A stretch of DNA of 64,000 nucleotides, taken from NCBI GenBank assembly GCA_965249435.1, contig CBDFMC010000024.1:134588-198587 (forward strand). The letters are read 5' to 3'. This document shows, in pieces, positions 1 to 64,000 of the stretch. The translations under genes and the position numbers were made by a program. How positions within the stretch are numbered: the first letter of the stretch is position 1; every line of letters starts with the position of its first letter. This DNA comes from Lacipirellulaceae bacterium. Lineage in GTDB: Bacteria; Planctomycetota; Planctomycetia; Pirellulales; Lacipirellulaceae. A model generated the notes under the pieces. That model worked only from the letters and a program-made list of their open reading frames with translations. It searched no databases and was not told the origin of the DNA.

Positions 1-338
1 GTCTGATTTGGTTGTTTATCGAATGGTTCAAGGATTTTCGTAATACCTCAGGCGATTAGCTATCAGTTCCGGCATCCTGCTCTGCGCACTACGAGCTGAA
101 AAAATCGTAGCGAAAATATATTTCCTTCTAATGTGGCATATCTCACAGACGATAGGTGTCCACTGTTCTATTATTCAAGTGTTGAACGACGTAACACCTT
201 ATAGGTGCCGTGGCTGGCGGCGACCCCAAACCCCAACCCAGTCCATGGTCCGCATAGCCATGTGACTGTGCCGTTGGCCACGCACCTGGGTGTTACGCAT
301 TCCGAACCGCCTTGGTTTGTTGGCGCTGCTTTGGATTA

Positions 339-397
339 TTAGCCGCCGGGCTTGCCCCGGCGCGAAAAAGCAACGCCGGGGCAAGCCCGGCGGCTAA
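339..397. repeat. Family B palindromic hairpin repeat (TTAGCCGCCGGGCTTGYCCCGGCG - loop - CGCCGGGRCAAGCCCGGCGGCTAA)
   Basis: Near-perfect 24 bp inverted repeat with ~10 nt loop. Near-identical copies at 12949-13007 and 50095-50154, and a degenerate copy at 34464-34522. All are intergenic. Confidence 0.85.
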
Positions 398-492
398 CAA
401 TCCTTTTCATTCTCCCGCACAATGGGGGGGTATTCCGGGGTTTCTCTTGGATCGCCATCGCTGCTTTGAGCGAATCTCGATAGACTTCGCGT

Positions 493-1965
493 GTGAATTC
501 TTCGCGAACATCGACCGATAAGGCCCCGTCGTCCCTCAAGGTACGTCTCCAGTCCATGGCTATTCCATTGGTCTATGGGGCGGCGTGCGTCGTAGTTTTG
601 CTCTCCAGATCAGACTCCCTTGCACAAAGCGACCTCGGGAGAGCAAAACATTACGATCGCTCTGGGTCGCAAAGTCGAGCGACCGGACCGACACAAGTTC
701 TCGCGACTCCCCGGGCTCAATTCGGCGAAAGCCCGTTTGGATCGGGAACCCGTCAAAATGAAAAACTGCCTGTCGCATTATCCGGATTTGACGTCGTCCC
801 GCTGCACGATCAACAAGCATGGCAACGAGGTCACGAGTCGCTCGCAGCACCTTTCGACGGGCAGAAGTATCTGTTTTCCAGCGAGCGTCATCGGGCGATT
901 TTTCTTGCCGCCCCCGAACGCTATGCTCCCGTATTAGGAGGCGATTGTGTGGTAACCTTTGCGGAAACGGGACAAAGAGTTGCTGGTGAGGCGAAATATG
1001 GATTGCTGTACCAAGACCGATTGTATTTTGTTGCCGGCGCAACCCAGCTCCGGCAGTTTCAGGAAGACTCAGAAAAATATCGGTCGGCCGATCTGGCAAT
1101 GGATGGCGTCTGCCCGGTAACGTATCGCGACGCGCATCGACAGCAGCAGGGGATACCTGCCACGCCGGGAATTTTTCACGGCCTGCGTTACCTGTTTGCC
1201 GGTGCTGTTGAAAGAGAAAAATTTCTCAACCATCCCGGGCGGTATACCCATGCCAAACCGGATCCAAAGCATGAGCCTCAGCAAACACTCGTTGATAAAA
1301 GTATCCCTCGGTCCGCTCGGTCTCCAGCCTTGACGAAACTCGATTCGGATCAATCGCCGGAAGGTTCTTCTGCCAGAGACAGAAAGGATATCGAGACGAC
1401 GGTTCAGCCCACCGTTCCCGCATCGGCAAGAAAACCACCCAATCAGGCCGATGTCGAAATGGGCCAGGATGCCACTATGGAAGGATATTGTCCCGTGTCA
1501 ATCTCTGAGAGTGGAATCTGGGTTCTGGGACTGAAAAACTTCCGCGTGGTATACGATAACAAGCTCTATTTGTTTGCCGGCCAGAAGCAGAAGGAAATGT
1601 TCCTGAAGAGCCCCGAGCAGTTTGTGCCTGCGTTGGGTGGCGGGTGCGTCGTCAGCAAACAATATCTAGGGAAGACGGTCCCAGGGAGCATCTATCATGC
1701 CGCGGTTTATGATAAACGCCTTTTCTTGTTTACTGGTGCGGACCAAAAACAAGCATTCAAATCGCAACCGGAAATCTACAAGAACATCGATTTGGCATTG
1801 AGCGGCCAATGCGTCGTTTCTCATCAAGAGGACAAGCAACCAGTCGATGGAAAGGCTGAATTCGAAGCGCGGTACGGTGATTTGCGATATCGTTTTGCCA
1901 GCGCAGAGTACAAGCAGAAGTTTTTAGCCGCACCAGTGCAGTACGCTGTGAAGAAGCAAGAATAG
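493..1965 (+). CDS. Secreted protein with five YHS/TRASH-like repeat domains
   Basis: The conceptual translation has an N-terminal signal-like segment (MAIPLVYGAACVVVLL). Five repeats of about 45 aa carry C-P/V-V near the start and Y.F......F...P..Y later (for example DGVCPVTY...LRYLFAG...FLNHPGRY and GYCPVS...KLYLFAGQKQKEMFLKSPEQF), which resembles the YHS domain. Confidence 0.55.
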   Translation: MNSSRTSTDKAPSSLKVRLQSMAIPLVYGAACVVVLLSRSDSLAQSDLGRAKHYDRSGSQSRATGPTQVLATPRAQFGESPFGSGTRQNEKLPVALSGFDVVPLHDQQAWQRGHESLAAPFDGQKYLFSSERHRAIFLAAPERYAPVLGGDCVVTFAETGQRVAGEAKYGLLYQDRLYFVAGATQLRQFQEDSEKYRSADLAMDGVCPVTYRDAHRQQQGIPATPGIFHGLRYLFAGAVEREKFLNHPGRYTHAKPDPKHEPQQTLVDKSIPRSARSPALTKLDSDQSPEGSSARDRKDIETTVQPTVPASARKPPNQADVEMGQDATMEGYCPVSISESGIWVLGLKNFRVVYDNKLYLFAGQKQKEMFLKSPEQFVPALGGGCVVSKQYLGKTVPGSIYHAAVYDKRLFLFTGADQKQAFKSQPEIYKNIDLALSGQCVVSHQEDKQPVDGKAEFEARYGDLRYRFASAEYKQKFLAAPVQYAVKKQE

Positions 1966-1989
1966 GCTCACTGTTTATTGTAATAGCGA

Positions 1990-2487
1990 TCAAAGACCAA
2001 GTGGAGTCCTGACCACAGCAAAAACCGGATAAGCACTGCCCCTCGAACTTAGCCTTGGCGAGTCGATATCCGAAAGGTTGCTATTCGAAAGAACACCGGG
2101 GTACATCGTGTTGAACTTCCCGCGGCATGTTTGGCATTCCGCTAGGTGGATCTTCATGCTATTGGCTAGCGAGGCATCATCCAGCTTAGATTCACCCGTT
2201 AGATTCGCATGATAGGCAGCAAGATGGCTTCGGCATTCAGTGCAAGTCAAACCACCATAAACGGGCATGTCCGACTGTAACAACGAGCCGCCTACCGTAA
2301 CCGTCGCAGCAACCAGCAGCATGGCCAACGCGCTCCTGCGATAAAGCCGTCCTCTCGCGACACCTCGCTGAGCCTCACCAAGCCGGCTTACCATGCGTTG
2401 TAACTCACCCGGTGAGCACATTCCCCAATCGTCCGAAGATGAATCACTTGTCATACCGCTTGTTGTCCCGTTTTGATCTGAACGCAT
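1990..2487 (-). CDS. Hypothetical membrane protein with C-terminal Cys/His cluster
   Basis: 165 aa ORF with one hydrophobic span (ALAMLLVAATVTVGG) and a CTEC...H...CQTC motif. No confident family assignment. Confidence 0.35.
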   Translation of the reverse strand: MRSDQNGTTSGMTSDSSSDDWGMCSPGELQRMVSRLGEAQRGVARGRLYRRSALAMLLVAATVTVGGSLLQSDMPVYGGLTCTECRSHLAAYHANLTGESKLDDASLANSMKIHLAECQTCRGKFNTMYPGVLSNSNLSDIDSPRLSSRGSAYPVFAVVRTPLGL

Positions 2488-2655
2488 TGTTTAGGCTCCT
2501 ACAGCTCCAGCCAACCCAGCCCGCACCGACAGTGGCCCTATTTCCAACCACCGACAGCCATTTACTCTACATCCATATTCGTCATTTTCAGCAAACACGT
2601 CTGTATGGCATCTCACCAATGGGGGAAAGGAATCTGCATTTGACGAAAAAAGTCG

Positions 2656-3390
2656 TTAGGCCTTGGATTTATCCTCTCGAAGCTGTGGAACGGGCATACT
2701 CACAACCTCCGCCAAACGGGCCAAATCGGTCAATACAATCTTCCTCCGCCCGAGCTGTAGGCGACCCTCCGACTGCAATTCTCCTAGAACCACCGTCACG
2801 GTTTCTCGGGTACTGCCAATGATGCTAGCCAGGTCTTGGTGTGATAGCTTGATCTTCAGTTCAATCCCTGCAGGCACTCTCTGGCCATACTGCTCGACCA
2901 GTTCTAGTAGCAAATGAACGAGCCGATCACGGTTTGAGCGAAATAGCAGGTATTTTAGTCGTCGTTCGATTCGCTGCCGCCGCAGGCCAAACAGCTTGTT
3001 GACGCCAAGCGAAACTTTTGGATTTTCCTCGATTAGTTGCTGCATCACTTCGGCGGGAATCAACACGATCGCCGATTTTTCAACCGCCTCGGCAAATTCT
3101 TCTCGTTGTGCCGCTTCGGCATGGGGATCAACCAGCGCCAGCTCGCCAAAAATTTCGCCCGGCTCGATAAAGGCCAAGATGGTCTGTTTGCCATCTTCGG
3201 TAAAGCTGCCAATTTTCACCCGACCTTCGGCTAGCAGCATCACTCCGTTGGCTTCGTCGGCTGGAAGATAAATCGGTGTGTTTCGCGGATATTTCCGAGC
3301 CCGACAACGCGATTCCAGCAGTTGCAACTGCTCGTCAGTGAGTTGCTGGAACAGGTCGCACCGTTTCAGATACCAGATTCGTTCAGGCAT
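2656..3390 (-). CDS. Crp/Fnr-family transcriptional regulator
   Basis: cNMP-binding-like region (GEIFGELALVD) followed by a C-terminal Crp-type HTH (SHQDLASIIGSTRETVTVVLGELQSEGRL). 244 aa. Confidence 0.8.
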   Translation of the reverse strand: MPERIWYLKRCDLFQQLTDEQLQLLESRCRARKYPRNTPIYLPADEANGVMLLAEGRVKIGSFTEDGKQTILAFIEPGEIFGELALVDPHAEAAQREEFAEAVEKSAIVLIPAEVMQQLIEENPKVSLGVNKLFGLRRQRIERRLKYLLFRSNRDRLVHLLLELVEQYGQRVPAGIELKIKLSHQDLASIIGSTRETVTVVLGELQSEGRLQLGRRKIVLTDLARLAEVVSMPVPQLREDKSKA

Positions 3391-3442
3391 GCCGATTTAC
3401 AGTTGGTGGAGAGGGCAAGAGAGAGAGGGTGATTTTACGGTT

Positions 3443-3635
3443 CTTCAGGAATTTTAGTGGCTAGATTTTACAGTGGAAAGGAGAATGCCCAAGTCACAAT
3501 TTCAGCCCCCGGCTTTGCCGGGGGGTTGCGTAATAGTCCACGTTTCCACCAAGCAGAGCATTTCCCAAGCTAAGCATTCTCGTGAAACCAACGCTTCATC
3601 AAAGGCAACCCCCCGGCAAAGCCGGGGGCTGAAAT
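3443..3635. repeat. Family A composite repeat, inverted pair (core GGCAACCCCCCGGCAAAGCCGGGGGCTGAAAT)
   Basis: Reverse-orientation core at 3499-3529 and forward core at 3604-3635, separated by a 74 bp spacer. The companion motif AGCCACTAAAATTCCTGAAG is present in reverse at 3443-3462. The same arrangement recurs at 63675-63810. Confidence 0.85.
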
Positions 3636-3789
3636 GCCTTCTTCAAGCGGTTGCCTAAATATCTTGAAAAACCAATTTTCCCAACGCTACCCGAAACATC
3701 GCAAGCCTGCATTCTATCGACTGACAGACGCTTAGCCAACGTCCATCCATGCACAGAAATGTGAATTTCCACACCCGAGGGTACTTTTT

Positions 3790-5121
3790 CTACTCCACCG
3801 TTGCCCAATAACCGCCACGCTTGTGATCAAATACGGCCTGGCGTCCGCGGTGGTTCGCTACGATATGGCCATCTCGGTAGACCTCGTAGCCCATCACCCA
3901 GGTGCGGACGGGCCAACCGGTGAGTTTGGTGCCATGCCAAGCGCTCCAACCGCATTTGGTTCGCTGGTCCTCGTCGCGGACCACTTTTTCGCGGTGCAGA
4001 TCGACCAGAACCAGGTCGGCATCGAATCCGACCTCGATCCGGCCCTTGTCGACAATGTCCCATACGCGAGCCGGGGCGTCGCACATCCAACGGACCACCT
4101 GTCCCAGCGTGCAATGGCCCGCGCTAACTTCGTTAAGCATGATCGCCAGCGAATTCTCCACGTTGGGCATGCCGGAAGGTGAATCGGGATAGGGTTGCCG
4201 TTTTTCTTCCAGCGTGTGGGGAGCATGGTCGGTGGCGATTAGCTGGATCTGGCCATCGTGTAAGCCCTGCCAAAGCTGCCGGTTATCCAACGCGGTTTTC
4301 ACCGAGGGATTTGTCTGCAAGCGTGTGCCAAGCCGCGAGTAGTCCTCGACATTGAAGAGCAGGTGATGGTGACAAACCTCGGCGGTAATTAGGTTGCTAT
4401 GGTCTCTTAATAGTTCGACTTCGTCGCCTGTGGACACATGCAGCAAATGAAAGCGATGGTTGTGTCGAAGTGCGAGATCAAGTGCTCGACGCGTAGCAAT
4501 CACTGCCGCCTCGTGGTCGCGTATTCGCGAGTGATCGGCCACGTCCGTAGTCCCTCGAAAACGCTCTTTGTTGGCACGCACGGTGGTTTCATCTTCGCAA
4601 TGGGCCGTGATGGGCAAGCTGGTTTCGGCAAAGATGCGCTCGAGCGTATCTTGGTTGTCGACCAATAGATCGCCCGTGCTCGAACCGATAAAGATTTTAA
4701 TGCCAGGCGTGGCGGTGGCTGCTTTTAGTTCGCCAAGATTATCGGGCGTGGCCCCGATATAGAAGCCATAGTTGACGATCGATTTTTCCGCTGCCAGCGC
4801 CAGTTTTGCGGCAAGCAAATCTCGGGTCGTTGTGGCAGGCTGCGTGTTGGGCATTTCCAAAAATGTCGTCACGCCTCCCTTCGCACAGGCAGCCGTGGCC
4901 GTGGCTAGATCCTCCTTGTGCGTGAGTCCCGGTTCTCGAAAGTGGACCTGATCGTCGATCACCCCGGGCAACAGATGCAGCCCCGCTGCGTCGATCACCT
5001 CATCGGCCGACGCGTGCAGGGCCGAGTCGATATCGACAATTTTTGCGTCGTCAATGAGCACCGTCACTTGCTCGATTCCCGTCGGCAAGACCACCAAGGC
5101 ATTCTTGATAAGCGTTTTCAT
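3790..5121 (-). CDS. pyrC: Dihydroorotase (class I) / cyclic amidohydrolase family
   Basis: Contains [37 protein letters not shown], which matches the metal-binding HxH and PNT motifs of dihydroorotase/allantoinase amidohydrolases. 443 aa. Confidence 0.6.
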
Positions 5122-5173
5122 CCGTATTTTCCTGACATCGGGGGAACGACCCTATTTTGCCCGTCCAAGTCGT

Positions 5174-5253
5174 AATTTCAGCCCCCGGCTTTGCCGGGGG
5201 GTTGCCGAAAATTCGAGTCCACACTGCTATCACCCCCCGGCAAAGCCGGGGGC
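5174..5253. repeat. Family A repeat, tight inverted pair with conserved spacer (GAAAATTCGAGTCCACACTGCTATCAC)
   Basis: The two Family A cores lie in opposite orientation. A near-identical unit is at 62333-62413. It sits between the pyrC start and the ppk stop. Confidence 0.85.
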
Positions 5254-5255
5254 TT

Positions 5256-7367
5256 TCATTCGTAATTCCCGGACACCCTCAAATAGTTCAGCAATTCGTG
5301 TTGCGACCGGAAAGCAGGCTCCCCAGTGGGTTGGACGAGACGATCGTAAGTGCCGTCGGGATTCAGCGGGCGCGAGCGACAGTTGTCTTTCTGATAAGCG
5401 GGAACAATTTCATCAATAATCCGTTGCCGCAAATCGGCCGCTTCGATGGGGAACATGACCTCAACGCGGCGTTGAAAGTTTCGCGGCATCCAGTCGGCAC
5501 TGGAAAGAAAGACTTGTGCCTTGGGGCCTTTGCCAAAAATGAAGATGCGACTATGTTCGAGAAACCGATCAACAATACTCCAAACCTTGATATTTTCGGA
5601 GATGTCGGGCAATCCGGGCCTCAGGCAACAGATGCCTCGCACCAATAGCTCGATCGGCACCCCTGCTTGGCTCGCCAAATACAAGGCCTCGATCGTTGCT
5701 TGATCAACGAGCGAATTGAGCTTGGCAAAGATGTGTGACGACTTGCCCTGTCGTGCCCGATTAGCCTGCTCATCGATGAGCCCAATCGTGCGACGCCGGA
5801 GGTCATTCGGTGCGACCACCAGCTTTTTCCATTCGTGCCCCTGCGAGTATCCCGTGAGGAAGTTGAACAGGGCTGAGGCGTCCTCGGCCATCAGCTTGTT
5901 GGATGTAAATAGTCCCAAGTCGGTGTAAAGCGTCGCGGTCGTAGGATTGTAGTTACCGGTGCTCAAATGGACGTAACGACGAACTTTCTTTTTTCGTTGC
6001 TTGACGACAAGTGCCATTTTACAGTGTGTTTTGAGGTCCATGAAACCGTAAACCACATGCACCCCGGCACGCTCCATCTTCCGAGCCCAAACGATGTTGT
6101 TGGCCTCGTCGAACCGTGCTTTCAATTCGACCAATGCCGTGACCTGCTTGCCATTCTCCGCGGCCTGGCTCAGCGCTTGAATAATCGGGCTATCGCCGCT
6201 GGTGCGGTAAAGTGTCTGCTTGATTGCCAGTACATCGGGATCTTCGGCAGCACTCTCGATGAATCGTACCACGGGATCAAAGGAATCGAACGGGTGGTGC
6301 AAAAGAATATCGTGGTCATCAATTTCTGCAAACAAGTCATCGTTATGTCGAAGTCCCACGGGCTGGCGTGGCACGAAAGGAGTATCGCGCAATGAGTCGA
6401 CCGCCGGCAGATGCGTGAGTTCCATCAAATCGGTCATATCAAGCAAACCGTCAAGAGGGTAGACCTCGCTGTAGGTTTTTCCCGCGACGTCGAGCTTTTC
6501 CTGCAATCGTTCCTCAGCCACAAGCATGGCGAGCAAGTCGCGCCCGATGCCTTTGGGGACTTCTAGCCGCACTGCTTCGGCGTGTCGCCGTACTCGGAGC
6601 CGTGTTTCAATCGAGCGGAGCATGTCGTCGGACTCCTGCTCGAGCAGGTCGATATCCATGTCTCGGGTCACGCGAAAAGTCGCATGTTGTGCGATCTCAT
6701 AACCGCCGAACAACTCGGGCAGCTTGGCAACCAGGATATCTTCCAAAAGCACGAAGCGATGTTCGTCGGCCTTGCCAACATGCACAAAACGGGGCAATAC
6801 CTGAGGTACATGCACGGCGGAGAACATGTCAGGCGGGCCCAGGCCGCCGCTGCGGTGGAGATGGGCGGCTAGATACAACCCGCGATTGTGAAACCTAGGG
6901 CTGGGATGGCTCGGATCGATGGCCATGGGAGTTAAGACAGGAAAAGCGCGTTGCCTAAAAAACTGGTCGACTAGCTTCAGGCCCGGTTTATCCAAATTTT
7001 TATGCGGCAGGATGATGATATTATTTTCGGCGAGCGCAGGAAGAATCGATTGGTTCCAGCACTCGTACTTACTGTCGACCAACTGCCGGACACGTAGGGA
7101 AATCTGGAGTAGCTGCGTTAATGCCCCTAGTCCATCGGCAGTAAAATCCTGGGGCGTCACGCCACCAAAAGCTTGTTCACGCAACCCGGCAACCCGAACC
7201 ATGAAAAACTCGTCCAGATTCGAACTGAAGATGGAGAGAAACTTCACCCGTTCAAGAAGCGGATTGGACTCGTTCTGCGCTTCTTCCAATACCCTGGCGT
7301 TGAATTCCAACCAGCTCAACTCGCGGTTGATAAAATGTTCGGGTAGGTATTTTTGAAGATAGTCCAT
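5256..7367 (-). CDS. ppk: Polyphosphate kinase 1
   Basis: The N-terminus MDYLQKYLPEHFINRELSWLEFNARVLEEA is classic PPK1. The 703 aa length fits. Confidence 0.9.
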   Translation of the reverse strand: MDYLQKYLPEHFINRELSWLEFNARVLEEAQNESNPLLERVKFLSIFSSNLDEFFMVRVAGLREQAFGGVTPQDFTADGLGALTQLLQISLRVRQLVDSKYECWNQSILPALAENNIIILPHKNLDKPGLKLVDQFFRQRAFPVLTPMAIDPSHPSPRFHNRGLYLAAHLHRSGGLGPPDMFSAVHVPQVLPRFVHVGKADEHRFVLLEDILVAKLPELFGGYEIAQHATFRVTRDMDIDLLEQESDDMLRSIETRLRVRRHAEAVRLEVPKGIGRDLLAMLVAEERLQEKLDVAGKTYSEVYPLDGLLDMTDLMELTHLPAVDSLRDTPFVPRQPVGLRHNDDLFAEIDDHDILLHHPFDSFDPVVRFIESAAEDPDVLAIKQTLYRTSGDSPIIQALSQAAENGKQVTALVELKARFDEANNIVWARKMERAGVHVVYGFMDLKTHCKMALVVKQRKKKVRRYVHLSTGNYNPTTATLYTDLGLFTSNKLMAEDASALFNFLTGYSQGHEWKKLVVAPNDLRRRTIGLIDEQANRARQGKSSHIFAKLNSLVDQATIEALYLASQAGVPIELLVRGICCLRPGLPDISENIKVWSIVDRFLEHSRIFIFGKGPKAQVFLSSADWMPRNFQRRVEVMFPIEAADLRQRIIDEIVPAYQKDNCRSRPLNPDGTYDRLVQPTGEPAFRSQHELLNYLRVSGNYE

Positions 7368-7574
7368 GGCGAATCAGAGAGAGGACGAGGATTTGATTGC
7401 AGCATAGCCCTCGGCGCAAGCCGCAGGGTTGAGATGAGAATGCCCTTTGACTGACATCAATCCCACGGCTTGCGCCGAGGGCTAGGGTGGTTGGCGTACC
7501 AAATCGCGATTATCTCATGGCAGCGCCTACGGCAATCTCCATTATAGACGGTTCTCTTAGCTCGACTTTTTCCG

Positions 7575-8945
7575 TCAGGCGGCTTGGGCTAGCCCGAAGT
7601 CTAGCACAACTCGCAAGGGTTTGGATAATTTTTGCACGACCTCGCCTCCAGGCACCCATGCAAAAATCCATTCCATCCAAAAATAGCGTCGAACACTGAT
7701 GATCATATCAGAAAATGTCGTTTGCTCCTTGCCAACCCAGTGCTTCAGTCGGACGTGTGGATTGGACCACGGCATCGTATCAAAAACGATCACTACCAGC
7801 GTGTACACACAAAACAGACAGGGCGCCATTCGCAACACCGTCTGGCGACTCCAGCCGCGTGTTGTTTCCAGTCCAAGGTGTTCACGCATTTCCTGGAACG
7901 TGGTCTCGATATTCCAGCGTCCGCCGTACATTTCAATGACTGCTTTGGCAGACATGGAATGATCGGTCGTGAAAAAGTATTCATCTCGATGGGTGCCGCT
8001 GAGATCACGGACAAACACCCACAATACTTCGATCGCGCCTTTGCCACTCTGATACCAATGGCCCTTGCCCGTGATCACTTCGACATTTCGCCAGCCGCCG
8101 CCGTACCACCGCACACGTAAGCGTTTCCCCTTTTTCTTCCTAGCAACCACCTCGGCCGGTGAGGGTAAGGCCTTGCCCTTGACTCGTGGTCGACCGACTT
8201 TGGGGTTCTTGCGTTTGGGTGGCGGCGCGAACAGACTTGCGTCACCCGAGAACTTGCTTACCAGCGACAATCGTTTTCGATGTTTATAGGCAAAACGTGT
8301 CATCTGATGAGTTCCATAAGCTCCATCACCTGCAAGAACGAACTTTCTGTCGGGAAACCAGTGCATTAGCGTTGCTAGCAAGCCGCACATCAGGTCCACG
8401 GGAGTTTTGTGGCGACGCCCCTCATCAGCGTTGCACTGCTTGCTGCGATAAAGAGCGACCAGCACCGGCAAGGCAAAGGGACGATTGGTGTAAGGTAATT
8501 GAACCAGGATCGACAAGACGGACCATTTGTGTCCGTATCGAAAGACGGTGTGCGAGTTGGCGCTGCGAACTGCGTCGCGATGTCGGGCTTTGCCGTAAAC
8601 TTTTTTGCCGCGATGACCATCCACCGTTTCGTCACCGCAGATTTTTACCGTCCCGGTGGGAATGAACCGATCAAGGACGAAACGGGCAATCGCGTAGGCC
8701 AAGGGCCGGGATTGCCAGCGACGGTGAGAAAACAGACGATGGTAGGTCGACGGATTGACCGTCTCAATCAAGCTCAACAACCGGAGTACGTTAGAGACAG
8801 TTCGGTCGCCTGTTGTTAGAATAGCGGCAAGGAAGAACAGAACGAATCGTCGAGCCGTCGTTCGCCGGTGAAAGGTGTCAACGAGACATTGTAGTAACGG
8901 CTTGAAATCGTGCGGCACGCGAACCATGAGGGCTTCCTTGCTCAA
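7575..8945 (-). mobile_element. DDE transposase gene of an IS4/IS701-like insertion sequence (element ends not resolved)
   Basis: 456 aa ORF with transposase-like regions (RWNIETTFQEMREHLGLETTRGWS; LAGDGAYGTHQM). It lies directly next to a second IS. Candidate terminal repeats near 7590-7620 and 8957-8976 are weak. Confidence 0.55.
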
Positions 8946-9055
8946 GACTTTGGTTGTTACAAGTCAAAAGCTTGAACCAAGGAGGCCCTTTTTACCTATA
9001 CCAATTTGGGGATCTGAAGTACTCAAAAAACGGAAAAAGTCGAGCTTAGGGCCGC

Positions 9056-10372
9056 CCGATAAATAACATCCCTTTTTTTTCTCGAATTGGCTAGACTTCC
9101 AGGGTGAGCGGTCCCCCATTCTCTTGGCGAAGGAGAAAGCCATGGTTCCCTATCTGTCGGTAGTTTGTGGACACATGAAGGCGTTTTATGATTCATTGTC
9201 CGAGAAAGACCGCCGCCGTTACGCTGCGGTAGAATCGGAAAAGCTGGGGCATGGGGGCGTCGAGTACGTTGCGTCTGTGCTGGGCTGTGACGAGAAAACG
9301 ATTCGGAATGGCCGCCATGAGGTGAGCCAATTGCCGGTGGATGACGCCGAAGGACGGGTTCGAAAAAAAGGGGGGTCGAAAAAAAGCTAGCTTTGCTGCA
9401 CCTGACCTGGAGAACAACCTTCGCCAGGTCGTTGCTGACCATACGGCAGGCGATCCAATGCGTGAAGACGTGGTGTGGACCTATTTGTCGAGTACGGAGA
9501 TTGCCCACGAGCTCGATCGGCTGGGAACGCCCGTTTGTCCAGACACTGTGCGAAGCTTGCTCGATGAGTTCGGCTTCCACAAGCGGCAGGCCGAGAAAAC
9601 CAAAGCGATGGGAAATACCCCTTTCCGCAACGAGCAGTTCGAGAACATTGCCCAACTGAGGCAACAATACCTCGACTCTCCCAACCCAATCATTAGCATG
9701 GACACCAAGAAAAAGGAGCTTTTGGGCGAGTTTTTCCGTACCGGGCAGTCGTGGTCCGATGGTGCGAATGCCGTATTTGATCACGACTTTCCCAGTTACG
9801 CGGACGGCAAGGTCATCCCGCACGGGCTGTACGACCTGAAGCGTAACACAGGGCACCTCACTCTCGGAGTCAGTCACGACACGAGTCAATTCGCTTGCGA
9901 CAGCTTCCGTGTGTGGTGGCAACGCCACGGCGAGCGGACGTACGCCGACGCCAAGTCGATTCTGTTGCTGTGCGATGGCGGAGGAAGCAATAACTGTCGT
10001 CACCACATTTTCAAGGAAGACCTGCAACGATTGGTCAACCGGATTGACATTCCAATTCGCGTCGCCCATTATCCACCGCATTGCTCGAAGTATAACCCGA
10101 TTGAACACCGTCTTTTTTCTCATGTCACTCGCGCCTGGTCCGGTGTGGTGTTTCGCACGCTTGACGTCGTCACAACATGCCTTCGACGAGTGTGGACTCG
10201 CACCGGGCTGAAAGTCACCTACGCGGTACTCAACAAGGATTATCAACTCAAACGGAAAGCGAGCGAACGTTTCCTTGACTTGTATCCCATACAGTTCGAA
10301 GACGTATTGCCCGATTGGAATTACACCGTAATTCCTACCGCCTACTGAAAACCGGGAAGTTATTTATCGGCC
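9056..10372 (+). mobile_element. ISAzo13-family (Rhodopirellula-type DDE) insertion sequence, about 1.3 kb, with terminal inverted repeats CCGATAAATAAC(A/T)TCCC
   Basis: Left repeat at 9056-9073 matches the reverse complement of the right repeat at 10354-10372. The internal transposase matches the ISAzo13 family (IISMDTKKKELLGEFF; N-terminal LGHGGVEYVASVLG). Confidence 0.7.
9124..10348 (+). pseudogene. ISAzo13-family transposase, reading frame split in the homopolymer tract A7-G6-TCG-A7 (9363-9385)
   Basis: ORF 9124-9390 encodes the N-terminal part and ORF 9341-10348 the DDE part, in a +1-shifted frame. The break lies in the homopolymer stretch CGAAAAAAAGGGGGGTCGAAAAAAAG. Confidence 0.65.
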
Positions 10373-10452
10373 ACTCCTTACGCTCATCATTTAATGATTC
10401 ACCTTCAGAAGACCAGTCGCAACGGATTTAGCGATTATCCGACAGTCCAAGC

Positions 10453-10785
10453 TCAAACAAAAGCGTCGAAAACGCGTACCTGGGACCAACTGTTCTCGTT
10501 TTCGGCAAGAAATTGCTGATGTCGCTCCGATTGCTGATAGCGATCGTGGTCGGATTCGCTGGAAAAAGTAAGGTGCAAGGCGACGTCGAACTGCTGGTCA
10601 TTCACCGGTCGTCCGTAGTCCACCGCGCGTCGCCCGACAGCGAAATAGAGCGTGCCCGGATGATCCGACAAATACTTTTGACAAGCGGCAGCCAGATCGA
10701 CGCTTGCGGTTTCGCAGGCGTCTTTGAGCGTGAAAAATACCGAGTGGGCAAAACGAGAAGCTACTTTGAGTGTCATCGAAATCAA
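10453..10785 (-). CDS. Dabb-family stress-responsive A/B-barrel protein (putative)
   Basis: 110 aa, the size of a single-domain Dabb protein, and the composition fits. No strong motif was seen. Confidence 0.4.
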   Translation of the reverse strand: MISMTLKVASRFAHSVFFTLKDACETASVDLAAACQKYLSDHPGTLYFAVGRRAVDYGRPVNDQQFDVALHLTFSSESDHDRYQQSERHQQFLAENENSWSQVRVFDAFV

Positions 10786-10799
10786 CTCCTAATTCCAGG

Positions 10800-10895
10800 G
10801 TGAGCCGCCGGCGCTAGCCGCGGGCTGCGTCAGTCTGCTGTCATCCCTCCGCAGCCCGACGCTAGCGCGTTCGGCTCAGGATTTTCAGACAAAGC
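10800..10895. repeat. Palindromic MITE-like element (GTGAGCCGCCGGCGCTAGCC - hairpin - GCTAGCGCGTTCGGCTCA - ATTTTCAGACAAAGCC)
   Basis: Same architecture as the element at 53391-53497 and as the repeat split by the IS50-like insertion (13893-13945 plus 15538-15637). It abuts the ftsH stop codon. Confidence 0.75.
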
Positions 10896-12905
10896 CTATT
10901 TTGCCTCTTCACTCTGCCGCGCACGGCTTGCCCCCGCGGTCGCCGCGCTAACCGCACTGCCGCTGCTTGTTTTCTCTGACTTATGGACCGAGGGGCCAAT
11001 GAATTCTTCTATCTCGTCTTCGTCCAGTACTTCGCGTTCCAGAAGAGCCTCGGCCAGCGTGTCGAGCTTGTCGCGATGTTCGGTGAGAATCCGCTGGGCT
11101 CGATCGGCCGCGGAGTGGAGAATTTTGGCTACTTCTTCGTCAATGATCTGAGCCGTCCGTTCGCTGAAGTTGCGGTGCTCTTGAACGATTTCCCGCCCCA
11201 GGAATGGCTGATCCTCGGCGTGGCCGTAAGAGACCGGCCCCAGTCGTTCGCTCATTCCCCAACGAGTGACCATGCGACGGGTCAGCGAGGTGGCTTGCTT
11301 CAAATCGTTTTCCGCGCCGGCACTGTACTGGTCGAACCGCATTTTCTCTGCGGTGCGACCCCCCAATGCCATGGTCAATTGGGCTATCATTTCTTGCTGC
11401 CCCATGTTGTGGCGATCTTCTTCAGGCACCAACTGAGTGACGCCCAGTGCGCGGCCTCGTGGGATAATGGTCACTTTGTGTACCCGATCACTGCCTGGCA
11501 GCAGCCAGGCGAGCAGGGCGTGACCTGCTTCGTGGACTGCCGTGATTTCTTTCTCTTTCTCGGTAAGCACATCGTCCCGCGCGGCACCCATCAATACCTT
11601 GTCCCGGGCGTACTCGAAGTCGTCCATATCGACTTTGTCTTTGTCCTGCCGCGTTGCCCAAAGTGCCGCCTCGTTGACCAGATTGCTGATATCTGCCCCG
11701 GTCAGCCCAACCGTAGCTCGGGCCAGCTTCTGGAAATCGACTTCCTCGGTAATCGGCACTTCCAAGCTGTGCAATTCGAACAGCTCGCGACGGCCCTCGA
11801 TCGTGGGTCGATCGACCGTGACGTGGCGATCAAAACGCCCTGGTCGCAGAAGAGCCGGATCAAGCACATCGGGCCGATTGGTGGCGGCCATGACGATGAC
11901 CGAGGTGCTGGGGCTGAAGCCATCCATTTCGCTGAGTATCTGGTTGAGCGTTTGCTCGCGTTCGTCGTGCCCGCCCCCCAAGCCTGCACCGCGCTGGCGT
12001 CCGACCGCGTCGATTTCGTCAATAAACAAGATGGCGGGGGCATTGTCTTTGGCCGTTTTGAACATGTCGCGAACCCGACCTGCCCCGACGCCAACAAACA
12101 GTTGGATAAACTCCGATCCGTTGATCGAAAAGAAAGGGACGTCCGCCTCGCCAGCGACCGCTCTGCCCAGCAAGGTCTTTCCCGTCCCCGGCGGGCCCAT
12201 CAAGAGGACGCCTTTGGGAACCCGAGCCCCGAGGCGATGGAACTTTTCTGGTTCCTTGAGAAACTGCACGATTTCTTGCAGGTCTCTTTTCACCCCTTCC
12301 AGGCCGGCAACGTCGTCGAACGAAATTTCATGTTCGTCGGCATCATAGCGGCGTGCCGGGCTTTTGGTTACTCCCGAGAGCATTCCTCCTCCGAGGCCCT
12401 GGTCGCGAGCGCGCCGCATCATCATCCAACCGCCAAATAGCAGCATCAGCAGCAATGCCATCGAGGCAACCATAATCAAGTCGCTGTAGTTGGTCGGCTC
12501 GACGGCATGAATTTGGACATTCTTCTCATGCAGTTTGGCTAGCCAGGCTTCGCCAACCTGCGGCGGTAAATTGCACTGAAATTCTAACGATTCTTCGTGT
12601 TTCTCTTGCTTCACCGGGTCAGCGTTGCCAGTTCCTAAGTCAATAGCAGACGGGATCGGTTGAAGAAAGTTACCCACAATTTGCTGGCGACCCTGGATGG
12701 TAACTTCCGCGATATTGTCTTTGTCGAGTTGATTAAGAAAATCGGTAAATGAGATGGTTTTGCGACCCGACCAGGAATGATTCAGTAACATGAGTACTGA
12801 AAAGCCCAAGACCAAGAGCACGATCCAATGCAAAGCGCCACGGCCCGGGGGTTCGGGGTGTTCTGATCGCTTCGGGCTATCTGGTTTCTTTTGCGGGTCT
12901 TTCAT
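10896..12905 (-). CDS. ftsH: ATP-dependent zinc metalloprotease FtsH
   Basis: Walker A GPPGTGKT, an AAA+ module, the zinc-binding HEAGHAL motif, and an N-terminal transmembrane segment. The start is taken at MKDPQKK (12903-12905) so that it excludes the upstream hairpin repeat. Confidence 0.9.
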
Positions 12906-12948
12906 ATTCAATCGGAGGCGGGGGGAAACACGGACAAGGATTCGCTTG

Positions 12949-13007
12949 TTAGCCGCCGGGCTTGTCCCGGTGCGCAAGAGTAGCGCCGGGACAAGCCCGG
13001 CGGCTAA
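12949..13007. repeat. Family B palindromic hairpin repeat
   Basis: TTAGCCGCCGGGCTTGTCCCGGTGCGCAAGAGTAGCGCCGGGACAAGCCCGGCGGCTAA. It lies between the ftsH start and the MORN gene stop. Confidence 0.85.
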
Positions 13008-13031
13008 CTGCTCAATGCAAAATCAATCGAT

Positions 13032-13859
13032 TTATAATTTTTTGGCAGGTTGAAGTGGCACTAATTCTTTGTCACCGGCAGCGGACGGAACGATCTTTCC
13101 TTCTCGATAGGTCTCTTCACTCGTCGCACCATCGGCACCCCAACGGAGCAACTTTCCTTCGACTTTACCTTCTTCAAATGGTACTTCCGTGGTTTTCTCA
13201 CCTGATTCGTTCCACTCGACCATCAGGCCATGCAATACTCCACTCTTGAAATTTACGTCCTGCCTTTTTTGCCCGTTCGCGTAATAGCTTGACCGCGTGC
13301 CATGTAATTTTCCTTTTTTATAAGATTCCACGACTTTTGCTTTTTCGCCATCCTCATAATACCGAACCCATTTCCCGTGTCTTTTTCCATCGAAGTAGCT
13401 TTTGCTCGCTTGCCGAGTCCCATCACTTCGGAATACTTCCCATTCACCACCTGGAAGGCCGTCCTTAAAAGTTGTCGATTTGCAGAGTTGTCCATTGGGA
13501 TGCCAAAATTTCCACTCTCCGTGATGCACACCCATTTTGTAGGTGCCCTGGGTAAATTTTTGTCCATCACGATAGAATTCGACATAGGCGCCATCGTTCA
13601 CAACGCGGTCGTTCGACAACCGCAGTAGATCTCGTTGAACTCGAATTGTGTCGTCAGGATATTTTTCCTCGAAAGATTTTTGTCGCTGCACAATGGTCGG
13701 GGGCGGGACCGGTTCCGGCTCATCAAGATAGATATCTCCCTCTTTTCCATTGGCCATGTTGCCCACAAGGTTCGCGAACAACAGCGCGAGTATTAGTAGA
13801 ATCCAGCCGGGCCGAATGAAACGATCCATTTTGCTTATTGCGATAGTCAATAAATTCAT
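13032..13859 (-). CDS. MORN-repeat (YwqK-like) protein with an N-terminal membrane anchor
   Basis: Repeated G.Y..Y..G......F.. G..G.W units (for example YYEDGEKAKVVESYKKGKLHGT and YYANGQKRQDVNFKSGVLHG). The N-terminus is hydrophobic. Confidence 0.6.
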   Translation of the reverse strand: MNLLTIAISKMDRFIRPGWILLILALLFANLVGNMANGKEGDIYLDEPEPVPPPTIVQRQKSFEEKYPDDTIRVQRDLLRLSNDRVVNDGAYVEFYRDGQKFTQGTYKMGVHHGEWKFWHPNGQLCKSTTFKDGLPGGEWEVFRSDGTRQASKSYFDGKRHGKWVRYYEDGEKAKVVESYKKGKLHGTRSSYYANGQKRQDVNFKSGVLHGLMVEWNESGEKTTEVPFEEGKVEGKLLRWGADGATSEETYREGKIVPSAAGDKELVPLQPAKKL

Positions 13860-13945
13860 TTTTTATCTCTCGAATTACGGAAAAGTTTATTAGGCTTTGT
13901 CGGAAAACCTTGATGGGGCCGTGATGTGAGCCGTAGGCGCTAGCC

Positions 13946-15537
13946 CTGAGTATTACCCACATCTTTTATAGTCACGAATGGCTCGGATTGCCAAATGAAG
14001 TTTTTCGAATCCTCTCCAAAGCGTCATCCAACCTGGTTCTCCATCGCTTTTGCGCAACAGGTGGCCTCCCAGCCCAGCCAGTTCACGGTAAAAGTCTCTC
14101 ACGGTCTCAATGCTCCGTCCGCCGCGCATACGACGCAACACCGTGACCCAATGGTTCGGTACTACGTCCTCCGCTGGCCGCTCAGGGGTTTCCCGAGCGG
14201 CACTCCGCAACTGCAACAAGCGAACCGCCGCTACACTCAACAACGCGGTGATCGCTTCCAATCGCTCGCTGGTTTCGTATTGGCGTTCTTCCACGCGGCA
14301 GCCCGTCTTGAGCGCCTTGTGAAACTCTTCCACAATCGGCCGTTTCTCATAGTACTCGATCACGGTCCAGGCCTGAGTGAAGCTTGTCACTGGCAGAGAC
14401 GTCAACAGCACCCAGCGCAACGGTTGGACCCCTTTGGGAGCATTCACTTCTCGCACCTCAACGACGTTCATTCCGAGCAACGTGATGCCCAGCTCGCGCA
14501 GCCATGGGCTGCGTTGCCGAGGAGCCGGCATCATCACTGTGCCAAAACGAACTTCGATCTTCGCCGTGCGTTTCCCATACTTCGTACTGCGGTACGACAG
14601 TTGATAGGTACCGGCAAGCGGCAGCGTGCCAAGGTATTCGTCCAGCGACGTTTCCTGCTCTTGATGCACGATTTTTCGGGTCAAATGCTGTGCTCGAACG
14701 ATCCAGTCATGTTGGTTTTGCAGGCATCGACAGTAGACTTCAAAGTTGTCCGCGCCACGGTCGCAGAGATCGATAAACTGAGCCTCTTGGGGAGGTGGGC
14801 CGATTTGATCAATCAACTCTCCCCAGACAAGCGATTCCCGGTTTCGTGCGAGCCGACAACTGCGAGGTTCTTTTTTCGGCACCTGCGTTCGATAACGGAC
14901 CTTTTGTCCTGCCATCCCGACAACTTCCTCTGTCTCGGGGTTGATCATCAATCCCGAATGCAAAAGAAAACCACGACCCAGGCCGCTGCCCACAGGTCTC
15001 AAGCCGATGGCTTGATTGGTCACGCCAAAGTCGATGTGAGTTGTGTCGCAGGAAATCAACCAAATGCCCTTTCCTCGCTGGCGAGTCTGCTGCCAGTGAG
15101 GGACAGCAATCGCATCAAAAGTTACATCGTCATTGTCGATCAAACGATAGGCGGCTTTAAGATCGGACCACTTCTCGGTTTGCCCAGGGGTCGCTGCATC
15201 AGGATCCCCGGCAACTTGAGCGGCAAATTTCACCAACCGCCGAGTACGCCGCACATCCCCCAATGGACACAAACTGAATTGTTGTTGAGCCCATTTTTCC
15301 GTGTCCAGTACTAATGCCATAATGCACCTCCATGCCGTCGTGCTGGACTTTCGCATTCCATGGCCGCCAGCCCCAGGCGACCGAAACCAACCCTGGTCGC
15401 CTCTCCATCCTTTCCTACGCACAAAACACGTCATGGGAAGAAATAGCAACAACTTGGTTACTCGAATAGACTTAGCTATGCTGTCAATGCAATGCTATCA
15501 AGAAACAAACAACCACAAACTTGTGGGTAATACTCAG
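13946..15537 (-). mobile_element. IS4-family, IS50/Tn5-like insertion sequence (about 1.59 kb) with a 9 bp target site duplication
   Basis: The terminal repeats are 19 bp and IS50-like. The left end is CTGAGTATTACCCACATCT, which has the pattern of the IS50 inside end. The right-end reverse complement is CTGAGTATTACCCACAAGT, which has the pattern of the IS50 outside end CTGACTCTTATACACAAGT. Both ends are flanked by the direct repeat GCGCTAGCC (13937-13945 and 15539-15547). The transposase CDS is about 13953-15320; it carries LGD.RRT.RLV and the Tn5-like EEFHKALKTGCRVEERQ motif. Confidence 0.85.
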
Positions 15538-15637
15538 GGCGCTAGCCTCGGGCGACGTTGCTTCGGTATTTTTCGCAACATTGCCCGAGGCTAGCGCGTT
15601 CTGCTCACTGTTTTCTGACAAAGTCTAGTATGCCATA
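15538..15637. repeat. Right half of the palindromic MITE-like element split by the IS50-like insertion (left half at 13893-13945)
   Basis: Joining the two flanks reconstructs an element with the same layout as 10800-10895 and 53391-53497: CTTTGTCNGAAAAC ... GTGAGCC..GGCGCTAGCC - hairpin - GCTAGCGCGTTC.GCTCAC ... TTTTC.GACAAAG. Confidence 0.7.
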
Positions 15638-15753
15638 GCAGGGCCGATTCGACCAATGGTTTGAGTAACGAAACAGGTTGTCGTTAGGCTGGAGAATCTG
15701 GTTTGACGGGTTGGGTAGTGCAGATTAACCAGATTGTAGGCTACATTTTGGTG

Positions 15754-17043
15754 CTATCCTTGCCATCCTGGTGGAACGGTCGCGTTCTTTTCCACGACCA
15801 AAATACCATCGCGGATCACACAAAAATCGCTGATTTGGCCATCATCAATATGGCTATGGTTGGCAATTTCTGCTTTCGCTCCAATGCGGCAGTTTTTATC
15901 AACGATAGCGCCGTCGATCACCGTGCCTCGGTCAATTCCCATGGGGGGAAGGTCTGACTGGCCTGTTTTTTTCGGCTGGTCAAGCTCTTCGTAATAATCG
16001 GCCCCCATGATAATCGAATTGCGAATCGTCACGTCACGTCCGATGCGGCACCGCAGACCAATGACGCTGTTTTCAATATGCGTCCCCTGCTCGATCACAC
16101 AACCATCGGCCACCAAGCTACGCTCTATTCTTGCGCCATCGACGCGAGTCGGCGGCAAGAACCGCGGCCGTGAGTAAATGGGCGATGTCGTGGTAGCCAT
16201 TTCGAATGGCGGGTCGGATCGAGTCAGTTGCATATTCGCCTCATAAAACGAACCAATCGTTCCAATATCTTCCCAGTAACCGTCAAACAGATGGAGCTGC
16301 ACTTTCCGTTTCTTGATTGACTGAGGAAACACTTCTTTACCAAAATCCTGATGATCGGTTTTCTGCAGTGCATCTATCAGCACTTGCCGATTGAACAGAT
16401 AGATGCCCATGCTTGCCAGGCAATCGCGACCATGGCTCGCAACTCCACGGGCGTCGATCCAAGCAGGATCCACACGCACCGACCGAAGGGCTTCCTCGGT
16501 TTTCGGCTTTTCAACAAAATCGATGACGCGTCCCGTGTCGTCAGCGCGCATGACCCCAAGCGACGAAGCCTCGGCAGCATGAACCGGCTTGGCGGCAATG
16601 GTGATGTCAGCGTTCGCTTCGAGATGCGTAGCCAGCATTTTCTGAAAATCCATCCGATAAAGCTGATCGCCGGAGAGGATCACTACGTGTTCTATCCCCG
16701 GCTGAGTAAGATAGCGCAGATTCTTTCGCACCGCGTCGGCCGTGCCTTGATACCAGTCGGTTCCTTCGGCCAAGGTTTGTTGCGCGGCCAACATCTCGAC
16801 GAACCCGCCGCTAAAATTGTCGAACCGATAGGTGCCGCGGATGTGCCGGTGCAAGCTGACCGACATAAATTGAGTGAGCACGTAGATGCGGTTGAGCCCA
16901 CTGTTGATGCAATTCGAGAGTGGGATATCGATCAATCGGTACTTGCCCGCCAAAGGAACCGCCGGCTTGGAACGATATGTGGTCAGCGGGCGGAGTCGGG
17001 TTCCCTGCCCTCCCCCCAGCACAACGGCAACGACATTTTCCAT
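15754..17043 (-). CDS. glgC: Glucose-1-phosphate adenylyltransferase
   Basis: The N-terminus VVLGGGQGTRLRPLTTYRSKPAVPLAGKYRLIDIPLSNCINSG and the C-terminal left-handed beta-helix are both present. 429 aa. Confidence 0.9.
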   Translation of the reverse strand: MENVVAVVLGGGQGTRLRPLTTYRSKPAVPLAGKYRLIDIPLSNCINSGLNRIYVLTQFMSVSLHRHIRGTYRFDNFSGGFVEMLAAQQTLAEGTDWYQGTADAVRKNLRYLTQPGIEHVVILSGDQLYRMDFQKMLATHLEANADITIAAKPVHAAEASSLGVMRADDTGRVIDFVEKPKTEEALRSVRVDPAWIDARGVASHGRDCLASMGIYLFNRQVLIDALQKTDHQDFGKEVFPQSIKKRKVQLHLFDGYWEDIGTIGSFYEANMQLTRSDPPFEMATTTSPIYSRPRFLPPTRVDGARIERSLVADGCVIEQGTHIENSVIGLRCRIGRDVTIRNSIIMGADYYEELDQPKKTGQSDLPPMGIDRGTVIDGAIVDKNCRIGAKAEIANHSHIDDGQISDFCVIRDGILVVEKNATVPPGWQG

Positions 17044-17056
17044 CTTTTTTCCTTTT

Positions 17057-19648
17057 TTACTTCGTCACAAAGTTCACCAGTCGACCTGGAACCACAATTG
17101 TTTTGACAACTTGTTTGCCTGCGAGCAACTCGGCGATGCGTGCATCACTGCGTGCAGCAGTTTCGATTGTATCGTTGTCCGCGGCGGCTGGCACGCGGAT
17201 TTTGCTACGCACTTTGCCTTTGATTTGCACTGGTATCTCAATCTCATCTTCCGCGATGAGCGATTCGTCAAACAGGGGCCAAGGCTCGTAGGCGAGCGTT
17301 TTGTCGTGCCCCAGCAGTTGCCAAAGTTCCTCGGCAATGTGCGGGGCGTACGGCGACAGCAGCAGAACCAGCTTCTCCATTGCCTCTCGAGGCCGCTCGG
17401 TTTGTTTCGTGAAAAAATTGGTGAATTCCATCATGCGAGCGATGGCCGTGTTGAATTCCAGGTTCGCGATGTCCTCGGTGACCGCTTTGATGGTCTTGTG
17501 TAACACTCGGCCTTGCTCATCCGTGAGAGGCTTATCACAAACGGCGGTATTGAGTATCAGTTCATCCGCTCGCTCGTCAACGATCATTCGCCAAACGCGG
17601 CTGAGGAAACCATGCACGCCGTTGACGCCGTCCATATTCCACGGCTTGGAGGCTTCCAACGGGCCCATGAACATTTCATAGAGCCGCAGTGAGTCGGCGC
17701 CATATTCGGCAACCATGGCATCGGGATTGACCACATTGCCGCGGCTCTTGGACATCTTCCCGCCGTCTTCACCGAGGATCATGCCTTGGTTGACAAGCTT
17801 CTGAAACGGCTCGCGTGTGCTGACGATGCCGCGGTCGAACAGCACCTTGTGCCAGAAACGCGCATAGAGCAGGTGCAGCACGGCATGTTCCGCACCGCCA
17901 ACGTAAAGATCGATCGGCATCCATGCCTTTTCAATCTGCGGATCGATCACCGCTTGCGTATTCGCGGTGTCGAGGAATCGCAGATAATACCAGCACGACC
18001 CGGCCCATTGGGGCATCGTGTTGGTTTCGCGTTTGTAGCGCACGCCGTCGATGACCGGGTAGAGCCAATCGTCGGGCGCTTTGTCGAGCGGCGGCTCGGG
18101 ACGGCCATGGGGTTTGAAGTCGTCGAGATGCGGCAGGTCGACGGGCAAGCTTTCGGCAGACACGGCGCGGACTCGGCCTGTTGGTTTGCCATCGGGAGCC
18201 AGTTCGTGCAAGATGGGGAATGGTTCGCCCCAGAAGCGTTGGCGGCTGAAGAGCCAGTCGCGCAGTTTGTAGTTGACCGCCGGTTTCGCTAAGCCGCGAG
18301 CGGCGAGAGACTCGGTGATCTTTTGTTTGAATTCGGCAGTGGCGAGGCCGTTATACTCGCCCGAATTGATCGCGATGCCTTCGCCGATGAAAGCCTGCCC
18401 ACCCGCGCTTGCGTCTTTGCCATTGCCCTCCGCGCCGTGTGTCGCGTTGCGACACGGCTCGACAACTCGCCTGATTTCGAGGCCATATTGTTCGGCGAAT
18501 TCGTAATCGCGCTCGTCGTGGGCGGGAACCGCCATGATCGCCCCGGTGCCATAGCTGATCAGCACGTAGTCGGCGACCCAGATGGGGATCGGCTCGTCGT
18601 TGACCGGGTTCACAGCGTAGCTGCCGGTGAACACGCCCGTCTTTTCTTTGGCCAGGTCGGTGCGGTCCAGATCGCTCTTCGACGCAGCCTGCAATCGATA
18701 CTCGTCCACAGCCTCCTGGTTCTCTGGCGTCGTTAGGTCTAAGACGAGCGGGTGCTCGGGGGCGAGAACCATGTAGGTTGCGCCGAAGAGCGTGTCGGGG
18801 CGCGTGGTGTAGACGCGGATTACGCCGCACTCACCCACGGAAAAATTCACTTCCGCTCCCGTGCTCCGGCCGATCCAGTTGCGCTGTAGTGCTTTGACGC
18901 CTTCGGGCCAATCGAGTCCGTCGAGTTCTTTTTCTAGCAGATCGGCATACGCGGTAATCCGCAGCATCCATTGCAGCATCGGTCGGCGGACGACCGGATG
19001 GCCGCCCCGTTCGCTCTTGCCGTCGATCACTTCTTCATTGGCAAGCACGGTTCCCAACGCCGGGCACCAGTTCACCGGTGCGTGACTCCGGTACGCGAGC
19101 CGCTGCTCGTCCACCCAATCGCGCACGTACTTCTCACCAAACTCCTTGACGCCGGCAGGAATCGGCAGTTCGCTGATCGGCCGGCCTTTTTGTTGCTCTT
19201 CATCAAACCACGTATCGTAAATTTGCAGAAAGATCCATTGCGTCCAGCGGAAATAGCCGACATCGGTCGTGGCGATTTCACGATCCCAGTCGTAGCTGAA
19301 GCCAAGCATCTTCAACTGGCGACGGAATGTTTCGATGTTCTTTTCAGTTTGCACACGCGGATGCTCGCCGGTCTTAATTGCATGTTCCTCGGCCGGCAGA
19401 CCGAACGCATCGAACCCCATGGGATGGACCACCGACTTGCCTTGCATCCTCGCCGCTCGGCAGACGATGTCCGTGGCCGTGTAACCCTCGGGATGGCCCA
19501 CGTGCAACCCGTCGCCGCTGGGATAGGGGAACATGTCCAGCGCGTAGAGCTTTTCGCCTTGCGGCAATCTGGGAGCGGCGAACGTCTTTTGCCTTTCCCA
19601 GGTGGCTTGCCACTTAGGCTCGATGACGGCGGGATTATATCGGGGCAT
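17057..19648 (-). CDS. leuS: Leucyl-tRNA synthetase
   Basis: [13 protein letters not shown] (HIGH-type motif), [10 protein letters not shown] (KMSKS), 863 aa. Confidence 0.95.
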
Positions 19649-19855
19649 AAAGGAATTTCGGAATGCGGATTAGCCGCGTTGCAACGCAACGCACGGGAAG
19701 TAACCAAACCGCCGATTCTAATGCCCTGGAGCCGCGGCGCAAACCATGCCCGCTAACTTGACGTTAATCCACAATGCCAAGTACGATACCAAGTTTGGCG
19801 TCTCTCGGCAGACCAGGCTGCTCAGGTTATCCAAATCACCGTTTCATCGGCCCAG

Positions 19856-21169
19856 TTGGCAAATAACATGCAAAAAACAAAGGTTGCTGTCATTGGATTG
19901 GGGACCATCGGCTCGGGAGTCGTTCGGCTGCTGCTCGACCATGGGGATCGCATCGCACGCCACGCTGGCCGGACTTTGTGGCTGGAAAAAGCGGTCGATC
20001 TCGATCCGAGTCGAGCCAAGGCGTGCAATCTGCCCGAGGGCGTGTTTACCGACAACTTGGACGATGTGATCAATGATCCGGAAATTGAAGCGGTCGTCCA
20101 GTTGATCGGAGGCAAGGAGCCGGCCCGAACCATCATGCTGCGGCTACTCGACAGTGGCAAAGATATTGTCACGGCGAACAAAGCCCTGCTTGCTGAGCAT
20201 GGTCCCGAGCTATTCGACCGAGCACGCGACTTGGGCCGAACGATTGCCTTCGAGGCGGCTGTCGCCGGAGGCGTACCGATTATTACCGGCATTGGCCAAT
20301 GTCTGTCGGCCAACCAAATCGAATCGATCCACGGCATCCTCAATGGCTCAAGTAACTATATTTTGAGCCAGATGGTCTCCGAAGGCACCTCGTACGATGA
20401 TGCTGTGGCTGAGGCGCAGCGACTGGGCTTTGCCGAAGCAGATCCCACGATGGACGTCGATGGCACCGATGCCGCCCACAAGCTGGCAATCCTGGCTCAA
20501 TTGGCCTTCGGCGCGCGGGTGCATTGGTCCGACATCCCACGGCAAGGAATCGACACGCTCGACTTGGCCGACGTGCAATTCGCCCAGGAGATGGGCTACC
20601 AAGTGAAGCTGCTCGCGGTTGCCCAGTTGGTTGATGGGGGGTTGGAGCTGCATATTTCGCCAACGCTGGTCCGGTCGGGTACGCCGCTTGCCGAAGTGCA
20701 GGGGGCGTACAATGCAGTCAGCGTTGTGGGCGATGCGGTCGGCAGCGTGTTTTTTCATGGGTTGGGTGCGGGGCAGATGCCAACTGCCTCGGCCATCGTG
20801 GCCGATCTGATCGACACGGCAGTCGGCCGAACCGCGCTGACTTTCCGCTCGCTGGAGTTGTGGTCTGGCAAAGAATCACAAGTCGAGACAATCGACCACT
20901 CCAGGGCTGCCGGTCGGTTCTACCTGCGGTTGATGGTACACGACGATCCCGGCGTGCTAGCCCGCGTCACCACTGCATTGGGTGACGAGAACATCTCGAT
21001 TGCATCTGTGTTGCAGCATGAATCCCTAGGCGGCGACAATGTTGTGCCGTTGGTAATCATGACCCACGAAACCACCGAAGGTGCCACCAGCCGCGCATGC
21101 GAGAAGATCGACCAGCTAAAATCTGTCGATAGCAAAACGGTCCGCATGTGGGTGAGAGGAGGAGAGTAG
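19856..21169 (+). CDS. hom: Homoserine dehydrogenase
   Basis: The N-terminal Rossmann motif VAVIGLGTIGSGV, the homoserine dehydrogenase catalytic region, and a C-terminal ACT domain. 437 aa. Confidence 0.85.
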   Translation: MANNMQKTKVAVIGLGTIGSGVVRLLLDHGDRIARHAGRTLWLEKAVDLDPSRAKACNLPEGVFTDNLDDVINDPEIEAVVQLIGGKEPARTIMLRLLDSGKDIVTANKALLAEHGPELFDRARDLGRTIAFEAAVAGGVPIITGIGQCLSANQIESIHGILNGSSNYILSQMVSEGTSYDDAVAEAQRLGFAEADPTMDVDGTDAAHKLAILAQLAFGARVHWSDIPRQGIDTLDLADVQFAQEMGYQVKLLAVAQLVDGGLELHISPTLVRSGTPLAEVQGAYNAVSVVGDAVGSVFFHGLGAGQMPTASAIVADLIDTAVGRTALTFRSLELWSGKESQVETIDHSRAAGRFYLRLMVHDDPGVLARVTTALGDENISIASVLQHESLGGDNVVPLVIMTHETTEGATSRACEKIDQLKSVDSKTVRMWVRGGE

Positions 21170-21206
21170 CCGTGTCGCAACGCGACACACGGCGAATTAC
21201 GCACCC

Positions 21207-22412
21207 ATGAAATACGCAATCATCATCCCTGACGGCGCAGCCGACGAGCCGCAGGACGAGCTCGACGGACGCACCCCGCTCGAAGCCGCCCACACCCCGG
21301 CGATGGATGCTTTAGCATCCAGGGGCGTAGTCGCCCGCGCATGCCACACCCCATCCAATCTCCCCGCCGGGTCGGAAGTGGGCAACATGAGCCTGCTAGG
21401 CTACAACCCGCAAACTAATTTCACCGGTCGGGCCCCGATCGAAGCAGCCGCCCAAGGCATTCAGCTTGCCCCCGAAGATTGGGCCATCCGTTGCAATTTG
21501 GTCACCATCGAAGACCAAACGATGCGCGATTTCACTGCGGGCCATATCTCGACCGAGGAAGCGACCGAGCTACTGGCCACCGCTCAAGAGGAATTGGGCG
21601 GCGACGGGCTAGAGTTCATTCCCGGAGTCAGCTATCGCAATCTGCTCCTCTGGCGCGGTGCCGAGCGGCCCGCTCCGTTCTCGATGGACATGCGAGCCAC
21701 CCCGCCGCACGATCTAACGGACAAATCGGTACTCAACGATTACCCCCGTGGCCCAGGTAGCGATGTGCTCAACGAACTGATGTCTGCCACGGCTTGCCTC
21801 TTCGCCGACCACCCCGTCAACAAAAAGCGAATCGCCGCAGGCCGTCTGCCGGCAACCAACGTATGGCTGTGGGGAATCGGCCGAGCACCGAAGCTGCAAC
21901 CCTTTGCCGAGGCCTATGGCCCGCAGGGGGCGATGCTAACCGCGGTCGATTTGCTGCGCGGCCTGGCGTCGCTCGTCGGCTGGCAGCGGATCGAAGTGCC
22001 CGGAGCCACGGGTTACACCGATACCGACTACGCTGCGAAGGGCCAGGTTGCAATCGACGCCCTGAACAAGCATGACTTGGTTTGTGTCCATATCGAGGCC
22101 CCCGACGAAGCCTCGCACGAAGGCGACTGCGCCGCAAAGGTGAAAGCCATCGAGGAGATCGACCGACACGTCGTCGCCCCGCTCGCCGAAGCGCTTCAGC
22201 GAACGGCGGAATGGCGTCTAATGATTTCCCCCGACCATCCAACCTTCCTCAAAACGAAAACCCACACCCATGGCAATGTCCCCGTTGCCATGGCAGGCAC
22301 TGGCATCGAACCGGACCAGTTCCAATCTTACGGCGACACCAATGCCGAAAAGTCGTCGCTTGCTTTCGACGAAGGCTGGCGAGTGATGGGCTGGTTTATT
22401 GGAAAAGATTGA
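21207..22412 (+). CDS. Cofactor-independent phosphoglycerate mutase homolog (archaeal apgM type) in a threonine-operon context; 'proposed homoserine kinase' family
   Basis: The N-terminus MKYAIIIPDGAADEP...GRTPLEAAHTPAMDALA is typical of apgM / metalloenzyme-superfamily proteins. The gene lies between hom and aspartokinase. Confidence 0.65.
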   Translation: MKYAIIIPDGAADEPQDELDGRTPLEAAHTPAMDALASRGVVARACHTPSNLPAGSEVGNMSLLGYNPQTNFTGRAPIEAAAQGIQLAPEDWAIRCNLVTIEDQTMRDFTAGHISTEEATELLATAQEELGGDGLEFIPGVSYRNLLLWRGAERPAPFSMDMRATPPHDLTDKSVLNDYPRGPGSDVLNELMSATACLFADHPVNKKRIAAGRLPATNVWLWGIGRAPKLQPFAEAYGPQGAMLTAVDLLRGLASLVGWQRIEVPGATGYTDTDYAAKGQVAIDALNKHDLVCVHIEAPDEASHEGDCAAKVKAIEEIDRHVVAPLAEALQRTAEWRLMISPDHPTFLKTKTHTHGNVPVAMAGTGIEPDQFQSYGDTNAEKSSLAFDEGWRVMGWFIGKD

Positions 22413-22606
22413 ACCACGGAGAAAGCAGAGGTACACGGAGTAAATTATTGGATTGAACTATGGCTGGCAAACAATCAAGTGCAAGCCAACCAAGAATCGA
22501 CTTATCGCCTGAGAATACATTTCCACATTTTACACAACCTCTGTGAACCTCTGCTTCCTCCGTGGTTCAATATTTTCGTAGAAACATAAACAAACTTGAT
22601 TTTGCA

Positions 22607-24400
22607 ATGAGCCTGATTGTTCAAAAATTCGGCGGTACGAGCGTCGCCGATACCGAAAAGATTCTGGCCGCCGCCCGCATGGCGATCCGTGCCCAGCACG
22701 AGGGCCATCAGGTGGTGATGGTTGTCAGTGCGATGGGCAAAAATACCGATATGCTCGTGGGCATGGCTGCCGAAATAACAGATGCTCCCTCGGACCGCGA
22801 GATGGATATGCTCCTCTCCACCGGCGAGCAGGTCAGCGTCGCGCTGATGGCCATGGCCATTCATGCCCTGGGAGCCAAGGCGGTGAGTCTTACCGGTGGG
22901 CAGATCGGAATCCGTACCGATAGTTCGCACACCCGCGCTCGAATCCAATCGATCTCGACCGACCGTGTTCAGCGCCTGCTCGACGAGGGCAACATCGTCA
23001 TCGCGGCCGGTTTTCAGGGCATCGACGAGGACCACAACATCACCACCCTCGGTCGAGGCGGCAGCGATACCACGGCCGTCGCCCTAGCTGCGGTGCTGGG
23101 TGCCGATGCGTGCGAAATCTACACCGACGTCGACGGCGTCTTCACCACCGATCCGCGGCTACTGGCCGACGCACGTAAAATGGATCAGGTAAGCCACGAC
23201 GAAATGCTGGAACTCGCAAGCCTGGGAGCAGGCGTGATGCACAGCCGATCAATCGAGTTCGGCAAAAAGTTCAACATGCCAATCCATGTCCGCAACAGCG
23301 GCGTCTTCACCAACGAGCCGGGCACCATCATCGGCCCCATGGGCGAGAGTGCCGACCGTGCGGTAAGCGGCGCGGCGCTCACTCAGCAGGAGGCACGCAT
23401 CTCGATTGCAGGCGTTCCCGACCATCCCGGCATCATGCACGACATCTTTTCCAAACTGGCAGAGCAGGAAGTCACGGTGGATATGATTGTGCAAAACGTC
23501 GGTGCTGCGGGCCGGGCCGATATCTCGTTTACCGTGTTGGCGGACGATTTGGAACGGTCGCTTCACACCGTCGAGCTAGTGGCCAAAGAACTCGGCGCGA
23601 GCAAAGTTTCTCACGATAACAACGTCTCGAAAGTCTCGATTGTCGGCTTCGGCATGGCAACCCAGACGGGCATCGCCGACCGTATGTTTCGCGCTCTGGC
23701 TTCGGAAGAGATCAATATCGAGGCGATTACAACCAGCCAGATTAAAATTTCGGTCCTTGTCGAACGAGATCGAGCGCTCGACGCCTTGCGTGCCGTGCAC
23801 CAGGAGTTTGAATTAGAAAAGCCGCCTGCCGCACGCACCTCTTTTGGCGACGAGCTATGCAGAAAGAAGCTGCCTGCAACGAAGGATACTATCGATGCGG
23901 TTGACGTCGTCTCTCGATTGCAGCACATGGAAGAACTGGCCATCGAGAGTGTCACCCGCGACGATTCACAGGGCCGGGTGACGCTCGATCAGATTTCCGA
24001 CCAGCCTGGTATTTCAGCCCAGGTTTTTGAAGCGATTGCGGCAGGCGGAATCTTGGCGGACATGATTGTTCAAAGCGTCGGTGAAGATGGCCATGCCAGC
24101 CTGAGTGTTACCGTGCCCCGACCCGACGTCGAGAAAACGGTCGCATTGCTCAGCAAATTAGCCAGCAAGATTGGTGGGCAAGTTTCGTCCGAGGCGGCCA
24201 TTGCCATCTTGACGGTGACCGGTATCGGCGTCCGCAGCCACACGGGCGTCGCGATTCGCATGTTTCGGGCTTTATCCGACGCGGGCATCAATATCGACAT
24301 GATCAACACGAGTGAAGTCCGCGTGAATGCAGTCGTCGCCGCCAAAAAAACCGAGCCCGCCCTGGCAGCGTTGCAGCAGGCGTTCGCCGACGTGATGTAG
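22607..24400 (+). CDS. lysC: Aspartate kinase, long form with duplicated C-terminal ACT regulatory domains
   Basis: MSLIVQKFGGTSV...VVSAMGKNTD is the aspartokinase signature. About 597 aa, with two further ACT-like pairs at the C-terminus, as in cyanobacterial-type enzymes. The start is taken at MSLIVQKFGG rather than at the upstream ORF start. Confidence 0.85.
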   Translation: MSLIVQKFGGTSVADTEKILAAARMAIRAQHEGHQVVMVVSAMGKNTDMLVGMAAEITDAPSDREMDMLLSTGEQVSVALMAMAIHALGAKAVSLTGGQIGIRTDSSHTRARIQSISTDRVQRLLDEGNIVIAAGFQGIDEDHNITTLGRGGSDTTAVALAAVLGADACEIYTDVDGVFTTDPRLLADARKMDQVSHDEMLELASLGAGVMHSRSIEFGKKFNMPIHVRNSGVFTNEPGTIIGPMGESADRAVSGAALTQQEARISIAGVPDHPGIMHDIFSKLAEQEVTVDMIVQNVGAAGRADISFTVLADDLERSLHTVELVAKELGASKVSHDNNVSKVSIVGFGMATQTGIADRMFRALASEEINIEAITTSQIKISVLVERDRALDALRAVHQEFELEKPPAARTSFGDELCRKKLPATKDTIDAVDVVSRLQHMEELAIESVTRDDSQGRVTLDQISDQPGISAQVFEAIAAGGILADMIVQSVGEDGHASLSVTVPRPDVEKTVALLSKLASKIGGQVSSEAAIAILTVTGIGVRSHTGVAIRMFRALSDAGINIDMINTSEVRVNAVVAAKKTEPALAALQQAFADVM

Positions 24401-24445
24401 TAGGCGCGAGTTGTTGGTTTGCCACAAGCTAACTCGCGCCTACTA
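24397..24445. terminator. Bidirectional hairpin terminator between the convergent lysC and bifunctional-nuclease genes
   Basis: GTAGTAGGCGCGAGTT (24397-24412) pairs with AACTCGCGCCTACTAC (24430-24445): a 16 bp perfect stem with a 17 nt loop. It is not part of any other repeat family. Confidence 0.6.
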
Positions 24446-24850
24446 CAACACATCCGTAAGCACATCCTCCGAAACATAAATCGGCAATTGCGGATCGCAA
24501 CTAACCGCCACGGCAATTGCGTCGCTAGGTCGGGCATCGATTTCGATCAGCTCGCCCTCATGCCGGACTCGCAAGACAGCAAAGTAAGTGTGCTCGCGCA
24601 GTTCGCTGATGACCACATCCTGAAAGTCGCCGCCCAGTAATTCCACCGCATTGACCAACAAATCGTGCGTCAATGGCCGCGGGGTTTCGATCTCTTTCAC
24701 CCGGCGGTCGATGCTTGTCGCTTCGAAAATGCCGATGAGGATCGGAAACGTACGCTCGCCGTCGATTTCTTTCAGGCAGATGACTTGCTCATTGTTAATC
24801 TCGCTGATAATAATCCGCGATAATTCCATGGCAACGGGCATGGCTGGCAC
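24443..24850 (-). CDS. Bifunctional nuclease (BFN / DUF151) family protein
   Basis: 135 aa with the conserved ...IDARPSDAIAVAV... motif typical of DUF151. Confidence 0.65.
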   Translation of the reverse strand: MPAMPVAMELSRIIISEINNEQVICLKEIDGERTFPILIGIFEATSIDRRVKEIETPRPLTHDLLVNAVELLGGDFQDVVISELREHTYFAVLRVRHEGELIEIDARPSDAIAVAVSCDPQLPIYVSEDVLTDVL

Positions 24851-24908
24851 CTTTCAAACAGAGCGAACGGTTGAGGCCGTCAGAACGTCCACGAACAGCT
24901 TCTTGGCA

Positions 24909-25211
24909 TCATGCTGCATAGACAACCTCTTTGTCTTCGTTGATACGACTGGCGAGCACTGGGTTTTGGACAGAGGAATGTTCCACAAGGTCGACATTCT
25001 TGCCAAGAATTTCCTCCAATGCCGATCGCAAAACCAGGAACCGATCGAAAAGACCTGGTCGAAGCGGGTCGTTGAACTCGACAATAAAATCCACGTCACT
25101 CTCCGAAGTATGGTCTTCGCGAGCCCAAGAGCCGAACATCTCCAAGCGTTTAGCGTCGTTCGCCTGGCAGACAGCGGAGATGTCTGATAAATGCTTTGAT
25201 AATTGAATCAT
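24909..25211 (-). CDS. Nucleotidyltransferase-domain protein (MntA-like; polymerase-beta superfamily)
   Basis: GS...[D/E]h[D/E]h pattern: FGSWAREDHTSESDVDFIVEF. 100 aa. No adjacent HepT/DUF86 partner was found. Confidence 0.65.
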   Translation of the reverse strand: MIQLSKHLSDISAVCQANDAKRLEMFGSWAREDHTSESDVDFIVEFNDPLRPGLFDRFLVLRSALEEILGKNVDLVEHSSVQNPVLASRINEDKEVVYAA

Positions 25212-25318
25212 CGGAATCGATTATGCAGGTAAAGTTTTCAATTTTCCTTGTCCGATGTATTCTACCATAGAAACATGCCCATGTGCTAAGCCAACCATCA
25301 ATCATGAGGGAAAGCAGC

Positions 25319-28300
25319 TTAACCCGTGCCCCCCAGCTTTTCCAATGCCGCCTGGACGGACGCCAGTTGTTCTTGCACCTCGGCCAGCTTGTCGCGTTGC
25401 TGCTGGACCACCTCGGCCGGGGCGCGGCTGACGAAATTTTCGTTGGCCAGCTTGTTCTGGACCGACTTGGCGAATTTGGTGAGCTTTTCTTGCTCGGCGG
25501 CGAGTCGCTTACGCTCGGCCTCGGCGTCGAAGAACTCGCTGATGCTGACGTGGACGGCCATGCCTTCAATTACCTCGCTTACCGTCTGTGGGGAACTTGC
25601 AACGGTGCCGCCTGCGTCTTGCAGGTTTGCACGAGCGATTGATTTGAAATACGGCTTCATCTTTTGGAGGAGCATAGCCGTGGTTTTGTCGCAACCGACA
25701 CTGAAGTACACTTCATTTCGCGGCGGGATGTTCTGCTGGGTGCGGATATTTCGCACGGCACCCAGCACGGCCTGAAATTTGGCAAACTGCTCTTCGATTT
25801 CTTTGTCGCTATGCGCGGGATTCGCTTCAGGCCAAGCGGCAATACAAACACTCTCCGCGGCGCGGTCGTGCTTCAGCACGCCGCGCTCCGGCGCCACCGT
25901 CCCCAAAAGCTGCCAAACTTCCTCCGTCAAAAACGGAATCATCGGATGGAGCAGTCGCAGCAGCGTATCGAGTGCATGGGCCAGCACGCGCTGCACGGTC
26001 TCCCGCTGCCTCTCGACGCCAAACCGAGCCTTAGTCATCTCAATATAAAAACTACAAAACTCATCCCAGGCAAAATCGTACAGCGTTCGAGCGGCATCCG
26101 CATAGCGAAAATGCTCCAGCGCCTCGGTCACCTGTCCCGTGACGGTCGACAGCCGCGACAGCAGCCAACGGTCCTCAAGCATGAGATCGTCCTCGGCGAC
26201 CGACCCCGGCTCGTACCCTTCCAGATTCATCAGCACAAACCGCGAGGCATTCCACAGCTTGTTGCAAAAATTGCGGCCCAGCTCGAACCGTTCGCTCACC
26301 GCCGCCCCGCGTGGCAGGGCCTTGTCTTCGGCGCTCTCGGCCCACTGGGTGCTAAACGGCTTGCCGCACTTCGTACACTCGACCCGCGGCAGCGTGCGGT
26401 TTTTTTTCGTCTGTTTAATCAGTGCATCGCAATGCGGGCATTCAAACTCGACCGGCAGCCGCACATCCTGCGTCTCGGTCGTCAGATGGGCAATCCCGAA
26501 CCGCAGCGCATCGGCCCCGAACTTGTCGATCACATCGAGCGGATCGACGCCGTTTCCTTTTGACTTCGACATCGTTTCGCCGTAGCCGTCGAGGATTTTC
26601 GGATGGATGTAAACCCGCGAAAACGGCACTTCATCCATGTTATACAGTCCGCTGAGCACCATCCGAGCCACCCACAGCGTGATGATGTCGCGCGAGGTAA
26701 TCAGCACATCGGTGGGGTAGAATTTTTCTAACTCGGGCGTTTTCTCCGGCCAACCGAGCGTTGAGTGCGGCCAGAGGGCGCTCGAGAACCAAGTGTCGAG
26801 GACATCGACCTCATGGTACATGATTTGGAATAGTTCACGGAGCTGTCGCGCACTCTCTTCAGCTGCTTTTGAGATATTAAGCGAACCAGCTTCTTTATTT
26901 CCTTTAAGTTCAGCACAAAGGTCTGTCTCTCCAGGTTCTTGTGCGTTGCAGACCTTCATGAGGGCGGTTAAAGCAAGTTCCGCTCGCTTTGAGTTGTGGC
27001 AGACAAACCACTGCTCATTACTAACCTTTTGAAGACAGACTTCGCCTCGTATGCCGAGGTGTAAGAAAAAATTTCCAAACTCATCAAAGTGTTTGTTTGG
27101 ATAACCAAGCCAGTCTTCGGTTGAGGGAATCCATTCCCAAACCGGAATCCGATGCCCCCACCATAGCTGCCGGCCAATCGGCCAGTCGCGCTTTTCGCTG
27201 AGCCAATCGTGGTAGCCTTTGGCGTAGCGCTCGGGCGTGATCTTCACGCGGCCGTCACTCACCGCATCCATTGCCGTTTGGGCCAGCTCGTCCATCCTGA
27301 CGAACCACTGGTCGGCTAGGTACGGCTCGATCGGTGTTTTGCTCCGGTCGCTGTGGGCAAGGTCGATTTCGCGGTCTTCGATTTCCACCAGCAGTCCGGC
27401 AGCTTCCATGTCGTCGACGATAACCTTCCGGGCCTTTTTCATCGTCAGACCGCGATACTTTTCCGGCACACTGTCGTTGAGCGTGCCATCGGTGTTGAGG
27501 ATGTTGATTGCGCCGATTTCAAGTCCTTCTCCAGAAATGCTGCGCTGCCAGACTTCGTAATCGTTCGCGTCGTGGGCGGGGGTGATTTTCACGCAGCCGG
27601 AGCCTAGTTCCGGCTTCGCCCACTGGTCGACGATTAGCGGGATGGTGCGGTCGGTCCACGGCAGTTGAAGCCGCACTCCCCGGACGGCCATGTCGCGGAG
27701 CTGCGTCAGCTCCGGCAGCTTGCTGCTTAGCCGCTCGGTTACCGATTCCAGCGAAGACGCAAGCGACGGTTTTTCCTTATCCGATGCGGCAGCGAGCTTT
27801 GCTTTGAGGTCCGCTTGCGTCTTCGCCAGCGCCGCCGCCGGGTCGGGATGCACCGCCACAGCCGTGTCGCCGAGCATTGTCTCGGGCCGCGTCGTAGCGA
27901 AGGTGACATGCGTCGGCTCGCCCGGCTGAGGCCCCTTTCCATCAACATCAATGACCCGATACTTAAAATGCCAAAAATGGCCCTGCACCGGTTCGTGGAA
28001 CACCTCGTCATCGCTCACAGCCGTCTGCAGGAATGTGTCCCAATTCACGAGTCGTTTGCCGCGGTAAATTTTCCCGTCCTGAAACAACTTGAAAAACGTC
28101 TCGCGTACCGCCTTCGCACAGACCGGGTCGAGCGTAAACCGCAGCCGCTCCCAATCGCAGCTAAAACCCATCTGCTTCAGTTGCCCGAGAATGCGCGTCT
28201 CGTACTGCTCTTTCCATTCCCAGATGCGCTCGACCAGTTTTTCCCGGCCCAGGTCGTGCCGCGACAGCTTTTCTTCTTCCAAGAGCCGCCGCTCGACTAC

Positions 28301-28597
28301 CGCCTGCGTGGCGATGCCCGCATGGTCGGTACCCGGCATCCAAAGCACATTGAACCCCTGCATCCGCTTCATCCGCACAAGGATATCTTGCAGCGTGTTA
28401 TTCAGCGCATGGCCCAGGTGGAGCGCCCCGGTGACATTCGGCGGCGGAATGGCAATGGTAAACGGCGGGCGATCGTCATTCACATCAGCATGAAAATAGC
28501 CCTTCTTTTCCCAGTAGGGATACCATTTCCGCTGCGCAGCCGCGTGGTCGTATTGAGATGGAAGGTCTTTTATGTTGGGCACGGTTTCAGTAAGCAT
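25319..28597 (-). CDS. valS: Valyl-tRNA synthetase
   Basis: PPNVTGALHLGHALN (HIGH region) and MSKSKGNGVDP (KMSKS). The ORF runs to 28672, but the start is placed at MLTETVPN (28595-28597) to avoid overlapping the upstream gene. About 1092 aa. Confidence 0.9.
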   Translation of the reverse strand: MLTETVPNIKDLPSQYDHAAAQRKWYPYWEKKGYFHADVNDDRPPFTIAIPPPNVTGALHLGHALNNTLQDILVRMKRMQGFNVLWMPGTDHAGIATQAVVERRLLEEEKLSRHDLGREKLVERIWEWKEQYETRILGQLKQMGFSCDWERLRFTLDPVCAKAVRETFFKLFQDGKIYRGKRLVNWDTFLQTAVSDDEVFHEPVQGHFWHFKYRVIDVDGKGPQPGEPTHVTFATTRPETMLGDTAVAVHPDPAAALAKTQADLKAKLAAASDKEKPSLASSLESVTERLSSKLPELTQLRDMAVRGVRLQLPWTDRTIPLIVDQWAKPELGSGCVKITPAHDANDYEVWQRSISGEGLEIGAINILNTDGTLNDSVPEKYRGLTMKKARKVIVDDMEAAGLLVEIEDREIDLAHSDRSKTPIEPYLADQWFVRMDELAQTAMDAVSDGRVKITPERYAKGYHDWLSEKRDWPIGRQLWWGHRIPVWEWIPSTEDWLGYPNKHFDEFGNFFLHLGIRGEVCLQKVSNEQWFVCHNSKRAELALTALMKVCNAQEPGETDLCAELKGNKEAGSLNISKAAEESARQLRELFQIMYHEVDVLDTWFSSALWPHSTLGWPEKTPELEKFYPTDVLITSRDIITLWVARMVLSGLYNMDEVPFSRVYIHPKILDGYGETMSKSKGNGVDPLDVIDKFGADALRFGIAHLTTETQDVRLPVEFECPHCDALIKQTKKNRTLPRVECTKCGKPFSTQWAESAEDKALPRGAAVSERFELGRNFCNKLWNASRFVLMNLEGYEPGSVAEDDLMLEDRWLLSRLSTVTGQVTEALEHFRYADAARTLYDFAWDEFCSFYIEMTKARFGVERQRETVQRVLAHALDTLLRLLHPMIPFLTEEVWQLLGTVAPERGVLKHDRAAESVCIAAWPEANPAHSDKEIEEQFAKFQAVLGAVRNIRTQQNIPPRNEVYFSVGCDKTTAMLLQKMKPYFKSIARANLQDAGGTVASSPQTVSEVIEGMAVHVSISEFFDAEAERKRLAAEQEKLTKFAKSVQNKLANENFVSRAPAEVVQQQRDKLAEVQEQLASVQAALEKLGGTG

Positions 28598-28634
28598 TGT
28601 TTGTTCGAGATGGAAATTGTAACGGAAAAACGAT

Positions 28635-29039
28635 TTACCTTGGAGGCCTGGGGGCATCCTCTTCGCCTGCATGATCGCGTGGGATGATCGGCAAACGCCG
28701 TAGTCGAACCCTATGTTCGGTCACAGTGACAGCGGCACCGGCGAGAAGATCGTTTGTGTCGAGTAATTGCCGAATGATTCGTGCTACCGATTCACCTTTT
28801 AAGCCTTCGATGCGAATGCGAATAACTGATGGCATCGACGCATTCGATACGGCGAGCAACGCATGAAAGTCGGAATCGAGTGTAACCACCACGTCACCAC
28901 GAGCACATCCTTGCTCAAGGATCGTTTTGTCACTCGCAGCTTCCAGCCCTAAGGCGCCCACATGCTCCGATTCGATACCCATGTTTTTCAGATGCTGAGC
29001 CGCTGATCGTGGCAAACCCTGGTCAAGCAAGAATTTCAT
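28635..29039 (-). CDS. DUF5615-family PIN-like protein (toxin-like partner of DUF433)
   Basis: MKFLLDQGLP...GDVVVTLDSDF matches the DUF5615 consensus. It overlaps the DUF433 gene by 4 bp. Confidence 0.6.
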   Translation of the reverse strand: MKFLLDQGLPRSAAQHLKNMGIESEHVGALGLEAASDKTILEQGCARGDVVVTLDSDFHALLAVSNASMPSVIRIRIEGLKGESVARIIRQLLDTNDLLAGAAVTVTEHRVRLRRLPIIPRDHAGEEDAPRPPR

Positions 29040-29272
29040 GGCGTTTCATGAAGCTCCAGCACCTGATCGTCAAGGTTGGCAGCAGCATAGGCCAGGGCTT
29101 GGCGAATATCTTCCTCTTCTAGCTCAGGATACTCGGCAAATAGTTCATCTCGTTTGGGATGCGTTGCGATTGCTTCGAGTACCCGATGTACCGTCAATCG
29201 CATTCCTCGGATGCATGCCTGACCGTTCATCACGGCAGGATCGCACGTAATTCTGTCGATGGATGTGCTCAT
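29036..29272 (-). CDS. DUF433-family protein (antitoxin-like)
   Basis: ITCDPAVMNGQACIRGMRLTVHRVLEAIA...YPELEEEDIRQALAYA matches the DUF433 consensus. 78 aa. Confidence 0.65.
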   Translation of the reverse strand: MSTSIDRITCDPAVMNGQACIRGMRLTVHRVLEAIATHPKRDELFAEYPELEEEDIRQALAYAAANLDDQVLELHETP

Positions 29273-29406
29273 CGGTTATGCCTAGAGAAACGATTATGGG
29301 TTGCTGTGAGGCAGAATATGGTCCCTTTGTATTGTACTTTTTGCTGGTAATGAAGCAAGGCGAAGTGATTGCTGAGGGCATCCCCCTTGGCCCGCGGCGC
29401 TAACGA

Positions 29407-30984
29407 TTATGCCTCATCCTTGCAAAGTTTGTACTCGATGCTGTCGACCAGTGCATTCCAACTCGCTTGGATGATGTTTTCATGGACGCCGACGGTACCC
29501 CAAACGTCGTGCTCGTCGCGGCTTTCGATCACGACGCGGACGCTTGCCGCGGTGGCGGCGTCGCTGTTGATCACGCGCACCTTGTAATCGACCAGATGCA
29601 TTTGGTTTAAGCTCGGAAAATGCCCGTTCAACGCCTTACGCAGCGCCGCGTCTAGCGCGTTGACCGGGCCGTCGCCCTCGGCCACCTCGTGGCGGATTCT
29701 GTCGCCGACGCGCAGCTTGATCGTTGCCTCGGTCGTGTTGATGCCGTCGGCGCCGGTCTCGACGTTCACATGGTAGCTCAATAGCTCGAAGTGCGGCGTG
29801 AAGGTGCCGGCTGACCGTTTTACGAGCAGGTCGAACGAAGCCTCGGCCGCCTCGAATTGGTAGCCTTGGTTTTCCAACGCGACCACCTCGCTGAGCACCC
29901 GATCCATCAACTCGCGGTCATGCTCCATGTTCAGCTTCGTGGTCAGGGCGATGACGTTCGACCGGCCGGAAAGTTCGCTGACCAGCACGCGGCGGGTGTT
30001 GCCAACCAGCGCCGGGTCGATGTGCTCGTAACTGCTCGTCTGTTTGGCTACCGCATGGACATGCATGCCCCCTTTGTGGGCAAATGCGCTGGGACCTACA
30101 AAGGGTTGACTATTGCGAAAATGCATGTTGCCGATTTCGTAAACATAGCGGGCCAACTCAGTAAGGTGTTCGACTGAATTGGTAGCGGAAGAACTGCCGC
30201 CCAGGACTTCATAGCCCCCTTTCTTCAGGGCCAGATTTGCCGCGACCGAAATAAGGTCGGCATTGCCACACCGCTCGCCGAGACCGTTGATCGTGCCTTG
30301 CACCTGCACGGCGCCGGCATCGACCGCCGCCAATGAATTGGCCACCGCCAAATCGCAATCGTTGTGTGTGTGGATACCTAGTGGCACGTCGACCTTGGCA
30401 ACGGTATCCTTGGTGATCGCGGCGATTTCCTCGGGCAGGCTGCCGCCGTTAGTGTCGCACATGACAACGATGGAAGCGCCACCCTCGACCGCTGCTTGGA
30501 TGGTTTTCGCCGCATACTCGGGATTAGCCTTCCAACCATCGAAAAAATGCTCCGCATCGTAAATCACCTCGCGGCCCATGTCGCACAAATGTGCCACCGT
30601 TTCGCGGATCATCGCCAGGTTTTCTTCCAGCGAAACGCCCAACACCTCGCGCACATGGAACTCGGACGTTTTGCCGACGATCGTGATAACTGGTGCTTGT
30701 GAATCGACCAGTGCCTTCATGCCCGGGTCGTCGGCCGGCTGCAACCCGCGGCGTCGGGTCATTCCAAACGCACAAACTTTGGCATGTTTCAACGGCTTCT
30801 CGACCAATCGCTGAAAGAACTCGGCATCCTTGGGATTGCTGAGCGGATAGCCACCCTCGACGAAATCGAACCCCAGTTCGTCCAACCGCCGTGCGATGAG
30901 CAGCTTGTCTTCCAGCGAAAAGTTCACCCCTTCACCTTGGGCACCGTCGCGGAGCGTCGTATCGTAGATTTGAATCGATGGCAT
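29407..30984 (-). CDS. 2-isopropylmalate synthase / (R)-citramalate synthase family (LeuA/CimA)
   Basis: The N-terminus IYDTTLRDGAQGEGVNFSLEDKL and the H.HND region are present, plus a C-terminal LeuA dimerisation/regulatory domain. 525 aa, which is closer to citramalate synthase in length. Confidence 0.8.
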   Translation of the reverse strand: MPSIQIYDTTLRDGAQGEGVNFSLEDKLLIARRLDELGFDFVEGGYPLSNPKDAEFFQRLVEKPLKHAKVCAFGMTRRRGLQPADDPGMKALVDSQAPVITIVGKTSEFHVREVLGVSLEENLAMIRETVAHLCDMGREVIYDAEHFFDGWKANPEYAAKTIQAAVEGGASIVVMCDTNGGSLPEEIAAITKDTVAKVDVPLGIHTHNDCDLAVANSLAAVDAGAVQVQGTINGLGERCGNADLISVAANLALKKGGYEVLGGSSSATNSVEHLTELARYVYEIGNMHFRNSQPFVGPSAFAHKGGMHVHAVAKQTSSYEHIDPALVGNTRRVLVSELSGRSNVIALTTKLNMEHDRELMDRVLSEVVALENQGYQFEAAEASFDLLVKRSAGTFTPHFELLSYHVNVETGADGINTTEATIKLRVGDRIRHEVAEGDGPVNALDAALRKALNGHFPSLNQMHLVDYKVRVINSDAATAASVRVVIESRDEHDVWGTVGVHENIIQASWNALVDSIEYKLCKDEA

Positions 30985-31205
30985 GGTGGTTGCTGGTGGT
31001 TGCGAGCCGGGTCGTCCCCGACCCCGGTGCTATCCCAACAAAAATAAGGGACAACCGCCTGCAAAACAAGGTTCACAAGCCAAGATTCGATCACCGACAG
31101 CGAATAAGCGGGTGGAATTGACCGCCGGGGCACTACCCGTTGGCCTCTCCGTAAGCTAGGTTCAAGGAGAGAGTTTCACCGCAATAATTTTAGGAGGACA
31201 ACGCA

Positions 31206-32795
31206 ATGTCCACGATATTTCTGCTTGTAGGTGTTGTACTGGCTGGATTGATTATTACCGGGGCAGCCCAATTGCGCTCGTTGCAGTTGCGCATTGCCGC
31301 AGCCCTGTTTGCGACCGTGGTTCTGCTGCTGTTCTTTACGCTGGCGTCGTTTCGCTATGTGGGCGAAGACTCCATCGGCATTGTCACGAAAAACATTGGT
31401 TGGACGTCGCTGCCGCCGGGCAAAATCATCGCCACCGAAGGGGAAAAGGGCCCCCAGGCAGAAATCTTACCGCCAGGTTGGCATCCTTTGTTCTGGCCAT
31501 TTATCTATGACCTCGAAAGAGGCCGAGTCACAAAGATTCCCGCCGGCAGCATCGGATTGATCAACGCCTCCGACGGCCAGCCGCTACCGCCGAATACCAC
31601 CTACGCGCCCGAATGGGATAACGATAAAGTCCGTCAAATGGCGCAGGATGCAGAATTCTTCCTCACCGTCGGTGGAGGACACAAAGGGCCTCAGACGTCG
31701 GTGCTGAAGCCGGGCTCCTACCGGTTGAATCCCAATCTGTTTACCGTCAACATTGTTCCGGTAACCACTATCAAGAAAGCCACCGTCGGCGTTGTGAAAT
31801 CGAACGTCGGCGAACGGGCCGTGGTTAGCGACAAACCCCCCACGGGAGCACGTCGGCTCGTGGAGCGCACGCAACTTGGCATTTGGCGCGAGCCGCCCCT
31901 GGAAGGCCAGTATTATCTCAATACGACAGCCTACGAAATCACGGATATCTCTACCAAAAAGCACATCGTTCGCTACACGGCCGGCGAAAGCCAGCGTACC
32001 GGCGGTGGTGAAGAACAAGAGATCATCGTTCGTACGTCCGATGGATTTACCTTTCCTGTGGACGTGCGAATCGAGTACGAGATTCACCCAGGCGACGCTC
32101 CACTGCTGGTTGCCGTGGTGGGGGACGACCAAGACAATCTACGGGCGGTTATGAATTCTGCCGTACGGGCGATCTTCCGCAATAATGCCGAAGGCGTCAA
32201 AGCGCTCGACTATGTCAAGCAGCGTTCGCACCAGGAATCTGAGTCGCTAAAAATGCTTTTGGAAGAAATGGGGAATATCGGCGTCACGATCACGGGCGTG
32301 CGAATCGGCGACGTCGGCGATGAAAAAACGCTGGGCTCGCTACTCAAAACGCAGACCGATCGCGAGATTGCACTCCAGGAACAAGAAACCTTCAAAGAGC
32401 AACAACGAGCAGCCGAGCAGAAAAAGGAGTTGACCAAGACGGAACAAGAAGCCGAGGAAGAAAAACGGCTTGCGACAGCCAGCTATGAGGTGAAAATTGC
32501 TGAGCAGGGCCGTGAAAAGAAAATCATCGAAGCGGAGGCGGAAGCCAAGGCGGTGGAAATCAAAGCCGCCGCCCAGGCCTTGGCCTTCCAGCAAATCGCC
32601 GAGCAGATCGGCAGCGGCAACGCCGCTCTGATCGAACTGCTGAAAATCGTCGGCGAAGCAGATATTTCTATCACACCGAGGGTGATGGTCGTCGGTGGGC
32701 AAGATGGCAGCGGCAAAGATGGCGAAACAACCGCACTGATTGGAACGATGCTCGACACGATGATGGACAAGTCGCCACCGAAGAAAGCGCAGTAG
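31206..32795 (+). CDS. SPFH/band-7 flotillin-like membrane protein
   Basis: An N-terminal transmembrane segment, an SPFH core, and a long C-terminal E/A/K-rich coiled coil (EAEAEAKAVEIKAAAQALA). 529 aa. Confidence 0.75.
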   Translation: MSTIFLLVGVVLAGLIITGAAQLRSLQLRIAAALFATVVLLLFFTLASFRYVGEDSIGIVTKNIGWTSLPPGKIIATEGEKGPQAEILPPGWHPLFWPFIYDLERGRVTKIPAGSIGLINASDGQPLPPNTTYAPEWDNDKVRQMAQDAEFFLTVGGGHKGPQTSVLKPGSYRLNPNLFTVNIVPVTTIKKATVGVVKSNVGERAVVSDKPPTGARRLVERTQLGIWREPPLEGQYYLNTTAYEITDISTKKHIVRYTAGESQRTGGGEEQEIIVRTSDGFTFPVDVRIEYEIHPGDAPLLVAVVGDDQDNLRAVMNSAVRAIFRNNAEGVKALDYVKQRSHQESESLKMLLEEMGNIGVTITGVRIGDVGDEKTLGSLLKTQTDREIALQEQETFKEQQRAAEQKKELTKTEQEAEEEKRLATASYEVKIAEQGREKKIIEAEAEAKAVEIKAAAQALAFQQIAEQIGSGNAALIELLKIVGEADISITPRVMVVGGQDGSGKDGETTALIGTMLDTMMDKSPPKKAQ

Positions 32796-32848
32796 GCTGA
32801 CGGTTGGCAGCTTATAGGGGTATCGCGCCGAAGAGTTACGGAAAGAGC

Positions 32849-33517
32849 CTAATTTCGCCAGCGTCTACGGCACATAATACCGGCTAAACCTAGTGCCACG
32901 AGCGTCGTCGTCCCTGGCTCGGGGACCACCAAAAACGACACGTGCGAGATGGCTCTTGTGCTACTGTTTCCTGCCACGTCGAGCAGATTTAGCCCCGCCA
33001 TAAATGCGTACAGGCTAAACCCATCGCCCGCCGACGTTTTAACCGAATAGTACATGATGTTTTCCGGACCTGTGTAGCTGAAATAGGCAACATCTCCATC
33101 CGTTAATGCACTCCCCGAGGTGATGGCTGTCGTCATGTCCGCTTCGAAAAAGGAGAAGCCATTGTTGTCATTGGTGATATTGAAGAGGTCACCAGCATCG
33201 TCATCCGTTTTCTTGAATAGAGCGATCGCTGTGATCAAGTCAGGATCGTTCGTGGCATTGTAGTCATCAATGATAGCCTTCACATCATCGATCTTGTCGT
33301 TCGATCCGGCAGCGGGAACATCAACCGAATTGCCGACTAGAAAACCAGCTTGTGCTTGGCTGCTGAGCAATAGCAGCGCAACGGCGACGAAGAGCGTCGT
33401 GGCGAGAAGTCGCTTCGGTAATGCAAGAAACCACATTCCGAGGGAACAGCGACGGATGAAGTGACACCGGTTGAGAAGAATACCGGTAATGTGCCCCTGG
33501 TTGATGATCCAACTCAT
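32849..33517 (-). CDS. PEP-CTERM sorting-domain secreted protein
   Basis: An N-terminal signal peptide. The C-terminus VPEPGTTTLVALGLAGIMCRRRWRN is a PEP-CTERM motif followed by a transmembrane segment and an Arg cluster. Confidence 0.8.
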   Translation of the reverse strand: MSWIINQGHITGILLNRCHFIRRCSLGMWFLALPKRLLATTLFVAVALLLLSSQAQAGFLVGNSVDVPAAGSNDKIDDVKAIIDDYNATNDPDLITAIALFKKTDDDAGDLFNITNDNNGFSFFEADMTTAITSGSALTDGDVAYFSYTGPENIMYYSVKTSAGDGFSLYAFMAGLNLLDVAGNSSTRAISHVSFLVVPEPGTTTLVALGLAGIMCRRRWRN

Positions 33518-33882
33518 TAGACTTTAACCCCTTGTTTGCAGATTCGATGGTGCCCTAAAATAAACGAAGCGATTGACGATCCGTTCGCAACTGAAAGATT
33601 GCTATCTTCAGCAGTTTCTACATAACCTGCTACCCGAAAGGTGGTCCCGCATATCCACGTATCGCCCGCACGATGCAGCCTGCACAATGTACCAGTCCTT
33701 CAGCCTAAACTAGCGGTAGACAAGTTTCTACGAAAATGTGCGAGTAGCACCTACAACTATTGATGGATCGCAATTAAATATCTGGTTGCACATTCGACAC
33801 AACTATTGATTTGAAAAGAACTTGCGCTCACAAGCCCCTTAGGAAAGGGCCGACAGACAAAGTCTGACTATTATTAAAATAA

Positions 33883-34350
33883 ATGTTGCGAATGCGAATT
33901 AGCCCGGTTCACCTAATGACAACTTCCCCATTGATCGACGCCGATGCGGTTCTCATGGCCAAAAGTTGGCCCGATGGCTTGGATGTCACCATCACTTTGA
34001 TCTATCTGGCGATAGTATTAGGTGTGCCCTTGTTGGGCTATGTGCTGATGGCGCTTGATTATCGCGCCTATCTGCGATCGCTACGCCGGGCGCTCGTTCT
34101 GGTGGCTCGAACCCTACCGACTACGCCCTATTGGGCACTGCGTGATAGACCACCCTGTCTTGAGGCTCTCGAACTCCATCAGCCCATTACCGAATCGGAT
34201 GTAATTTCTGCCTATCGCCAACGGGTGAAGCAGTTGCATCCCGACCGGGGTGGCGATCTCTGCAAGTTCCTTCGGCTTCAGCAACATTTTGAGCAAGCGC
34301 TAAACTTGGTGCGACAGCAGCCGAAATATCATGCCGATTCGACTCGCTAG
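33883..34350 (+). CDS. Membrane protein with C-terminal J-domain (DnaJ-like)
   Basis: A hydrophobic segment at residues ~40-70 and a C-terminal HPD motif (VKQLHPDRGGD). Confidence 0.6.
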   Translation: MLRMRISPVHLMTTSPLIDADAVLMAKSWPDGLDVTITLIYLAIVLGVPLLGYVLMALDYRAYLRSLRRALVLVARTLPTTPYWALRDRPPCLEALELHQPITESDVISAYRQRVKQLHPDRGGDLCKFLRLQQHFEQALNLVRQQPKYHADSTR

Positions 34351-34463
34351 CACCCGAGAACCCGAAGTAGCTCAAATTCTGCTCTTGTCTATTGGCAAGG
34401 CATACCAGTACGATCCAGTGGGTCGACTTGGATCGAGTACCACAGATCACGCGAATTCAACGG

Positions 34464-34522
34464 TTAGCCGTCGGGCTTGTCCCGGCGCGCGATGACACCG
34501 CCGGGACTAACCCGACGGATAA
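34464..34522. repeat. Family B palindromic hairpin repeat (degenerate copy)
   Basis: TTAGCCGTCGGGCTTGTCCCGGCGCGCGATGACACCGCCGGGACTAACCCGACGGATAA. Confidence 0.7.
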
Positions 34523-34601
34523 CCAACTCCATTGCTTTCAGGATTTTGCCAGCACACCCTCCGCAGCCCCTGCTGCGAGTTCAGCGGAAAGGGATTCCCG
34601 C

Positions 34602-35687
34602 ATGTCGACCTCTCGGGTCAAAACTACTCTTGCAGCGTTGGCCGAGCTTGTTGGCGGGCAGGTTTGCGGCGACGCGACGACGCAGATCGGCGGAGCCGAA
34701 ACGCTTCGAGCCGCCGGCCCCAACGAAATCACGCTGGCCGACAATCCGGCCCTGGCCCAAGGATTGGCCGCATCGCTTGCCGCGGCGGCCATCATTCATG
34801 CAGATGTTCCATGCAAAGACAAACCGTCGATAGTCGTCGAAGATGTTCGGGCCGCGTTTGCCCAAGTTGTCGCCCATTTCCGCCCAGTTCGTCCCTCGTG
34901 TCGAGTTGGCGTCTGCCCAGACGCCCATATCAGCCCCACAGCCAAACTGGGGCAGGGCATCGATGTCCATCCCGGTGCTACGATTGGGGACGATGTGACG
35001 ATTGGCTCCGGATCGATCATCCACAGCGGCGTGCGGATCATGGCCGGCTGTGTGATCGGCAGCCAAGTCACCCTCTTCCCCAATGTGGTGCTCTACGAGA
35101 ACACGCAGATCGGTGATCGCTCGATCATTCATGCCGGAGCCGTGCTTGGAGGCTATGGTTTCGGTTTTGAACTACTCGATGGCAAGCATCAGCTCTGTGA
35201 TCAGCTCGGATACGTTAAAATTGGCACCGAGGTAGAGATCGGAGCATGCACGTCGATCGATCGGGGCACTTATGGCGCAACGACAATCGGCGAGGGAACC
35301 AAAATCGATAATATGGTTCAAATAGGCCACAACTGTCACATTGGAAAGCACAACCTGCTTTGCTCCCAAGTAGGAATCGCGGGAAGCACCTCGACCGGCG
35401 ATTACGTGGTCATGGCGGGACAAGTCGGCGTCCGCGATCATGTTCACATTGGAAAAGGAGCCGTACTCGGCTCAAAATCGGGCGTCTCGAACGACGTGCC
35501 CGAAGAGACCGTCATGCTCGGCGCGCCGGCAACCCCCTTGCGAAGGCAAAAAGTTCAAATCGCTGCGATTGCGAAACTACCAGAGATGCGTAAGCAGTTC
35601 CGCGCCATGCAACGGCAACTAGCAATGCTAGAGCAGCAACTGGACCATGCTCCTGCACCGCAGAATTCAAAAGAACATGCGGCGTAA
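34602..35687 (+). CDS. lpxD: UDP-3-O-acylglucosamine N-acyltransferase
   Basis: The N-terminal LpxD domain LAELVGGQVCGD...I.G is followed by a run of hexapeptide repeats. The start is taken at the internal MSTSRVK (34602). About 361 aa. Confidence 0.8.
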   Translation: MSTSRVKTTLAALAELVGGQVCGDATTQIGGAETLRAAGPNEITLADNPALAQGLAASLAAAAIIHADVPCKDKPSIVVEDVRAAFAQVVAHFRPVRPSCRVGVCPDAHISPTAKLGQGIDVHPGATIGDDVTIGSGSIIHSGVRIMAGCVIGSQVTLFPNVVLYENTQIGDRSIIHAGAVLGGYGFGFELLDGKHQLCDQLGYVKIGTEVEIGACTSIDRGTYGATTIGEGTKIDNMVQIGHNCHIGKHNLLCSQVGIAGSTSTGDYVVMAGQVGVRDHVHIGKGAVLGSKSGVSNDVPEETVMLGAPATPLRRQKVQIAAIAKLPEMRKQFRAMQRQLAMLEQQLDHAPAPQNSKEHAA

Positions 35688-35811
35688 GGCGAGCGGCAAT
35701 AGAGAATTTATCAATCTTAACCCGACGCGTAAGCGAGGGAATTACCCCGTTATCCTCAGTCCCTCGCTTACGCATCGGGTTATCAAGGTAAGTTCTTAAC
35801 TGCCGCTCGCC
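35688..35811. repeat. Family C MITE-like element (terminal inverted repeats GGCGAGCGGCAAT / ATTGCCGCTCGCC with an internal hairpin)
   Basis: The inverted ends flank an internal palindrome (AACCCGACGCGTAAGCGAGGGA...TCCCTCGCTTACGCATCGGGTT). Related elements are at 44140-44251 and 62816-63062. It sits between lpxD and lpxI. Confidence 0.75.
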
Positions 35812-35829
35812 TAAGAAGGTGAAAAGATT

Positions 35830-36768
35830 TTGTGTACCGATATTCATTCACCAAGACGATCGACAATTAGCGGTGGTGATGTGCGTGCGGTCGCTGAGAA
35901 GTTACCCCCCATCGGCGTGCTCGCTGGATGGGGTCGGCTGCCATTTGCCGTAGCGGGCGCGCTGCACCGACAAGGCATCCCGGTTGCCGGCATCGGAGTT
36001 CGCGACCATGCCGATCCTCGATTTGCCGAACGATGCGATCACTTCGATTGGATCGGTGCTGGCAGTCTCGGTCGGGCGATTCGTCTCTTCAATCGTTGGG
36101 GCGTTTCCCGAGCGACGATGGTTGGTAAGATTCATAAAGCGATGTTCATGCAACCAAGATGGTGGATCCGTCATCGGCCCGATTGGAAAACTCTCCGGGC
36201 ATTCGCCCCTTACTTATTCACCGGCAGTAAAGATGGCAAAGATGATACGTTGCTTGGAATCGTGGTGGAATTGTTTGCATCTCACGGAATTGTGTTTGAA
36301 CCGGCAACCGATTTTGCACCGGAGCTACTCGTGAAAACAGGACAAGTCGCAGGTCGCCCCCTCTCGGCCAAACAGCAAAAGGACATCGAATTCGGCTGGC
36401 AGCTCGCCAAGCTCATGGGCGGACTCGACGTCGGACAAACCGTTTGTGTCAAAGATCAATTTGCACTCGCCATCGAAGCGGTCGAGGGAACCGACCTTTG
36501 TATTCAACGGGCGGGCCAATTTTGTGGCAGCGGCGGGTTCACGGTCGTCAAGGTTGCCAAGCCTCAACAAGATATGCGATTCGATGTGCCCACGGTAGGT
36601 GTAAAAACACTAGAGTCAATTGCTGCGGCCGGCGGCAACGTCTTGGTGATCGAAGCCGGTCGCACTATCTTGCTCGACGAGGAAGAGTTTCGCAATAAAG
36701 CGGTAAAGCTCAAAATTTCAGTCGTCGCTCACCTCAACATCATCCAAGCCAATGCCATAGTGCTTTGA
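35830..36768 (+). CDS. lpxI: UDP-2,3-diacylglucosamine hydrolase LpxI (DUF1009) (putative)
   Basis: The N-terminus IGVLAGWGRLPFAVAGAL and the C-terminus DMRFDVPTVG resemble the LpxI/DUF1009 family. It lies immediately downstream of lpxD. Confidence 0.55.
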   Translation: MCTDIHSPRRSTISGGDVRAVAEKLPPIGVLAGWGRLPFAVAGALHRQGIPVAGIGVRDHADPRFAERCDHFDWIGAGSLGRAIRLFNRWGVSRATMVGKIHKAMFMQPRWWIRHRPDWKTLRAFAPYLFTGSKDGKDDTLLGIVVELFASHGIVFEPATDFAPELLVKTGQVAGRPLSAKQQKDIEFGWQLAKLMGGLDVGQTVCVKDQFALAIEAVEGTDLCIQRAGQFCGSGGFTVVKVAKPQQDMRFDVPTVGVKTLESIAAAGGNVLVIEAGRTILLDEEEFRNKAVKLKISVVAHLNIIQANAIVL

Positions 36769-36903
36769 CCACCTCTTGGAATTTGCAATGGCAAAGCCGC
36801 AACCAAAATGTCAGATGCTTTTTTATCACCGCAGAGAGCGCAGAGGGCACAGAGGTCTTTTTCTAGGGATTTTCTCTGCGCTCTCCGCGTACTCCGTGGC
36901 TAA

Positions 36904-36968
36904 AAAATCTTTTGTGCCTTTTGGTGTTTTTTGTGGCTATTCTTCTTTGGTTGCGGCAATGGGCCGCA
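36904..36968. repeat. Family D conserved T-rich 65 bp element (second copy at 46358-46422)
   Basis: AAATCTTTTGTGCCTTTTGGTGTTTTTTGTGGCTATTCTTCTTTGGTTGCGGCAATGGGCCGC is essentially identical at both loci. Each copy is preceded by a different local hairpin followed by CCGTGGCTAAA. Confidence 0.8.
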
Positions 36969-36980
36969 CTGGACTCTTCG

Positions 36981-37016
36981 TGGTTCGTTTTTCTTCCATC
37001 CCGTGAACGGTTACCT
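36981..37016. repeat. Left copy of an inverted-repeat pair (GGTTCRTTTTTCTTCCATCCCGTGAACGGTTACC) that flanks the sigma-54 activator gene. The right copy is at 38481-38514.
   Basis: 34 nt near-perfect inverted copies about 1.46 kb apart, bracketing 37017-38480. Confidence 0.8.
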
Positions 37017-37481
37017 TCCCTTGTTGGTAGACCTGAGAGGCTAAATCGGCTTTCGCACATCGCATGGCTTATTCCTTTTTTTCAGGGGCTTCCGAAGGGG
37101 ACAATCTGCCAGCGACCATGCTCTCGTCGCAAGTCATTGCCACGCAATAACTTACGTCTTTTATGTGGCCTGGGGGATTCTTTCAAGGACGGCCTATTCG
37201 CTGTACTCCTCCTATTCGAATGCTCTCGGCAGAAACTAATTATTTGAGATAATCGGCGAGGTCGTGTATACTGAAGCCTGTGTAAGCGTTCAGCGGGTCA
37301 AGATAGTTTGTACCGTTGAAGGGGCCTCTACTGTTTGCGTCTACTTTTTACATGGCGGGACCGCTAGTGACTTAAAACCTCGGGCTTCTCTTTTTGCCAA
37401 GATCGCAATCCGCGAAGCCCAACAAAAAGGGCAAGATTGTCGTGCAAGCTATTGCGCAATGTCTTGCTCCGGAGCTGAGAA

Positions 37482-38478
37482 ATGGCTGCTATTGATACGA
37501 ATGAACCTTCTTCTTTGGAATCGCTGAGGTCGTTACCTCCAGACGATCCGTCTAGTCTTGTCGTTGGAAGTGATCCTGCGGTAAACCGGGTTGCACACCA
37601 TGCCCAGCGTGCTGCGCAGGTGGAATGCACCGTTCTGATTACCGGTGAGACCGGTACCGGGAAAAGAAATCTGGGCCCGAATGCTGCATCGGCTAGGCCC
37701 CCGACATGACAAGCCGTTTGTGCCCGTCAATTGTGCTGCGCTCACTGCCAGCTTGGCTGAGAGCCAGCTATTTGGCCATGAACGTGGCGCCTTTACCGGA
37801 GCCATGGGCGCCAGTTTGGGTGTGTTCCGTGCCGGAGACCGAGGAATCGTGTTTCTTGACGAAGTGGGCGACATGCCTCTGGATTTACAACCCAAGCTTC
37901 TACGTGTCTTGCAAGAAGGCGAAGTGACCCCGGTCGGTTCGGCAACTCCTGAGATAGTCGATGTCCAAGTCATCGCGGCCACGAATCGCGATCTATTGCA
38001 AGAAGTGCAAGAAGGACGCTTTCGAGAGGATTTGTACTATCGTCTCAATCTTATCGAACTAAACATGCCGCCGCTTAGAGAACGGACCGCGGACATCCCT
38101 TCATTTATTGATTATTTTTCGCGAAAATTTGCGAACCGTTACAACCAACCTCTATGGCAACCAGATGCCGAAAAACTGCGTGATTTCTGCGAATATCGCT
38201 GGCCTGGCAACATTCGGCAACTGAGCTATGTCATTGAGCAAGGGTACGTATTGGATTTCGAGCCAATGCTTCCCAATCGAGTCAATGGACCGCAATCGCG
38301 TATTGACCTGCCATTCACGGACCTCTCGCGATTACGAAAAGCAGCCCTGAAGCAAGCACTGCGCTCTACCAACGGCCACAAAGGAAGGGCTGCGAAGTTG
38401 CTTGGAATTCATCCAAACACCATGACGCGCCTATTAGCGCAGCAACACGATGACTGCCAAAACACCGATTCTGAATGA
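37482..38478 (+). pseudogene. Sigma-54-dependent transcriptional activator (AAA+ enhancer-binding protein with no receiver domain), frame broken at an A4 run (37662-37665)
   Basis: ORF 37482-37709 ends with Walker A GETGTGK and then runs out of frame. ORF 37645-38478 continues the family sequence ([26 protein letters not shown]...GAFTGA...[15 protein letters not shown]) through a C-terminal HTH. One extra A in GGGAAAAGAAATC explains the break. Confidence 0.75.
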
Positions 38479-38689
38479 TGAATTTTGGTAACCGTTCACG
38501 GGATGGAAGAAAAATGAACCACGAAGAGCACGAAGGACACAAAGAATAGAATTCTATTTTTTGAGAGGCTTTCCAATCAAGTCGATGAGGGTGCAAATTT
38601 AGCCTACTTTAAGGTGAAGAGAAGAAAACCACGAAAGAGAGGGCTTTGAGAATACTATTGGGCAAGTCTTTCCGCTTCAAATCCTGCGA

Positions 38690-38800
38690 TCTTACTTCCC
38701 TCACTTTTTTCGTGGTTTTCGTCTTCTTTCGTGGTTTTTCGTCTCTTTCGTGGTTTTCGTCTCTTTCGTGGTTTTCCTCTCTTTCGTGGTTTTCCTCCGA
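38690..38800. repeat. Tandem repeat, 18 nt unit (CGTCTCTTTCGTGGTTTT), about 5-6 copies
   Basis: Direct contiguous copies with no spacers, so it is not CRISPR. On the minus strand they lie inside ORF 38609-38890 and encode ENHER[DE] hexapeptide repeats in a His/Glu-rich 93 aa product. Confidence 0.85.
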
Positions 38801-40235
38801 ATGGGTTTTCCGTTTGAGTTCGCTGAGAAGCGAGAGCAAGCGATTTGGTCCTCTGACTTCTTCGTGCTCTTCGTGTCCTTCGTGGTTCAATATTTTTTAT
38901 TCCGTGAACGGCTACGAATTTTGATTCGATTGGATTGGTTGTTATTGGCTTGGTAGCGATCTCGGACCTTCTAGCAGTTGGTGTGTCTACCTGCCTTGGC
39001 TGCGGGCTCTGCTGCACTGGGAATTTTGGTTGCCTTCTCCAATCGCCTTTTTAACCGAACATAGCACTGCTAGCAGTCCATCAAAGCTTGTCACCAAAAT
39101 AGGGGCATTTACCTATTTTAGTGAAATCTTAACTTAGCCTTGCTTAGCCAGGGCTTTTCTCAATAGCCTTACTTTTCATCTCACCACTTTGGTGAAGTAG
39201 GCTCTTAGGCCCGAGCGGCAGATTCACCCCCTAAGCCCTTTTCCAGCATCGACTTACGCCGCATGGACAACCGATGATCTCTCTGGCATGTGAATCGCAT
39301 AAGGTGACTGGCAGTGCATTGCGCGCTATCGGGTGTTTGTCGAAGGGAAAGGGTCCCTGCGCTGGAGGCCTGGGCATCGCGAGATTGTGTCGGGGCGATG
39401 GTGTGCGGCAGTGCACGGTTGTCGGTGCTTGCACGATAGTGCAAGCAGACTAACTCGGCTTCAGTTCGGTGCTCGGACTTCGCGGAAGAAGGTTTTCGGG
39501 AATGGGCACAGTTGCTGAGGCAGAACGTTACTCAGTTTGGAAAAAAAGGAGAATCGATCAATGAGTCACAGTCCAAAATTATGAAAGTGCTGACCCGGAC
39601 TATGGTACTGAAGGTTTTCGTCGCGCAACGCCGGATAAATCATCCAAGCGGCGCCAACTAACGCATGGTCGTCGTCGCGGAAAGGCACCCCAGTCGGTCA
39701 ATGGAATTCATCGCCGTCGCAATCGAAAAATGGCATGGTAAAGAGTTTAGGCGATGGGTAACCGTTGGGCCTCTTCTCTTCTTTGCGCAGACTACGGTGT
39801 GCGCAGAGTAGATGGTTGCGGTCGGATGTGGTGCGCGCGTGTTGCACGTTACAAGGAAAGAAGGTGCGCACGCCATGAGCATGGTTTTTAGGCGCGATGT
39901 TGGCGTTTCGACTTCGCGGAGTACAGACGGTTTGTAAATACGGCAGCAGAGTGCCTTTTGGGGCTCCCTTGCGACCGGTGTGCTTGCGCGGTGCGTTATG
40001 CACTGATGGGTGCGCTTGAGTGGAATATGGAGGAGTGTAGAAAGGCAACTGTCCGGCACAAAAGAGACTGTCAGACAGTTGCTGAGTCGATAGGGCCGGT
40101 GACGGCGCTAGCTTGCGTGCGGATTTGATTCGTTCGTTGGACAATGGCTAGCGGAAGGGTAGCGGTCTGCGGCTTATTAGCAAAGGAGAAGGAAGAGGTG
40201 CTGGATGCGTGCGCGGGATTAATTGACATGACAAT

Positions 40236-40919
40236 TTGAGTGGTGACCTAGCGATGACAGCCTTGAGCACTACCGTAAGAATGCCGCCGTTGCCTGCTGG
40301 TGAGCACATGCAATGCGCCGTACGTGACTCGTCACTGGGAGTGATGCGTTGTGCAGTGGTATCGCCCTGTTCGGAGCGTCTGGAGGGCATTCGGTTAGCA
40401 GCCGAGCGGGAAGCTTGGGAAGCAATCGTCTGCAAGGACGCCAGCGCGATGCTCCGCTGTGTGTTTCGGGAGACTTTGCCACTGTCGATTGTCGACATGC
40501 CTCCTGCGGCTGGCGATGAGTATGAAGACTACCGTGCGATTGCCGAGCGGTTAAGTGAAATAGGTGGTAGCAACATGCTCTTGGTGGTCTGTGCTGACAC
40601 GGAAAGCGTTCAAGAGGAGATATGGGCCAGACAACTGGGGATTTGGAGCTACTTGCCGCTAGCTAATTTGTCGCCAAAGAACCTTACACTTCGATCTCCC
40701 AATGGGGCCCAGGCCCATGATGGAGCAGATACTGGATCAAAGATGCAAAGCGATAAGCAAGGACTAGCGCTCGTATTTGGCACGGCACGGAAAGCTTTGG
40801 AGAGAATCGCTTTGGCAAATGCCAATGCACCTGGGCAATGGGATCGGAGGGCGGCAGAAAACCTCCATTCCATCGGCTTCTCGGAAATAGAGACTGAAAA
40901 AAATGAAAAAGCAGGATGA
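40236..40919 (+). CDS. Hypothetical protein (possible degenerate receiver-like domain)
   Basis: 227 aa ORF in an otherwise ORF-poor region. It has a weak resemblance to the CheY fold (LSIVDMPPAAGDEYEDYRAIAERLSEIGGSNMLLVV). Confidence 0.3.
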   Translation: MSGDLAMTALSTTVRMPPLPAGEHMQCAVRDSSLGVMRCAVVSPCSERLEGIRLAAEREAWEAIVCKDASAMLRCVFRETLPLSIVDMPPAAGDEYEDYRAIAERLSEIGGSNMLLVVCADTESVQEEIWARQLGIWSYLPLANLSPKNLTLRSPNGAQAHDGADTGSKMQSDKQGLALVFGTARKALERIALANANAPGQWDRRAAENLHSIGFSEIETEKNEKAG

Positions 40920-41311
40920 AAATCTTGATAAAGATGTCGATAGAGTAGCGAACGAGCCAACTCGTCCCGTGCGATTGCGTGGATCAAAGCGCCCGTCTGT
41001 CGCAGGTCGCCGAAACGTTTGTCGCAAAAAAGGAAAGGAGAATGGAGGAATCCAGGAACGATGTAACAAGAGAATGAATTGGTAATGCTTGACAAATTAT
41101 ACAACCTATAACATGTCGTCGACTTCACTTCCGGAGTGATGAACACGGCAAGATTTTGGTCGGTCTTAATTGGTCTTTTGTCCTTACATTTAGTTAATTA
41201 GTTGGGTCGGTTTCCTTGTGACGTCAACGGCGGTTGAAACAACGGTTTCTTCAAGATCGTTTTATTGGCGTGATGAGATGGATTGACAAAACAACCTGAA
41301 AAGGAGAACTT

Positions 41312-42043
41312 TTGATGTTTGCACTCGTGAAAAACAGAGTTTGTTCCGCGGTTATTGTAGGAACCATTAGTTTTGCTGTGGGGGGAGGTTCCGCCCTGGC
41401 AGGCTTAGTTGGCTTGGATCCCAACTCATCCGATTCCGTGAAACTGTCCGATTTGCTCGACGATACCACGGATGGGGTTATCGTGGGCGATAAGATTTTT
41501 GATGGTTTCGTTTACTCGACGATCGGCGACATGCCCATGCCTGAAGATGTCAACGTGCTTGGCTTCACCGATTTAGATGGCAACTATGGCATTAGCTTCC
41601 ATGGTGCGTTTATTGACATGCCAGGCGGCGGGCCATCCGATGCGCTGATCCGATTTACGGTAGAAGTGGATGATGAGGCCCAAGCGAGAGGTTGGGTTAT
41701 TTCAGATGCCCATTTATCTATCGGCGGTATCGGCGTCGGCGACGACTCGGTATTCACCGTGGATGAATCCTTTGAAGGCAGCAACGAATCGCTCAGTGTG
41801 TTCGCCTCGACGCTGGGCCAAGGTGGCCAGTCACTATCTGATTGGACCTATTTTGTTCCCACCGTGACCAAGCTCCGCGTGTCGAAGGATATCTTTGCCC
41901 TTGCTGGTGAGAATGCGATTGTTCCTGCCAGGGCAACGGTGATTGATCAATCGTTCTCACAAGTGCCGGAGCCTGCCGCGTTGACGCTTTTGGCGATTTC
42001 TCTGGCGGGAGCTATGACAACGGCTCGACGTCGACAGGGTTGA
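41312..42043 (+). CDS. PEP-CTERM sorting-domain secreted protein
   Basis: A signal peptide, and the C-terminus VPEPAALTLLAISLAGAMTTARRRQG. Confidence 0.8.
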   Translation: MMFALVKNRVCSAVIVGTISFAVGGGSALAGLVGLDPNSSDSVKLSDLLDDTTDGVIVGDKIFDGFVYSTIGDMPMPEDVNVLGFTDLDGNYGISFHGAFIDMPGGGPSDALIRFTVEVDDEAQARGWVISDAHLSIGGIGVGDDSVFTVDESFEGSNESLSVFASTLGQGGQSLSDWTYFVPTVTKLRVSKDIFALAGENAIVPARATVIDQSFSQVPEPAALTLLAISLAGAMTTARRRQG

Positions 42044-42325
42044 TTTGGCAAAAGAACGACTGCTCTGCTGCACACAAGATGAGTGCAAACATGATGTCTA
42101 GGACATAAGAATGACCGACAAAAGTATGTCGGGAAGTGGGACGCGGATTTTGAAACTCGAGTTTGATTTGCGTGAATTACCAGACAAACCCTGCTAACCA
42201 ATCGGCAATAGAGGGTATTGTGGTTCTAGCGTCTAATGATATCATCGGTAATAAGTGTCTAATCCGCGTGCCATGGTCTGGTATAATTGAGCCGCGAGAA
42301 TCTGGTAGTCGTTAAGGAGCAACAG

Positions 42326-43465
42326 ATGGAACTTTTGAGATTCGTTGCATTATGGACGATCGGCTGTTTTTTTTTAACGCTCGCTAAAAACGGGTTTAGC
42401 CAGGATTCTCAACTGGCTGAAATTCTTGAAGCATTTCACAATCAAGAGCAGGTCGTTCGCTCGGTATCATTGTCCATTGATGCCCAACAGCGAGTGTCCA
42501 CTCGGGACCGGCAGAAATTAGAACCAAAACATGAGAATGTTAGATCTGATAGAGATTCCTCTGAACGTGGCATCGAGTTGTCGAACACTGTATCCAGTGA
42601 CTTCCACATGAAAATACTCTTCATGAAAGAGAACGACCGCGCCCGGATTAAGTCCAGCAGATCAATTTACAACGATATGGAAAAACGCTTATTCGCCTCC
42701 ACATCAGATTTTACTGTCGATGGGGATGAATACATTAGAAGTCTGCGAACACGAGAGTCTCAAAAGGCGGCACGAGGGGCAATTCATACCAAGGAGAGGC
42801 GCAATATAGATATAGACACCGCCTCCTACAGGCCGATTTGGCTTGCATTTAGCCCTTTTAGTTCAAAAAACTTGCCAGGAATGACTCTTGACAAAATGGA
42901 GGTCATAGGTAGAAAAGAGCTAAGTGACGGTCAAACTGCAATTATTCTTGCTAGACCAGACAAAAGACGAGTACTATGGATCGACGGAGGCAACTACACC
43001 ACTCTGTTAAAGTACGTGATAACTGATCGCTCGAATACTTCTAGGGCGATTGTTGATATCACAAAATCGAAGATCGAGCAAGGAGTAAGCATACCTTTGC
43101 AATGGGAGGTTAGCTATTTCGGTAGCAATGGGGCATTAAAGAGTTTTGAAATGTTGGATGTTTTAGACTATGAGATTAATCCCAAGTTAGATCAAAGCGA
43201 TTTTCACCTGGAATTTCCCCCAGGCACGCTTGTTTCGGACGAACGTTTGCCAACTAATCAATACTCATTCATTGACTTTGATGGCAGTGTTAAGAAGGTT
43301 GCTAAGAGTGGTATAGACTCAATTTTGCTTAACGGAGTGACTGTAGAGGACTCTCTCACCAGTAAATCATGGAATCCAATCCTGGTTCTTTTGAATTCCA
43401 TAATAGTACTGGTGCTGGTATTGTTGTACATCAGGAAGCGAGCGGCTGTTAATCAATTCAAGTGA
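42326..43465 (+). CDS. Hypothetical secreted/membrane-anchored protein in a low-GC islet
   Basis: An N-terminal signal (MELLRFVALWTIGCFFLTLA) and a C-terminal transmembrane segment (ILVLLNSIIVLVLVLLYI). Local GC is clearly lower than in the flanking sequence. No family was recognised. Confidence 0.5.
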   Translation: MELLRFVALWTIGCFFLTLAKNGFSQDSQLAEILEAFHNQEQVVRSVSLSIDAQQRVSTRDRQKLEPKHENVRSDRDSSERGIELSNTVSSDFHMKILFMKENDRARIKSSRSIYNDMEKRLFASTSDFTVDGDEYIRSLRTRESQKAARGAIHTKERRNIDIDTASYRPIWLAFSPFSSKNLPGMTLDKMEVIGRKELSDGQTAIILARPDKRRVLWIDGGNYTTLLKYVITDRSNTSRAIVDITKSKIEQGVSIPLQWEVSYFGSNGALKSFEMLDVLDYEINPKLDQSDFHLEFPPGTLVSDERLPTNQYSFIDFDGSVKKVAKSGIDSILLNGVTVEDSLTSKSWNPILVLLNSIIVLVLVLLYIRKRAAVNQFK

Positions 43466-43502
43466 CTTATTCCACAAGGTTCCCTAGGAAAGGAGTGTTG
43501 TT

Positions 43503-43892
43503 ATGCAGCTTCTGATCTCGTTTAATCGCCAAGTCGTGTATTCCGTGGCATTTATTTTGGGTGTTCTCCTTGCTTATCCGATGGTTAGTACTGTCTTTGG
43601 GGTTTGCATAAAACAACCGTGTGTTGAAAGTTTTAATTTTGGATTCGATAGCAGTTCATGTGATTTCGGCGTTCATTTCGAACGTTTAATGACAATAGGC
43701 CCAAATGTTTACGCCCAACATGGCGACGGTGATATTGTTAATACATCCGCAACACCCGTAGGCCAAAAAGATGCTGATACGATTGGCAACTGTACTAGCG
43801 CTAACGGTTTTATTCAGGTGGCCGCCAAGTGTGAAGTGTTTGGCCAGTGGGAGGAAATTCAAAATTGGGCATTTTGTACTTGGGGTGGCTAG
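43503..43892 (+). CDS. Hypothetical small Cys-rich secreted protein
   Basis: 129 aa with a signal/transmembrane-like N-terminus and 7 Cys. It is in the low-GC islet. Confidence 0.4.
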   Translation: MQLLISFNRQVVYSVAFILGVLLAYPMVSTVFGVCIKQPCVESFNFGFDSSSCDFGVHFERLMTIGPNVYAQHGDGDIVNTSATPVGQKDADTIGNCTSANGFIQVAAKCEVFGQWEEIQNWAFCTWGG

Positions 43893-44085
43893 GGCCTCAT
43901 TTTATGACAGGCTCCCATGGTTGAAGGGGATATCTCTAAGCTGACCGCTAGACCAGCCCTGCTCGCTCGCTGAGGCGTAGCAGTACCATACCATAGCGGC
44001 ATCGAAATACGACTTCAGCACCAAGACCATGTCACTGGGCGTGACGCGACCCAACGGGGCGACATAAACGTCGCCCCGTTTTTTT

Positions 44086-44435
44086 ATTGAAGGGAACCGT
44101 ACCAACCCCGAGACAACTACCACGGGACTTTGCAATTTAGACGAGCGGTAGATAAGGACTTACCAGCACGCAGCGCAAGCAAGTGGGTCTCATGCACACA
44201 CTCGCTTGCGCGTCGTGCTAGTATTCTGGTAAATTTTCAATTGCCGCTCGCCTAACAGTCCTCCTTTCCAACAAGCAGAGCATTTCCACGAAGGCAACCC
44301 CCCGGCAAAGCCGGGGGCTTAAATGCTTTCCTCGAACGGTAGCCACTAAATTCCCTGAAGAACCTTTTTGTTGAAGAGAACCATATCAACCCCGGGAGAA
44401 CTACCACGGGTCTTTGCAATTGAGAGCCGCTTGCC
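44086..44435. repeat. Repeat cluster. An ~65 bp direct repeat sits at 44086-44150 and 44372-44435. A Family C element lies at 44140-44251, a Family A core at 44293-44324, and an AGCCACTAAATTCCCTGAAGAACC companion motif at 44341-44364.
   Basis: TTGAAGGGAACCGTACCAACCCCGAGACAACTACCACGGGACTTTGCAATTTAGACGAGCGG is nearly the same as TTGAAGAGAACCATATCAACCCCGGGAGAACTACCACGGGTCTTTGCAATTGAGAGCCGC. Confidence 0.8.
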
Positions 44436-44440
44436 ATGGT

Positions 44441-45226
44441 TCAGCGTGCCAGCATCCGATCGATGGCCGATCCGATATCAGACTCACGCATTAGCGACTC
44501 GCCAACCAGGATCGCATCGACGCTCGCGTCATCCAATTGCTCAACATCCGCACGTGTGCGGATTCCGCTCTCGCCAACGACCACACACTCCGAGGGTATC
44601 TCTTGCCGCAGCCGGATTGTATGGTTGATGTCCACCTCAAACGTGTGCAAGTTCCTGTTATTGATGCCAATGACCGAAGCCCCAACATCAAGCACTCGGC
44701 CCAAGTTTTCCGGCTCGTACAATTCAACCAACGGCGTCATTCCCAGTGCGACCGTCTCGCCGTGCAAGTTGACGAGAGCACTATCATCCAGGCATTCGGC
44801 AATCAGCAGCACCGCGTCCGCGCCTGCAGCCCGAGCTTCGAGCAGTTGGTAAGGGTCGAGAATAAAATCTTTACGCAAGATCGGGACCTTTACCACATCA
44901 CGCACCGCCTGCAGATACTCAAGTCGGCCTTGAAAAAAAGGTTCGTCCGTAAGCACGCTAATGCAAGCGGCGCCATGCTGCTCATAGATTTGAGCGATGG
45001 CCACGGGATCGAAATCCTGACGGATCACGCCTGCCGAGGGGCTCGCTTTTTTAATCTCGGCGATGAGTCGAATCGGGCCTCCGGCAGATAACGCTGCACG
45101 AAAATCGCGAGGTTCTGACGAATCGGCTATTTTTGCACGCAACTCATGCTCCGAAACGTGCAAGCGTGCCGCCGCAATTTCTTCAAGCTTCGTGGCAACG
45201 ATTTTTTGCAGTATGGTCGCAGGCAT
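44441..45226 (-). CDS. trpC: Indole-3-glycerol phosphate synthase
   Basis: IAEIKKASPSAG...ISVLTDEPFFQG...ILRKDFI. 261 aa. Confidence 0.9.
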   Translation of the reverse strand: MPATILQKIVATKLEEIAAARLHVSEHELRAKIADSSEPRDFRAALSAGGPIRLIAEIKKASPSAGVIRQDFDPVAIAQIYEQHGAACISVLTDEPFFQGRLEYLQAVRDVVKVPILRKDFILDPYQLLEARAAGADAVLLIAECLDDSALVNLHGETVALGMTPLVELYEPENLGRVLDVGASVIGINNRNLHTFEVDINHTIRLRQEIPSECVVVGESGIRTRADVEQLDDASVDAILVGESLMRESDIGSAIDRMLAR

Positions 45227-45328
45227 GGGGACATTCTAATGGGATGAACCGGCAGAAGATACCTGACCACAATTTCAGCCCTCGGCTTTGCGGGGGATAG
45301 CGACGGCCGTGACAGCTTAGCTATGGGC

Positions 45329-46078
45329 CTACTTGGTATTTCTTGCCACTGCGTTCCCCCAGACTTCGATCCAATCGACTCGTGAACATGCCTTGCTCCC
45401 TTTGCCCGGCCGGAGATCGGTCAGTCCGATTTCTTCGATCGCCTTGAGCGACGCGGGAGCCTCATTCTTGCCTCGGATAATCTTGACGACATCGAACCGC
45501 GACCAATTCAGGTCGGCCATTTTCAGCTCAAATTCTTGCCAGTCGAGAGTCGTTGGAATACTCTGCCTGCTGATGTACCACTGCTTACTCGGCATTTTGA
45601 TGAGCAGGTAGAGTTCATGGCCGCCACCCTGCTTGGCCCTCAATCTCAGCTTGGCGTTTGGCGTTGAAAGGTCAATCGAATATCGCTTTGGTCGAAGAGA
45701 AAAGGCCCAACGCTTTTGGCATTGCCCCGACCAAAGGTAAAACGGGTCATCAGCGGGTTGGTCGTGGTGCGACTTCTTGATCCATTGCTTACCTGGACCG
45801 TGCAACGCGAGGATCAGACCATCGGTTGCCACATGATCTTGAGTGATCGGCAACTCGGCGGGGGTGGTCTTCCAGTCTTCCCGAAAGAGTCGTCGGACTC
45901 CCGCCGTCTCCCTCGTACGGCTACCCTCGGCGAAGGCACAGGAAACCGCCATCATCGCAACGAAAAGCACGCTGATGGTCTGAAGATATCTTCCAACCGA
46001 TCTGAGGTCGGATCCAGGCCGAATTTGACAGCAGAGTTGTCTTAGCCGAAAGATATTTTTCATGTTCAGTCGTCCCAA
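45329..46078 (-). CDS. Hypothetical secreted protein
   Basis: A signal/transmembrane segment (ISVLFVAMMAVSCAFA). No family was recognised. The true start is probably MKNIFRL (about 46063). Confidence 0.45.
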   Translation of the reverse strand: MGRLNMKNIFRLRQLCCQIRPGSDLRSVGRYLQTISVLFVAMMAVSCAFAEGSRTRETAGVRRLFREDWKTTPAELPITQDHVATDGLILALHGPGKQWIKKSHHDQPADDPFYLWSGQCQKRWAFSLRPKRYSIDLSTPNAKLRLRAKQGGGHELYLLIKMPSKQWYISRQSIPTTLDWQEFELKMADLNWSRFDVVKIIRGKNEAPASLKAIEEIGLTDLRPGKGSKACSRVDWIEVWGNAVARNTK

Positions 46079-46492
46079 AGTTTTTCCACTGCTTTTGAAA
46101 GGATCGTAACACTTTAGCTAAATGCGGCGAATCAGAAAATCACCACAGAGAACACCGAGGTCACGGAGATTCTATCACTCCTTTCAATGGATGGGCAGCT
46201 AGAATTTATTTTCCTCTGTAAGACAAACCCGTAAAAGCTTGTTGTTTTGACACTCTTTTTGAAAAGCCACGGATTGAACACGGATGAAACAGGGATAACA
46301 AGAAGATTTTTCTATGCCAAAGTTATCAATTTATCCGTGTTCAATCCGTGGCTAAAGAAATCTTTTTGTGCCTTTTGGTGTTTTTTGTGGCTATTCTTCT
46401 TTGGTTGCGGCAATGGGCCGCGCTGTGTTCCTCCGTTTGCTCTGTGGTTAATCTTTCTAGGAACTGCTGTGATGGCTAGAGTGTTACAAAGG

Positions 46493-46524
46493 GGCAACCC
46501 CCCGGCAAAGCCGGGGGCTGAGAT
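46493..46524. repeat. Family A repeat core (solo copy)
   Basis: GGCAACCCCCCGGCAAAGCCGGGGGCTGAGAT. Confidence 0.85.
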
Positions 46525-46534
46525 TGGGAGGCGT

Positions 46535-48511
46535 CTACTTGGCGTCCGGTAATTCCGACCGACGGGCAACTTCCTCGATCTCTTCGCGGATTTGTTTGAC
46601 AAACTTGTTTTTCTCAAAAGTATCTCGAACGGCCGTGAAATCTTTATCCATTTCATCGTCCGGGCCCAACAATCCGAAACCGGTGCGAGTTCGCGGCTGG
46701 AACTCTTTTTCTGCATCACCGAGAATCAGGTGCAAGAATTTAGTGCGCAACTCGCCCCACGACTTGGCTGCGGACTTGATCTCTTCAACACTCAACTCAG
46801 CAATGCTCGTGCCAAAATGTTTTTCGTACGCCCACGATACCCAGGCCCATTCATCCTCGTGGTAGGCATCGTGGATTTGTAATAACGCGGACTGCAAGCC
46901 TGCAACGGTATCAATCTCACCCGACTCAATGTGCGTGCAAAGCCGCTCGAATCGCGATTGGGGCATCATCTGTCCCGCCAGGTCAATCCACTCTTCGCTG
47001 AAGACCGCTGCATCTTCGACGACAAGTCGTCGGCTTGGGTCTTTTGCACCGGTTGCCTCGAACCGGCTGAGCAGCCGCTCCTGCAGATACATTTCGATTC
47101 CCGCCTTGTAGAATCGAATTCCCTTGCGCAATAGGACTCGCCGCACTTCGGCGCCATCAAGCGTGACAATGCTCTTGGCGGTATCCGTCGACTCGCTCGC
47201 TTCGCGCAGTTTCTCGGTGCCACGTAACATTCGTCCCACGGTGAGCGGACTGAATACGTCGAAGTCGATGATGTCGCGCTTGACCACTCCTTTGCGGCGG
47301 TCGCGCGTGGGCCATTTTGCACCGTCACGGACCGTGCCGACGGTCGACAGATAGAGCCCGGGCACCATCTCGCATCGGCCGTTCGACTTGGCTTCGATGT
47401 GGCTAAACGGAAAGTCGCGTGTATCGAAGGTGCGCGTGTGCTTGCCGAGTATCACGGAAAACGGGCCAACGCGGCATGGCCACATCATGTAAGAGAAGGA
47501 GCCTGTTTTGCAGCCGCGCTCGAGCTTCCCCTCATGCACCGGGCCAAGCTTGTACATGTGGTTCGACTGATTGGTTGCGCTGCCGGCATTAAAAAAGCTG
47601 AATAGACCGGCAATGAGCAAGGTGCTCTTGTGATGCGTGACTGTGTAAGGCCCGGCAAAGATGCTGCACGCTTCGCCATGAAACCCTTCGCAATTGGCAA
47701 AGAAGATCGACCCTTCGGATGAAAACTGTTTTCCAATCTGACAACCTTGGCCGACAAACGATTTACAAACAATCGCCCCCGAATCGACGTTAGCCCCTTC
47801 GGCGAGAATAAAATCTTCGGCCACGACCCCGACACCCACGAACGCCCGCGCATCGGGGCAGCTTAGGATGGTTCCGTTGACCAATGACGCAGCACTTTGA
47901 AGAATCGCACCATCGCCTATGTTGACGTTGGTGATGCGCGAAACAGAAGTGATCTTCGCGGCCTGCCCAATCGTGCCACGATCGCTACGAACGGCATCGA
48001 CCGCCGATTTGGCGAGATGGTTCAGCCGCTCGGTAAGCTTCGGCCTCGAACGGGCCAAACATTGCAAATAGGCAAACTGGGCCGATAGTTCGTTGAACAG
48101 GGTGACTTCACGTCCTCCCGCTTCATTGAGCGCTTCGACCTCGACGCCGTTGCCAAATGTTGCGCCGGCGCTTGTTTCCAGAACGCCGACATCCTCAATC
48201 GAGGCCCCATCGCCAATGGAGTAGCCTGCAATGTGGGAGTGAATCTTGGCAATCCGCACGCCGTCGCCTATCGTGCAATTGCTGATGTAAGCACGATAGA
48301 TGCCGGCCGGTTTTTCCAGCCCCGAATCTGTGCGGATTGAACCTCGCAAATCGCCGATGGCAACCATGCCGGCAAAATGAACATGACGGACTCGCTCGAG
48401 CTCGAAGTCGACGGTTACCCGGACTTGCGACCAATCCTCCGCGGTACAGCCCTGTGACTCGAGTTGTTCGATCTGCGCAGGTTTGAGTGGTTGATGGTTT
48501 TCTCTCTTCAA
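46535..48511 (-). CDS. Large left-handed beta-helix (hexapeptide-repeat) protein, DUF4954-like
   Basis: 658 aa with two long runs of hexapeptide repeats ([LIV]GxxxxI...), for example IGDGVRIAKIHSHIAGYSIGDGASIEDVGVLE. The size and layout match the DUF4954 family as remembered. Confidence 0.5.
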   Translation of the reverse strand: MKRENHQPLKPAQIEQLESQGCTAEDWSQVRVTVDFELERVRHVHFAGMVAIGDLRGSIRTDSGLEKPAGIYRAYISNCTIGDGVRIAKIHSHIAGYSIGDGASIEDVGVLETSAGATFGNGVEVEALNEAGGREVTLFNELSAQFAYLQCLARSRPKLTERLNHLAKSAVDAVRSDRGTIGQAAKITSVSRITNVNIGDGAILQSAASLVNGTILSCPDARAFVGVGVVAEDFILAEGANVDSGAIVCKSFVGQGCQIGKQFSSEGSIFFANCEGFHGEACSIFAGPYTVTHHKSTLLIAGLFSFFNAGSATNQSNHMYKLGPVHEGKLERGCKTGSFSYMMWPCRVGPFSVILGKHTRTFDTRDFPFSHIEAKSNGRCEMVPGLYLSTVGTVRDGAKWPTRDRRKGVVKRDIIDFDVFSPLTVGRMLRGTEKLREASESTDTAKSIVTLDGAEVRRVLLRKGIRFYKAGIEMYLQERLLSRFEATGAKDPSRRLVVEDAAVFSEEWIDLAGQMMPQSRFERLCTHIESGEIDTVAGLQSALLQIHDAYHEDEWAWVSWAYEKHFGTSIAELSVEEIKSAAKSWGELRTKFLHLILGDAEKEFQPRTRTGFGLLGPDDEMDKDFTAVRDTFEKNKFVKQIREEIEEVARRSELPDAK

Positions 48512-48645
48512 CGCATTGGCTCCTCGAGGCTTTTTTTGGCAGAAGATAGCGGTCCGACAAATTCGTCGTGGCCGACGACGCTAACGCCGGTGAATTGTCA
48601 GATCGCGGCTACTTTCTACCACTATCTACTGCCCACTTTCCCCAC

Positions 48646-50058
48646 CTAGACGCCTGCTGGGACGCCGCCTTTGTGCTTCTCCCAAATCTTGGGGAGCAGC
48701 TCTTCGGTTTTTTCTTCCAACTCCTGATCGCTGATGGCGGTTAGTCGGCCATCCTTTTCATACTGATCCATCACCCATCGGGCTAGCTTGTGGATCTTGA
48801 TCTTGCTCACGCGGTCGTCGCCCGAAAGGCCGAGGAACTCGTTGACCCAGAGAACGATGCCATCGGCTCCGCTTTTGTCGGTAATCGCCACTCGCGGCGG
48901 ACGATTGAGCAGCTTGGTGGTATCCATGATATTGTAAATCCGCTCGTCCGATCGCAAGCCCCCGGCATGGATACCGGCGCGAGTCGTGTTGAAGTATCGA
49001 CCGACAAACGGATAGTTCTCCGCAATGGGAAATCCAATCGACTTCATGTACTCGGCCAACTCGGTGATGACGGTTGTGTCGATCCCGTTCAATTCGCCTT
49101 TGAGCGCAATGTACTCCATGATTGCGCCTTCGACAGGCGGGTTGCCGCAGCGCTCGCCGTAGCCGAACAGTGTGCCGTTGACGGCGTTGCAACCGTAGAG
49201 CCACGCGGTCGACGCGTTGGCATGCACGCGATGGAAGTCGTTGTGCCCATGCCATTCCAGCCGATCGCTCGGCACACCACATTCCTGGTTGAGCTTGTAA
49301 ATCAGCTTGGGAATGCTCCGCGGCAACTCCGCATTCGGATAGTGCAACCCGAAGCCCATCGTGTCGCATAGCCGAATCTTGACCTTGAGGTCATCGGGCA
49401 CTTGTTCCGACATCTCCATCAGTCGGTCGACGAATGGCAGAATGAATCCGTCAATATCAGCCCGGGTCAAGTCTTCCAGATGGCAGCGGGGGCGAATGCC
49501 CGCTTCGAATGCCGCATCAACCACTTCACAGTAGCTGTCCATGCACTCTTTGCGGCTTTTGAACTTGAGCTTCTGGAAGATGTGATAGTCGCTGCTGCTG
49601 GTAAGCATGCCGGTTTCTTTGAGTCCCGCCTCCTTGACCAGACGAAAGTCGCCCTTCACGGCACGAATCCAGCCGGTGCATTCGGGAAACTTGTGCCCCA
49701 GTTCGCGGCAGCGGTCGAGCGTTTCCCGATCGTTCTTCGTGTAGAGGAAAAACTCGGTCTGACGGATTACGCCGTTGGGGCCACCGAGTCGGGCTAGCAT
49801 GTCGTAGATCTTGACCATCTGGTCGATCTTATACGGCGGACGAGCCTGTTGGCCGTCGCGGAAGGTGGTGTCGGTCACGACGATGTCCCGTTTTTTGACC
49901 GAGTTGAAATCGAACTCAACCGGCTTGCCGTCGATCTGCTCGATAACCGGATCGTCCGAAAATTTTATTAGCGGCGGCAGGTCGTAGTTGAAGGTATCTT
50001 CAAGCAGATTGGGTTCGGTCGTGTCGACAAGTGGGTGATTTATTGTTTGTGCGGTCAT
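48646..50058 (-). CDS. DRE-TIM metallolyase (LeuA/HMGL-like pyruvate-carboxyltransferase fold) family protein, specific function unknown
   Basis: VVTDTTFRDGQQ, the R.HLEDLTR motif, and EWHGHNDFHRVHANASTAWLYGCNAVNGTLFGYGERCGNPP, which is LeuA-like metal and catalytic motif spacing. 470 aa, with no LeuA C-terminal regulatory domain. Confidence 0.6.
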   Translation of the reverse strand: MTAQTINHPLVDTTEPNLLEDTFNYDLPPLIKFSDDPVIEQIDGKPVEFDFNSVKKRDIVVTDTTFRDGQQARPPYKIDQMVKIYDMLARLGGPNGVIRQTEFFLYTKNDRETLDRCRELGHKFPECTGWIRAVKGDFRLVKEAGLKETGMLTSSSDYHIFQKLKFKSRKECMDSYCEVVDAAFEAGIRPRCHLEDLTRADIDGFILPFVDRLMEMSEQVPDDLKVKIRLCDTMGFGLHYPNAELPRSIPKLIYKLNQECGVPSDRLEWHGHNDFHRVHANASTAWLYGCNAVNGTLFGYGERCGNPPVEGAIMEYIALKGELNGIDTTVITELAEYMKSIGFPIAENYPFVGRYFNTTRAGIHAGGLRSDERIYNIMDTTKLLNRPPRVAITDKSGADGIVLWVNEFLGLSGDDRVSKIKIHKLARWVMDQYEKDGRLTAISDQELEEKTEELLPKIWEKHKGGVPAGV

Positions 50059-50094
50059 GGATCATCTCCAGGAAATAAATAGTGTATTCGATTG

Positions 50095-50154
50095 TTAGCC
50101 GCCGGGCTTGCCCCGGCGTTGCGTCCACGCGCCGGGACAAGCCCGGTGGCTAAC
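50095..50154. repeat. Family B palindromic hairpin repeat
   Basis: TTAGCCGCCGGGCTTGCCCCGGCGTTGCGTCCACGCGCCGGGACAAGCCCGGTGGCTAA. It lies between the acyl carrier protein gene stop and the upstream synthase start. Confidence 0.85.
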
Positions 50155-50177
50155 GGTAATTCAAACTAATCGGTGGG

Positions 50178-50432
50178 CTAAACTTCCACACCTTGCTCCT
50201 TGCAGACTTGCGTGATGAATGTAGCCGCTTTGCCAACGGTGTCGACCGACAGGGCGGCTTCCTCTTCCATCTCGATGTCAAATTCTTCCTCGAAGCTTGC
50301 AACCAATTCGATCGATTGGATGCTCTCAGCCCCCAAGTCAGCGGAAAAGTTGTCCTCGCTTTTGATCGATGAGGGATCGATTTCAAGTAGCCGTCCTGTG
50401 ACGGCGATAACACGTTCTTCTACCGTTGCCAT
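50178..50432 (-). CDS. Acyl carrier protein-like (phosphopantetheine attachment site)
   Basis: 84 aa, acidic, with a DLGAESIQSIELV motif in which Ser is the likely phosphopantetheine site. Confidence 0.65.
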   Translation of the reverse strand: MATVEERVIAVTGRLLEIDPSSIKSEDNFSADLGAESIQSIELVASFEEEFDIEMEEEAALSVDTVGKAATFITQVCKEQGVEV

Positions 50433-50471
50433 TTGATATTCTCCAATTTTGCAAGTTGTTTCAACTTTTCA

Positions 50472-51254
50472 CTACACCTGCGGGGCGCCAGGTTTTTTCT
50501 CTTGCACCCAAATGTAATAGTCGCGCATGCTCAGTTCGCTGGCCGCGTCGCTATCCAGAAACACGAGCGATGAAGGATGCAACTGCAAGGCGCTGGCGGT
50601 GAACATGCTGGTCACCGGCCCCTCGACCGAGGCCGCGACCGCAGCCGCCTTGTTCGCGCCATTGGCAAGCATGATCGACTTCCGTGATTCGAGGATGGTG
50701 CCGACGCCCATCGTGATCGCATAAATGGGCACGTCTTCCCGATTCTCAAAGAACCGTGCATTGTCATCAATGGTCAGTTTCGCCAAGGTCTTTAGCCGAG
50801 TCCGTGAGGTGAGCGAACTGGTTGGTTCATTGAATGCAATATGGCCATCGGACCCGATGCCCAGGATTTGCAGATCGATTCCACCCGCTTCGACAATCTG
50901 CTGTTCGTACCATTGGCAGAACGCTTTGTAGTTTTGTGTTGTGCCAGAAGGAATGTAGATATTTTGCTCGGGGATATTGATATGCTTGAAGAGATTTTCA
51001 TGCATGAAGTAATGGTAGCTCTGCGGATGATCTCCCTTCAGGCCAACATATTCATCCAGGTTGAACGTGGTAACGTGTGAAAAGTCGAGCCCTTCGTCCT
51101 TGTGCATCCGAATCAGTTCTTTATACAGCCCCAAGGGCGTCGAACCGGTAGCCAAACCCAACACAGCATCGGGTTTGGTATTCATCACATCCGCAACCTC
51201 CCGGGCGGCCGCTCTGCTCATCTCCTCATAAGATGGACTGATAATAACTTCCAT
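50472..51254 (-). CDS. nagB: Glucosamine-6-phosphate deaminase (NagB) family
   Basis: GLATGSTPLGLYKELI...TTFNLDEYVGL. 260 aa. Confidence 0.8.
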   Translation of the reverse strand: MEVIISPSYEEMSRAAAREVADVMNTKPDAVLGLATGSTPLGLYKELIRMHKDEGLDFSHVTTFNLDEYVGLKGDHPQSYHYFMHENLFKHINIPEQNIYIPSGTTQNYKAFCQWYEQQIVEAGGIDLQILGIGSDGHIAFNEPTSSLTSRTRLKTLAKLTIDDNARFFENREDVPIYAITMGVGTILESRKSIMLANGANKAAAVAASVEGPVTSMFTASALQLHPSSLVFLDSDAASELSMRDYYIWVQEKKPGAPQV

Positions 51255-51619
51255 CGTAACAATTTCCCTTTCTCTCTTGTTTGGGGCACGCTTTGACGTG
51301 CGAGTAAAAGCCTAATTTTAGGCTTTTTCTGTGTTAAATGAATACGCTCTTTTTCAATGATCGTTTAATGATCGTGCGTTACCGGAAGATTTTTCCACAG
51401 GGGAAGCTCGTCATCCTACCAAAGTTTCTTAGTATTGGCGAGTAGGCTGGAGCAAGGATCGCCGACAAGGCAGCTCTGGCGTTGTATTTCCAAGGAATCC
51501 GGTAACATGGCGAGCGGTGGGCGGCTAGCGCATAAAAAAACGGCTCCTTGCTAGTGTTGCAAGGAACCGTTGGATTCTCGTGCTGGAGACGAACTCTCCA
51601 TGCGTTATTCTTGGGGCAT

Positions 51620-52105
51620 TCAGCCACCGCAACCACAGCTAGGGGCGCAACCACAGCTGGCTTCACAGCAGCATGCTTTGCGGGCAGCGCGACGGGCACG
51701 CAGTTTGGCAAACAGGCCACAGCGAGGCTTGCAGCAAGGGTCGCAGCAGCAGTCGCTCGCGCAACCACAACTTGGTTCACAGGCGTCGGCGCAACCACAG
51801 CTTGCTTCACAGCAGGCGCTGGCACATCGGCATGCCTTGCGGGCAGCGCGACGGGCACGCATTTTGGCAAACAAGCCACAACGAGGCTTGCAGCAGGGGT
51901 CGCAGCAGCAGTCGCTTGCGCAACCACAGCTTGGCTCACAGGCGTCGGCACAACCACAACTGGGCTCGCAGGCGTCCGCACATCCACAGCTGGGCTCGCA
52001 GCAACTGCGACGGAACAGTCCGCCAAACGCATTCGCGTCCGAGGCACTGCTCAGTGCAATGACGACACTGAGGCCCAGCATCGAAAGAAGTAAGTGACGT
52101 TTCAT
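51620..52105 (-). CDS. Secreted cysteine-rich tandem-repeat protein (metallothionein-like composition)
   Basis: Signal peptide MKRHLLLSMLGLSVVIALSSA, followed by repeats CEPSCGCADA/CASDCCCDPCCKPRCGLFAK[ML]RARRAARKAC. About 25% Cys. Overlapping ORFs in other frames and strands (51379-52047, 51548-52093, 51570-52097) are repeat artefacts. Confidence 0.55.
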   Translation of the reverse strand: MKRHLLLSMLGLSVVIALSSASDANAFGGLFRRSCCEPSCGCADACEPSCGCADACEPSCGCASDCCCDPCCKPRCGLFAKMRARRAARKACRCASACCEASCGCADACEPSCGCASDCCCDPCCKPRCGLFAKLRARRAARKACCCEASCGCAPSCGCGG

Positions 52106-52378
52106 CGGGAAGGCTCCTTGTTAAGGGGAAAACAGAATAGCCATGTTGGCAGGTTAAGCGTCTCGCTCGCACTTTTTTATGTTTGTGCCGATGCGAAGAA
52201 CATACGCAGTTTCTAGCCAGTCGTGGCAAAAGCTCCATTGATCATCATCGCATATCGTCGACCTGTTCCATGCATCTCCACAAGATTCACTAGATTGCCG
52301 ACATGACATATATTTCCTTATCCGAAATTGCAGATTACAACGGTTCTGTCGAATTCGGATTGCGGATTGCGGAATTGT

Positions 52379-52849
52379 TTAGGATTCCGCATTCTGCAAT
52401 CTGCATTCCGTATTCCCGTAAGTTTCCGATCCTCGGCGTTTCGCCAAATCGTTCAGAGAGGCCCACCAACGGTCGATCTTTTTGTAAGCATCTTCTAGCG
52501 TTTCGATCAACGGCTGCAAGTCGTCAATCGGCTTGAACAAACAGGCTTCGGCTCCTGCACGCAGCGTATCGAGTACCGTCGTTACACTGACAAGTCCGGT
52601 CAGCATGATTACCTGAATGCCACTATCGTACTGTTTGATCTCCTTCAAAAGCTCCATGCCGTTTTTGTTCGGCATATCGATGTCTAGCAGTACCAGGCGA
52701 TGTTGGCCTCGTATTATCTCGGTGATACATTCGTAGGGATTATGTACGGAAGTAACACGGTAGCCTCGTTTTTCTAGTCGTTTTGCTACGATCGCCGTGA
52801 TTGCTTGGTCATCGTCAACATGCAGGATAGTCCGTCGATAGCTTGCCAT
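52379..52849 (-). CDS. Single-domain response regulator (CheY-like receiver)
   Basis: ILHVDDDQAIT...LVLLDIDMPNKNGMELLKEIK...IMLTG...KP: the receiver Asp and Lys motifs are present. Confidence 0.8.
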   Translation of the reverse strand: MASYRRTILHVDDDQAITAIVAKRLEKRGYRVTSVHNPYECITEIIRGQHRLVLLDIDMPNKNGMELLKEIKQYDSGIQVIMLTGLVSVTTVLDTLRAGAEACLFKPIDDLQPLIETLEDAYKKIDRWWASLNDLAKRRGSETYGNTECRLQNAES

Positions 52850-53069
52850 GAGTGTCCCTTCACCAATGCGTTCTGCGCGATACTTCACCTAAGAAAGATG
52901 GGTTGCATACTCAAGATAGTCAAAATTTTTCTCCTCGATAAAATTTGCAACGTAGGGTTGAAGGGTAAACTCCACACTGCGAGCTTCTACACTGCGAGTT
53001 CGAGTCCGTTAAAGTGAAAAATCGGTGAGTGGATGGAGTAAATGTTCTGCAAGGCTCTAGGTAAAAACA

Positions 53070-53390
53070 ATGCAATCAGAACAACCGATATATTCCGTCT
53101 ATGGCGATGATCCCGACTTGGGAGAACTGGTCGAGATGTTCGTGGCTGAACTCCCCGACCGGGTCTCGACACTTCAATTGCATGCCCACGACCAAGACTG
53201 GGAGCCGCTTCGCCGCGTATCGCATCAGTTAAAAGGCTCGGGAGGCAGCTACGGGTTTGATGGGATTTCCACCTATGCAGCCCGCCTGGAAGCGGCTTGC
53301 ATGCAAGAATCCGCGGAACAACAAATTCTGACAACGCTCGAAGAACTTGTCGGTCTGTGCAGCCGAGTACGCGCTGGCAGTGGTGGCTAG
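53070..53390 (+). CDS. Hpt (histidine phosphotransfer) domain protein
   Basis: HQLKGSGGSYGF matches the Hpt H.lKG....G consensus. 106 aa. Confidence 0.7.
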   Translation: MQSEQPIYSVYGDDPDLGELVEMFVAELPDRVSTLQLHAHDQDWEPLRRVSHQLKGSGGSYGFDGISTYAARLEAACMQESAEQQILTTLEELVGLCSRVRAGSGG

Positions 53391-53497
53391 TGCTTTGTCA
53401 CAGCTTGATTTAGTGTGAGCCGCCGGCGCTAGCCGCGGGCCGAGGGGGGGACGGCATTCCTCCGTCGCCCGACGCTAGCGCGTTCGGCTCAGGGCTT
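53391..53497. repeat. Palindromic MITE-like element (same family as 10800-10895)
   Basis: GCTTTGTCACAGCTTGATTTAGT GTGAGCCGCCGGCGCTAGCC GCGGGCC...CGCCCGAC GCTAGCGCGTTCGGCTCAGG GCTTTCACATGCC. Confidence 0.75.
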
Positions 53498-53514
53498 TCA
53501 CATGCCTTTGCCGC

Positions 53515-54900
53515 CTACGGCAACGCAGCCATTCGCAGGGCTGCCAGATAAGGCACCGGTTCGCTACCTAGCGCATTGAGCACCGTGCCGCCGGCGGTAA
53601 AGACATGGGTAACCCAGTCAGCCTGCCCATACTTTTCCAGTGCTTTGCCCCCTTCGCCACCGCCAACGTAGACTTCTACACCCGAGTTCTTCATTCGTTT
53701 TAGCTGAGGAATAAACTGGCGCGTGCCCGATTCAAATCGTGGGTCTTCAAACATGCCAAACACACCGTTGTGAAAGGCGACGGCACCCGCGGGATGACTG
53801 GCAAGAAACTCACCGACCTTTTCCTCGAATAGCTTACTTGTCTTGGGGCCAATATCAAACTGCTGATCGGTTGGCTGCAACTGGTCTACAGCCGACCCAT
53901 CTTCGATCACCGAATCGATGGGAATCACAAATTCAATCCCCTTCTGCCGGCCATCACAAATCATTTGCTTGGCCTGTTCGATCCGATCGTGCGGGATGAA
54001 ATAGGGCTTACTGGCGTGCTCGGGATCTTCGGCTGCTCCAAGACAACATTCCTGGCCATCGAGTTGGGCAACCCCTTTTTTCAACGCCATGGCAAGCGAC
54101 CCGGCCGCGAAAACCGTGCGGATGGTTCCTCGGCCAATCATTGCCTCCAAATCATCGAGTTTGTCGATCTTCAGTCCGCTGAAAATTACCAACTTGGTTT
54201 CCAGGCAACGTCGCATCGGCCCGTCAAATTCGCTGGCCACGTAGGTGCCCAGCGCGACTCGCGGCATGGCTGCTGGCACGACCGTGCTCGATGCATCCAT
54301 GCTGCCGGCCGAAAGTGCTTCGTTCACGTAGACCGACGCTACCTTTTCTGCAAATTCATTGGCCAGCTTGGTCAGCGGCTTACTAAGCTTTGCGGCATCC
54401 TCGGGCCGTGCCTTCCACAACATGCGTTCCACGGCATAACGACGTGTGTTTTCCAGCATCAATACTGAGCCAGGTTCTGCTCCCGCAATCTGCTCGCAAA
54501 CCGTATTGGGGATCGTTACGGTTTGTTCATCCAACCAATCGGTGATTAGTGGAACTTCGCACTGGAGCAACTCGCCCAATCGGGCAGCCACTTTGACGAG
54601 CGAACCTTCTGGCTTACGGCCGATGTGGCCGAAGAGGATCATTTTCCAACCCCGCTGCCGGCCAAATTCCAAGGTCTCGGTCATCGAACGCAACCGGATG
54701 TCTCCCTGGCCAATGGAATCGCCCGGCTTGGCATCGACATCGCCTCGAATTAACACCGGCGTGCCTGCGGGAAGATCATCCAGCGAATCCAGGCGAGGGA
54801 TCGCTTCGAGATAATCGGCCAACTCAAGCTCTGGTAACGCGGCATGGCCAGCAAGCAGGTTGGCAATCCACTGCTGCATTTGTTCGGTGGTTAGAGTCAT
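53515..54900 (-). CDS. pgk: Phosphoglycerate kinase (with an N-terminal extension of about 50 aa)
   Basis: VLIRGDVDAKP...ILFGHIGRKPEG (N-domain) and YVGGGEGG...FTAGGTVL (C-domain Gly-rich motifs). Confidence 0.75.
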   Translation of the reverse strand: MTLTTEQMQQWIANLLAGHAALPELELADYLEAIPRLDSLDDLPAGTPVLIRGDVDAKPGDSIGQGDIRLRSMTETLEFGRQRGWKMILFGHIGRKPEGSLVKVAARLGELLQCEVPLITDWLDEQTVTIPNTVCEQIAGAEPGSVLMLENTRRYAVERMLWKARPEDAAKLSKPLTKLANEFAEKVASVYVNEALSAGSMDASSTVVPAAMPRVALGTYVASEFDGPMRRCLETKLVIFSGLKIDKLDDLEAMIGRGTIRTVFAAGSLAMALKKGVAQLDGQECCLGAAEDPEHASKPYFIPHDRIEQAKQMICDGRQKGIEFVIPIDSVIEDGSAVDQLQPTDQQFDIGPKTSKLFEEKVGEFLASHPAGAVAFHNGVFGMFEDPRFESGTRQFIPQLKRMKNSGVEVYVGGGEGGKALEKYGQADWVTHVFTAGGTVLNALGSEPVPYLAALRMAALP

Positions 54901-55114
54901 TTCGATTGATCCTTGATTGGCCGACCTCAGTCCCCCGTTAGGTTACTCAAATTTAGACCTCTTCGCCAGAACCGTGAGTAGATATCAGCTTTTTGTAGGC
55001 CGGAACGAGCGGTAGCGCTGTTCCGGCACTCCTATACCTGCAGACTTGGACTATGCCGGAACTCGCGTAGCTCGTTCCGGCCTACGGATGTACTTTTTCA
55101 ACGGGCTGCTGGGC

Positions 55115-55435
55115 CTACGGCTGGATGCAATCGTTGGTGACGAGCCGTGCCGAGTTGGGGTAGTCGGGCGGGACGCCGGGGGCGGTGCCGGGGTCGCCCT
55201 TTTCGATTCGGGCGGCGACGGCGAGGTTCAGGTCGAGAAGTTGCTTGAGCAAATCTTTGCGCGGGGAGAAACCGTACGCCTTCATCACGGCCGCGTCGAG
55301 TGCGGCGTGGGCATCCTTGAGCGGGTTCTTTCCGGGCAGTTCGAGCGTCCGATAGACGGCCCGCAGGCCACCTTTGATTTCGTCCATTTCAGAAAACGCT
55401 ACGCAAAATGAAATTGGACTTCTTCTCTCCACCAA
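55115..55435 (-). pseudogene. C-terminal fragment of an MmeI-family type IIL restriction-modification enzyme
   Basis: LKDAHAALDAAVMKAYGFSPRKDLLKQLLDLNLAVAARIE resembles the conserved C-terminal tail of MmeI-like enzymes (LLKAHQKLDKAVDSVYGF...). It is in a different frame from the ORF that ends at 55446. Confidence 0.5.
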
Positions 55436-55445
55436 TTTGGCCTAC

Positions 55446-55804
55446 TCACGTTGGCGCTTGGGCATGAACGACGTATTCAAACAACTCTTTCTTCGAATTC
55501 CGTTTCCTGATGACTTCCCAGCCGCAGCTTTCAAATCCTACGTCTTCAAAAAGTGCCACATAGATTTCTTCGACGGGCAAGAGTGTGTCGTAAAATTTTG
55601 AGTTGCCTACGATGTAGAAGCACTGTGCGCCTGGTGCAACAACTTTTCGCAGGCTTTGCAAATGAACCTTGACGTCGTCAAAGTACTTGTGAACGTAGCG
55701 GCCTAGGACATCGCGCTCTGCGGAGATCGCTCGAACAAGAGAATCGAATTTGCGATACGCGATTTGACCATTGGTCGGCTGCCACTTGCTTAGGTTGCTT
55801 GTCG
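55446..55804 (-). pseudogene. 3' portion of the DNA methyltransferase coding sequence, displaced by the IS66 insertion
   Basis: Reading the minus strand from 55804 down continues the frame of the methyltransferase ORF exactly (...GGTWGCATS | NLSKWQRTNGQIAYRKF...) once the IS66 element and its 8 bp duplication are removed. It ends at the stop at 55446. Confidence 0.65.
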
Positions 55805-58543
55805 GTTAGCGCTCTGTGAACTCCGTCATGCCAGGAGCGTAATTCAGATCTTGACAAGCCGACGTCGTGAAGCACGCCTCTGGCGGCGGCGCTGGTTGGC
55901 CTGATCAAGTTCGCGCTGGCGATCTTCGCTGCGATGCTCAGGGTGTGCCTTGAGCCATCGGTCAGGTAGCAGCTCGGAGAGCTGTTCACGCTGGTCCCTT
56001 GAAAGCGATTCGAACGGGGTTTGGGCGTCGCCCACCCGCAAGTACTCGGGAACGATCTGAGGAAGCCGGACGAGAACATCGTTGAGATACGGGGTGACGT
56101 GGACATGATTAGAACGAGCACTCTGGATAAGCGTGTACCAGACGCATGCCGCGCGACCACCCGCATCGCTCCCAAAAAATTGGTAATTTTTTCTTCCAAT
56201 AACCGAGGGGCGAATGACTCTTTCTGCCATGTTGTTATCGATCGCATAGCGCCCGTCGGTTGCAAATCGCGTCATCGCGTTCCAACGATTGAGCAGGTAG
56301 CCGATCGCTTCGGCCAACTTGGTCGAAGGCCGTACCGTCGGCTGCACTTCGGTGAGACGATCGTGCAGAAGGGCAAGAATGGGAACCGACTCGCGCATGC
56401 GCACTTGTCGTCGCGTTTCCACATCGGTATCGGCCAGGCGATCCTCGATGTCGTACAGTTGCCAGATCCAAGCGAGCGCCTCGTGCGCAAGTGGCTGCGT
56501 TGAGACGGCGCACGCTTCGTCGAACTTCCGCCGCGCATGGGCCCAACAACCCAGATCCAGAAGTCGGCCATCCGATTCCTTGACTAGGGACGTGTAGACA
56601 CTGTAACCGTCGGTTAATAATCCGCCTTGAAAATCATCAAGTATTTCCCGCGGACCTGCGCGGGATCGATCAAGTCGATAGTCAAATAGTTGGTACGGAT
56701 GCTGGTCATCGCCAACGTAGACCCAGAGATAAACCAGCTTGGTCGCCCCAGCCCCGGGACGCAGGACACGGGCCGTGGTCTCGTCGGCCCGTACATAAAA
56801 ACTATCCAGTACTTGGGTGCGAATCAGATCCCACACCGGCAGCAGACGCTCGCCCGTTCGCACCACGGCGTTGCTCAACACGCTGCGGTTGAACCACATC
56901 GTGGTGGTGGAACGAAGCTCTTCCTGGAGACGATACAGGGGCAGGTGACGCTCGAACTTGGCGTGTGCCAGCCAGGCTAACGTGCTGGCCCCAAATATCC
57001 CTTTTTCGTTGATATTGGGTGGCTTTTCGCTGGTGACGATCTGCTGGCCATCCCGGCTAACAGGGCAACCGTAGGTAAACCGAACGTGCTCGGCGATGTA
57101 GGCGCTAGACTCAACATATTCTAGTTGCCGTGAGATCTGCTCGGAGATCACCGTCCGCTTGCCGCCACATCCACAAGGACAATCGAGTTCTTCCGGCGGC
57201 AGTGGGTGTTCAAAACGCTGGACCGGCAAGCACTCGGGGAATTCAAAACGTTTGCGCTTCTTACGGCGTTTCTTGCGTTTCGAAGACGATTCATCGTCTG
57301 GCTCTTCTTCGTCGGTCGCCTCGTCATCCTCGCTAATCTCGTTGCCCTCGATCGACTCGGGATCAAAAAGAAGCTTTTGATCGGGAGAAGGGATAAACCG
57401 TTCACGCCGTGGAGAAAAGAGTGCCTTACGGAGTAAGGTGATTTGCTCTTGCATCACCTCGATGTGATTCTGCAACGATTCAAGAGTTGCCTGTTGCTCG
57501 CTATTAACCCTTTTGAGATGTGCGATCTCGGCGCGCTGCACTTCGATCTCTTTTCGGAGTTTGTCGGATTCCATCGACAACGTTTCGGTCCTTGAAGGTG
57601 CGTCACGAAATGGCAAATGATCACACACCGTTGGTGTAGAACACACATGTTTATTTATCGACAATTCACGTTGCGCGTCAAGGTGGTTTCCAAGGCGATT
57701 GAGTAATTTGTTTTGCCTGCTCACGACGCCACCACTTGCGACGTTTGACACTCGATAGCTCGATGCCTTCCAGCAACAATCGCAGGTCGTCCACATGCAG
57801 TGTCAAGTAATCACCGGGGGATGCAATCGCCCCTCCATGGTCGGCGCCACGTAGTGTCTCGGACGTTCCTCGTTCAAGATGCTTGTAGAGGATGATCGTG
57901 CCGTCACCCGTGAAATAGAGTACCTTCAACCGGTTGCGGCGTCGGTTGAAAAACAAGAAAAGATCTCCGTCTTCAATCTGTTTGCCAAGCTCCTTTTCGA
58001 CGATACCGATTAATCCACAAAAACTTTTACGCATGTCCGTGGGAGCCAACGCGGCGAAGACTTTTATTTGGGATGGCACAATCAACATGACGCCACCTCA
58101 CGCAACGCCTGCAATACGTCCTTCACTGTCTCACAATCGGTGCCGTGAGGCACATCCACAAAGACTCCCTGCTGCGGCAAGTGAATACGCAGCGTGGACG
58201 CAGGTGTCGTCCCCTCGATCCGCACAGGCACCAGTTGGGTGCCCTGGACGGCGTTACGACTGGTTTTAAGAGACTTGGTCGAACGGCTCCCCTGCTCTGG
58301 GGAGGCTTGCTGCTCACGGAACTTACGCTGCCAGGCATAATAGCTGGTTTGTGTAATCGAGTTCTGGTGGCAAAACGCCGCGATGCTCAAGCCGCTTGAG
58401 GACTGCTGTTTCAGTAGGCCACGCCAGTGGGACTCTTGGGATTTGTTTCGATTGGTCATTGTGCTCGTTCCTGGAATAAAGGGAATGGTTCACCTCTATT
58501 AGGATAGCGCGCAATTTTGGGACGCTGTTCACAGAACGCTTAC
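55805..58543 (-). mobile_element. IS66-family insertion sequence (about 2.74 kb) with an 8 bp target site duplication GCTTGTCG
   Basis: Terminal inverted repeats GTTAGCGCTCTGTGAAC (55806-55822) and GTTCACAGAACGCTTAC (58527-58543). The direct repeat GCTTGTCG lies at 55797-55804 and 58544-58551. It carries three ORFs: tnpC 55844-57796 (650 aa, CPCGCGG zinc-finger plus DDE), tnpB 57678-58088 (136 aa, IS66 Orf2-like), and tnpA 58082-58459 (125 aa, IS66 Orf1-like). Confidence 0.85.
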
Positions 58544-59491
58544 GCTTGTCGCGCAGCCCCAAGTCCCACCAATTGCCTGCCAGTCCATTTCGCCCGCCTG
58601 TCGTCCATCGGAGAGAAAACCCAACCAGTACATATAGGGTCGCAGTTCACGGATGTAGCTCATTCGGTTGGGGTAGGGCGGGGAAGTGATGACCTTCGTA
58701 TACTTGTGATCTTTCGGAAGCGACCTGTCAAGATTGCGAGAATCACCCAGGAACACTTTGCCATCCACATTTGGAGCATCGGCCACGACACTTGCCGCGA
58801 TTTCATCGACGGCCTCGTGGAATTGACGGAAAACGTCATTCTTGCGATCTCTGGCTTTTTCCGCGTCGAATAATAACCGCTGCTTGCTCGGCGGCTTCGA
58901 CTTTTTGAACGACATAGATTGATGACCAAAGCTGGCGTTCGATGTCGCAATCATCACCTTGCAAAACGCGACTTGTAGTAAATCTCGAATGTCATCGCTC
59001 GCCGTCGATTTCCGGATGCCATCAAATAAGTGTGACAAGGCCGATAGAGTTTCCTGATCCCACCATTTTTCTATCTGGTGCAGGTTGGGAGTCCACGTCG
59101 CATCCCAATTCCGCCGCCGCCGCAGATTGCCGAGAATTCGTCGTGCTTCTTCTTGGAACTGGATGTCGAATCCGTCAGAAAAGCGAGTGAGTTTCAAGTT
59201 TCCCAACCAGACCAGAAATGGGTTGATATCGACCGAGTGCGCGGTAACGCCTTGGATGGTGCTTGCCAGCGGTGTGGTTGCGGTACCGGAAAACGGGTCT
59301 AAGGCAAGTTCATCTGGCGCAGCTTGTTGGAGAATTTCGTTCACAACGTGCAGGGAATACGCGGGCGTTAGACGTAGCCAGCCATGCCGCCCTGTCTTGA
59401 CATTGCCCCGAAACGTCAGATGAGCCCGTTGACGTTTGTGTCTGCCGGATTGTTCATCTGCTCGCAGTTGCCCGATCACTGGTTGATTCAT
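58529..59491 (-). CDS. N6/N4 DNA methyltransferase domain; motif X/I then motif IV order (gamma-like). The 3' end is replaced by IS66 sequence.
   Basis: WLRLTPAYSLHVVNEIL...LDPFSGTATT (motif X and motif I) and VITSPPYPN (motif IV). The last 4 codons and the stop come from the IS66 terminal repeat. This may be the methyltransferase domain of the MmeI-like gene. Confidence 0.7.
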   Translation of the reverse strand: MNQPVIGQLRADEQSGRHKRQRAHLTFRGNVKTGRHGWLRLTPAYSLHVVNEILQQAAPDELALDPFSGTATTPLASTIQGVTAHSVDINPFLVWLGNLKLTRFSDGFDIQFQEEARRILGNLRRRRNWDATWTPNLHQIEKWWDQETLSALSHLFDGIRKSTASDDIRDLLQVAFCKVMIATSNASFGHQSMSFKKSKPPSKQRLLFDAEKARDRKNDVFRQFHEAVDEIAASVVADAPNVDGKVFLGDSRNLDRSLPKDHKYTKVITSPPYPNRMSYIRELRPYMYWLGFLSDGRQAGEMDWQAIGGTWGCATSVSVL

Positions 59492-60081
59492 TGCAGCAGA
59501 GCCTCCGTGATCGACTCGATTTTCTCTCGGATGCGGTCGGAATTGCGTTCGAAGAATCCCGCCAAGTCGTAACCCAATACTTCACGGCTGAAAGCGTAAG
59601 TGGACACCAGCGACGATCCCTTGAGCATTCCCGTCAACATGACCCATTGAGCGCGCGTGTACCGTTCGGCGATGTCGTCGTCGATCTGACTCGACAGTAG
59701 CACAATGACAGGAAGGTACGAGTTGGCGTAAGCGTTCGCCGCGTTACCGATGTCAGCGTTTTGCCGTTTTGCATCTTTGCTTTTGTAGCCTTGTCGAATC
59801 TCAAAGACCGAACCCTGTAACGAGTGGATGACTGGCTTCGCCACGTGGACCGAAGCAGCGGCATCATGGAGCCACTGTCGAACGTGATCGGCCTTCTTCG
59901 CGTTGGAGATGTCGCCGAGCGAAATCCGTCCATCCAGGGAGAGCGTTCGCTGCCGTCCACTGGGAGCAGGCACCATGTAAGACCATTTCGCCTGCTCGTC
60001 ATTCAAGCCAAGCGTGTCTTGCAGAATCTGACGAAACAGCCTTTCGCATGAGATGCCGATCTGGCGATAAATTGACGTCAT
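59488..60081 (-). CDS. Hypothetical protein. Either the helical-linker part of a frameshifted MmeI-like gene or a separate restriction-endonuclease candidate.
   Basis: 197 aa ORF that overlaps the methyltransferase start by 4 bp. No recognised motif. Its frame differs from both neighbouring fragments. Confidence 0.35.
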   Translation of the reverse strand: MTSIYRQIGISCERLFRQILQDTLGLNDEQAKWSYMVPAPSGRQRTLSLDGRISLGDISNAKKADHVRQWLHDAAASVHVAKPVIHSLQGSVFEIRQGYKSKDAKRQNADIGNAANAYANSYLPVIVLLSSQIDDDIAERYTRAQWVMLTGMLKGSSLVSTYAFSREVLGYDLAGFFERNSDRIREKIESITEALLQ

Positions 60082-60319
60082 TTCCTCCGGCCGCTTTGTG
60101 CGCAGCGTAGATCAACGGAGAATCGAGCCCAAACCACGTGTAAAACGGGTCACTCTGATAGAGCGATTGGAATTCATCAAATGTCAGCCCCGCCTTGGCA
60201 CGTTTTCCAAACTTGGGCTTATAGTTACGACAAATCGATAGTGCGTTATCGATGATTGCAAAATATCGATCGTCTTGCTTTGCTTTCTTGGCCATTGATA
60301 ATGGGAATCCATAGTACAT
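59999..60319 (-). pseudogene. Fragment in the same frame as the MmeI-like nuclease domain, separated from it by an in-frame TAG
   Basis: It is in frame with 60368-60961. The only intervening stop is the TAG at 60368-60370. Confidence 0.4.
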
Positions 60320-60367
60320 GCAACTGACGGAGAATCCGTTTCTCCAGGCAGTTTACCATGGAGCACG

Positions 60368-60961
60368 CTATCTGAATAGTGCTGCGAGGTCGCGCGGGAT
60401 GCGGCGCGTAATGAGCTTGTTGAAGCAGGTCGCGAGCCGGTCGGCCGCTTCGCGTGTGACCTTTTCATGGTCGTTGCCGAAGATGGGCGTTTCGCCGGTT
60501 GGGAAAAGAAACGCGAGCGGGGCGTGTCGCGTTGGCAGGTCGACGAGCGGGACCTTGTCGACCGGCTCGTCCATCTGGACATTGAAGTCGTACACCCAGA
60601 ATTCGTCGAAATTGCAGAGAATGGTGTACTGCGGACGATCTGGCACAAGCCGCGTCCAGTAGTCGAACGCCTGGCGGTAGTGCTTGGCAAGGTTTGCTCC
60701 TCGCTTCTTCATTTCGATCAGTACAACCGGCTTCCAAACGTAGTCGGCGAACGCCGTCCCGCCGCCATCTTCGGTCGACTTTCGGATACGAAACTCGGGC
60801 GTGCCGCCGACTTCCAAGCAGCCCTTTTGTCCGAATGCCTGAAAAAGGCGGTCGAGGTAGATTTGGGCTTGCCCCTTTTCATCCCCGGTGACATGTTCTC
60901 CTACCCAGGCGACAAAGGCAATCAGGCGTTCTTCTCGTACATCCATGAACAAAGTATGCAC
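60368..60961 (-). pseudogene. MmeI-family N-terminal PD-(D/E)XK endonuclease domain (standalone 197 aa ORF that ends at an amber codon)
   Basis: FADYVWKPVVLIEMKKRGANLAKHYRQAFDYWTRLVPDRPQYTILCNFDEFWVYDF aligns with the MmeI region FVDLFWPGILLIEMKSRGKDLDKAYDQALDYF...RYVLVCDFQRF, including the D...EXK catalytic residues. Confidence 0.6.
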
Positions 60962-61190
60962 ATCCAGAGTGTGCTAACAACCTGGCGAGAATGTGCGAGG
61001 CACAAGTTTTTTGGCTCCAACAGGCCTCGCCCACACATTCAATATCCCCGAAATACCGGGCGGTCGTTCGGAAGAGTCGCTCGACCTTGGTGAATTGAGG
61101 CTGAAGAGCGTGCCGCGCGAGAACGTCCGCCAATAGCGCATGTGGAGTGGTCGCGTTACGGCTTTTGGATTGATTCGCAGCGACCGAGCG

Positions 61191-62042
61191 CTACCCGGCC
61201 TTGCGTTTCGTCTGTTGAGCAGTTGGCGCATCGTCGGTCCGATGCAGTCGGATGGCGGCTTTCGGCGGCCGGCGTCGTTCTTGGGCAAAGCCTCGTTTGC
61301 CCTGGCGAAAATAGGGAGCAAAAACCGCAGCGGGACCTGTGGAATAGGCGTCGTCCAACGCAGCCACGGTTTCATCGAATGACAATCCTTGCCGGTAGAT
61401 CAACCGATAAGCGGCCTTGAGCTCGGCCACTTCCTCGCGCGAGTATCCGGCCCGTCGCAGGCCGACACGGTTGAGACCGACGATCATGGCGGTATCGGCG
61501 TCGGTCAGCATAAAAGGTGGCACATCTTGGGTCACTTTGGCACGGGCAGCGACCATCGCCAATCGGCCTACGCGACAAAACTGATGCACCGCGACTGCAC
61601 CGCCCAGGCAGGCTTGATCTTGGATCTCGACATGCCCGCCCAAGAGGATGTTGTTTGTGAGAATCACTTGGTTGCCCACCAGGCAATCGTGGGCCACGTG
61701 GGCGCCGATCATCAGCAGACAATCATCCCCAATGCGGGTGACATCTCCTTCGTGTAGGGCACGGTTGACGGTTGCCTGTTCACGAATCATGTTCCGCTGA
61801 CCGATTTGCAGCTTCCCCGACTTCTTCGGCAGATTGGTATGCTGAGGCAGCCCACCCAACACAGCGCCCTCCAGAATGGTCGTCCCACTGCCAATGGTGG
61901 TCCCCTGTTTCACAACCACATGGGCCGCCAGCCGGCAACCGGCACCTAGGACAACATCCGATTCGATAATCGCGTAAGGGCCAATTTCGATGTCGTCGGC
62001 CAGTTGGGCTGCGGAGCTGACAATGGCAGAAGGATGAATCAT
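61191..62042 (-). CDS. lpxA: Acyl-ACP--UDP-N-acetylglucosamine O-acyltransferase
   Basis: MIHPSAIV...IGPYAII...hexapeptide repeats...HVAHDC..G...IL.NN..LGGHV...HQF..VG...V.QDVPPF, and the C-terminal helical domain. The start is taken at MIHPSAI (about 62040-62042). Confidence 0.85.
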   Translation of the reverse strand: MIHPSAIVSSAAQLADDIEIGPYAIIESDVVLGAGCRLAAHVVVKQGTTIGSGTTILEGAVLGGLPQHTNLPKKSGKLQIGQRNMIREQATVNRALHEGDVTRIGDDCLLMIGAHVAHDCLVGNQVILTNNILLGGHVEIQDQACLGGAVAVHQFCRVGRLAMVAARAKVTQDVPPFMLTDADTAMIVGLNRVGLRRAGYSREEVAELKAAYRLIYRQGLSFDETVAALDDAYSTGPAAVFAPYFRQGKRGFAQERRRPPKAAIRLHRTDDAPTAQQTKRKAG

Positions 62043-62332
62043 CACTGGTTGGGTCCTCGGCGAGGCAGAGCAATGCGGCAAGAGGCAGGCAAGAGAGCTG
62101 TGGCGCCCTTGCCCACGAGGGTGGCGCCGGCGGGGGGGCGTGCCACTACGGGTGTTATCGGCTCTAGGGCTTGTAGCGGATTAACGGAATGCGGAATACG
62201 GAACAGCCGTGCCGCAACGCGGCACACGGCAAGGAATGCGGGATGAGGGATTCCAGACCTTGGGTTTCCGTGCTAGACTGCCCTCCTCGAATGCTAGCAC
62301 TCAATAAACGAGGGTGTTCGGGAATTACGAAT

Positions 62333-62413
62333 GAAAGCCCTCGGCTTTGCCGGGGGGTTGCCGAGAATTCGAGTCTACACTGCTACCACCCCCCGGCAAA
62401 GCCGGGGGCTTCC
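62333..62413. repeat. Family A repeat, tight inverted pair with conserved spacer (the same unit as 5174-5253)
   Basis: GAAAGCCCTCGGCTTTGCCGGGGGGTTGCCGAGAATTCGAGTCTACACTGCTACCACCCCCCGGCAAAGCCGGGGGCTTCCA. Confidence 0.85.
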
Positions 62414-62462
62414 ATGGAAACAATTCCCAGACACCCTCAATTAAACTGGAGATCTTCCGGCT

Positions 62463-62798
62463 GTGTCAGACCCTGTAAAACTCTATGATCAGGCCGACGC
62501 TCTCAAGGAGCAAGGCAAACTGGACGAGGCGGTCGCTAAGCTCAACGAGGCGTTGGCTATCGATGGAAATTACGCGCTGGCCCACTCCGCGCTGGCTATT
62601 CTATTGCAGAAACTGGGCAAGAATGAAGAGGCGGTCCAACATGCTCAGCGTGTTTGCGAGTTGGAGCCAAGCGACCCGTTCAGCTACACATCCATGAGCG
62701 TTATCTGCCAACGCGTTTATGCCGGCACGCAAAATACGGAATTTATCCGTCTGGCCGAGGAAGCAATGGAACGCAGCCGACAATTGGCACAAGGATGA
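62463..62798 (+). CDS. Small TPR-repeat protein
   Basis: TPR-like helical repeats (AVAKLNEALAIDGNYALAHSALAILLQKLGKNEEAVQHAQRVCELEP). 111 aa. Confidence 0.6.
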   Translation: MSDPVKLYDQADALKEQGKLDEAVAKLNEALAIDGNYALAHSALAILLQKLGKNEEAVQHAQRVCELEPSDPFSYTSMSVICQRVYAGTQNTEFIRLAEEAMERSRQLAQG

Positions 62799-62815
62799 AA
62801 AGCTGTTAGCGATTA

Positions 62816-63062
62816 GGCGAGCGGCAATTGAAAATTTACCAGAATACTAGCACGACGCGCAAGCAAGTGTGTGCTAGACCCACTTGCTTGCGCTGCGTGC
62901 TGGTAATTTTTAATCTGCAGCCCACCTAGTGCTTGGTGGGAATCTCTAATAATTGCCGCATAAGCAGCTAGCAGTGTGTTTGCGCTCGGCATTCACGCAG
63001 CTAGCTTTGCCGAAAATTGAATTATTAGAGGTACCCTGGTAAATACTCATCTGCCGCTCGCC
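62816..63062. repeat. Family C MITE-like element (about 247 bp) with terminal inverted repeats GGCGAGCGGCAAT / TGCCGCTCGCC and flanking direct repeats
   Basis: Its ends match 35688-35811 and 44140-44251. Its interior carries the hairpin ACCAGAATACTAGCACGACGCGCAAGCAAGTG...CACTTGCTTGCGCTGCGTGCTGGTA. The flanking sequence GCTGTTAGCGATTA(G) is directly repeated at 62802-62815 and 63065-63080. Confidence 0.75.
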
Positions 63063-63137
63063 TTAGCTGTTAGCGATTAGCCAGAAAGGGAAGACGGAAG
63101 CTGCTGTGTATTTTTTGGCTAACCGCTAATTGCTTCC

Positions 63138-63566
63138 TCACGCTTGCGCCGTCGGTTTTCCAACCACACGCTTCTGCACATCCGTTTCCAGCACGCCGAA
63201 AGCTTGCTCATGGCGTTGCACGGATAAATGCAGTGCATGGAGCATCCGTTTGGCGGTGTAGTAATTCGTTACAATCCGCTGGGTGACCTTCATCGGTTCG
63301 GTGGGAACACCGAATGGCTGCGAATTCAAACCGAAATCGATGATCAGCTCTTCCGGCGTCCCCGTAACGCGACAAAAATTCGCATAGGCACACACGGCCT
63401 CCGAATCGTCGACCTGCACACGTTGCCCTTGCTGAGCATCCTGTCCCTGGGCGGAGGGGGCTTTGCCTTCAGGCTTGGATTCCGGTGTATTGGCTTGTGT
63501 CTTCGGATCGGCCGATTTTTTTTCGTCTGCCACGTTTTTACTCCCGTTTGCTGTTATGTTGGTCAA
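63138..63566 (-). CDS. DUF3467-like protein (putative)
   Basis: The C-terminal region YANFCRVTGTPEELIIDFGLN resembles the DUF3467 core. The N-terminus is low-complexity and K/Q/E-rich. Confidence 0.45.
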   Translation of the reverse strand: MTNITANGSKNVADEKKSADPKTQANTPESKPEGKAPSAQGQDAQQGQRVQVDDSEAVCAYANFCRVTGTPEELIIDFGLNSQPFGVPTEPMKVTQRIVTNYYTAKRMLHALHLSVQRHEQAFGVLETDVQKRVVGKPTAQA

Positions 63567-63674
63567 CGCAAGCCGGCCCTATCGTGCCAGCGTGTAAAGA
63601 AGCAGTTTACAACAAAACAGGCAGCGGTGCCATGGGCCTGGAAGAAGAATGACCTGGGTGAACTGCAAAGTCGC

Positions 63675-63810
63675 AATTTCAGCCCCCGGCTTTGCCGGGG
63701 GGTTGCGGAACGATCACCGTCTCTACCAAGCATGGCTTTTCCCTGAGAGCATTTTCCCAAAAGCAACAATTTCCCGAAGGCAACCCCCCGGCAAAGCCGG
63801 GGGCTGAAAT
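63675..63810. repeat. Family A composite repeat, inverted pair with a ~72 bp spacer (the same arrangement as 3499-3635)
   Basis: Reverse core at 63675-63706 and forward core at 63779-63810. The spacer shares CCAMCAAGCAGAGCATTTCC-like sequence with the other loci. The companion motif AGCCACTCAATTCCCTGAAGAACC follows at 63843-63866. Confidence 0.85.
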
Positions 63811-64000
63811 GAGGCTTCTTCATTGCAACAGTCAGCAATAGCCACTCAATTCCCTGAAGAACCTGTTTTTCATTGGTCATTGGTCATTTTCCTTTTGTCG
63901 AACACTCAGAATCACACTCTCGCCCCCCGTCCCCGGCATGGGATAGGTAGCCGCCTTGCGGAGTTGAAGCGCCTTAAGCAAACCGCGACGACGCGCCTCG

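Follow-up and report, generated by a model that had tools for sequence, protein, structure and literature searches.

The window, by which we mean the whole 64 kb stretch of Lacipirellulaceae DNA analyzed here, carries a gene for a sigma-54 enhancer-binding protein on the plus strand at 37482-38478. The gene is interrupted by a +1 frameshift and encodes a stand-alone AAA+ plus HTH_8 protein of PspF-like layout. With one A deleted, the repaired product has 331 aa and matches Sigma54_activat (PF00158, 2.2e-65, residues 28-193), AAA_lid_14 (PF25601) and HTH_8 (PF02954), and its GAFTGA loop is encoded at 37786-37803. This domain search bears out a preliminary description of the DNA, according to which the protein combines AAA+ and HTH_8 and lacks a receiver domain. 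The best 120 homologues listed measure 319-349 aa and are 70-88% identical to the activator, save for the source assembly's own truncated 265-aa call, and the closest relative among the matches listed (locus L005) shares 88% amino acid identity. No NCBIfam equivalog model reached its cut-off for the activator; the PspF model TIGR02974 gave 234 bits, below its cut-off of 443.55. Upstream of the gene lie a sigma-70-type promoter (TTGAGA-N17-TATACT, 37244-37272, plus strand; 10/12 consensus positions), both hexamers of which are conserved in a 5-locus alignment, and a 5′-leader motif, GGACCGCTAGTGAC (37358-37371, plus strand), that forms invariant columns in alignment A1.

The order lpxD-lpxI-activator is preserved in five of seven related loci (L001, L007, L008, L010, and L011), while the downstream small ORF or ORFs, a PEP-CTERM-type protein and trpC are preserved in L001, L006, L009, L010, and L011. 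The activator has the same orientation with respect to lpxD-lpxI and the downstream unit in every related locus covering them. Judged from this gene order, the activator is an old, ancestral chromosomal gene with a fixed slot after lpxD-lpxI in Lacipirellulaceae-like relatives.

Following the activator are two palindromes, a -24/-12 promoter, a 59-aa basic ORF and an ORF of roughly 170-270 aa, and then a second small basic ORF, the PEP-CTERM protein and trpC. The first palindrome, TCACCAAAATAGG...CCTATTTTAGTGA (39091-39124), resembles an upstream activator site and falls in a conserved block of alignment A3. The second, CACCA-N4-TGGTGA (39182-39195), lies about 90-175 nt upstream of the -24/-12 promoter and has the exact pattern in 5/6 loci, L009 carrying a diverged form at the aligned position. 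Inspection of this non-coding region for sigma-54 promoters, as proposed in the preliminary description, found a predicted -24/-12 element, GGCATGTGAATCGCA (39285-39299, plus strand), 276 nt upstream of the small ORF; the pattern GGCA[TC]G-N4-T[CT]GC[AT] is present at the equivalent place in all six loci that cover the region. The small ORF itself (39561-39741, plus strand) encodes a conserved arginine-rich protein of 59 aa (MSHxQxYE...NGIHRRRNRKMxW) and, in the window sequence, shows one extra base (+1) behind codon 4. It is the likely target of the activator, which would drive its -24/-12 promoter. The NCBIfam/family search returned no family for the small ORFs or for the 227-aa ORF.

The inverted repeats beside the activator gene

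The activator gene and its sigma-70-type promoter are enclosed by an inverted repeat with arms at 36974-37015 and 38487-38528, which are 42 nt long, 41/42 complementary and 1471 nt apart. The 34-nt repeats originally reported around the gene are therefore real and extend further than described, with the coordinates of the second arm displaced by about 6 nt: the 34-mer lies at 36982-37015 and 38487-38520. It was matched in 0/100 dinucleotide-preserving shuffles, and the 64 kb window holds no further copy of it beyond the two arms. A shorter core, CCGTGAACGG, occurs a third time in the window at 38902-38911, and its reported reuse in a second inverted pair around an 18-nt tandem repeat was confirmed (inverted pairs I2, I5, and I7). 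The window as a whole contains 76 inverted pairs of at least 22 nt, plus several dispersed palindromic families.

On the right, the arm belongs to a complete MITE (38488-38915, plus strand; 428 nt), of which it forms the left end. This element has terminal inverted repeats of about 60 nt (38488-38546 and 38858-38915) and tips GTAACCGTTCACGG / GTAGCCGTTCACGG. Directly abutting both tips is an exact 8/8 target-site duplication, GAATTTTG, at 38480-38487, where it starts 2 nt past the activator stop codon, and at 38916-38923. The complete element inserted just 3′ of the activator stop, duplicating 8 bp of target (GAATTTTG), and the pre-insertion (empty) site would read …TGATGAATTTTGATTCGATT…. The MITE has no transposase gene; it occurs as a 202-nt form, copies of which in L003 and L004 carry the same arms, or as the 428-nt form with a nested insert, and ORFs called across it are repeat sequence. 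The nested insert (about 38559-38827) is itself a hairpin and includes the 18-nt tandem array (38708-38794, plus strand; 4.7 copies), which pairs with 38617-38642. MITE copies fold to long hairpins (z = -5.3 and -9.6), that of the window copy reaching -167 kcal/mol (z = -9.6). At a permissive E-value, no Rfam family matched within 36000-41500.

Outside the window, another Planctomycetota MAG has two full 202-nt copies and one half copy on three contigs. The L004 copy has an 8-bp target-site duplication matching at 8/8 positions (AGGCTTGG) and the L003 copy one matching at 7/8 (GGATTTTC/GAATTTTC). An nhmmer model was built from L003:158-359 and L004:429-630. Consistent differences separate the element's left end from its right end, and this asymmetry is preserved across species. 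The preliminary description named, as grounds for rejecting its own reading, that the repeat might be one of many dispersed copies unrelated to the activator gene. The other MAG bears this out, as its copies lie beside unrelated genes; in the 64 kb window the mobile-element end is represented by one full copy and one solo end, both beside the activator gene and nowhere else. A scan of metagenomes for a degenerate form of the element's ends gave 0 matches. Our literature search found no description of an IS66-type MITE, nor of this repeat in Planctomycetes. The MITE family is previously undescribed and common to at least two Planctomycetota genomes.

IS66 elements are characterized by an “IR starting with GTAAGCG and 8-bp DRs” (PMC11946415), and the MITE tips (GTAACCG / GTAGCCG) together with the 8-bp duplications show this hallmark. 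The preliminary description noted no transposase near the activator, which is true within about 17 kb; further off, the window contains an intact IS66-family insertion sequence (55805-58543, minus strand) encoding orfA, TnpB_IS66 and DDE_Tnp_IS66. It has inverted repeats GTAAGCGTTCTGTGAAC / GTTAGCGCTCTGTGAAC, which start GTAAGCGTTC, and an exact 8-bp duplication, GCTTGTCG. This IS66 copy is inserted in a methyltransferase-like ORF. The MITE tip GTAACCGTTC equals the IS66 start GTAAGCGTTC at 9/10 positions, and in the longer comparison of GTAAGCGTTCTGTGAAC with the MITE sequence GTAACCGTTCACGGGAT, 9 of the first 10 positions agree before the two diverge. The GTAA tips, the 8-bp duplications and the presence of IS66 in the window suggest that an IS66-family transposase, supplied in trans, would move the MITE, and the copy at 55805-58543 is a candidate source of that transposase.

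The repeats might instead be REP/REPIN-type sequences moved by a RAYT, or RNA-stabilizing or terminating hairpins, rather than an IS66-type MITE. Short dispersed palindromes are abundant in the window, two copies of the element begin 7-9 nt past a stop codon, consistent with a role as a 3′-end hairpin, and REP-like palindromes have been reported in Planctomycetes (PMC3733652). However, the tips read GTAAC and do not carry the GTAG or CGTC tags that define REP superfamilies (PMC3733652), and the element spans about 200 nt, its repeats about 60 nt each. Moreover, three copies have 8-bp target-site duplications, which indicate insertion of the DDE type (cut-and-paste or copy-paste), and REPINs are not known to produce such duplications. 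We consider the REP or hairpin reading unlikely, although a host-level hairpin function is compatible with a MITE origin and may exist.

In the left arm, a “left-type” end of the same MITE family stands solo (36974-37014, minus strand), its tip GTAACC lying on the minus strand at 37014 and facing the gene. The left end of the complete MITE agrees with it at 41/42 positions, and positions 1-39 of the nhmmer profile match it on the minus strand. A partner end and a target-site duplication were sought for this solo arm and none was found. The spacer between lpxI and the activator is a patchwork of dispersed palindromic repeats, the solo MITE end among them. A hairpin-type intergenic repeat whose CGCAGAGAG-type arms have a 9-nt period occupies 36826-36908 and includes the inverted pair 36830-36845 / 36874-36889 (94%, I16); its architecture recurs at 46138-46460. 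Between this hairpin and the left arm, directly abutting the latter, is a dispersed 62-nt module (36910-36971, plus strand) that is 98% identical to 46364-46425, where a different hairpin arm follows it. The two inward-facing ends (41/42) are more alike than the MITE's own two ends because the left-type versus right-type asymmetry is conserved; a recent local event may also lie behind their identity.

With polarity set by the 8-bp duplications, the GTAACC... tips point inward, so the gene lies outside both elements: the activator sits between two insertions and not inside one element. The preliminary description had considered a mobile cassette carried by a non-autonomous element. On this reading, or on its composite-transposon variant, the activator would be cargo that travels with the two repeats as its boundaries. 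The first half of the reading holds, in that repeats derived from a non-autonomous mobile element do flank a single gene. The second half fails on several counts: besides the inward tips, the right element has its own pair of ends and its own target-site duplication, no duplication surrounds the 36974-38528 unit, an outer end is missing from the left arm, and the activator is syntenic in related loci where the repeats are missing. The repeat core was absent in all seven related loci first screened (given as L001 and L005-L009), as was the TGAACCAC arm motif in the related loci of that screen (L001, L005-L009). That the gene is cargo is barely conceivable.

The same arms could also be taken for a DNA switch, with the 1.47 kb segment between them inverting by homologous or site-specific recombination. 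Near-perfect 42-nt repeats at this distance could in principle allow rare RecA-dependent inversion. Against a switch, a flipped segment would carry the conserved promoter and the leader along with it, leaving gene and promoter connected; no invertase or recombinase is encoded within about 17 kb; the activator is oriented as in every related locus covering lpxD-lpxI or the downstream unit; and the inverted repeats are transposable-element ends with target-site duplications. The assembly shows the bracketed segment in its ancestral orientation only. The invertible switch entertained in the preliminary description is therefore very improbable.

Frameshifts in the activator and the small ORF

The first of two frameshifts is an extra A in an A4 run (37662-37665, plus strand) within the Walker A codons of the activator (GETGTGK|E), which ends the first frame after 75 codons. 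At this place the closest relative, L005, reads GGGAAAGAAATC (A3), in agreement with the earlier statement that the gene is split by an extra A. The second, the insertion in the small ORF, is documented against relatives and coincides with CC at 39573-39574.

Since the activator frameshift falls in a homopolymer, the run might be a phase-variable slipped-strand tract, as the preliminary description suggested, or a site of programmed +1 recoding by which activator production is tuned, and the AAA-AGA context would permit P-site re-pairing on AAA. Phase-variable homopolymer tracts are typically 7 or more nucleotides long. Phase variation is unlikely because the A-run has only 4 bases, far under the usual length of contingency-locus tracts; in addition, the relatives have A3 and an uninterrupted frame, and no slippery context surrounds the small ORF's frameshift. 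Regulation through the A-run, by either route, is very improbable. Programmed +1 frameshifting at AAA-AGA was rejected as a candidate, being missing from all relatives and leaving a second frameshift in which no such context exists.

A weightier alternative is that both frameshifts are sequencing or assembly errors, in which case the organism would have an intact activator and an intact small ORF, and the MITE insertions alone would be real. Apart from the extra A, the repaired activator is fully conserved, free of further lesions and of accelerated change (4 lineage-specific changes versus 4-13 in relatives, i.e., no excess). In both genes the frame is restored when an AAAA run loses a single A, and this is the signature of a homopolymer miscall. 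No independent same-species sequence was found that confirms either frameshift, and a metagenome scan across the activator site, with A3 or A4 allowed, gave 0 matches.

Other observations argue for real lesions. Uninterrupted ORFs of at least 250 codons in the window amount to 42.9 kb and contain 572 homopolymer runs of at least 4, a count that is partly circular in that only long ORFs enter it. Neighboring housekeeping genes match Pfam domains over their full length, and because the large ones are full length the assembly is not error-prone. Two indels in about 1.2 kb of two functionally linked neighboring genes are improbable as random error. In the small ORF, removal of a C is the more parsimonious repair, as it keeps a Q that is invariant in five relatives, and this is not a homopolymer event. 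The genome also has another real disruption, namely that of the methyltransferase-like ORF by IS66. Elsewhere in the window, overlapping same-strand ORF pairs with Pfam matches are separate genes (a DUF5615 gene and the three IS66 ORFs), while the same-strand pairs at 58529-60111 and 62177-62798 are possible further frameshifts.

Taken together, we give the error reading a substantial but minority share, and the balance tips somewhat towards a real, recent decay of the module. The earlier suggestion of a regulator being lost is thus still live insofar as the gene is frameshifted, with sequencing error as its alternative. If decay is the right reading, both frameshifts would be recent loss-of-function changes in one regulatory module, unrelated to the repeats. 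A bolder possibility, in which the inward MITE ends serve as a recombination substrate that flips or excises the activator unit and the twin frameshifts reflect selected inactivation of the regulon, is speculative and has little chance of being correct. We conclude that the inverted repeats are very probably IS66-type MITE ends in the spacers beside an ancestral activator, and that the frameshifts are a separate matter from the repeats.

Implications and comparison with known systems

These results remove a false lead, as inverted repeats around a gene in a repeat-rich planctomycete genome do not make a cassette. They also define a new MITE family, recognizable by its 202-nt core, tips of IS66 type, duplications of 8 bp and ends whose left/right asymmetry is conserved. 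Recognition of the family should aid annotation, since its repeats otherwise yield spurious “HEEHE”-type ORFs and break assemblies. At the same time, a conserved Lacipirellulaceae unit has been outlined, consisting of a stand-alone sigma-54 activator, palindromes, a -24/-12 promoter, 59-aa arginine-rich proteins and a PEP-CTERM protein. Should both frameshifts be real, this genome would represent a natural double knockout of that unit.

The activator resembles PspF in having an AAA+ sigma-54 interaction domain with a GAFTGA loop, a C-terminal HTH and no receiver or sensor domain in a protein of about 325 aa, as well as in lying beside a sigma-54-type promoter with upstream palindromes. It differs from PspF in that no pspA-like partner was identified, the likely target here being the 59-aa arginine-rich ORF, followed by the PEP-CTERM protein. 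With invertons of the fim and hin type, the locus shares inverted repeats that flank a segment of roughly 1.5 kb; in contrast to those systems, a dedicated recombinase is lacking, the segment includes the promoter as well as the gene, and the flanking repeats are ends of transposons. REP, REPIN and BIME sequences of Proteobacteria are likewise intergenic palindromes, often situated just past stop codons, that form mosaics in which several families coexist, whereas the element described here has target-site duplications, no GTAG or CGTC tag and a much longer unit. The closest parallels are the IS-derived bacterial MITEs, which are similarly short (about 200 nt) and non-coding, with long terminal inverted repeats and dispersed intergenic copies. 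IS66-type elements in turn share the 8-bp target-site duplication and tips starting GTAA, and an intact IS66 with canonical ends and an 8-bp duplication resides in the same window, although its repeats and those of the MITE are alike only in about the first 10 nt (9/10). Compared with known IS-derived MITEs, the arms, which consist of CACGAAG-like units with a 9-nt period, are unusually long, and the left and right ends are consistently unlike each other.

A MITE beside the activator gene

The stand-alone sigma-54 enhancer-binding-protein gene (37482-38478, + strand; hereafter the activator) lies between two inverted-repeat arms of 42 nt (36974-37015 and 38487-38528; 41/42 complementary, spacing 1471 nt), longer than the 34-mer of a preliminary description of this region. 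The 34-mer had zero chance matches in 100 shuffles, and no additional copy was found in the 64-kb window. The 18-nt tandem array (38708-38794) and the reuse of the core, reported in the same description, were also recovered, with a third CCGTGAACGG copy at 38902-38911.

A query pattern spanning both conserved arm boxes was searched in a collection with a single genome for each species, evidently without the source genome; it matched three contigs, all of another Planctomycetota MAG, M_MetaBat.130. At two of these loci the element is complete (202 nt; 95% identity between the two), and the third holds half an element only. The 202-nt elements align to window positions 38488-38915 at their ends and over part of the interior (…GCAAGCGATTTG…). 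Direct repeats of 8 bp abut the tips of every complete copy (n = 3): GAATTTTG on both sides in the window (38480-38487 and 38916-38923; 8/8), AGGCTTGG on both sides of L004:429-630 (8/8), a copy that sits after an unrelated ORF, and GGATTTTC and GAATTTTC around L003:158-359 (7/8). Given the long terminal inverted repeats, target-site duplications, small size, lack of coding capacity and scatter of copies beside unrelated genes in M_MetaBat.130, 38488-38915 and its 202-nt relatives are a MITE. The window copy reaches 428 nt because of a nested hairpin insert (~38559-38827), within which the tandem array lies. Folding predicts long hairpins for the MITE copies (z = -5.3 and -9.6), and an Rfam search of the wider region (36000-41500) matched no family.

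The left arm (36974-37014) matches the MITE's left end at 41/42 positions. In both genomes there is a consistent difference between the left type of end (…GGGATGGAAGAAAAA…), to which this arm belongs, and the right type (…GGAATGAAAAAGG…), so that the two arms bracketing the activator are more alike than the MITE's own two ends. A partner end, an upstream core motif and a duplication were all sought for the left arm and not found, making it a solo end. It abuts a 62-nt module, 98% identical to 46364-46425, which is preceded upstream by a hairpin repeat whose arms are of the CGCAGAGAG type. Polarity, as set by the duplications, places the solo-end tip at 37014 and the MITE left tip at 38488, both toward the activator; hence, the gene lies between two insertions and outside any element. 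The inward-facing tips alone contradict a mobile cassette with the activator as cargo, as had been proposed, and the position of the gene in relatives that lack the repeats argues against it as well. Among seven related loci, including that of cultured Lacipirellula parvula, lpxD-lpxI is kept upstream of the activator in five (L001, L007, L008, L010, L011), and the downstream unit is also kept in five (L001, L006, L009, L010, L011), with the gene orientations of the window wherever these genes are kept. Neither the repeat core nor the arm motif was found in L001 or L005-L009. Judged from gene order, the chromosomal position of the activator is ancestral.

A sigma-70-type promoter (TTGAGA-N17-TATACT, 37244-37272) is conserved in the aligned upstream spacers. 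Downstream of it, the ~210-nt activator leader contains the motif GGACCGCTAGTGAC (37358-37371), which is invariant in all five aligned loci (alignment A1) and may act as an operator or at the RNA level. Both promoter and motif are inside the bracket, with the left arm in the non-conserved part of the spacer. Inversion would thus move promoter and gene jointly and switch nothing; moreover, no recombinase was found within ~17 kb, where the neighbours are housekeeping genes. The absence of a nearby recombinase had been noted before, and together with the enclosed promoter it speaks against the invertible switch then suggested.

The probable transposase family and the repeat background

The MITE tips are GTAACCGTTCACGG, with a duplication length of 8 bp. 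The window also holds an intact IS66-family element (55805-58543, minus strand) with orfA, TnpB_IS66, full-length DDE_Tnp_IS66, canonical GTAAGCG-type inverted repeats (GTAAGCGTTCTGTGAAC and GTTAGCGCTCTGTGAAC) and an exact 8-bp duplication, GCTTGTCG. Inverted repeats that begin GTAAGCG, together with direct repeats of 8 bp, are described as typical of the IS66 family (PMC11946415). The MITE tip and the resident IS66 tip agree at 9 of their first 10 positions and diverge beyond. From this similarity and the 8-bp duplication we infer that the MITE was probably mobilised by an IS66-family transposase; it would be an IS66-type MITE, uncharacterised so far as the searched literature shows. A REP/REPIN identity does not fit, because of the tags of those elements and because, to our knowledge, they generate no target duplication. 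REP/REPIN elements have been reported in Planctomycetes and carry GTAG or CGTC tags (PMC3733652). The resident IS66 itself interrupts an ORF (flanks 55446-55804 and 58544-59581); once it is excised along with one duplication copy, a frame of 462 codons is restored, which has a TSPPY motif and resembles a DNA methyltransferase.

The window contains 76 inverted pairs with a length of 22 nt or more, besides several dispersed palindromic families, so a gene between opposed repeat copies is unremarkable here. One palindromic motif, GGCAACCCCCCGGCAAAGCCGGGGGCTGAAAT, has about a dozen copies in both orientations (3495-3636, 5171-5259, 44293-44324, 45268-45296, 46493-46529, 62327-62415, 63672-63811), often facing each other 70-80 nt apart in a REPIN-like arrangement. 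Hairpin elements of a related kind occur at 22394-22585 and 46138-46460. A 68-nt hairpin family (GTTAGCCGCCGGGCTTGCCCCGGCG…CGCCGGGGCAAGCCCGGCGGCTAAC) has four copies (331-398, 12941-13008, 34456-34523, 50087-50154), one of them immediately 5' of the probable true lpxD start. The hairpin arms of several elements (22394-22585, 36826-36908, 38507-38546/38858-38897, 46138-46460; L002:6060-6100) consist of 9-nt-periodic units, CACGAAGNN, CACGGAGNN, CACAGAGNN and CGCAGAGNG, usually adjoining TGAACCAC. They translate to spurious 'HEEHE' or 'FVVF' ORFs (e.g., 38609-38890), and the elements look like one superfamily with swappable modules. A 62-nt inverted pair (44194-44255 and 62813-62874; 98% complementary, 18.6 kb apart) belongs to a separate dispersed family with further members at 35780-35812 and 63031-63063. 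Tandem repeats at 51672-52013 (period 159 nt, 2.2 copies, 83%; internal period 30 nt) suggest that the minus-strand ORF containing them (51379-52050) encodes a repetitive protein. A small DUF5615/PIN-like gene (28635-29045, minus strand), directly upstream of valS and overlapping its stop-to-stop frame, may be toxin-like.

Frameshifts in the activator and the 59-aa ORF

The single-base frame change claimed for the activator holds: with one A deleted from AAAA (37662-37665), a 331-aa frame is restored, with Walker A GETGTGKE, a GAFTGA loop and Sigma54_activat, AAA_lid_14 and HTH_8 domains. In the closest relative (88% aa identity), from a contig of a marine metagenome, this site is GGGAAAGAAATC. 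The 59-aa ORF downstream also has one extra base in the window after codon 4 (ATGAGTCACAGT-C-CAAAAT), compared with ATGAGTCACAG(T/A)CAAGA(T/C) in L001 and L006 and ATGAGTCACAAACAAGAT in L009. Thus, two adjacent, functionally linked genes each carry a +1 insertion.

We consider real, recent inactivation the likelier explanation: the 42.9 kb of the window that lie in unbroken ORFs with 250 codons or more hold 572 homopolymer runs of at least 4, large genes give full-length Pfam domain matches, and a genuine disruption exists elsewhere, in the methyltransferase-like ORF split by IS66. These observations count against sequence error, which nevertheless keeps an appreciable, if smaller, probability: dropping one A from an AAAA run repairs either frameshift, there is no sign of relaxed evolution in the repaired activator, with 4 substitutions unique to its lineage vs 4-13 in relatives, and a search for conspecific sequence for comparison found none. 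Conventional phase variation, proposed earlier for the A-run, is unlikely since an A4 tract is too short, and programmed recoding finds no support in relatives. The earlier suggestion of a regulator being lost may still hold, independently of the repeats.

The putative downstream sigma-54 unit and the activator family

Downstream, where a check for GG-N10-GC promoters had been suggested, a -24/-12 element, GGCATGTGAATCGCA, is found at 39285-39299 and at the equivalent position in all loci covering the region (6/6). Across loci, 147-296 nt separate it from a conserved downstream ORF with MSHxQxYE at its start and NGIHRRRNRKMxW at its end. The -24/-12 element is preceded by CACCA-N4-TGGTGA palindromes (39182-39195 in the window, with a larger palindrome at 39091-39124); the exact pattern occurs in 5/6 loci, the L009 version having diverged. 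Palindromes, promoter, ~150-300-nt leader and 59-aa ORF form a unit at 39091-39741, L001:11375-11915, L006:2503-3083, L009:2254-2692, L010:9318-9819 and L011:9464-10008. The 59-aa arginine-rich ORF matched no family in Pfam or NCBIfam, and is followed by a ~170-270-aa ORF, usually a second small ORF, a PEP-CTERM-type protein and trpC. The second small ORF (40903-41085; L009:3886-4074, L010:10732-10914, L011:11039-11239) is basic and paralogous to the first; its C-terminus is GGIHQR.N… in relatives and GGIQERCNKRMNW in the window, without the otherwise conserved His. Position and conservation suggest that the activator regulates this unit.

The best 120 activator homologues listed are 70-88% identical; leaving aside the truncated 265-aa call from the source assembly itself, all share the stand-alone architecture and measure 319-349 aa. 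The few among them that bear names come from Pirellulales or Lacipirellulaceae-like organisms. None of the curated equivalog models fits the activator. Its score with the PspF model, 234 bits, falls short of the cut-off (443.55), and the activator is therefore PspF-like in layout while standing outside the PspF family.

Follow-up and report, generated by a model that had tools for sequence, protein, structure and literature searches.

A conserved gene cluster joining NagB, a dedicated acyl carrier protein, a Re-citrate-synthase-family enzyme and a DUF4954 protein in a planctomycete

Why should a glucosamine-6-phosphate deaminase, an acyl carrier protein (ACP), a LeuA-like enzyme and a large hexapeptide-type protein be encoded side by side? 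The question is raised by a 64,000-nucleotide stretch of DNA from a Lacipirellulaceae bacterium (the window), in which an initial annotation had proposed an undescribed acyl-transfer pathway. The four genes are found as claimed, co-directional on the minus strand and with short gaps: spacers of 134, 119 and 39 bp separate, in coordinate order, the 658 and 470 aa genes, the 470 and 84 aa genes, and the 84 and 260 aa genes. The features of the region are as follows.

51539..51571, minus strand: terminator-like hairpin (13-pair stem, then TTTTTAT), end of the gene upstream of nagB
50472..51254, minus strand: nagB, glucosamine-6-phosphate deaminase/isomerase, 260 aa, first gene of the unit (above NCBIfam cut-offs)
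50178..50432, minus strand: dedicated ACP, 84 aa (Pfam PP-binding; orthology with ACPs of other phyla)
50095..50154, no strand assigned: REP-like palindromic repeat in the ACP-HMGL spacer
48646..50058, minus strand: DRE-TIM enzyme of the Re-citrate-synthase family, clade I (ACP-linked), 470 aa (Pfam HMGL-like; tree)
46535..48511, minus strand: DUF4954+DUF6819 protein, 658 aa, TTG start (Pfam)
46495..46520, minus strand: REP-like hairpin right after the DUF4954 stop codon

Because the terminator-like hairpin closes the upstream gene, nagB opens a new transcription unit. The module had also been described as lying between two repeats, Family A (the hairpin at 46495-46520) and Family B (the palindrome at 50095-50154). 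Both repeats are real, with 10 copies of Family A in the window against 0 expected and seven arms of Family B against 0.01 expected, but they are genome-wide REP-like elements and no part of the module. In other loci the ACP-HMGL spacer measures only 24-45 bp, compared with 119 bp here, where it holds the palindrome. The Family A hairpin possibly serves as a 3' end or stabiliser of the DUF4954 gene. A perfect 20-bp inverted repeat (46266-46285 / 46333-46352) occurs once in the window.

Identity of the four proteins

By its sequence, the 260 aa protein is an ordinary, canonical NagB, in agreement with the initial annotation. It exceeds the NCBIfam cut-offs of TIGR00502 (328 bits, cut-off 237) and NF001684 (353 bits, cut-off 326), shares 47% identity with E. 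coli NagB, and keeps the FNLDEY, GSDGHIAFNEP and allosteric SRTRLKTL motifs of that enzyme.

The 84 aa protein matches Pfam PP-binding (E 7e-12), with the phosphopantetheine site predicted at Ser37 in an LGAES motif (codon 50322-50324). ACPs that adjoin HMGL, ADP-forming acetyl-CoA synthetase (ACD) or Pta-AckA genes in other phyla form one orthologous family that includes the 84 aa ACP. The family has the motif DLGA[DE]S.QS[IV]EL[VI]A[AG]FEEEF.[IV]E in common, and the Ser is present in all members compared. This orthology, together with a TIGR00517 score of 65.2 (cut-off 70.45), marks the protein as a dedicated ACP apart from the housekeeping AcpP, as had been supposed.

The 470 aa enzyme contains an HMGL-like domain (Pfam E 9.6e-26, aa 61-336, 49051-49878), and the Pfam search finds no LeuA_dimer, so that the regulatory domain of LeuA is indeed missing. 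Every NCBIfam equivalog score lies far under its cut-off (the top match, nifV, has 115 bits against 463); the nearest PDB sequences are CimA, IPMS and HCS, at E 1e-17 only. The sub-cut-off scores and a separate LeuA-type gene of the normal kind elsewhere in the window (29407-30984) rule out LeuA, homocitrate synthase (NifV) and CimA. The initial annotation is weakened in that NagB is ordinary and the 470 aa enzyme can be assigned by sequence to the known Re-citrate-synthase family: the JGI name 'citrate (Re)-synthase' is carried by proteins 79-82% identical to it and by one member of its own 90%-identity cluster.

Re-citrate synthase (EC 2.3.3.3, KEGG K05942), reportedly represented by the Clostridium kluyveri enzyme of Li et al. 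2007, is likewise a DRE-TIM enzyme of ~460 aa, related to IPMS and HCS and without a regulatory domain. The window protein differs in belonging to a distinct clade that is joined to amino-sugar genes. In the tree of HMGL homologues, this clade I adjoins an ACP, almost always preceding the enzyme, in all loci with room to tell except three, whereas the ACP is never adjacent in the sister clade II (52-58% identity to the window protein). Isocitrate-dehydrogenase-type genes adjoin some homologues of clade II and of an intermediate group, never those of clade I. Because of this occasional neighbour, clade II resembles an ordinary synthase, and its ACP-less members are likely ordinary Re-citrate synthases. 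The catalytic motifs of clade I are all common to clade II; clade I carries a 13-aa insertion before DTTFRDGQQ (placed at aa 38-56, 49891-49947), as does the intermediate group. One study proposes that a homologue from a planctomycete acts as Re-citrate synthase (PMC8027424).

The 658 aa protein consists of DUF4954 (E 1.8e-175, aa 8-437, 47201-48490) and DUF6819 (E 8e-37, aa 504-649, 46565-47002). It had been read as two hexapeptide domains. Instead, it has one long left-handed beta-helix region, broken by a helical insert (aa 144-173), and an all-helical C-terminal DUF6819 domain. The near-invariant block of DUF4954 spans aa 270-360 (47432-47704); the predicted model is of low confidence (pLDDT below 50) in the most conserved part, aa 276-338. 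An improved model lies nearest to GlmU, the best structural match, and LpxD, which are glucosamine 2-N-acyltransferases, and also resembles sugar N-acyltransferases such as AntD; the expected resemblance to acyltransferases is thus upheld, with no Foldseek match reaching E 1e-3. Sub-threshold Pfam and NCBIfam matches are to the beta-helix domains of sugar-nucleotidyltransferase relatives. The structural and profile likeness to GlmU is weak, with an hhalign probability of 13%, and left-handed beta-helix enzymes all resemble one another.

The differences from known relatives are considerable. Unlike GlmU, DUF4954 has no nucleotidyltransferase domain and matches no GlmU model; its beta-helix is longer, carries the insert and is followed by the 220-aa helical DUF6819 domain; and the carrier associated with it is an ACP, not the acetyl-CoA used by GlmU. 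The acyl-ACP-dependent UDP-glucosamine acyltransferases LpxD and LpxA act with long 3-hydroxyacyl chains on UDP-sugars and give no sequence-level match to DUF4954; Treponema pallidum, a DUF4954 carrier, is not known to have lipid A.

Conservation of the neighbourhood

The neighbourhood was surveyed at 81 DUF4954 loci of Planctomycetota, Bacteroidota, Ignavibacteria, Spirochaetes, Latescibacterota, KSB1, Gemmatimonadota and Marinimicrobia; one from Omnitrophota came later. NagB lies within 6 kb of DUF4954 at 52 of the 81, and the grouping, seen in about ten bacterial phyla, is a conserved functional neighbourhood rather than a chance adjacency. The links of DUF4954 extend to both enzymes that produce or consume glucosamine-6-phosphate, for GlmS lies directly upstream and co-directional at three loci (L062, L076, L079). 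GlmS is strictly biosynthetic. The literature searched contains no functional mention of DUF4954, DUF6819 or their Pfam accessions and no description of the neighbourhood. The initial annotation was right to suspect a module both conserved and undescribed.

Depending on lineage, the ACP is accompanied by the HMGL-like enzyme, by Pta plus AckA, both canonical, or by an ACD-type ligase. Thirty-seven loci combine the ACP with such an acetyl-thioester enzyme; four have the partner without the ACP, and two, both on truncated contigs, the ACP without a partner. Most loci have one partner type only, and the window holds no ACD within its 64 kb; ACD, HMGL and ACP occur together in L020, L038 and L104. 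Because Pta plus AckA or ACD replace the HMGL-like enzyme elsewhere, the ACP would be expected to carry plain acetyl units. The proposal of acyl transfer thus survives as to a conserved, undescribed module, but acetyl handling is more probable than the 2-oxo-acid extension or unusual acylation that had been suggested.

A second protein can occupy the place of DUF4954. At 15 HMGL-anchored loci, TIGR03991 alt_bact_glmU (334 bits, cut-off 225) immediately precedes ACP-HMGL, with NagB ahead of it in five of them; this is the slot of DUF4954 in loci such as L088 (NagB-DUF4954-ACP-HMGL). Judged from its model type, a hypothetical equivalog (NTP_transf_4 plus hexapeptide), alt-GlmU is a putative family. 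The protein differs from DUF4954 in its N-terminal nucleotidyltransferase domain (429 aa in all), and sequence similarity is marginal: hhalign pairs the invariant blocks YTVTHHKSTLLIAGLFSFFNAGSATNQSN and YSNKYHDGFLGHAYVGEWVNLGALTTNSD at E 0.002. An H...N.G..T...N signature is possibly common to DUF4954, alt-GlmU and E. coli GlmU, with a weak alignment to alt-GlmU.

A possible acetyl shuttle and its alternatives

We tentatively favour, at somewhat less than even probability, an ACP-linked acetyl shuttle that feeds N-acetylation of glucosamine phosphate. The widespread module, of which the four genes are one version, would connect glucosamine-6-phosphate metabolism with an acetyl carrier of its own. 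By homology, NagB would interconvert fructose-6-phosphate plus ammonia and glucosamine-6-phosphate. DUF4954, from its fold, its neighbourhood and the alt-GlmU finding, may be a GlmU/LpxD-like acyltransferase that N-acetylates glucosamine phosphate (the 6-phosphate or 1-phosphate) with the dedicated ACP as acetyl donor. Three interchangeable enzyme sets would tie the ACP-bound acetyl pool to central metabolism. Here, the Re-citrate-synthase-like protein would catalyse acetyl-S-ACP + oxaloacetate <-> citrate + HS-ACP, with ACP presumably used rather than CoA, as either a drain or valve for acetyl-ACP or its source from citrate; Pta plus AckA or ACD would perform the counterpart step in other lineages, again with ACP probably in place of CoA. 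The net flow would run to N-acetylglucosamine phosphate and on to UDP-GlcNAc. If so, the cluster corresponds to the glmU-glmS operon of E. coli, which it resembles in that DUF4954 adjoins a glucosamine-6-phosphate-forming enzyme (GlmS or NagB), in phyla for which only the 'hypothetical equivalog' alt-GlmU has been proposed.

Because a citrate synthase running forward would draw on the acetyl-ACP needed for N-acetylation instead of providing it, the HMGL-like partner of this window is the hardest to fit. Also counted against the shuttle are ACP-HMGL pairs found alone (L086, L087), AckA-DUF4954 without Pta or ACP (L006, L033), and the lack of any GlmM homologue within 10 kb of a locus by tblastn with an approximate, unvalidated E. 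coli GlmM query.

Acetyl salvage, which we consider unlikely, turns the same parts round. DUF4954 would act as a reverse N-acetyltransferase that moves the acetyl group of GlcNAc-6-P to ACP, replacing NagA-type hydrolysis; NagB would remove glucosamine-6-phosphate and the Re-citrate-synthase-like enzyme would condense acetyl-ACP with oxaloacetate, while Pta-AckA or ACD in other lineages would convert acetyl-ACP to acetate and ATP. All four window genes thereby gain a role, and the citrate-synthase-like step runs in its favourable direction. The canonical NagB recalls nagBA(C) catabolic operons, as do the NagC/Mlc-like ROK proteins that, with NagB+PIG-L deacetylase fusions, flank the module at several loci; at 12 planctomycete loci, an upstream gene in divergent orientation encodes an AmpD-like amidase. 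In contrast to those operons, NagA is found at none of 168 loci, nor in the window (E. coli query, validated at 745 bits), which suits salvage, and the ACP, beta-helix and acetyl-thioester genes have no nagBA(C) counterpart. However, amide-to-thioester transfer is uphill by ~20 kJ/mol (our own estimate from textbook free energies), so that ATP could be gained via Pta-AckA or ACD only at very low product concentrations. Alt-GlmU, in the same slot, has a nucleotidyltransferase domain for which catabolism offers no role. Biosynthesis is further indicated by the adjoining GlmS and by the housekeeping character of DUF4954, which follows from its context in Bacteroidales (hflX-, dnaN- and radA-like genes) and its retention in the reduced genome of T. 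pallidum (PMC6953169). Moreover, nagA is reported in at least one planctomycete genome (PMC12628686).

It is decidedly unlikely that the genes share no common pathway. On that view, NagB, an ACP, a Re-citrate synthase of the TCA cycle and a housekeeping protein would be adjacent only because gene order was inherited or the genes are loosely co-regulated. All four proteins could plausibly act on their own, the window spacers of 119-134 bp contain REP elements, and of 45 DUF4954 loci flanked by 5 kb or more on each side, 8 lack every partner. Nevertheless, the association outlasts rearrangement of the genes and changes of strand, the substitution of an analogue for one partner and transfer among about ten phyla; the ACP follows the acetyl-thioester partner almost perfectly, and in L001 the AckA gene overlaps that of DUF4954 by 4 bp.

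A citrate-derived supply of acetyl-ACP appears quite improbable. The Re-citrate-synthase-like enzyme would act as a citryl-ACP or citrate lyase, yielding acetyl-ACP and oxaloacetate either alone or together with an ACD-like citryl-ACP synthetase, and all three partner types would supply acetyl-ACP to a beta-helix N-acetyltransferase. Every partner is then directed towards N-acetylation, and the three loci with ACD, HMGL and ACP together fit. Citrate synthase runs in reverse in some bacteria, and ATP-citrate lyase and Ccs/Ccl follow the same ligase-plus-lyase logic, a succinyl-CoA-synthetase-like ligase being paired with a citrate-synthase-like lyase. In these systems and in citrate lyase (CitDEF), acetyl or citryl on a thiol arm (ACP or CoA) is interconverted with citrate and oxaloacetate. 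However, CitD is an unrelated ACP with another prosthetic group, CitE, CitF and Ccl have other folds, and no homologue of these four is seen here. The prevalence of single partner types and the ACD-free window also weigh against this supply, as do the catalytic motifs common to the ACP-less sister clade and an aerobic heterotroph's lack of an obvious reason to avoid an acetyl-CoA donor.

Very doubtful is the earlier model, in which the Claisen enzyme would lengthen a substrate that is either ACP-bound or a 2-oxo acid, for the hexapeptide protein to move this unusual acyl group to a NagB-made amino sugar of the cell envelope: the tight, sometimes solitary ACP-HMGL pair and the resemblance to LpxD and AntD favour it, but the surroundings of the module show no conserved genes for glycosyltransferases or export, the 470 aa enzyme retains every catalytic motif of clade II, and it is interchangeable with Pta-AckA or ACD, handlers of acetate-sized acids.

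The four-gene module and its conserved neighbourhood

Four co-directional genes (nagB, ACP, a 470 aa HMGL-like enzyme and a DUF4954 protein) lie on the minus strand exactly where the initial annotation had placed them. Their spacers are 39, 119 and 134 bp in the order nagB to DUF4954, and a scan for promoters and terminators inside the cluster found none above shuffle expectation.

Features of the module and of its upstream boundary (window coordinates)
50472-51254, minus strand, NagB, 260 aa
50178-50432, minus strand, ACP, 84 aa
48646-50058, minus strand, HMGL-like enzyme, 470 aa
46535-48511, minus strand, DUF4954 + DUF6819 protein, 658 aa
51571-51539, minus strand, terminator-like hairpin that closes the gene upstream of nagB

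Profile-HMM searches of all four proteins against Pfam and NCBIfam upheld the family calls. Judged by its motifs, NagB is a canonical member of its family with catalytic and allosteric motifs intact. It passes both curated equivalog cut-offs (TIGR00502, 327.7 bits vs 236.9; NF001684, 353.3 bits vs 326) and is 47% identical to E. coli NagB over 250 aa, with FNLDEY, GSDGHIAFNEP and SRTRLKTL aligned with the E. coli motifs. The catalytic residues of the E. coli enzyme are Asp72, Asp141, His143 and Glu148.

A scan of one genome per species yielded 80 DUF4954 loci, or 81 with the added locus L001; an Omnitrophota locus was added later. The loci span Planctomycetota, Bacteroidota, Ignavibacteria, Latescibacterota, KSB1, Gemmatimonadota, Marinimicrobia and Spirochaetes and were compared by tblastn and clustering of ORFs. 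NagB, an ACP and an acetyl-thioester enzyme recur near DUF4954 across phyla. NagB is found within 6 kb of DUF4954 in 52 of the 81 loci, an ACP near it in 39 and an acetyl-thioester enzyme in 41. The ACP comes, as a rule, with its partner: both are present in 37 loci, the ACP is alone in 2 (both on truncated contigs), and the enzyme occurs without an ACP in 4. None of the partners is present in 8 of the 45 loci that have at least 5 kb on both sides.

The acetyl-thioester partner differs by lineage, being an HMGL-like enzyme, Pta plus AckA, or an ADP-forming acetyl-CoA synthetase (ACD). The HMGL-like partner keeps 67-82% identity to the window protein, also between phyla. A second variant is a canonical Pta plus AckA; for example, L001 has the order NagB-Pta-AckA-DUF4954-ACP, with AckA and DUF4954 overlapping by 4 bp. 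The ACD variant has a fused ligase of the ADP-forming acetyl-CoA-synthetase type (~711 aa) in the order ACP-ACD-NagB-DUF4954, and three loci (L020, L038, L104) hold both ACD and the HMGL-like enzyme. NagA gave no match in any locus or in the window with an E. coli query validated at 745 bits, and GlmM gave none near any locus with an unvalidated E. coli query.

In three Bacteroidota loci the gene immediately upstream of DUF4954, and co-directional with it, encodes GlmS, with a GATase and two SIS domains and 45-47% identity to E. coli GlmS. Other Bacteroidales loci have DUF4954 among hflX-, dnaN- and radA-like housekeeping genes. Some loci contain a NagB+PIG-L fusion, a NagC/Mlc-like ROK protein or an AmpD-like amidase. 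A planctomycete arrangement of divergent AmpD-like Amidase_2, DUF4954 and NagB occurs in L026, L030, L039, L051, L056, L058, L061, L063, L064, L066, L073 and L081, most of which also carry a convergent SurA-like PPIase; the arrangement hints at a link to peptidoglycan turnover.

The carrier protein and its citrate-synthase-like partner

The module ACP is predicted to be a carrier protein other than the housekeeping AcpP. It has a PP-binding domain (PF00550, E 7e-12) and scores 65.2 bits against the AcpP model TIGR00517, just under the cut-off of 70.45. The phosphopantetheine-site Ser is present in all ~40 orthologues, whose neighbours are HMGL, ACD or Pta-AckA and never fab genes. The ACPs of these three contexts form one orthologous family with the motif DLGA[DE]S.QS[IV]EL[VI]A[AG]FEEEF.[IV]E, distinct from E. 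coli AcpP.

The 470 aa enzyme has an HMGL-like domain only, without LeuA_dimer (Pfam). Against all models of isopropylmalate, homocitrate and citramalate synthases it scores 4- to 10-fold under the cut-off, and its best NCBIfam match reaches 115 bits (cut-off 463). Among proteins of solved structure, the nearest in sequence are citramalate, isopropylmalate and homocitrate synthases, which match no better than E 1e-17. Identity as LeuA, NifV or CimA was rejected because the scores are far under cut-off and LeuA_dimer is missing; the same equivalog scores speak against the conventional homocitrate or citramalate synthase for which the initial annotation had allowed. An ordinary LeuA/CimA-type synthase of 525 aa (HMGL-like + HCS_D2 + LeuA_dimer) is encoded elsewhere in the window (29407-30984, minus strand); therefore, the genome has an ordinary enzyme beside the 470 aa one.

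At the level of sequence family, the 470 aa enzyme belongs to the Re-citrate-synthase family, as a putative citrate synthase. It is a DRE-TIM HMGL-like protein in the 450-470 aa range, lacks the LeuA regulatory domain and lies outside the IPMS, HCS and CMS equivalogs. The KO-based JGI name 'citrate (Re)-synthase' is attached to metagenomic proteins 79-82% identical to it and to one member of its own 90%-identity cluster, which includes an Aeoliella sp. MAG protein. This name corresponds to KEGG K05942 (PMC11964587). A homologue from the planctomycete Kuenenia, with a reported 55% identity to the C. kluyveri enzyme, has been proposed as a Re-citrate synthase (PMC8027424).

A second scan, of metagenome contigs anchored on the 470 aa enzyme, was analyzed by tblastn and a neighbour-joining tree. 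Both the tree and the neighbourhoods split the homologues cleanly into an ACP-linked clade I and an ACP-less sister, clade II. Clade I includes the window protein, to which its members are at least ~65% identical, and a dedicated ACP gene adjoins the enzyme gene, mostly on its upstream side; among the loci with room to tell, only three are exceptions. Its further neighbours are DUF4954 and NagB, or alt-GlmU (TIGR03991 alt_bact_glmU, a hypothetical equivalog); these clade I neighbours do not form a TCA-cycle gene context. The order altGlmU-ACP-HMGL is found in 15 clade I loci, with NagB upstream in 5 of them. The ACP-HMGL pair stands on its own in L086 and L087, and L082 has the order [NagB+PIG-L]-NagB-ACP-HMGL-DUF4954, matching the window. 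In a single metagenome locus (L100, 6473-7789), alt-GlmU, ACP, HMGL, NagB and a divergent DUF4954-like ORF (27% identity) lie in a row; therefore, both beta-helix proteins can coexist in one cluster.

Clade II proteins are 52-58% identical to the window protein. Their neighbours are Asp- and His-tRNA synthetases, and ACP, NagB, DUF4954 and alt-GlmU were never nearby in the metagenome-contig scan. A small intermediate group (57-63% identity) is mostly without ACP. A 427-aa isocitrate-dehydrogenase-type (Iso_dh) gene adjoins the HMGL gene in six loci, all outside clade I (five in clade II, one intermediate). Taken together, the ACP-free homologues (clade II and intermediate; L114, L122, L145, L148, L154, L156, L128-L166) have an Iso_dh-type neighbour in 6 loci, Asp-tRNA synthetase in 11 and His-tRNA synthetase in 7, and are probably ordinary Re-citrate synthases. 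Clades I and II have 119 conserved positions in common, including DTTFRDGQQ and EWHGHND, and a 13-residue insertion just before DTTFRDGQQ is found in clade I and the intermediate group. The split between ACP-linked and ACP-free proteins is a warning against annotating all members of the Re-citrate-synthase family as K05942.

The DUF4954 protein and a proposed role in amino-sugar N-acetylation

The DUF4954 protein matches Pfam DUF4954 over aa 8-437 (584 bits, cut-off 26) and DUF6819 over aa 504-649 (127 bits, cut-off 23.5). This is the usual order, and all homologues listed have the same architecture. The family is very large (at least 7,996 proteins at E <= 1e-5), with 40-60% identity across phyla; in the 80 loci of the species scan, DUF4954 is 40-62% identical to the window protein. 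It occurs in gut Bacteroidales, and a DUF4954 protein adjacent to lgt is reported from the reduced genome of Treponema pallidum (PMC6953169). No PDB match was found by sequence, and the family has no solved structure. The literature searched gave nothing functional on DUF4954, PF16314, DUF6819, PF20683, TIGR03991, PF13562 or TP0851, and no description of the module's four-gene combination.

A first AlphaFold2 model was poor, and an 88-sequence multi-phylum alignment gave a better one (pLDDT 79.5), in which an N-terminal beta-helix and an all-helical C-terminal domain are both confident. The most conserved block, aa 276-338 (47498-47686), with invariant HHKS, NAGS, NQSNH and YKLGP.H, is the only part left unmodelled, with pLDDT < 50 in both runs and > 85 in the flanks. 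GlmU ranks first in a Foldseek search with the model, in which no match reaches E 1e-3. Sub-threshold Pfam and NCBIfam matches are to eIF2B-epsilon, GMPPB and a mannose-1-phosphate guanylyltransferase, in each case to the beta-helix domain. A weak hhalign match to alt-GlmU (E 0.002, probability 13%), examined for a GlmU-type catalytic His and acceptor-binding Asn residues, aligns the invariant blocks of both families, placing H294, N308 and N317 of DUF4954 against H272, N286 and D295 of alt-GlmU, all invariant. Aligned with the single E. coli GlmU sequence, DUF4954 matches only a different beta-helix stretch, with generic turns.

By fold, DUF4954 resembles a GlmU/LpxD-type acyltransferase and is a member of neither family, since it is without a nucleotidyltransferase domain and matches no curated model. 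The left-handed beta-helix domain of the GlmU acetyltransferases and the fold similarity to LpxD and LpxA are both present. No GlmU model (TIGR01173 and TIGR03991 included), LpxA model or LpxD model in Pfam or NCBIfam matched, and lpx genes are absent among the annotated conserved neighbour clusters. The fold and profile lines, each weak by itself, the alt-GlmU finding and the adjacency to GlmS and NagB together point to an N-acyltransferase acting on the 2-amino group of a glucosamine phosphate.

We tentatively rate the module as one of amino-sugar N-acetyl metabolism with a private acyl carrier. The acceptor of DUF4954 would be GlcN6P or GlcN1P, the dedicated ACP would carry acetyl, and its thioester would be the substrate of Pta, ACD and the clade I enzyme. 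We favour a flow towards N-acetylation, as in a glmU-glmS-like biosynthetic unit: GlmS adjoins DUF4954 in some loci, the setting in Bacteroidales is one of housekeeping genes, T. pallidum has kept the protein, and thermodynamics speaks for this direction. A tentative and on balance doubtful extension is that the ACP serves as a private carrier of acetyl, linking central acetyl metabolism with amino-sugar N-acetylation as a new ACP-based shuttle.

The weak point of the N-acetylation reading is the 470 aa enzyme, since a forward citrate synthase would drain acetyl-ACP. One possibility is that it serves as a valve linking the carrier pool with the TCA cycle. Another is that it works in the lyase direction, as a source of acetyl-ACP; the co-occurrence of ACD and HMGL in three loci agrees with this, and ATP-citrate lyase and reversed citrate synthase are precedents. 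The whole module might also be catabolic and salvage the acetyl group of GlcNAc-6-P, which in the most radical form would be removed without hydrolysis and fed straight into citrate or ATP. Under no other model does each of the four window genes have a part to play in a favourable direction. Against salvage stand the GlmS adjacency and the nucleotidyltransferase domain that alt-GlmU carries. An ATP-yielding deacetylation as a general explanation of the Pta-AckA and ACD variants was set aside on thermodynamics (our own estimate) and the GlmS adjacency. The interpretation in the initial annotation is supported in part; its 2-oxo-acid-extended amino sugar is the least supported reading, because the HMGL enzyme is exchangeable for acetate-activating enzymes.

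If the ACP is such a private acetyl carrier, Bacteroidota, Planctomycetota, Spirochaetota (T. pallidum among them) and allied phyla would have in DUF4954 their missing N-acetyltransferase for glucosamine phosphate, one that depends on ACP. In the clade I enzyme, a citrate synthase or lyase would for the first time be seen to act on an ACP thioester, and the module's Pta and ACD homologues would likewise use ACP, not CoA. Were DUF4954 to function in the supply of UDP-GlcNAc, a gap in the cell-wall precursor metabolism of these phyla would be closed and a potential drug target identified. Independently of this, an ACP travelling with a citrate-synthase-like enzyme, Pta-AckA or ACD would widen the biochemistry of carrier proteins to include central acetyl metabolism. 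For a very large family of uncharacterised proteins the module suggests a function that can be tested, and it reveals an ACP-linked clade among the Re-citrate-synthase homologues.

Repeats and flanking genes

Two repeat families occur in the window. A REP-like palindrome with arms GCCRCCGGGCTTGYCCCGGCG has 7 arms against 0.01 expected, most copies being inverted arm pairs ~10 bp apart. The copies whose context was read or checked (12952-13004 and 50098-50150) lie in inter-ORF spacers, and the 119-bp module spacer holds a 60-bp copy. The second family is a short G+C-rich hairpin, CAGCCCCCGGCTTTGCCGGGGGGTTG, present in 10 copies where 0 are expected and often arranged in inverted pairs with 50-100 bp between them; one copy (46495-46520) is directly 3' of the DUF4954 stop codon.

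Repeat copies in the window
342-394, REP-like palindrome
12952-13004, REP-like palindrome
34467-34487, REP-like palindrome
50098-50150, REP-like palindrome
3503-3631, G+C-rich hairpin
5179-5255, G+C-rich hairpin
44295-44320, G+C-rich hairpin
46495-46520, G+C-rich hairpin
62335-62411, G+C-rich hairpin
63680-63806, G+C-rich hairpin

Both families are genome-wide REP-like elements and were ruled out as parts of the module. A perfect 20-bp inverted repeat, GCCACGGATTGAACACGGAT (46266-46285 and 46333-46352, 47-bp spacer), is unique in the window and is located in the 456-bp intergenic region downstream of the module.

The flanking genes are unrelated to the module; they encode TrpC, an unknown 249-aa protein, a Cys-rich repeat ORF, a response regulator, an Hpt protein, a PGK-like protein and an IS66 transposase. 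The Cys-rich ORF (161 aa, 51620-52105, minus strand) has a signal-peptide-like start and tandem repeats (CEPSCGCADA...CCCDPCCKPRCGLFAK) and gave no match in a Pfam search. Several long ORFs in other frames overlap it, and the hairpin at 51571-51539 that comes after it is a strong one. The PGK-family protein (461 aa, 53515-54900, minus strand) is longer than usual phosphoglycerate kinases, and its Pfam match, from residue 45, is modest (168 bits). The IS66-family transposase (650 aa, 55844-57796, minus strand) lies ~4.6 kb upstream of the module. On the other side, the stretch 42001-44000 has a GC content of 0.446 vs ~0.54 elsewhere; it holds a 392-aa ORF with no Pfam match (42287-43465) and a second ORF of 129 aa (43503-43892), and may be foreign DNA.

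What the first reader, a model, noticed from the sequence alone, without database searches (positions are those of the whole stretch)
55115..60961. Decayed MmeI-family (type IIL) restriction-modification locus: an amber stop, several frame changes, and an IS66 insertion with a clean 8 bp target duplication inside the methyltransferase region
The minus strand from 60961 down to 55115 reads as an MmeI-like nuclease domain with the D...EXK motif, then linker ORFs in alternating frames, then a gamma-like methyltransferase domain (motif I DPFSGTATT, motif IV SPPY), then a C-terminal MmeI-like tail. With the 2738 bp IS66 removed, the total is about 1000 aa, which fits one MmeI-family gene. The methyltransferase ORF is cut by IS66 at 55805-58543. 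The terminal repeats are GTWAGCGYTCTGTGAAC and the direct repeat is GCTTGTCG. The coding frame resumes exactly across the duplication (...GCATS|NLSKWQ...). An in-frame TAG sits at 60368-60370. There are at least three frame switches, near 60000-60080, 59490 and 55440. Together this looks like a recently inactivated defence gene that is being eroded. An alternative reading is a small R-M pair (R 59488-60081, M 58529-59491) nested between two MmeI-like remnants.
Basis: partly seen in the sequence, partly recalled or inferred. Interest (0 to 1): 0.6.

Follow-up and report, generated by a model that had tools for sequence, protein, structure and literature searches.

The report
Dead restriction-modification genes nested in another
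This is not one eroded MmeI-type gene: a separate two-gene restriction-modification cassette replaced the middle of an MmeI-type gene and was itself later killed by a frameshift and an IS66 insertion, and related genomes show different cassettes nested in the same gene family.

Summary

- **MmeI remnants.** 60961-60371 (minus strand) encodes only the N-terminal nuclease domain of an MmeI-family (type IIL/IIG) enzyme. 55390-55118 encodes only its last ~90 residues. About 690 residues in between (helical spacer, methyltransferase, TRD) are missing.
- **The cassette.** Their place is taken by a compact 2.18-kb type II R-M cassette (60367-55439). It has a 268-aa PD-(D/E)XK restriction enzyme gene and a 432-aa methyltransferase gene that overlap by ATGA. 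The same pair is linked in 152 of 152 loci examined, across many phyla.
- **Lesions.** R carries a 1-nt insertion at about 60082. M is split by a 2739-bp IS66-family element (55805-58543) with an 8-bp GCTTGTCG duplication.
The "amber stop" lies in the junction zone. Two of the three "frame switches" are ordinary gene boundaries.

All three defence genes are dead, so the locus itself is ordinary decay.

The unexpected part is recurrence. Four other loci carry type II R-M genes nested between N- and C-terminal remnants of the same MmeI subfamily, with different junctions. Counting the window, that is four cassette families. No mechanism is known.

The parts
60371..60961 (-). N-terminal remnant of an MmeI-family (type IIL/IIG) gene. 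It holds only the nuclease domain (197 codons from GTG 60961; the source annotation starts at ATG 60946). It corresponds to residues 10-191 of an intact 970-aa relative. The ORF ends at TAG 60370-60368.
   Evidence: Pfam MmeI_N 1.5e-21. PADLOC PDLC03599 positions 1-186/959, 5.6e-75. tblastn against the intact Nitrogeniibacter plasmid protein. E83-M84-K85 are invariant and D73 nearly so in alignment A3.
60367..60396 (-). Upstream junction zone between the MmeI_N remnant and the cassette. MmeI amino-acid homology fades at ...PRDLA. DNA homology to the cassette in L001 starts at 60367 (CGTGCTCCATG...). The 28 nt from 60395 to 60368, including the TAG, are shared only with L007.
59488..60295 (-). 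R gene of the nested cassette. It encodes a 268-aa type II restriction endonuclease (PD-(D/E)XK fold) and is inactivated by a 1-nt insertion: GGAGGAAATGACG at 60088-60076, where homologues read GGAGG(G/C)ATGACG. The stop TGA 59490-59488 overlaps the M start.
58552..59491 (-). M gene, 5' part (codons 1-313 plus one base), upstream of the upstream copy of the target duplication (58544-58551). Motif I DPFSGTATT is at aa 64-72 and motif IV SPPY at aa 270-273.
   Evidence: PADLOC MTase_II PDLC03306 2.4e-24 over residues 23-419. No hit to MmeI_Mtase.
55805..58543 (-). IS66-family insertion sequence, 2739 bp. tnpA is 58459-58082 and tnpB is 58088-57678. tnpC is 57796-55844 as the maximal ORF, with a likely start at ATG 57574. 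It has 17-bp terminal inverted repeats.
   Evidence: Pfam HTH_Tnp_1, TnpB_IS66 and DDE_Tnp_IS66 (2.8e-83). Inverted repeats.
55797..55804 (.). 8-bp target-site duplication GCTTGTCG. The second copy is at 58544-58551.
55446..55804 (-). M gene, 3' part (from within codon 314 to codon 432, plus the stop TGA 55448-55446). It is in frame with the 5' part once the IS and one repeat copy are removed.
   Evidence: The reconstructed 432-aa protein is 84% identical to the L001 protein and 78% to the L002 protein over its full length.
55391..55445 (-). Downstream junction. Cassette homology to L001 ends at 55439, 7 nt after the M stop. About 50 nt of AT-rich filler of unknown origin follow.
55115..55390 (-). 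C-terminal remnant of the same MmeI-family gene (EMDEIKGGLRAVYRTLELPGKNPLKDAHAALD...), equal to residues 881-968 of the intact relative. The stop is TAG 55117-55115.
   Evidence: Pfam MmeI_C 0.005. PADLOC PDLC03599 positions 869-957/959, 9.1e-21. tblastn.

Best explanation
The locus is a three-layer graveyard of defence genes between pgk (53515-54900) and lpxA (61191-62081), in an otherwise housekeeping stretch of chromosome.

**Layer 1.** An MmeI-family single-polypeptide restriction-modification gene of about 970 codons once sat here.

**Layer 2.** A compact orthodox type II R-M cassette replaced about 690 codons of it: the helical spacer, the gamma-class methyltransferase and the TRD. The cassette has a ~70-bp leader, a 268-aa PD-(D/E)XK endonuclease gene and a 432-aa methyltransferase gene translationally coupled through ATGA. 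It lies in the same orientation as the MmeI gene. Only the nuclease-domain coding part and the last ~90 codons of the MmeI gene remain. This was a substitution by illegitimate recombination; no target duplication or recombinase is visible.

**Layer 3.** The cassette then died. One extra base shifted the R frame, and an IS66-family element transposed into codon 314 of M, making the usual 8-bp duplication.

**What is shown and what is inferred.**
- Shown: the gene content, the boundaries and the lesions.
- Inferred: R was lost before, or was selected together with, the loss of M. A cell with active R and no cognate methylation would cut its own DNA.
- Inferred: all events are recent. Each remnant is still an open frame. 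R has a single lesion and keeps all 65 family-invariant residues. The IS has perfect repeats and intact ORFs.
For: - **Remnants.** The N and C remnants map to positions 1-186 and 869-957 of one PADLOC IIG profile. They map to residues 10-191 and 881-968 of an intact 970-aa relative.
- **R gene.** The reconstructed R matches more than 4000 stand-alone proteins of 265-280 aa over 97-100% of its length. The three closest R homologues whose contigs were fetched each have a 431-432-aa gene next to R with a 4-bp overlap, in unrelated contexts.
- **Linkage.** M follows R in 83/83 genome loci and 69/69 metagenome loci.
- **Boundaries.** DNA homology to L001 spans exactly 60367-55439.
- **Frameshift.** One inserted base relative to three homologues.
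- **IS66.** Anatomy and target duplication.
- **Selection.** dN/dS of R and M against L001 is about 0.085, so inactivation is recent.
- **Neighbourhood.** The neighbours are housekeeping genes.
Against: - No sister genome with the intact MmeI allele, an empty IS target or an intact cassette at this locus could be found, so the order and mechanism of events are inferred.
- About 50 nt at the downstream junction (55391-55438) and 28 nt at the upstream junction (60368-60395) have no assigned origin.
- The frameshift rests on a single assembly. Read support could not be checked.
- The N and C remnants have stayed open. That is also what continued function would predict.
Confidence: 0.85

Rival explanations
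1. One reading: all fragments are pieces of a single ~1000-aa MmeI-family gene, eroded by an amber stop, several frameshifts and an IS.
For: The ends are true MmeI_N and MmeI_C. The summed length (197+268+432+~90 aa) resembles that of an MmeI enzyme.
Against: - The middle 700 aa are two independent proteins, found as a stand-alone pair in 152/152 loci examined and lacking MmeI flanks in all but one of about 165.
- There is no Pfam MmeI_hel, MmeI_Mtase or MmeI_TRD hit.
- The middle matches the PADLOC REase_II and MTase_II profiles at full length.
- The R stop and M start overlap as ATGA.
Confidence: 0.02
2. The arrangement is functional or selected rather than debris. The stand-alone MmeI_N nuclease ORF and/or the C-terminal ORF are kept, for example as a promoter and leader for the cassette or as a partner protein. 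This would make the MmeI_N - R - M - MmeI_C layout a composite system, which in this genome was only recently inactivated.
For: - The same layout recurs with four different cassette families, and R (or, in L170 and L172, the unassigned ORF taken as R) is always co-directional with the remnant.
- All N and C remnants seen are still open frames.
- dN/dS of the N remnants of L014 against L172 is 0.084.
- The cassette leader is only ~40-70 bp.
Against: - Junction positions differ in every locus: N side at reference residues ~189, 191, 203, 222 and 318-355; C side at ~770, 846, 873, 876 and 881.
- About 165 other cassette loci work without MmeI flanks.
- The low dN/dS can date from before the insertions.
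- N-only ORFs were how three of the loci were picked, so ascertainment plays a part.
Confidence: 0.08
3. The nest was not formed in this lineage. It was formed once, long ago, and is shared by descent or by homologous recombination through the MmeI arms with the other window-type nest (L014). Later deletions changed the junctions.
For: L014 carries the same cassette family between MmeI_N and MmeI_C in the same order. Its C-side junctions lie within ~8 codons of the window's (873 against 881).
Against: - The window's cassette is closer to L001 (84% aa, no MmeI flanks) than to L014 (71% for R, 64% for M).
- The L014 cassette is 78-80% identical in DNA to L010-L013 and L090. None of these shows MmeI flanks, although some contigs have little flanking sequence.
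- The L014 MmeI_N is 85-92% identical to other MmeI genes (P0148 continues past the L014 break) but only 73% identical to the window's.
- The N-side junctions differ by more than 125 codons.
Confidence: 0.08
4. The frameshift in R (or the IS in M) is an assembly or consensus error, or a minority variant, so part of the system is still alive.
For: The frameshift lies in a short A run (GGAGGAAATG), a context prone to indel errors. Only one assembly is available.
Against: An active R next to an IS-disrupted M should be lethal. The two lesions therefore make sense together. The IS has exact inverted repeats and an exact target duplication, which assembly errors do not produce.
Confidence: 0.05

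Closest known systems
MmeI-family type IIL / IIG restriction-modification enzymes (MmeI, NmeAIII; Pfam MmeI_N, MmeI_hel, MmeI_Mtase, MmeI_TRD, MmeI_C)
   Same: The two outer fragments are true members' ends. The N-terminal D...EXK nuclease domain is 62% identical to an intact 970-aa relative on a Nitrogeniibacter plasmid. The C-terminal helical domain is 61% identical.
   Different: The spacer, methyltransferase and TRD are absent (about 690 residues). What lies between the ends is not MmeI sequence.
Orthodox type II R-M systems with a PD-(D/E)XK endonuclease of the PspGI / EcoRII-C / PfoI / AgeI structural group
   Same: There are separate, translationally coupled R and M genes. R matches a REBASE-derived PADLOC REase_II profile at full length, and its model's best structural match is PspGI. 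M has SAM motif I and an SPPY motif IV.
   Different: - R has no sequence-detectable relative with a solved structure and no Pfam or NCBIfam family.
- The recognition site is unknown.
- The M motif order is I ... ~200 aa ... IV, unlike the beta-class N6_N4_Mtase it weakly resembles.
- Both genes are inactivated here.
R-M gene complexes inserted into, or substituted for, other R-M genes (Furuta, Abe and Kobayashi 2010, PMC2853133)
   Same: [quoted passage not shown] It also reports allelic substitution of one R-M type by another. The present locus is a type II pair inside a type IIG/IIL gene.
   Different: Those insertions came with long target duplications. Here the target core is deleted and nothing is duplicated. 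The recurrence of four cassette families in one target gene family was not described there.
IS66 family insertion sequences
   Same: Three ORFs (tnpA, tnpB, tnpC with DDE_Tnp_IS66), terminal inverted repeats beginning GTAAGCG, an 8-bp target duplication and a size of ~2.7 kb. The usual features of the family are quoted from my own knowledge of ISfinder descriptions.
   Different: Nothing unusual. Only one copy is present in the window.

Membership tests
MmeI family (type IIL/IIG single-polypeptide R-M enzyme) | N-terminal PD-(D/E)XK nuclease domain (MmeI_N) with D...EXK | tested here: met
   Pfam PF20464 1.5e-21. PADLOC PDLC03599 positions 1-186. E83-M84-K85 invariant.
MmeI family (type IIL/IIG single-polypeptide R-M enzyme) | Helical spacer plus gamma-class N6-adenine methyltransferase domain (MmeI_hel, MmeI_Mtase) in the same polypeptide | tested here: not met
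   No PF20465 or PF20473 hit in any fragment. tblastn with the intact 970-aa relative finds only residues 10-191 and 881-968.
MmeI family (type IIL/IIG single-polypeptide R-M enzyme) | Target recognition domain (MmeI_TRD) | tested here: not met
   No hit.
MmeI family (type IIL/IIG single-polypeptide R-M enzyme) | C-terminal domain (MmeI_C) | tested here: met
   Pfam 0.005, below the curated cut-off. PADLOC PDLC03599 positions 869-957 at 9.1e-21. 61% identity to the intact relative.
MmeI family (type IIL/IIG single-polypeptide R-M enzyme) | One continuous ORF of ~900-1000 codons | tested here: not met
   The two remnants are separated by a foreign 2.18-kb cassette plus an IS.
Orthodox type II R-M system | Separate restriction endonuclease gene | tested here: met
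Orthodox type II R-M system | Adjacent cognate DNA methyltransferase gene, with linkage conserved across genomes | tested here: met
   PADLOC MTase_II 2.4e-24. M follows R in 83/83 and 69/69 loci.
Orthodox type II R-M system | Sequence-specific cleavage blocked by the cognate methylation | not testable with these tools
   This needs enzymology or methylome data from an intact homologue such as the L001 or L002 pair.
IS66 family | tnpA, tnpB and a tnpC carrying the DDE_Tnp_IS66 domain | tested here: met
   Pfam PF01527, PF05717 and PF03050 (2.8e-83).
IS66 family | Terminal inverted repeats and an 8-bp target-site duplication | tested here: met
   17-nt inverted repeats with 2 mismatches between arms. 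GCTTGTCG is duplicated.

The most novel reading that the evidence does not exclude
In this (mainly planctomycete) MmeI subfamily, the methyltransferase-TRD core is repeatedly and independently replaced by unrelated compact type II R-M cassettes. The nuclease-domain ORF stays upstream and a C-terminal ORF stays downstream. On this reading the MmeI-type gene acts as a preferred landing pad. Possible reasons are promoter capture, homology arms that let an addictive cassette convert intact alleles, or self-protection gained by knocking out the resident restriction enzyme. If so, one class of defence genes would be systematically overwritten by another.

The five nests:

| Locus | Nested genes |
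|---|---|
| Window | PDLC03512-type R + 432-aa M |
| L014 | PDLC03512-type R + M, same family as the window |
| L170 | vsr + C5 methyltransferase + HTH ORF read by eye as a C (controller) protein + unassigned 203-aa ORF |
| L172/L173 | unassigned 216-aa ORF + C5 methyltransferase |
| L179/L180 | XhoI-family R + N4/N6 methyltransferase |

The two unassigned ORFs are only presumed to be restriction genes. All junctions differ. Three of the four N-only ORFs that I looked up turned out to be nests.
Probability: 0.3. Interest if true: 0.65.

Novelty: new member of a known kind. Interest (0 to 1): 0.4.

Why it matters
For annotation, this locus should not be called an MmeI pseudogene of ~1000 codons. 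It is two MmeI remnants, one frameshifted type II R gene, one IS-interrupted M gene and one IS66 element.

For biology, it is a clean natural record of defence-gene turnover: a type IIL enzyme overwritten by a type II pair, which was then disarmed in the only safe order, R before M. The 268-aa/432-aa pair is a very widespread and unusually conserved R-M family. It occurs in at least 588 GTDB species and has no Pfam or NCBIfam family, no close relative of known structure and no known specificity.

If the recurrence of R-M cassettes inside MmeI-type genes survives an unbiased survey, it would point to a rule for where new restriction systems land and how they displace resident ones.

Tried and rejected
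- **Fusion reading.** I translated all frames with the IS removed. Only M becomes continuous, and the R halves need a 1-nt correction. Rejected.
- **Family and structure searches.** Pfam and NCBIfam found nothing for R and only sub-threshold N6_N4_Mtase hits for M. PDB sequence search found nothing for R and only weak motif-level hits for M. tblastn of R against plasmids found nothing.
- **Source genome.** Exact look-ups of the window's own proteins (P0010, LpxA) returned no contig, so the genome and its sister strains could not be retrieved. Cluster look-up gave no names.
- **Does the cassette usually sit in defence genes?** Of 142 ORFs flanking it in other genomes, only a handful hit PADLOC families. 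MmeI flanks were found in 1 of ~165 cassette loci. A general preference of this cassette for R-M genes is therefore not supported.
- **L007.** I examined this 91% identical R as a possible orthologous locus. Its CoA-transferase part is absent from the window and only 41 nt lie upstream, so it is inconclusive.
- **Cassette ends.** I looked for terminal repeats or target duplications around the cassette and found none.
- **Other collections.** The viral-contig scan for MmeI_N gave two loci, both intact genes. The literature search found no description of the recurrent pattern.

Full report
**Observation**

On the minus strand between 60961 and 55115 the window has these ORFs:
- 197 aa, 60961-60368
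- two overlapping ORFs in different frames, 60319-59999 and 60081-59488
- 320 aa, 59491-58529
- three IS66-type ORFs
- 71 aa, 55661-55446
- 106 aa, 55435-55115

The IS is exactly delimited. GTTAGCGCTCTGTGAAC starts at 55805, and its imperfect inverted copy GTAAGCGTTCTGTGAAC ends at 58543. GCTTGTCG flanks both ends, at 55797-55804 and 58544-58551. The repeat consensus occurs twice in the window against 0.04 expected by chance. The element is 2739 bp. Pfam recognises tnpA (HTH_Tnp_1), tnpB (TnpB_IS66) and tnpC (DDE_Tnp_IS66, 2.8e-83). Removing the IS and one repeat copy joins the 320-aa and 71-aa ORFs into one 432-aa frame, 59491->55446.

**The ends are MmeI, the middle is not**
- The 197-aa ORF is an MmeI_N domain (Pfam 1.5e-21). 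It aligns to positions 1-186 of a 959-position PADLOC type IIG profile (PDLC03599, 5.6e-75).
- The 106-aa ORF aligns to positions 869-957 of the same profile (9.1e-21).
- An intact 970-aa relative on a Nitrogeniibacter aestuarii plasmid matches the window only over its residues 10-191 and 881-968.
- No fragment hits MmeI_hel, MmeI_Mtase or MmeI_TRD.

**The 'linker ORFs' are one restriction endonuclease gene**

Joining 60295-... and ...-59488 after deleting one base gives a 268-aa protein. It has more than 4000 homologues of 265-280 aa that cover 97-100% of it, and they all read ...AAHKAAGGMTSxYRQIG... straight through the break. DNA alignments to three homologues show that the window has GGAGGAAATGACG where they have GGAGG(G/C)ATGACG. 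That is one extra base, at about 60082.

**The methyltransferase is its partner**

The 432-aa protein matches PADLOC MTase_II profiles over its full length (2.4e-24). Motif I (DPFSGTATT) is near the N-terminus and SPPY lies about 200 residues later. The R stop and the M start overlap (ATGA, 59491-59488).

The same R-then-M pair is found in unrelated contexts. In L001 and L002, where the overlap was read from the gene calls, it is again 4 bp. The M proteins are 84% identical in L001, 78% in L002 and 73% in L008. In scans of species-representative genomes and of metagenomes, M followed R in 83/83 and 69/69 loci with room to judge. The family occurs in at least 588 GTDB species of many phyla at 52-71% identity.

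**Boundaries**

DNA homology between the IS-less window and L001 (79.6% over 2185 bp) runs from 60367 to 55439. It begins at the base after the TAG and ends 7 nt after the stop codon of M.
- The 'amber stop' is therefore not a nonsense mutation inside continuing homology. It lies in the junction zone, at the end of the 28 nt shared only with L007.
- The 'frame switches' near 59490 and 55440 are a gene overlap and a gene end.
- About 50 AT-rich nt (55438-55391) lie between the cassette and the first recognisable MmeI_C codons. Their origin is unknown.

The cassette is 2.18 kb and the missing MmeI core about 2.07 kb. This explains why the summed length looked like one MmeI enzyme.

**Interpretation**

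An MmeI-family gene was overwritten in its centre by a type II R-M cassette. The cassette then lost R to a frameshift and M to IS66. The order 'R first' is inferred from the established self-restriction logic of type II systems. It is not shown.

Recency is inferred from four points:
- the remnant frames are still open;
- R has a single lesion;
- the IS target duplication is perfect;
- dN/dS is about 0.085 for both R and M against L001.

The surrounding genes are housekeeping: pgk, lpxA, lpxD, valS, leuS, ppk, ftsH and others. This is an isolated defence locus, not an island.

**An unexpected recurrence**

Among about 165 loci carrying the cassette family, one other has MmeI flanks: L014, a Planctomycetia MAG. 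Its MmeI ORF runs for 326 codons (1259-2239), followed by the cassette and then MmeI_C.

The L014 nest appears to have arisen independently of the window's:
- The L014 cassette is only 67% identical in DNA to the window's, but 78-80% identical to cassettes that show no MmeI flanks.
- The L014 MmeI_N is 85-92% identical to other MmeI genes, and one of them (P0148) continues past the L014 break point. It is only 73% identical to the window's MmeI_N.

I then looked up four short 'MmeI_N-only' proteins that lie on long contigs.

| Query protein | Locus | What follows MmeI_N |
|---|---|---|
| P0140 | L170 | vsr, C5 methyltransferase, an HTH ORF read by eye as a C (controller) protein, an unassigned 203-aa ORF (presumed R), then MmeI_C |
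| P0141 | L172/L173 | an unassigned 216-aa ORF (presumed R), C5 methyltransferase, then MmeI_C |
| P0186 | L179/L180 | XhoI-family endonuclease, N4/N6 methyltransferase, then a TRD-plus-C remnant |
| P0155 | L171 | no insert; a frameshift-fragmented full-length gene |

Against the intact reference, the junctions differ in every nest. On the N side they fall at residues ~189, 191, 203, 222 and 318-355. On the C side they fall at ~770, 846, 873, 876 and 881. L014 and L172 have 91% identical N remnants. L014 keeps more of the N side and L172 more of the C side, so neither can derive from the other.

Controls and precedent:
- MmeI-like genes on plasmids of cultured bacteria are mostly contiguous.
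- Two relatives on viral contigs and two on plasmids are intact.
- Insertion of R-M complexes into a Type IIG gene, a Type II M gene and a Type III M gene has been reported in H. pylori (PMC2853133). The kind of event is therefore known.
- I found no description of four cassette families recurring in one gene family.

Two cautions apply. My sample is small, and three of the nests were picked because their N ORF was short. So the clustering of N-side junctions near residue 190-220 means nothing. Only the content of the inserts is unbiased.

**Verdict**

The anatomy is solid. As a single locus this is ordinary defence-gene decay built from known families. The recurrent overwriting of MmeI-type genes by type II cassettes is the one thing worth following up.

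Noticed in passing
L014 1259-4560; L170 335-3705; L172 6001-9302 (= L173 2503-5804); L179 6001-9275 (= L180): Four other loci carry type II R-M genes nested between N- and C-terminal remnants of the same MmeI subfamily. With the window this makes four cassette families, and every junction differs. In L170 and L172 the presumed R gene is an ORF with no family assignment.
   Followed up: partly
proteins P0122, P0123, P0124, P0138, P0155 (loci L003, L004-L006, L171): Many close relatives of the MmeI remnant are themselves internal-deletion or frameshift derivatives. None of the best 120 hits to the N+C query is full length, even on contigs longer than 10 kb.
   Followed up: partly
L007 1-1541 (protein P0034): An R gene 91% identical in DNA to the window's and intact at the frameshift site. 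It is cut after about residue 200 and fused in frame to a CoA-transferase III domain. This is either another decay route or a chimeric contig. Its homology to the window reaches 28 nt further upstream (to 60395) than that of L001.
   Followed up: partly
window 62331-62415 and 63676-63810: Copies of a GC-rich palindromic element (arms ACCCCCCGGCAAAGCCGGGGGCT / AGCCCCCGGCTTTGCCGGGGGGT, 23-31 nt). It looks REP- or MITE-like and lies in intergenic DNA.
   Followed up: no
window 54995-55010 and 55070-55085: A perfect 16-nt inverted repeat with a 59-nt loop, just downstream of the stop of the MmeI_C remnant. It may be a terminator or the edge of the old MmeI unit.
   Followed up: no
window 13953-15452 (-): A 499-aa ORF with a Tn5/IS4-type transposase DNA-binding domain (Tnp_DNA_bind). 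It is a second mobile element in an otherwise housekeeping window.
   Followed up: no
loci L010-L169: The 268-aa endonuclease family is unusually conserved for a restriction enzyme: 52-84% identity across Planctomycetota, Verrucomicrobiota, Chloroflexota, Cyanobacteria, Proteobacteria, Acidobacteriota and others. It has no Pfam or NCBIfam family and is labelled 'hypothetical protein' wherever a source names it.
   Followed up: partly
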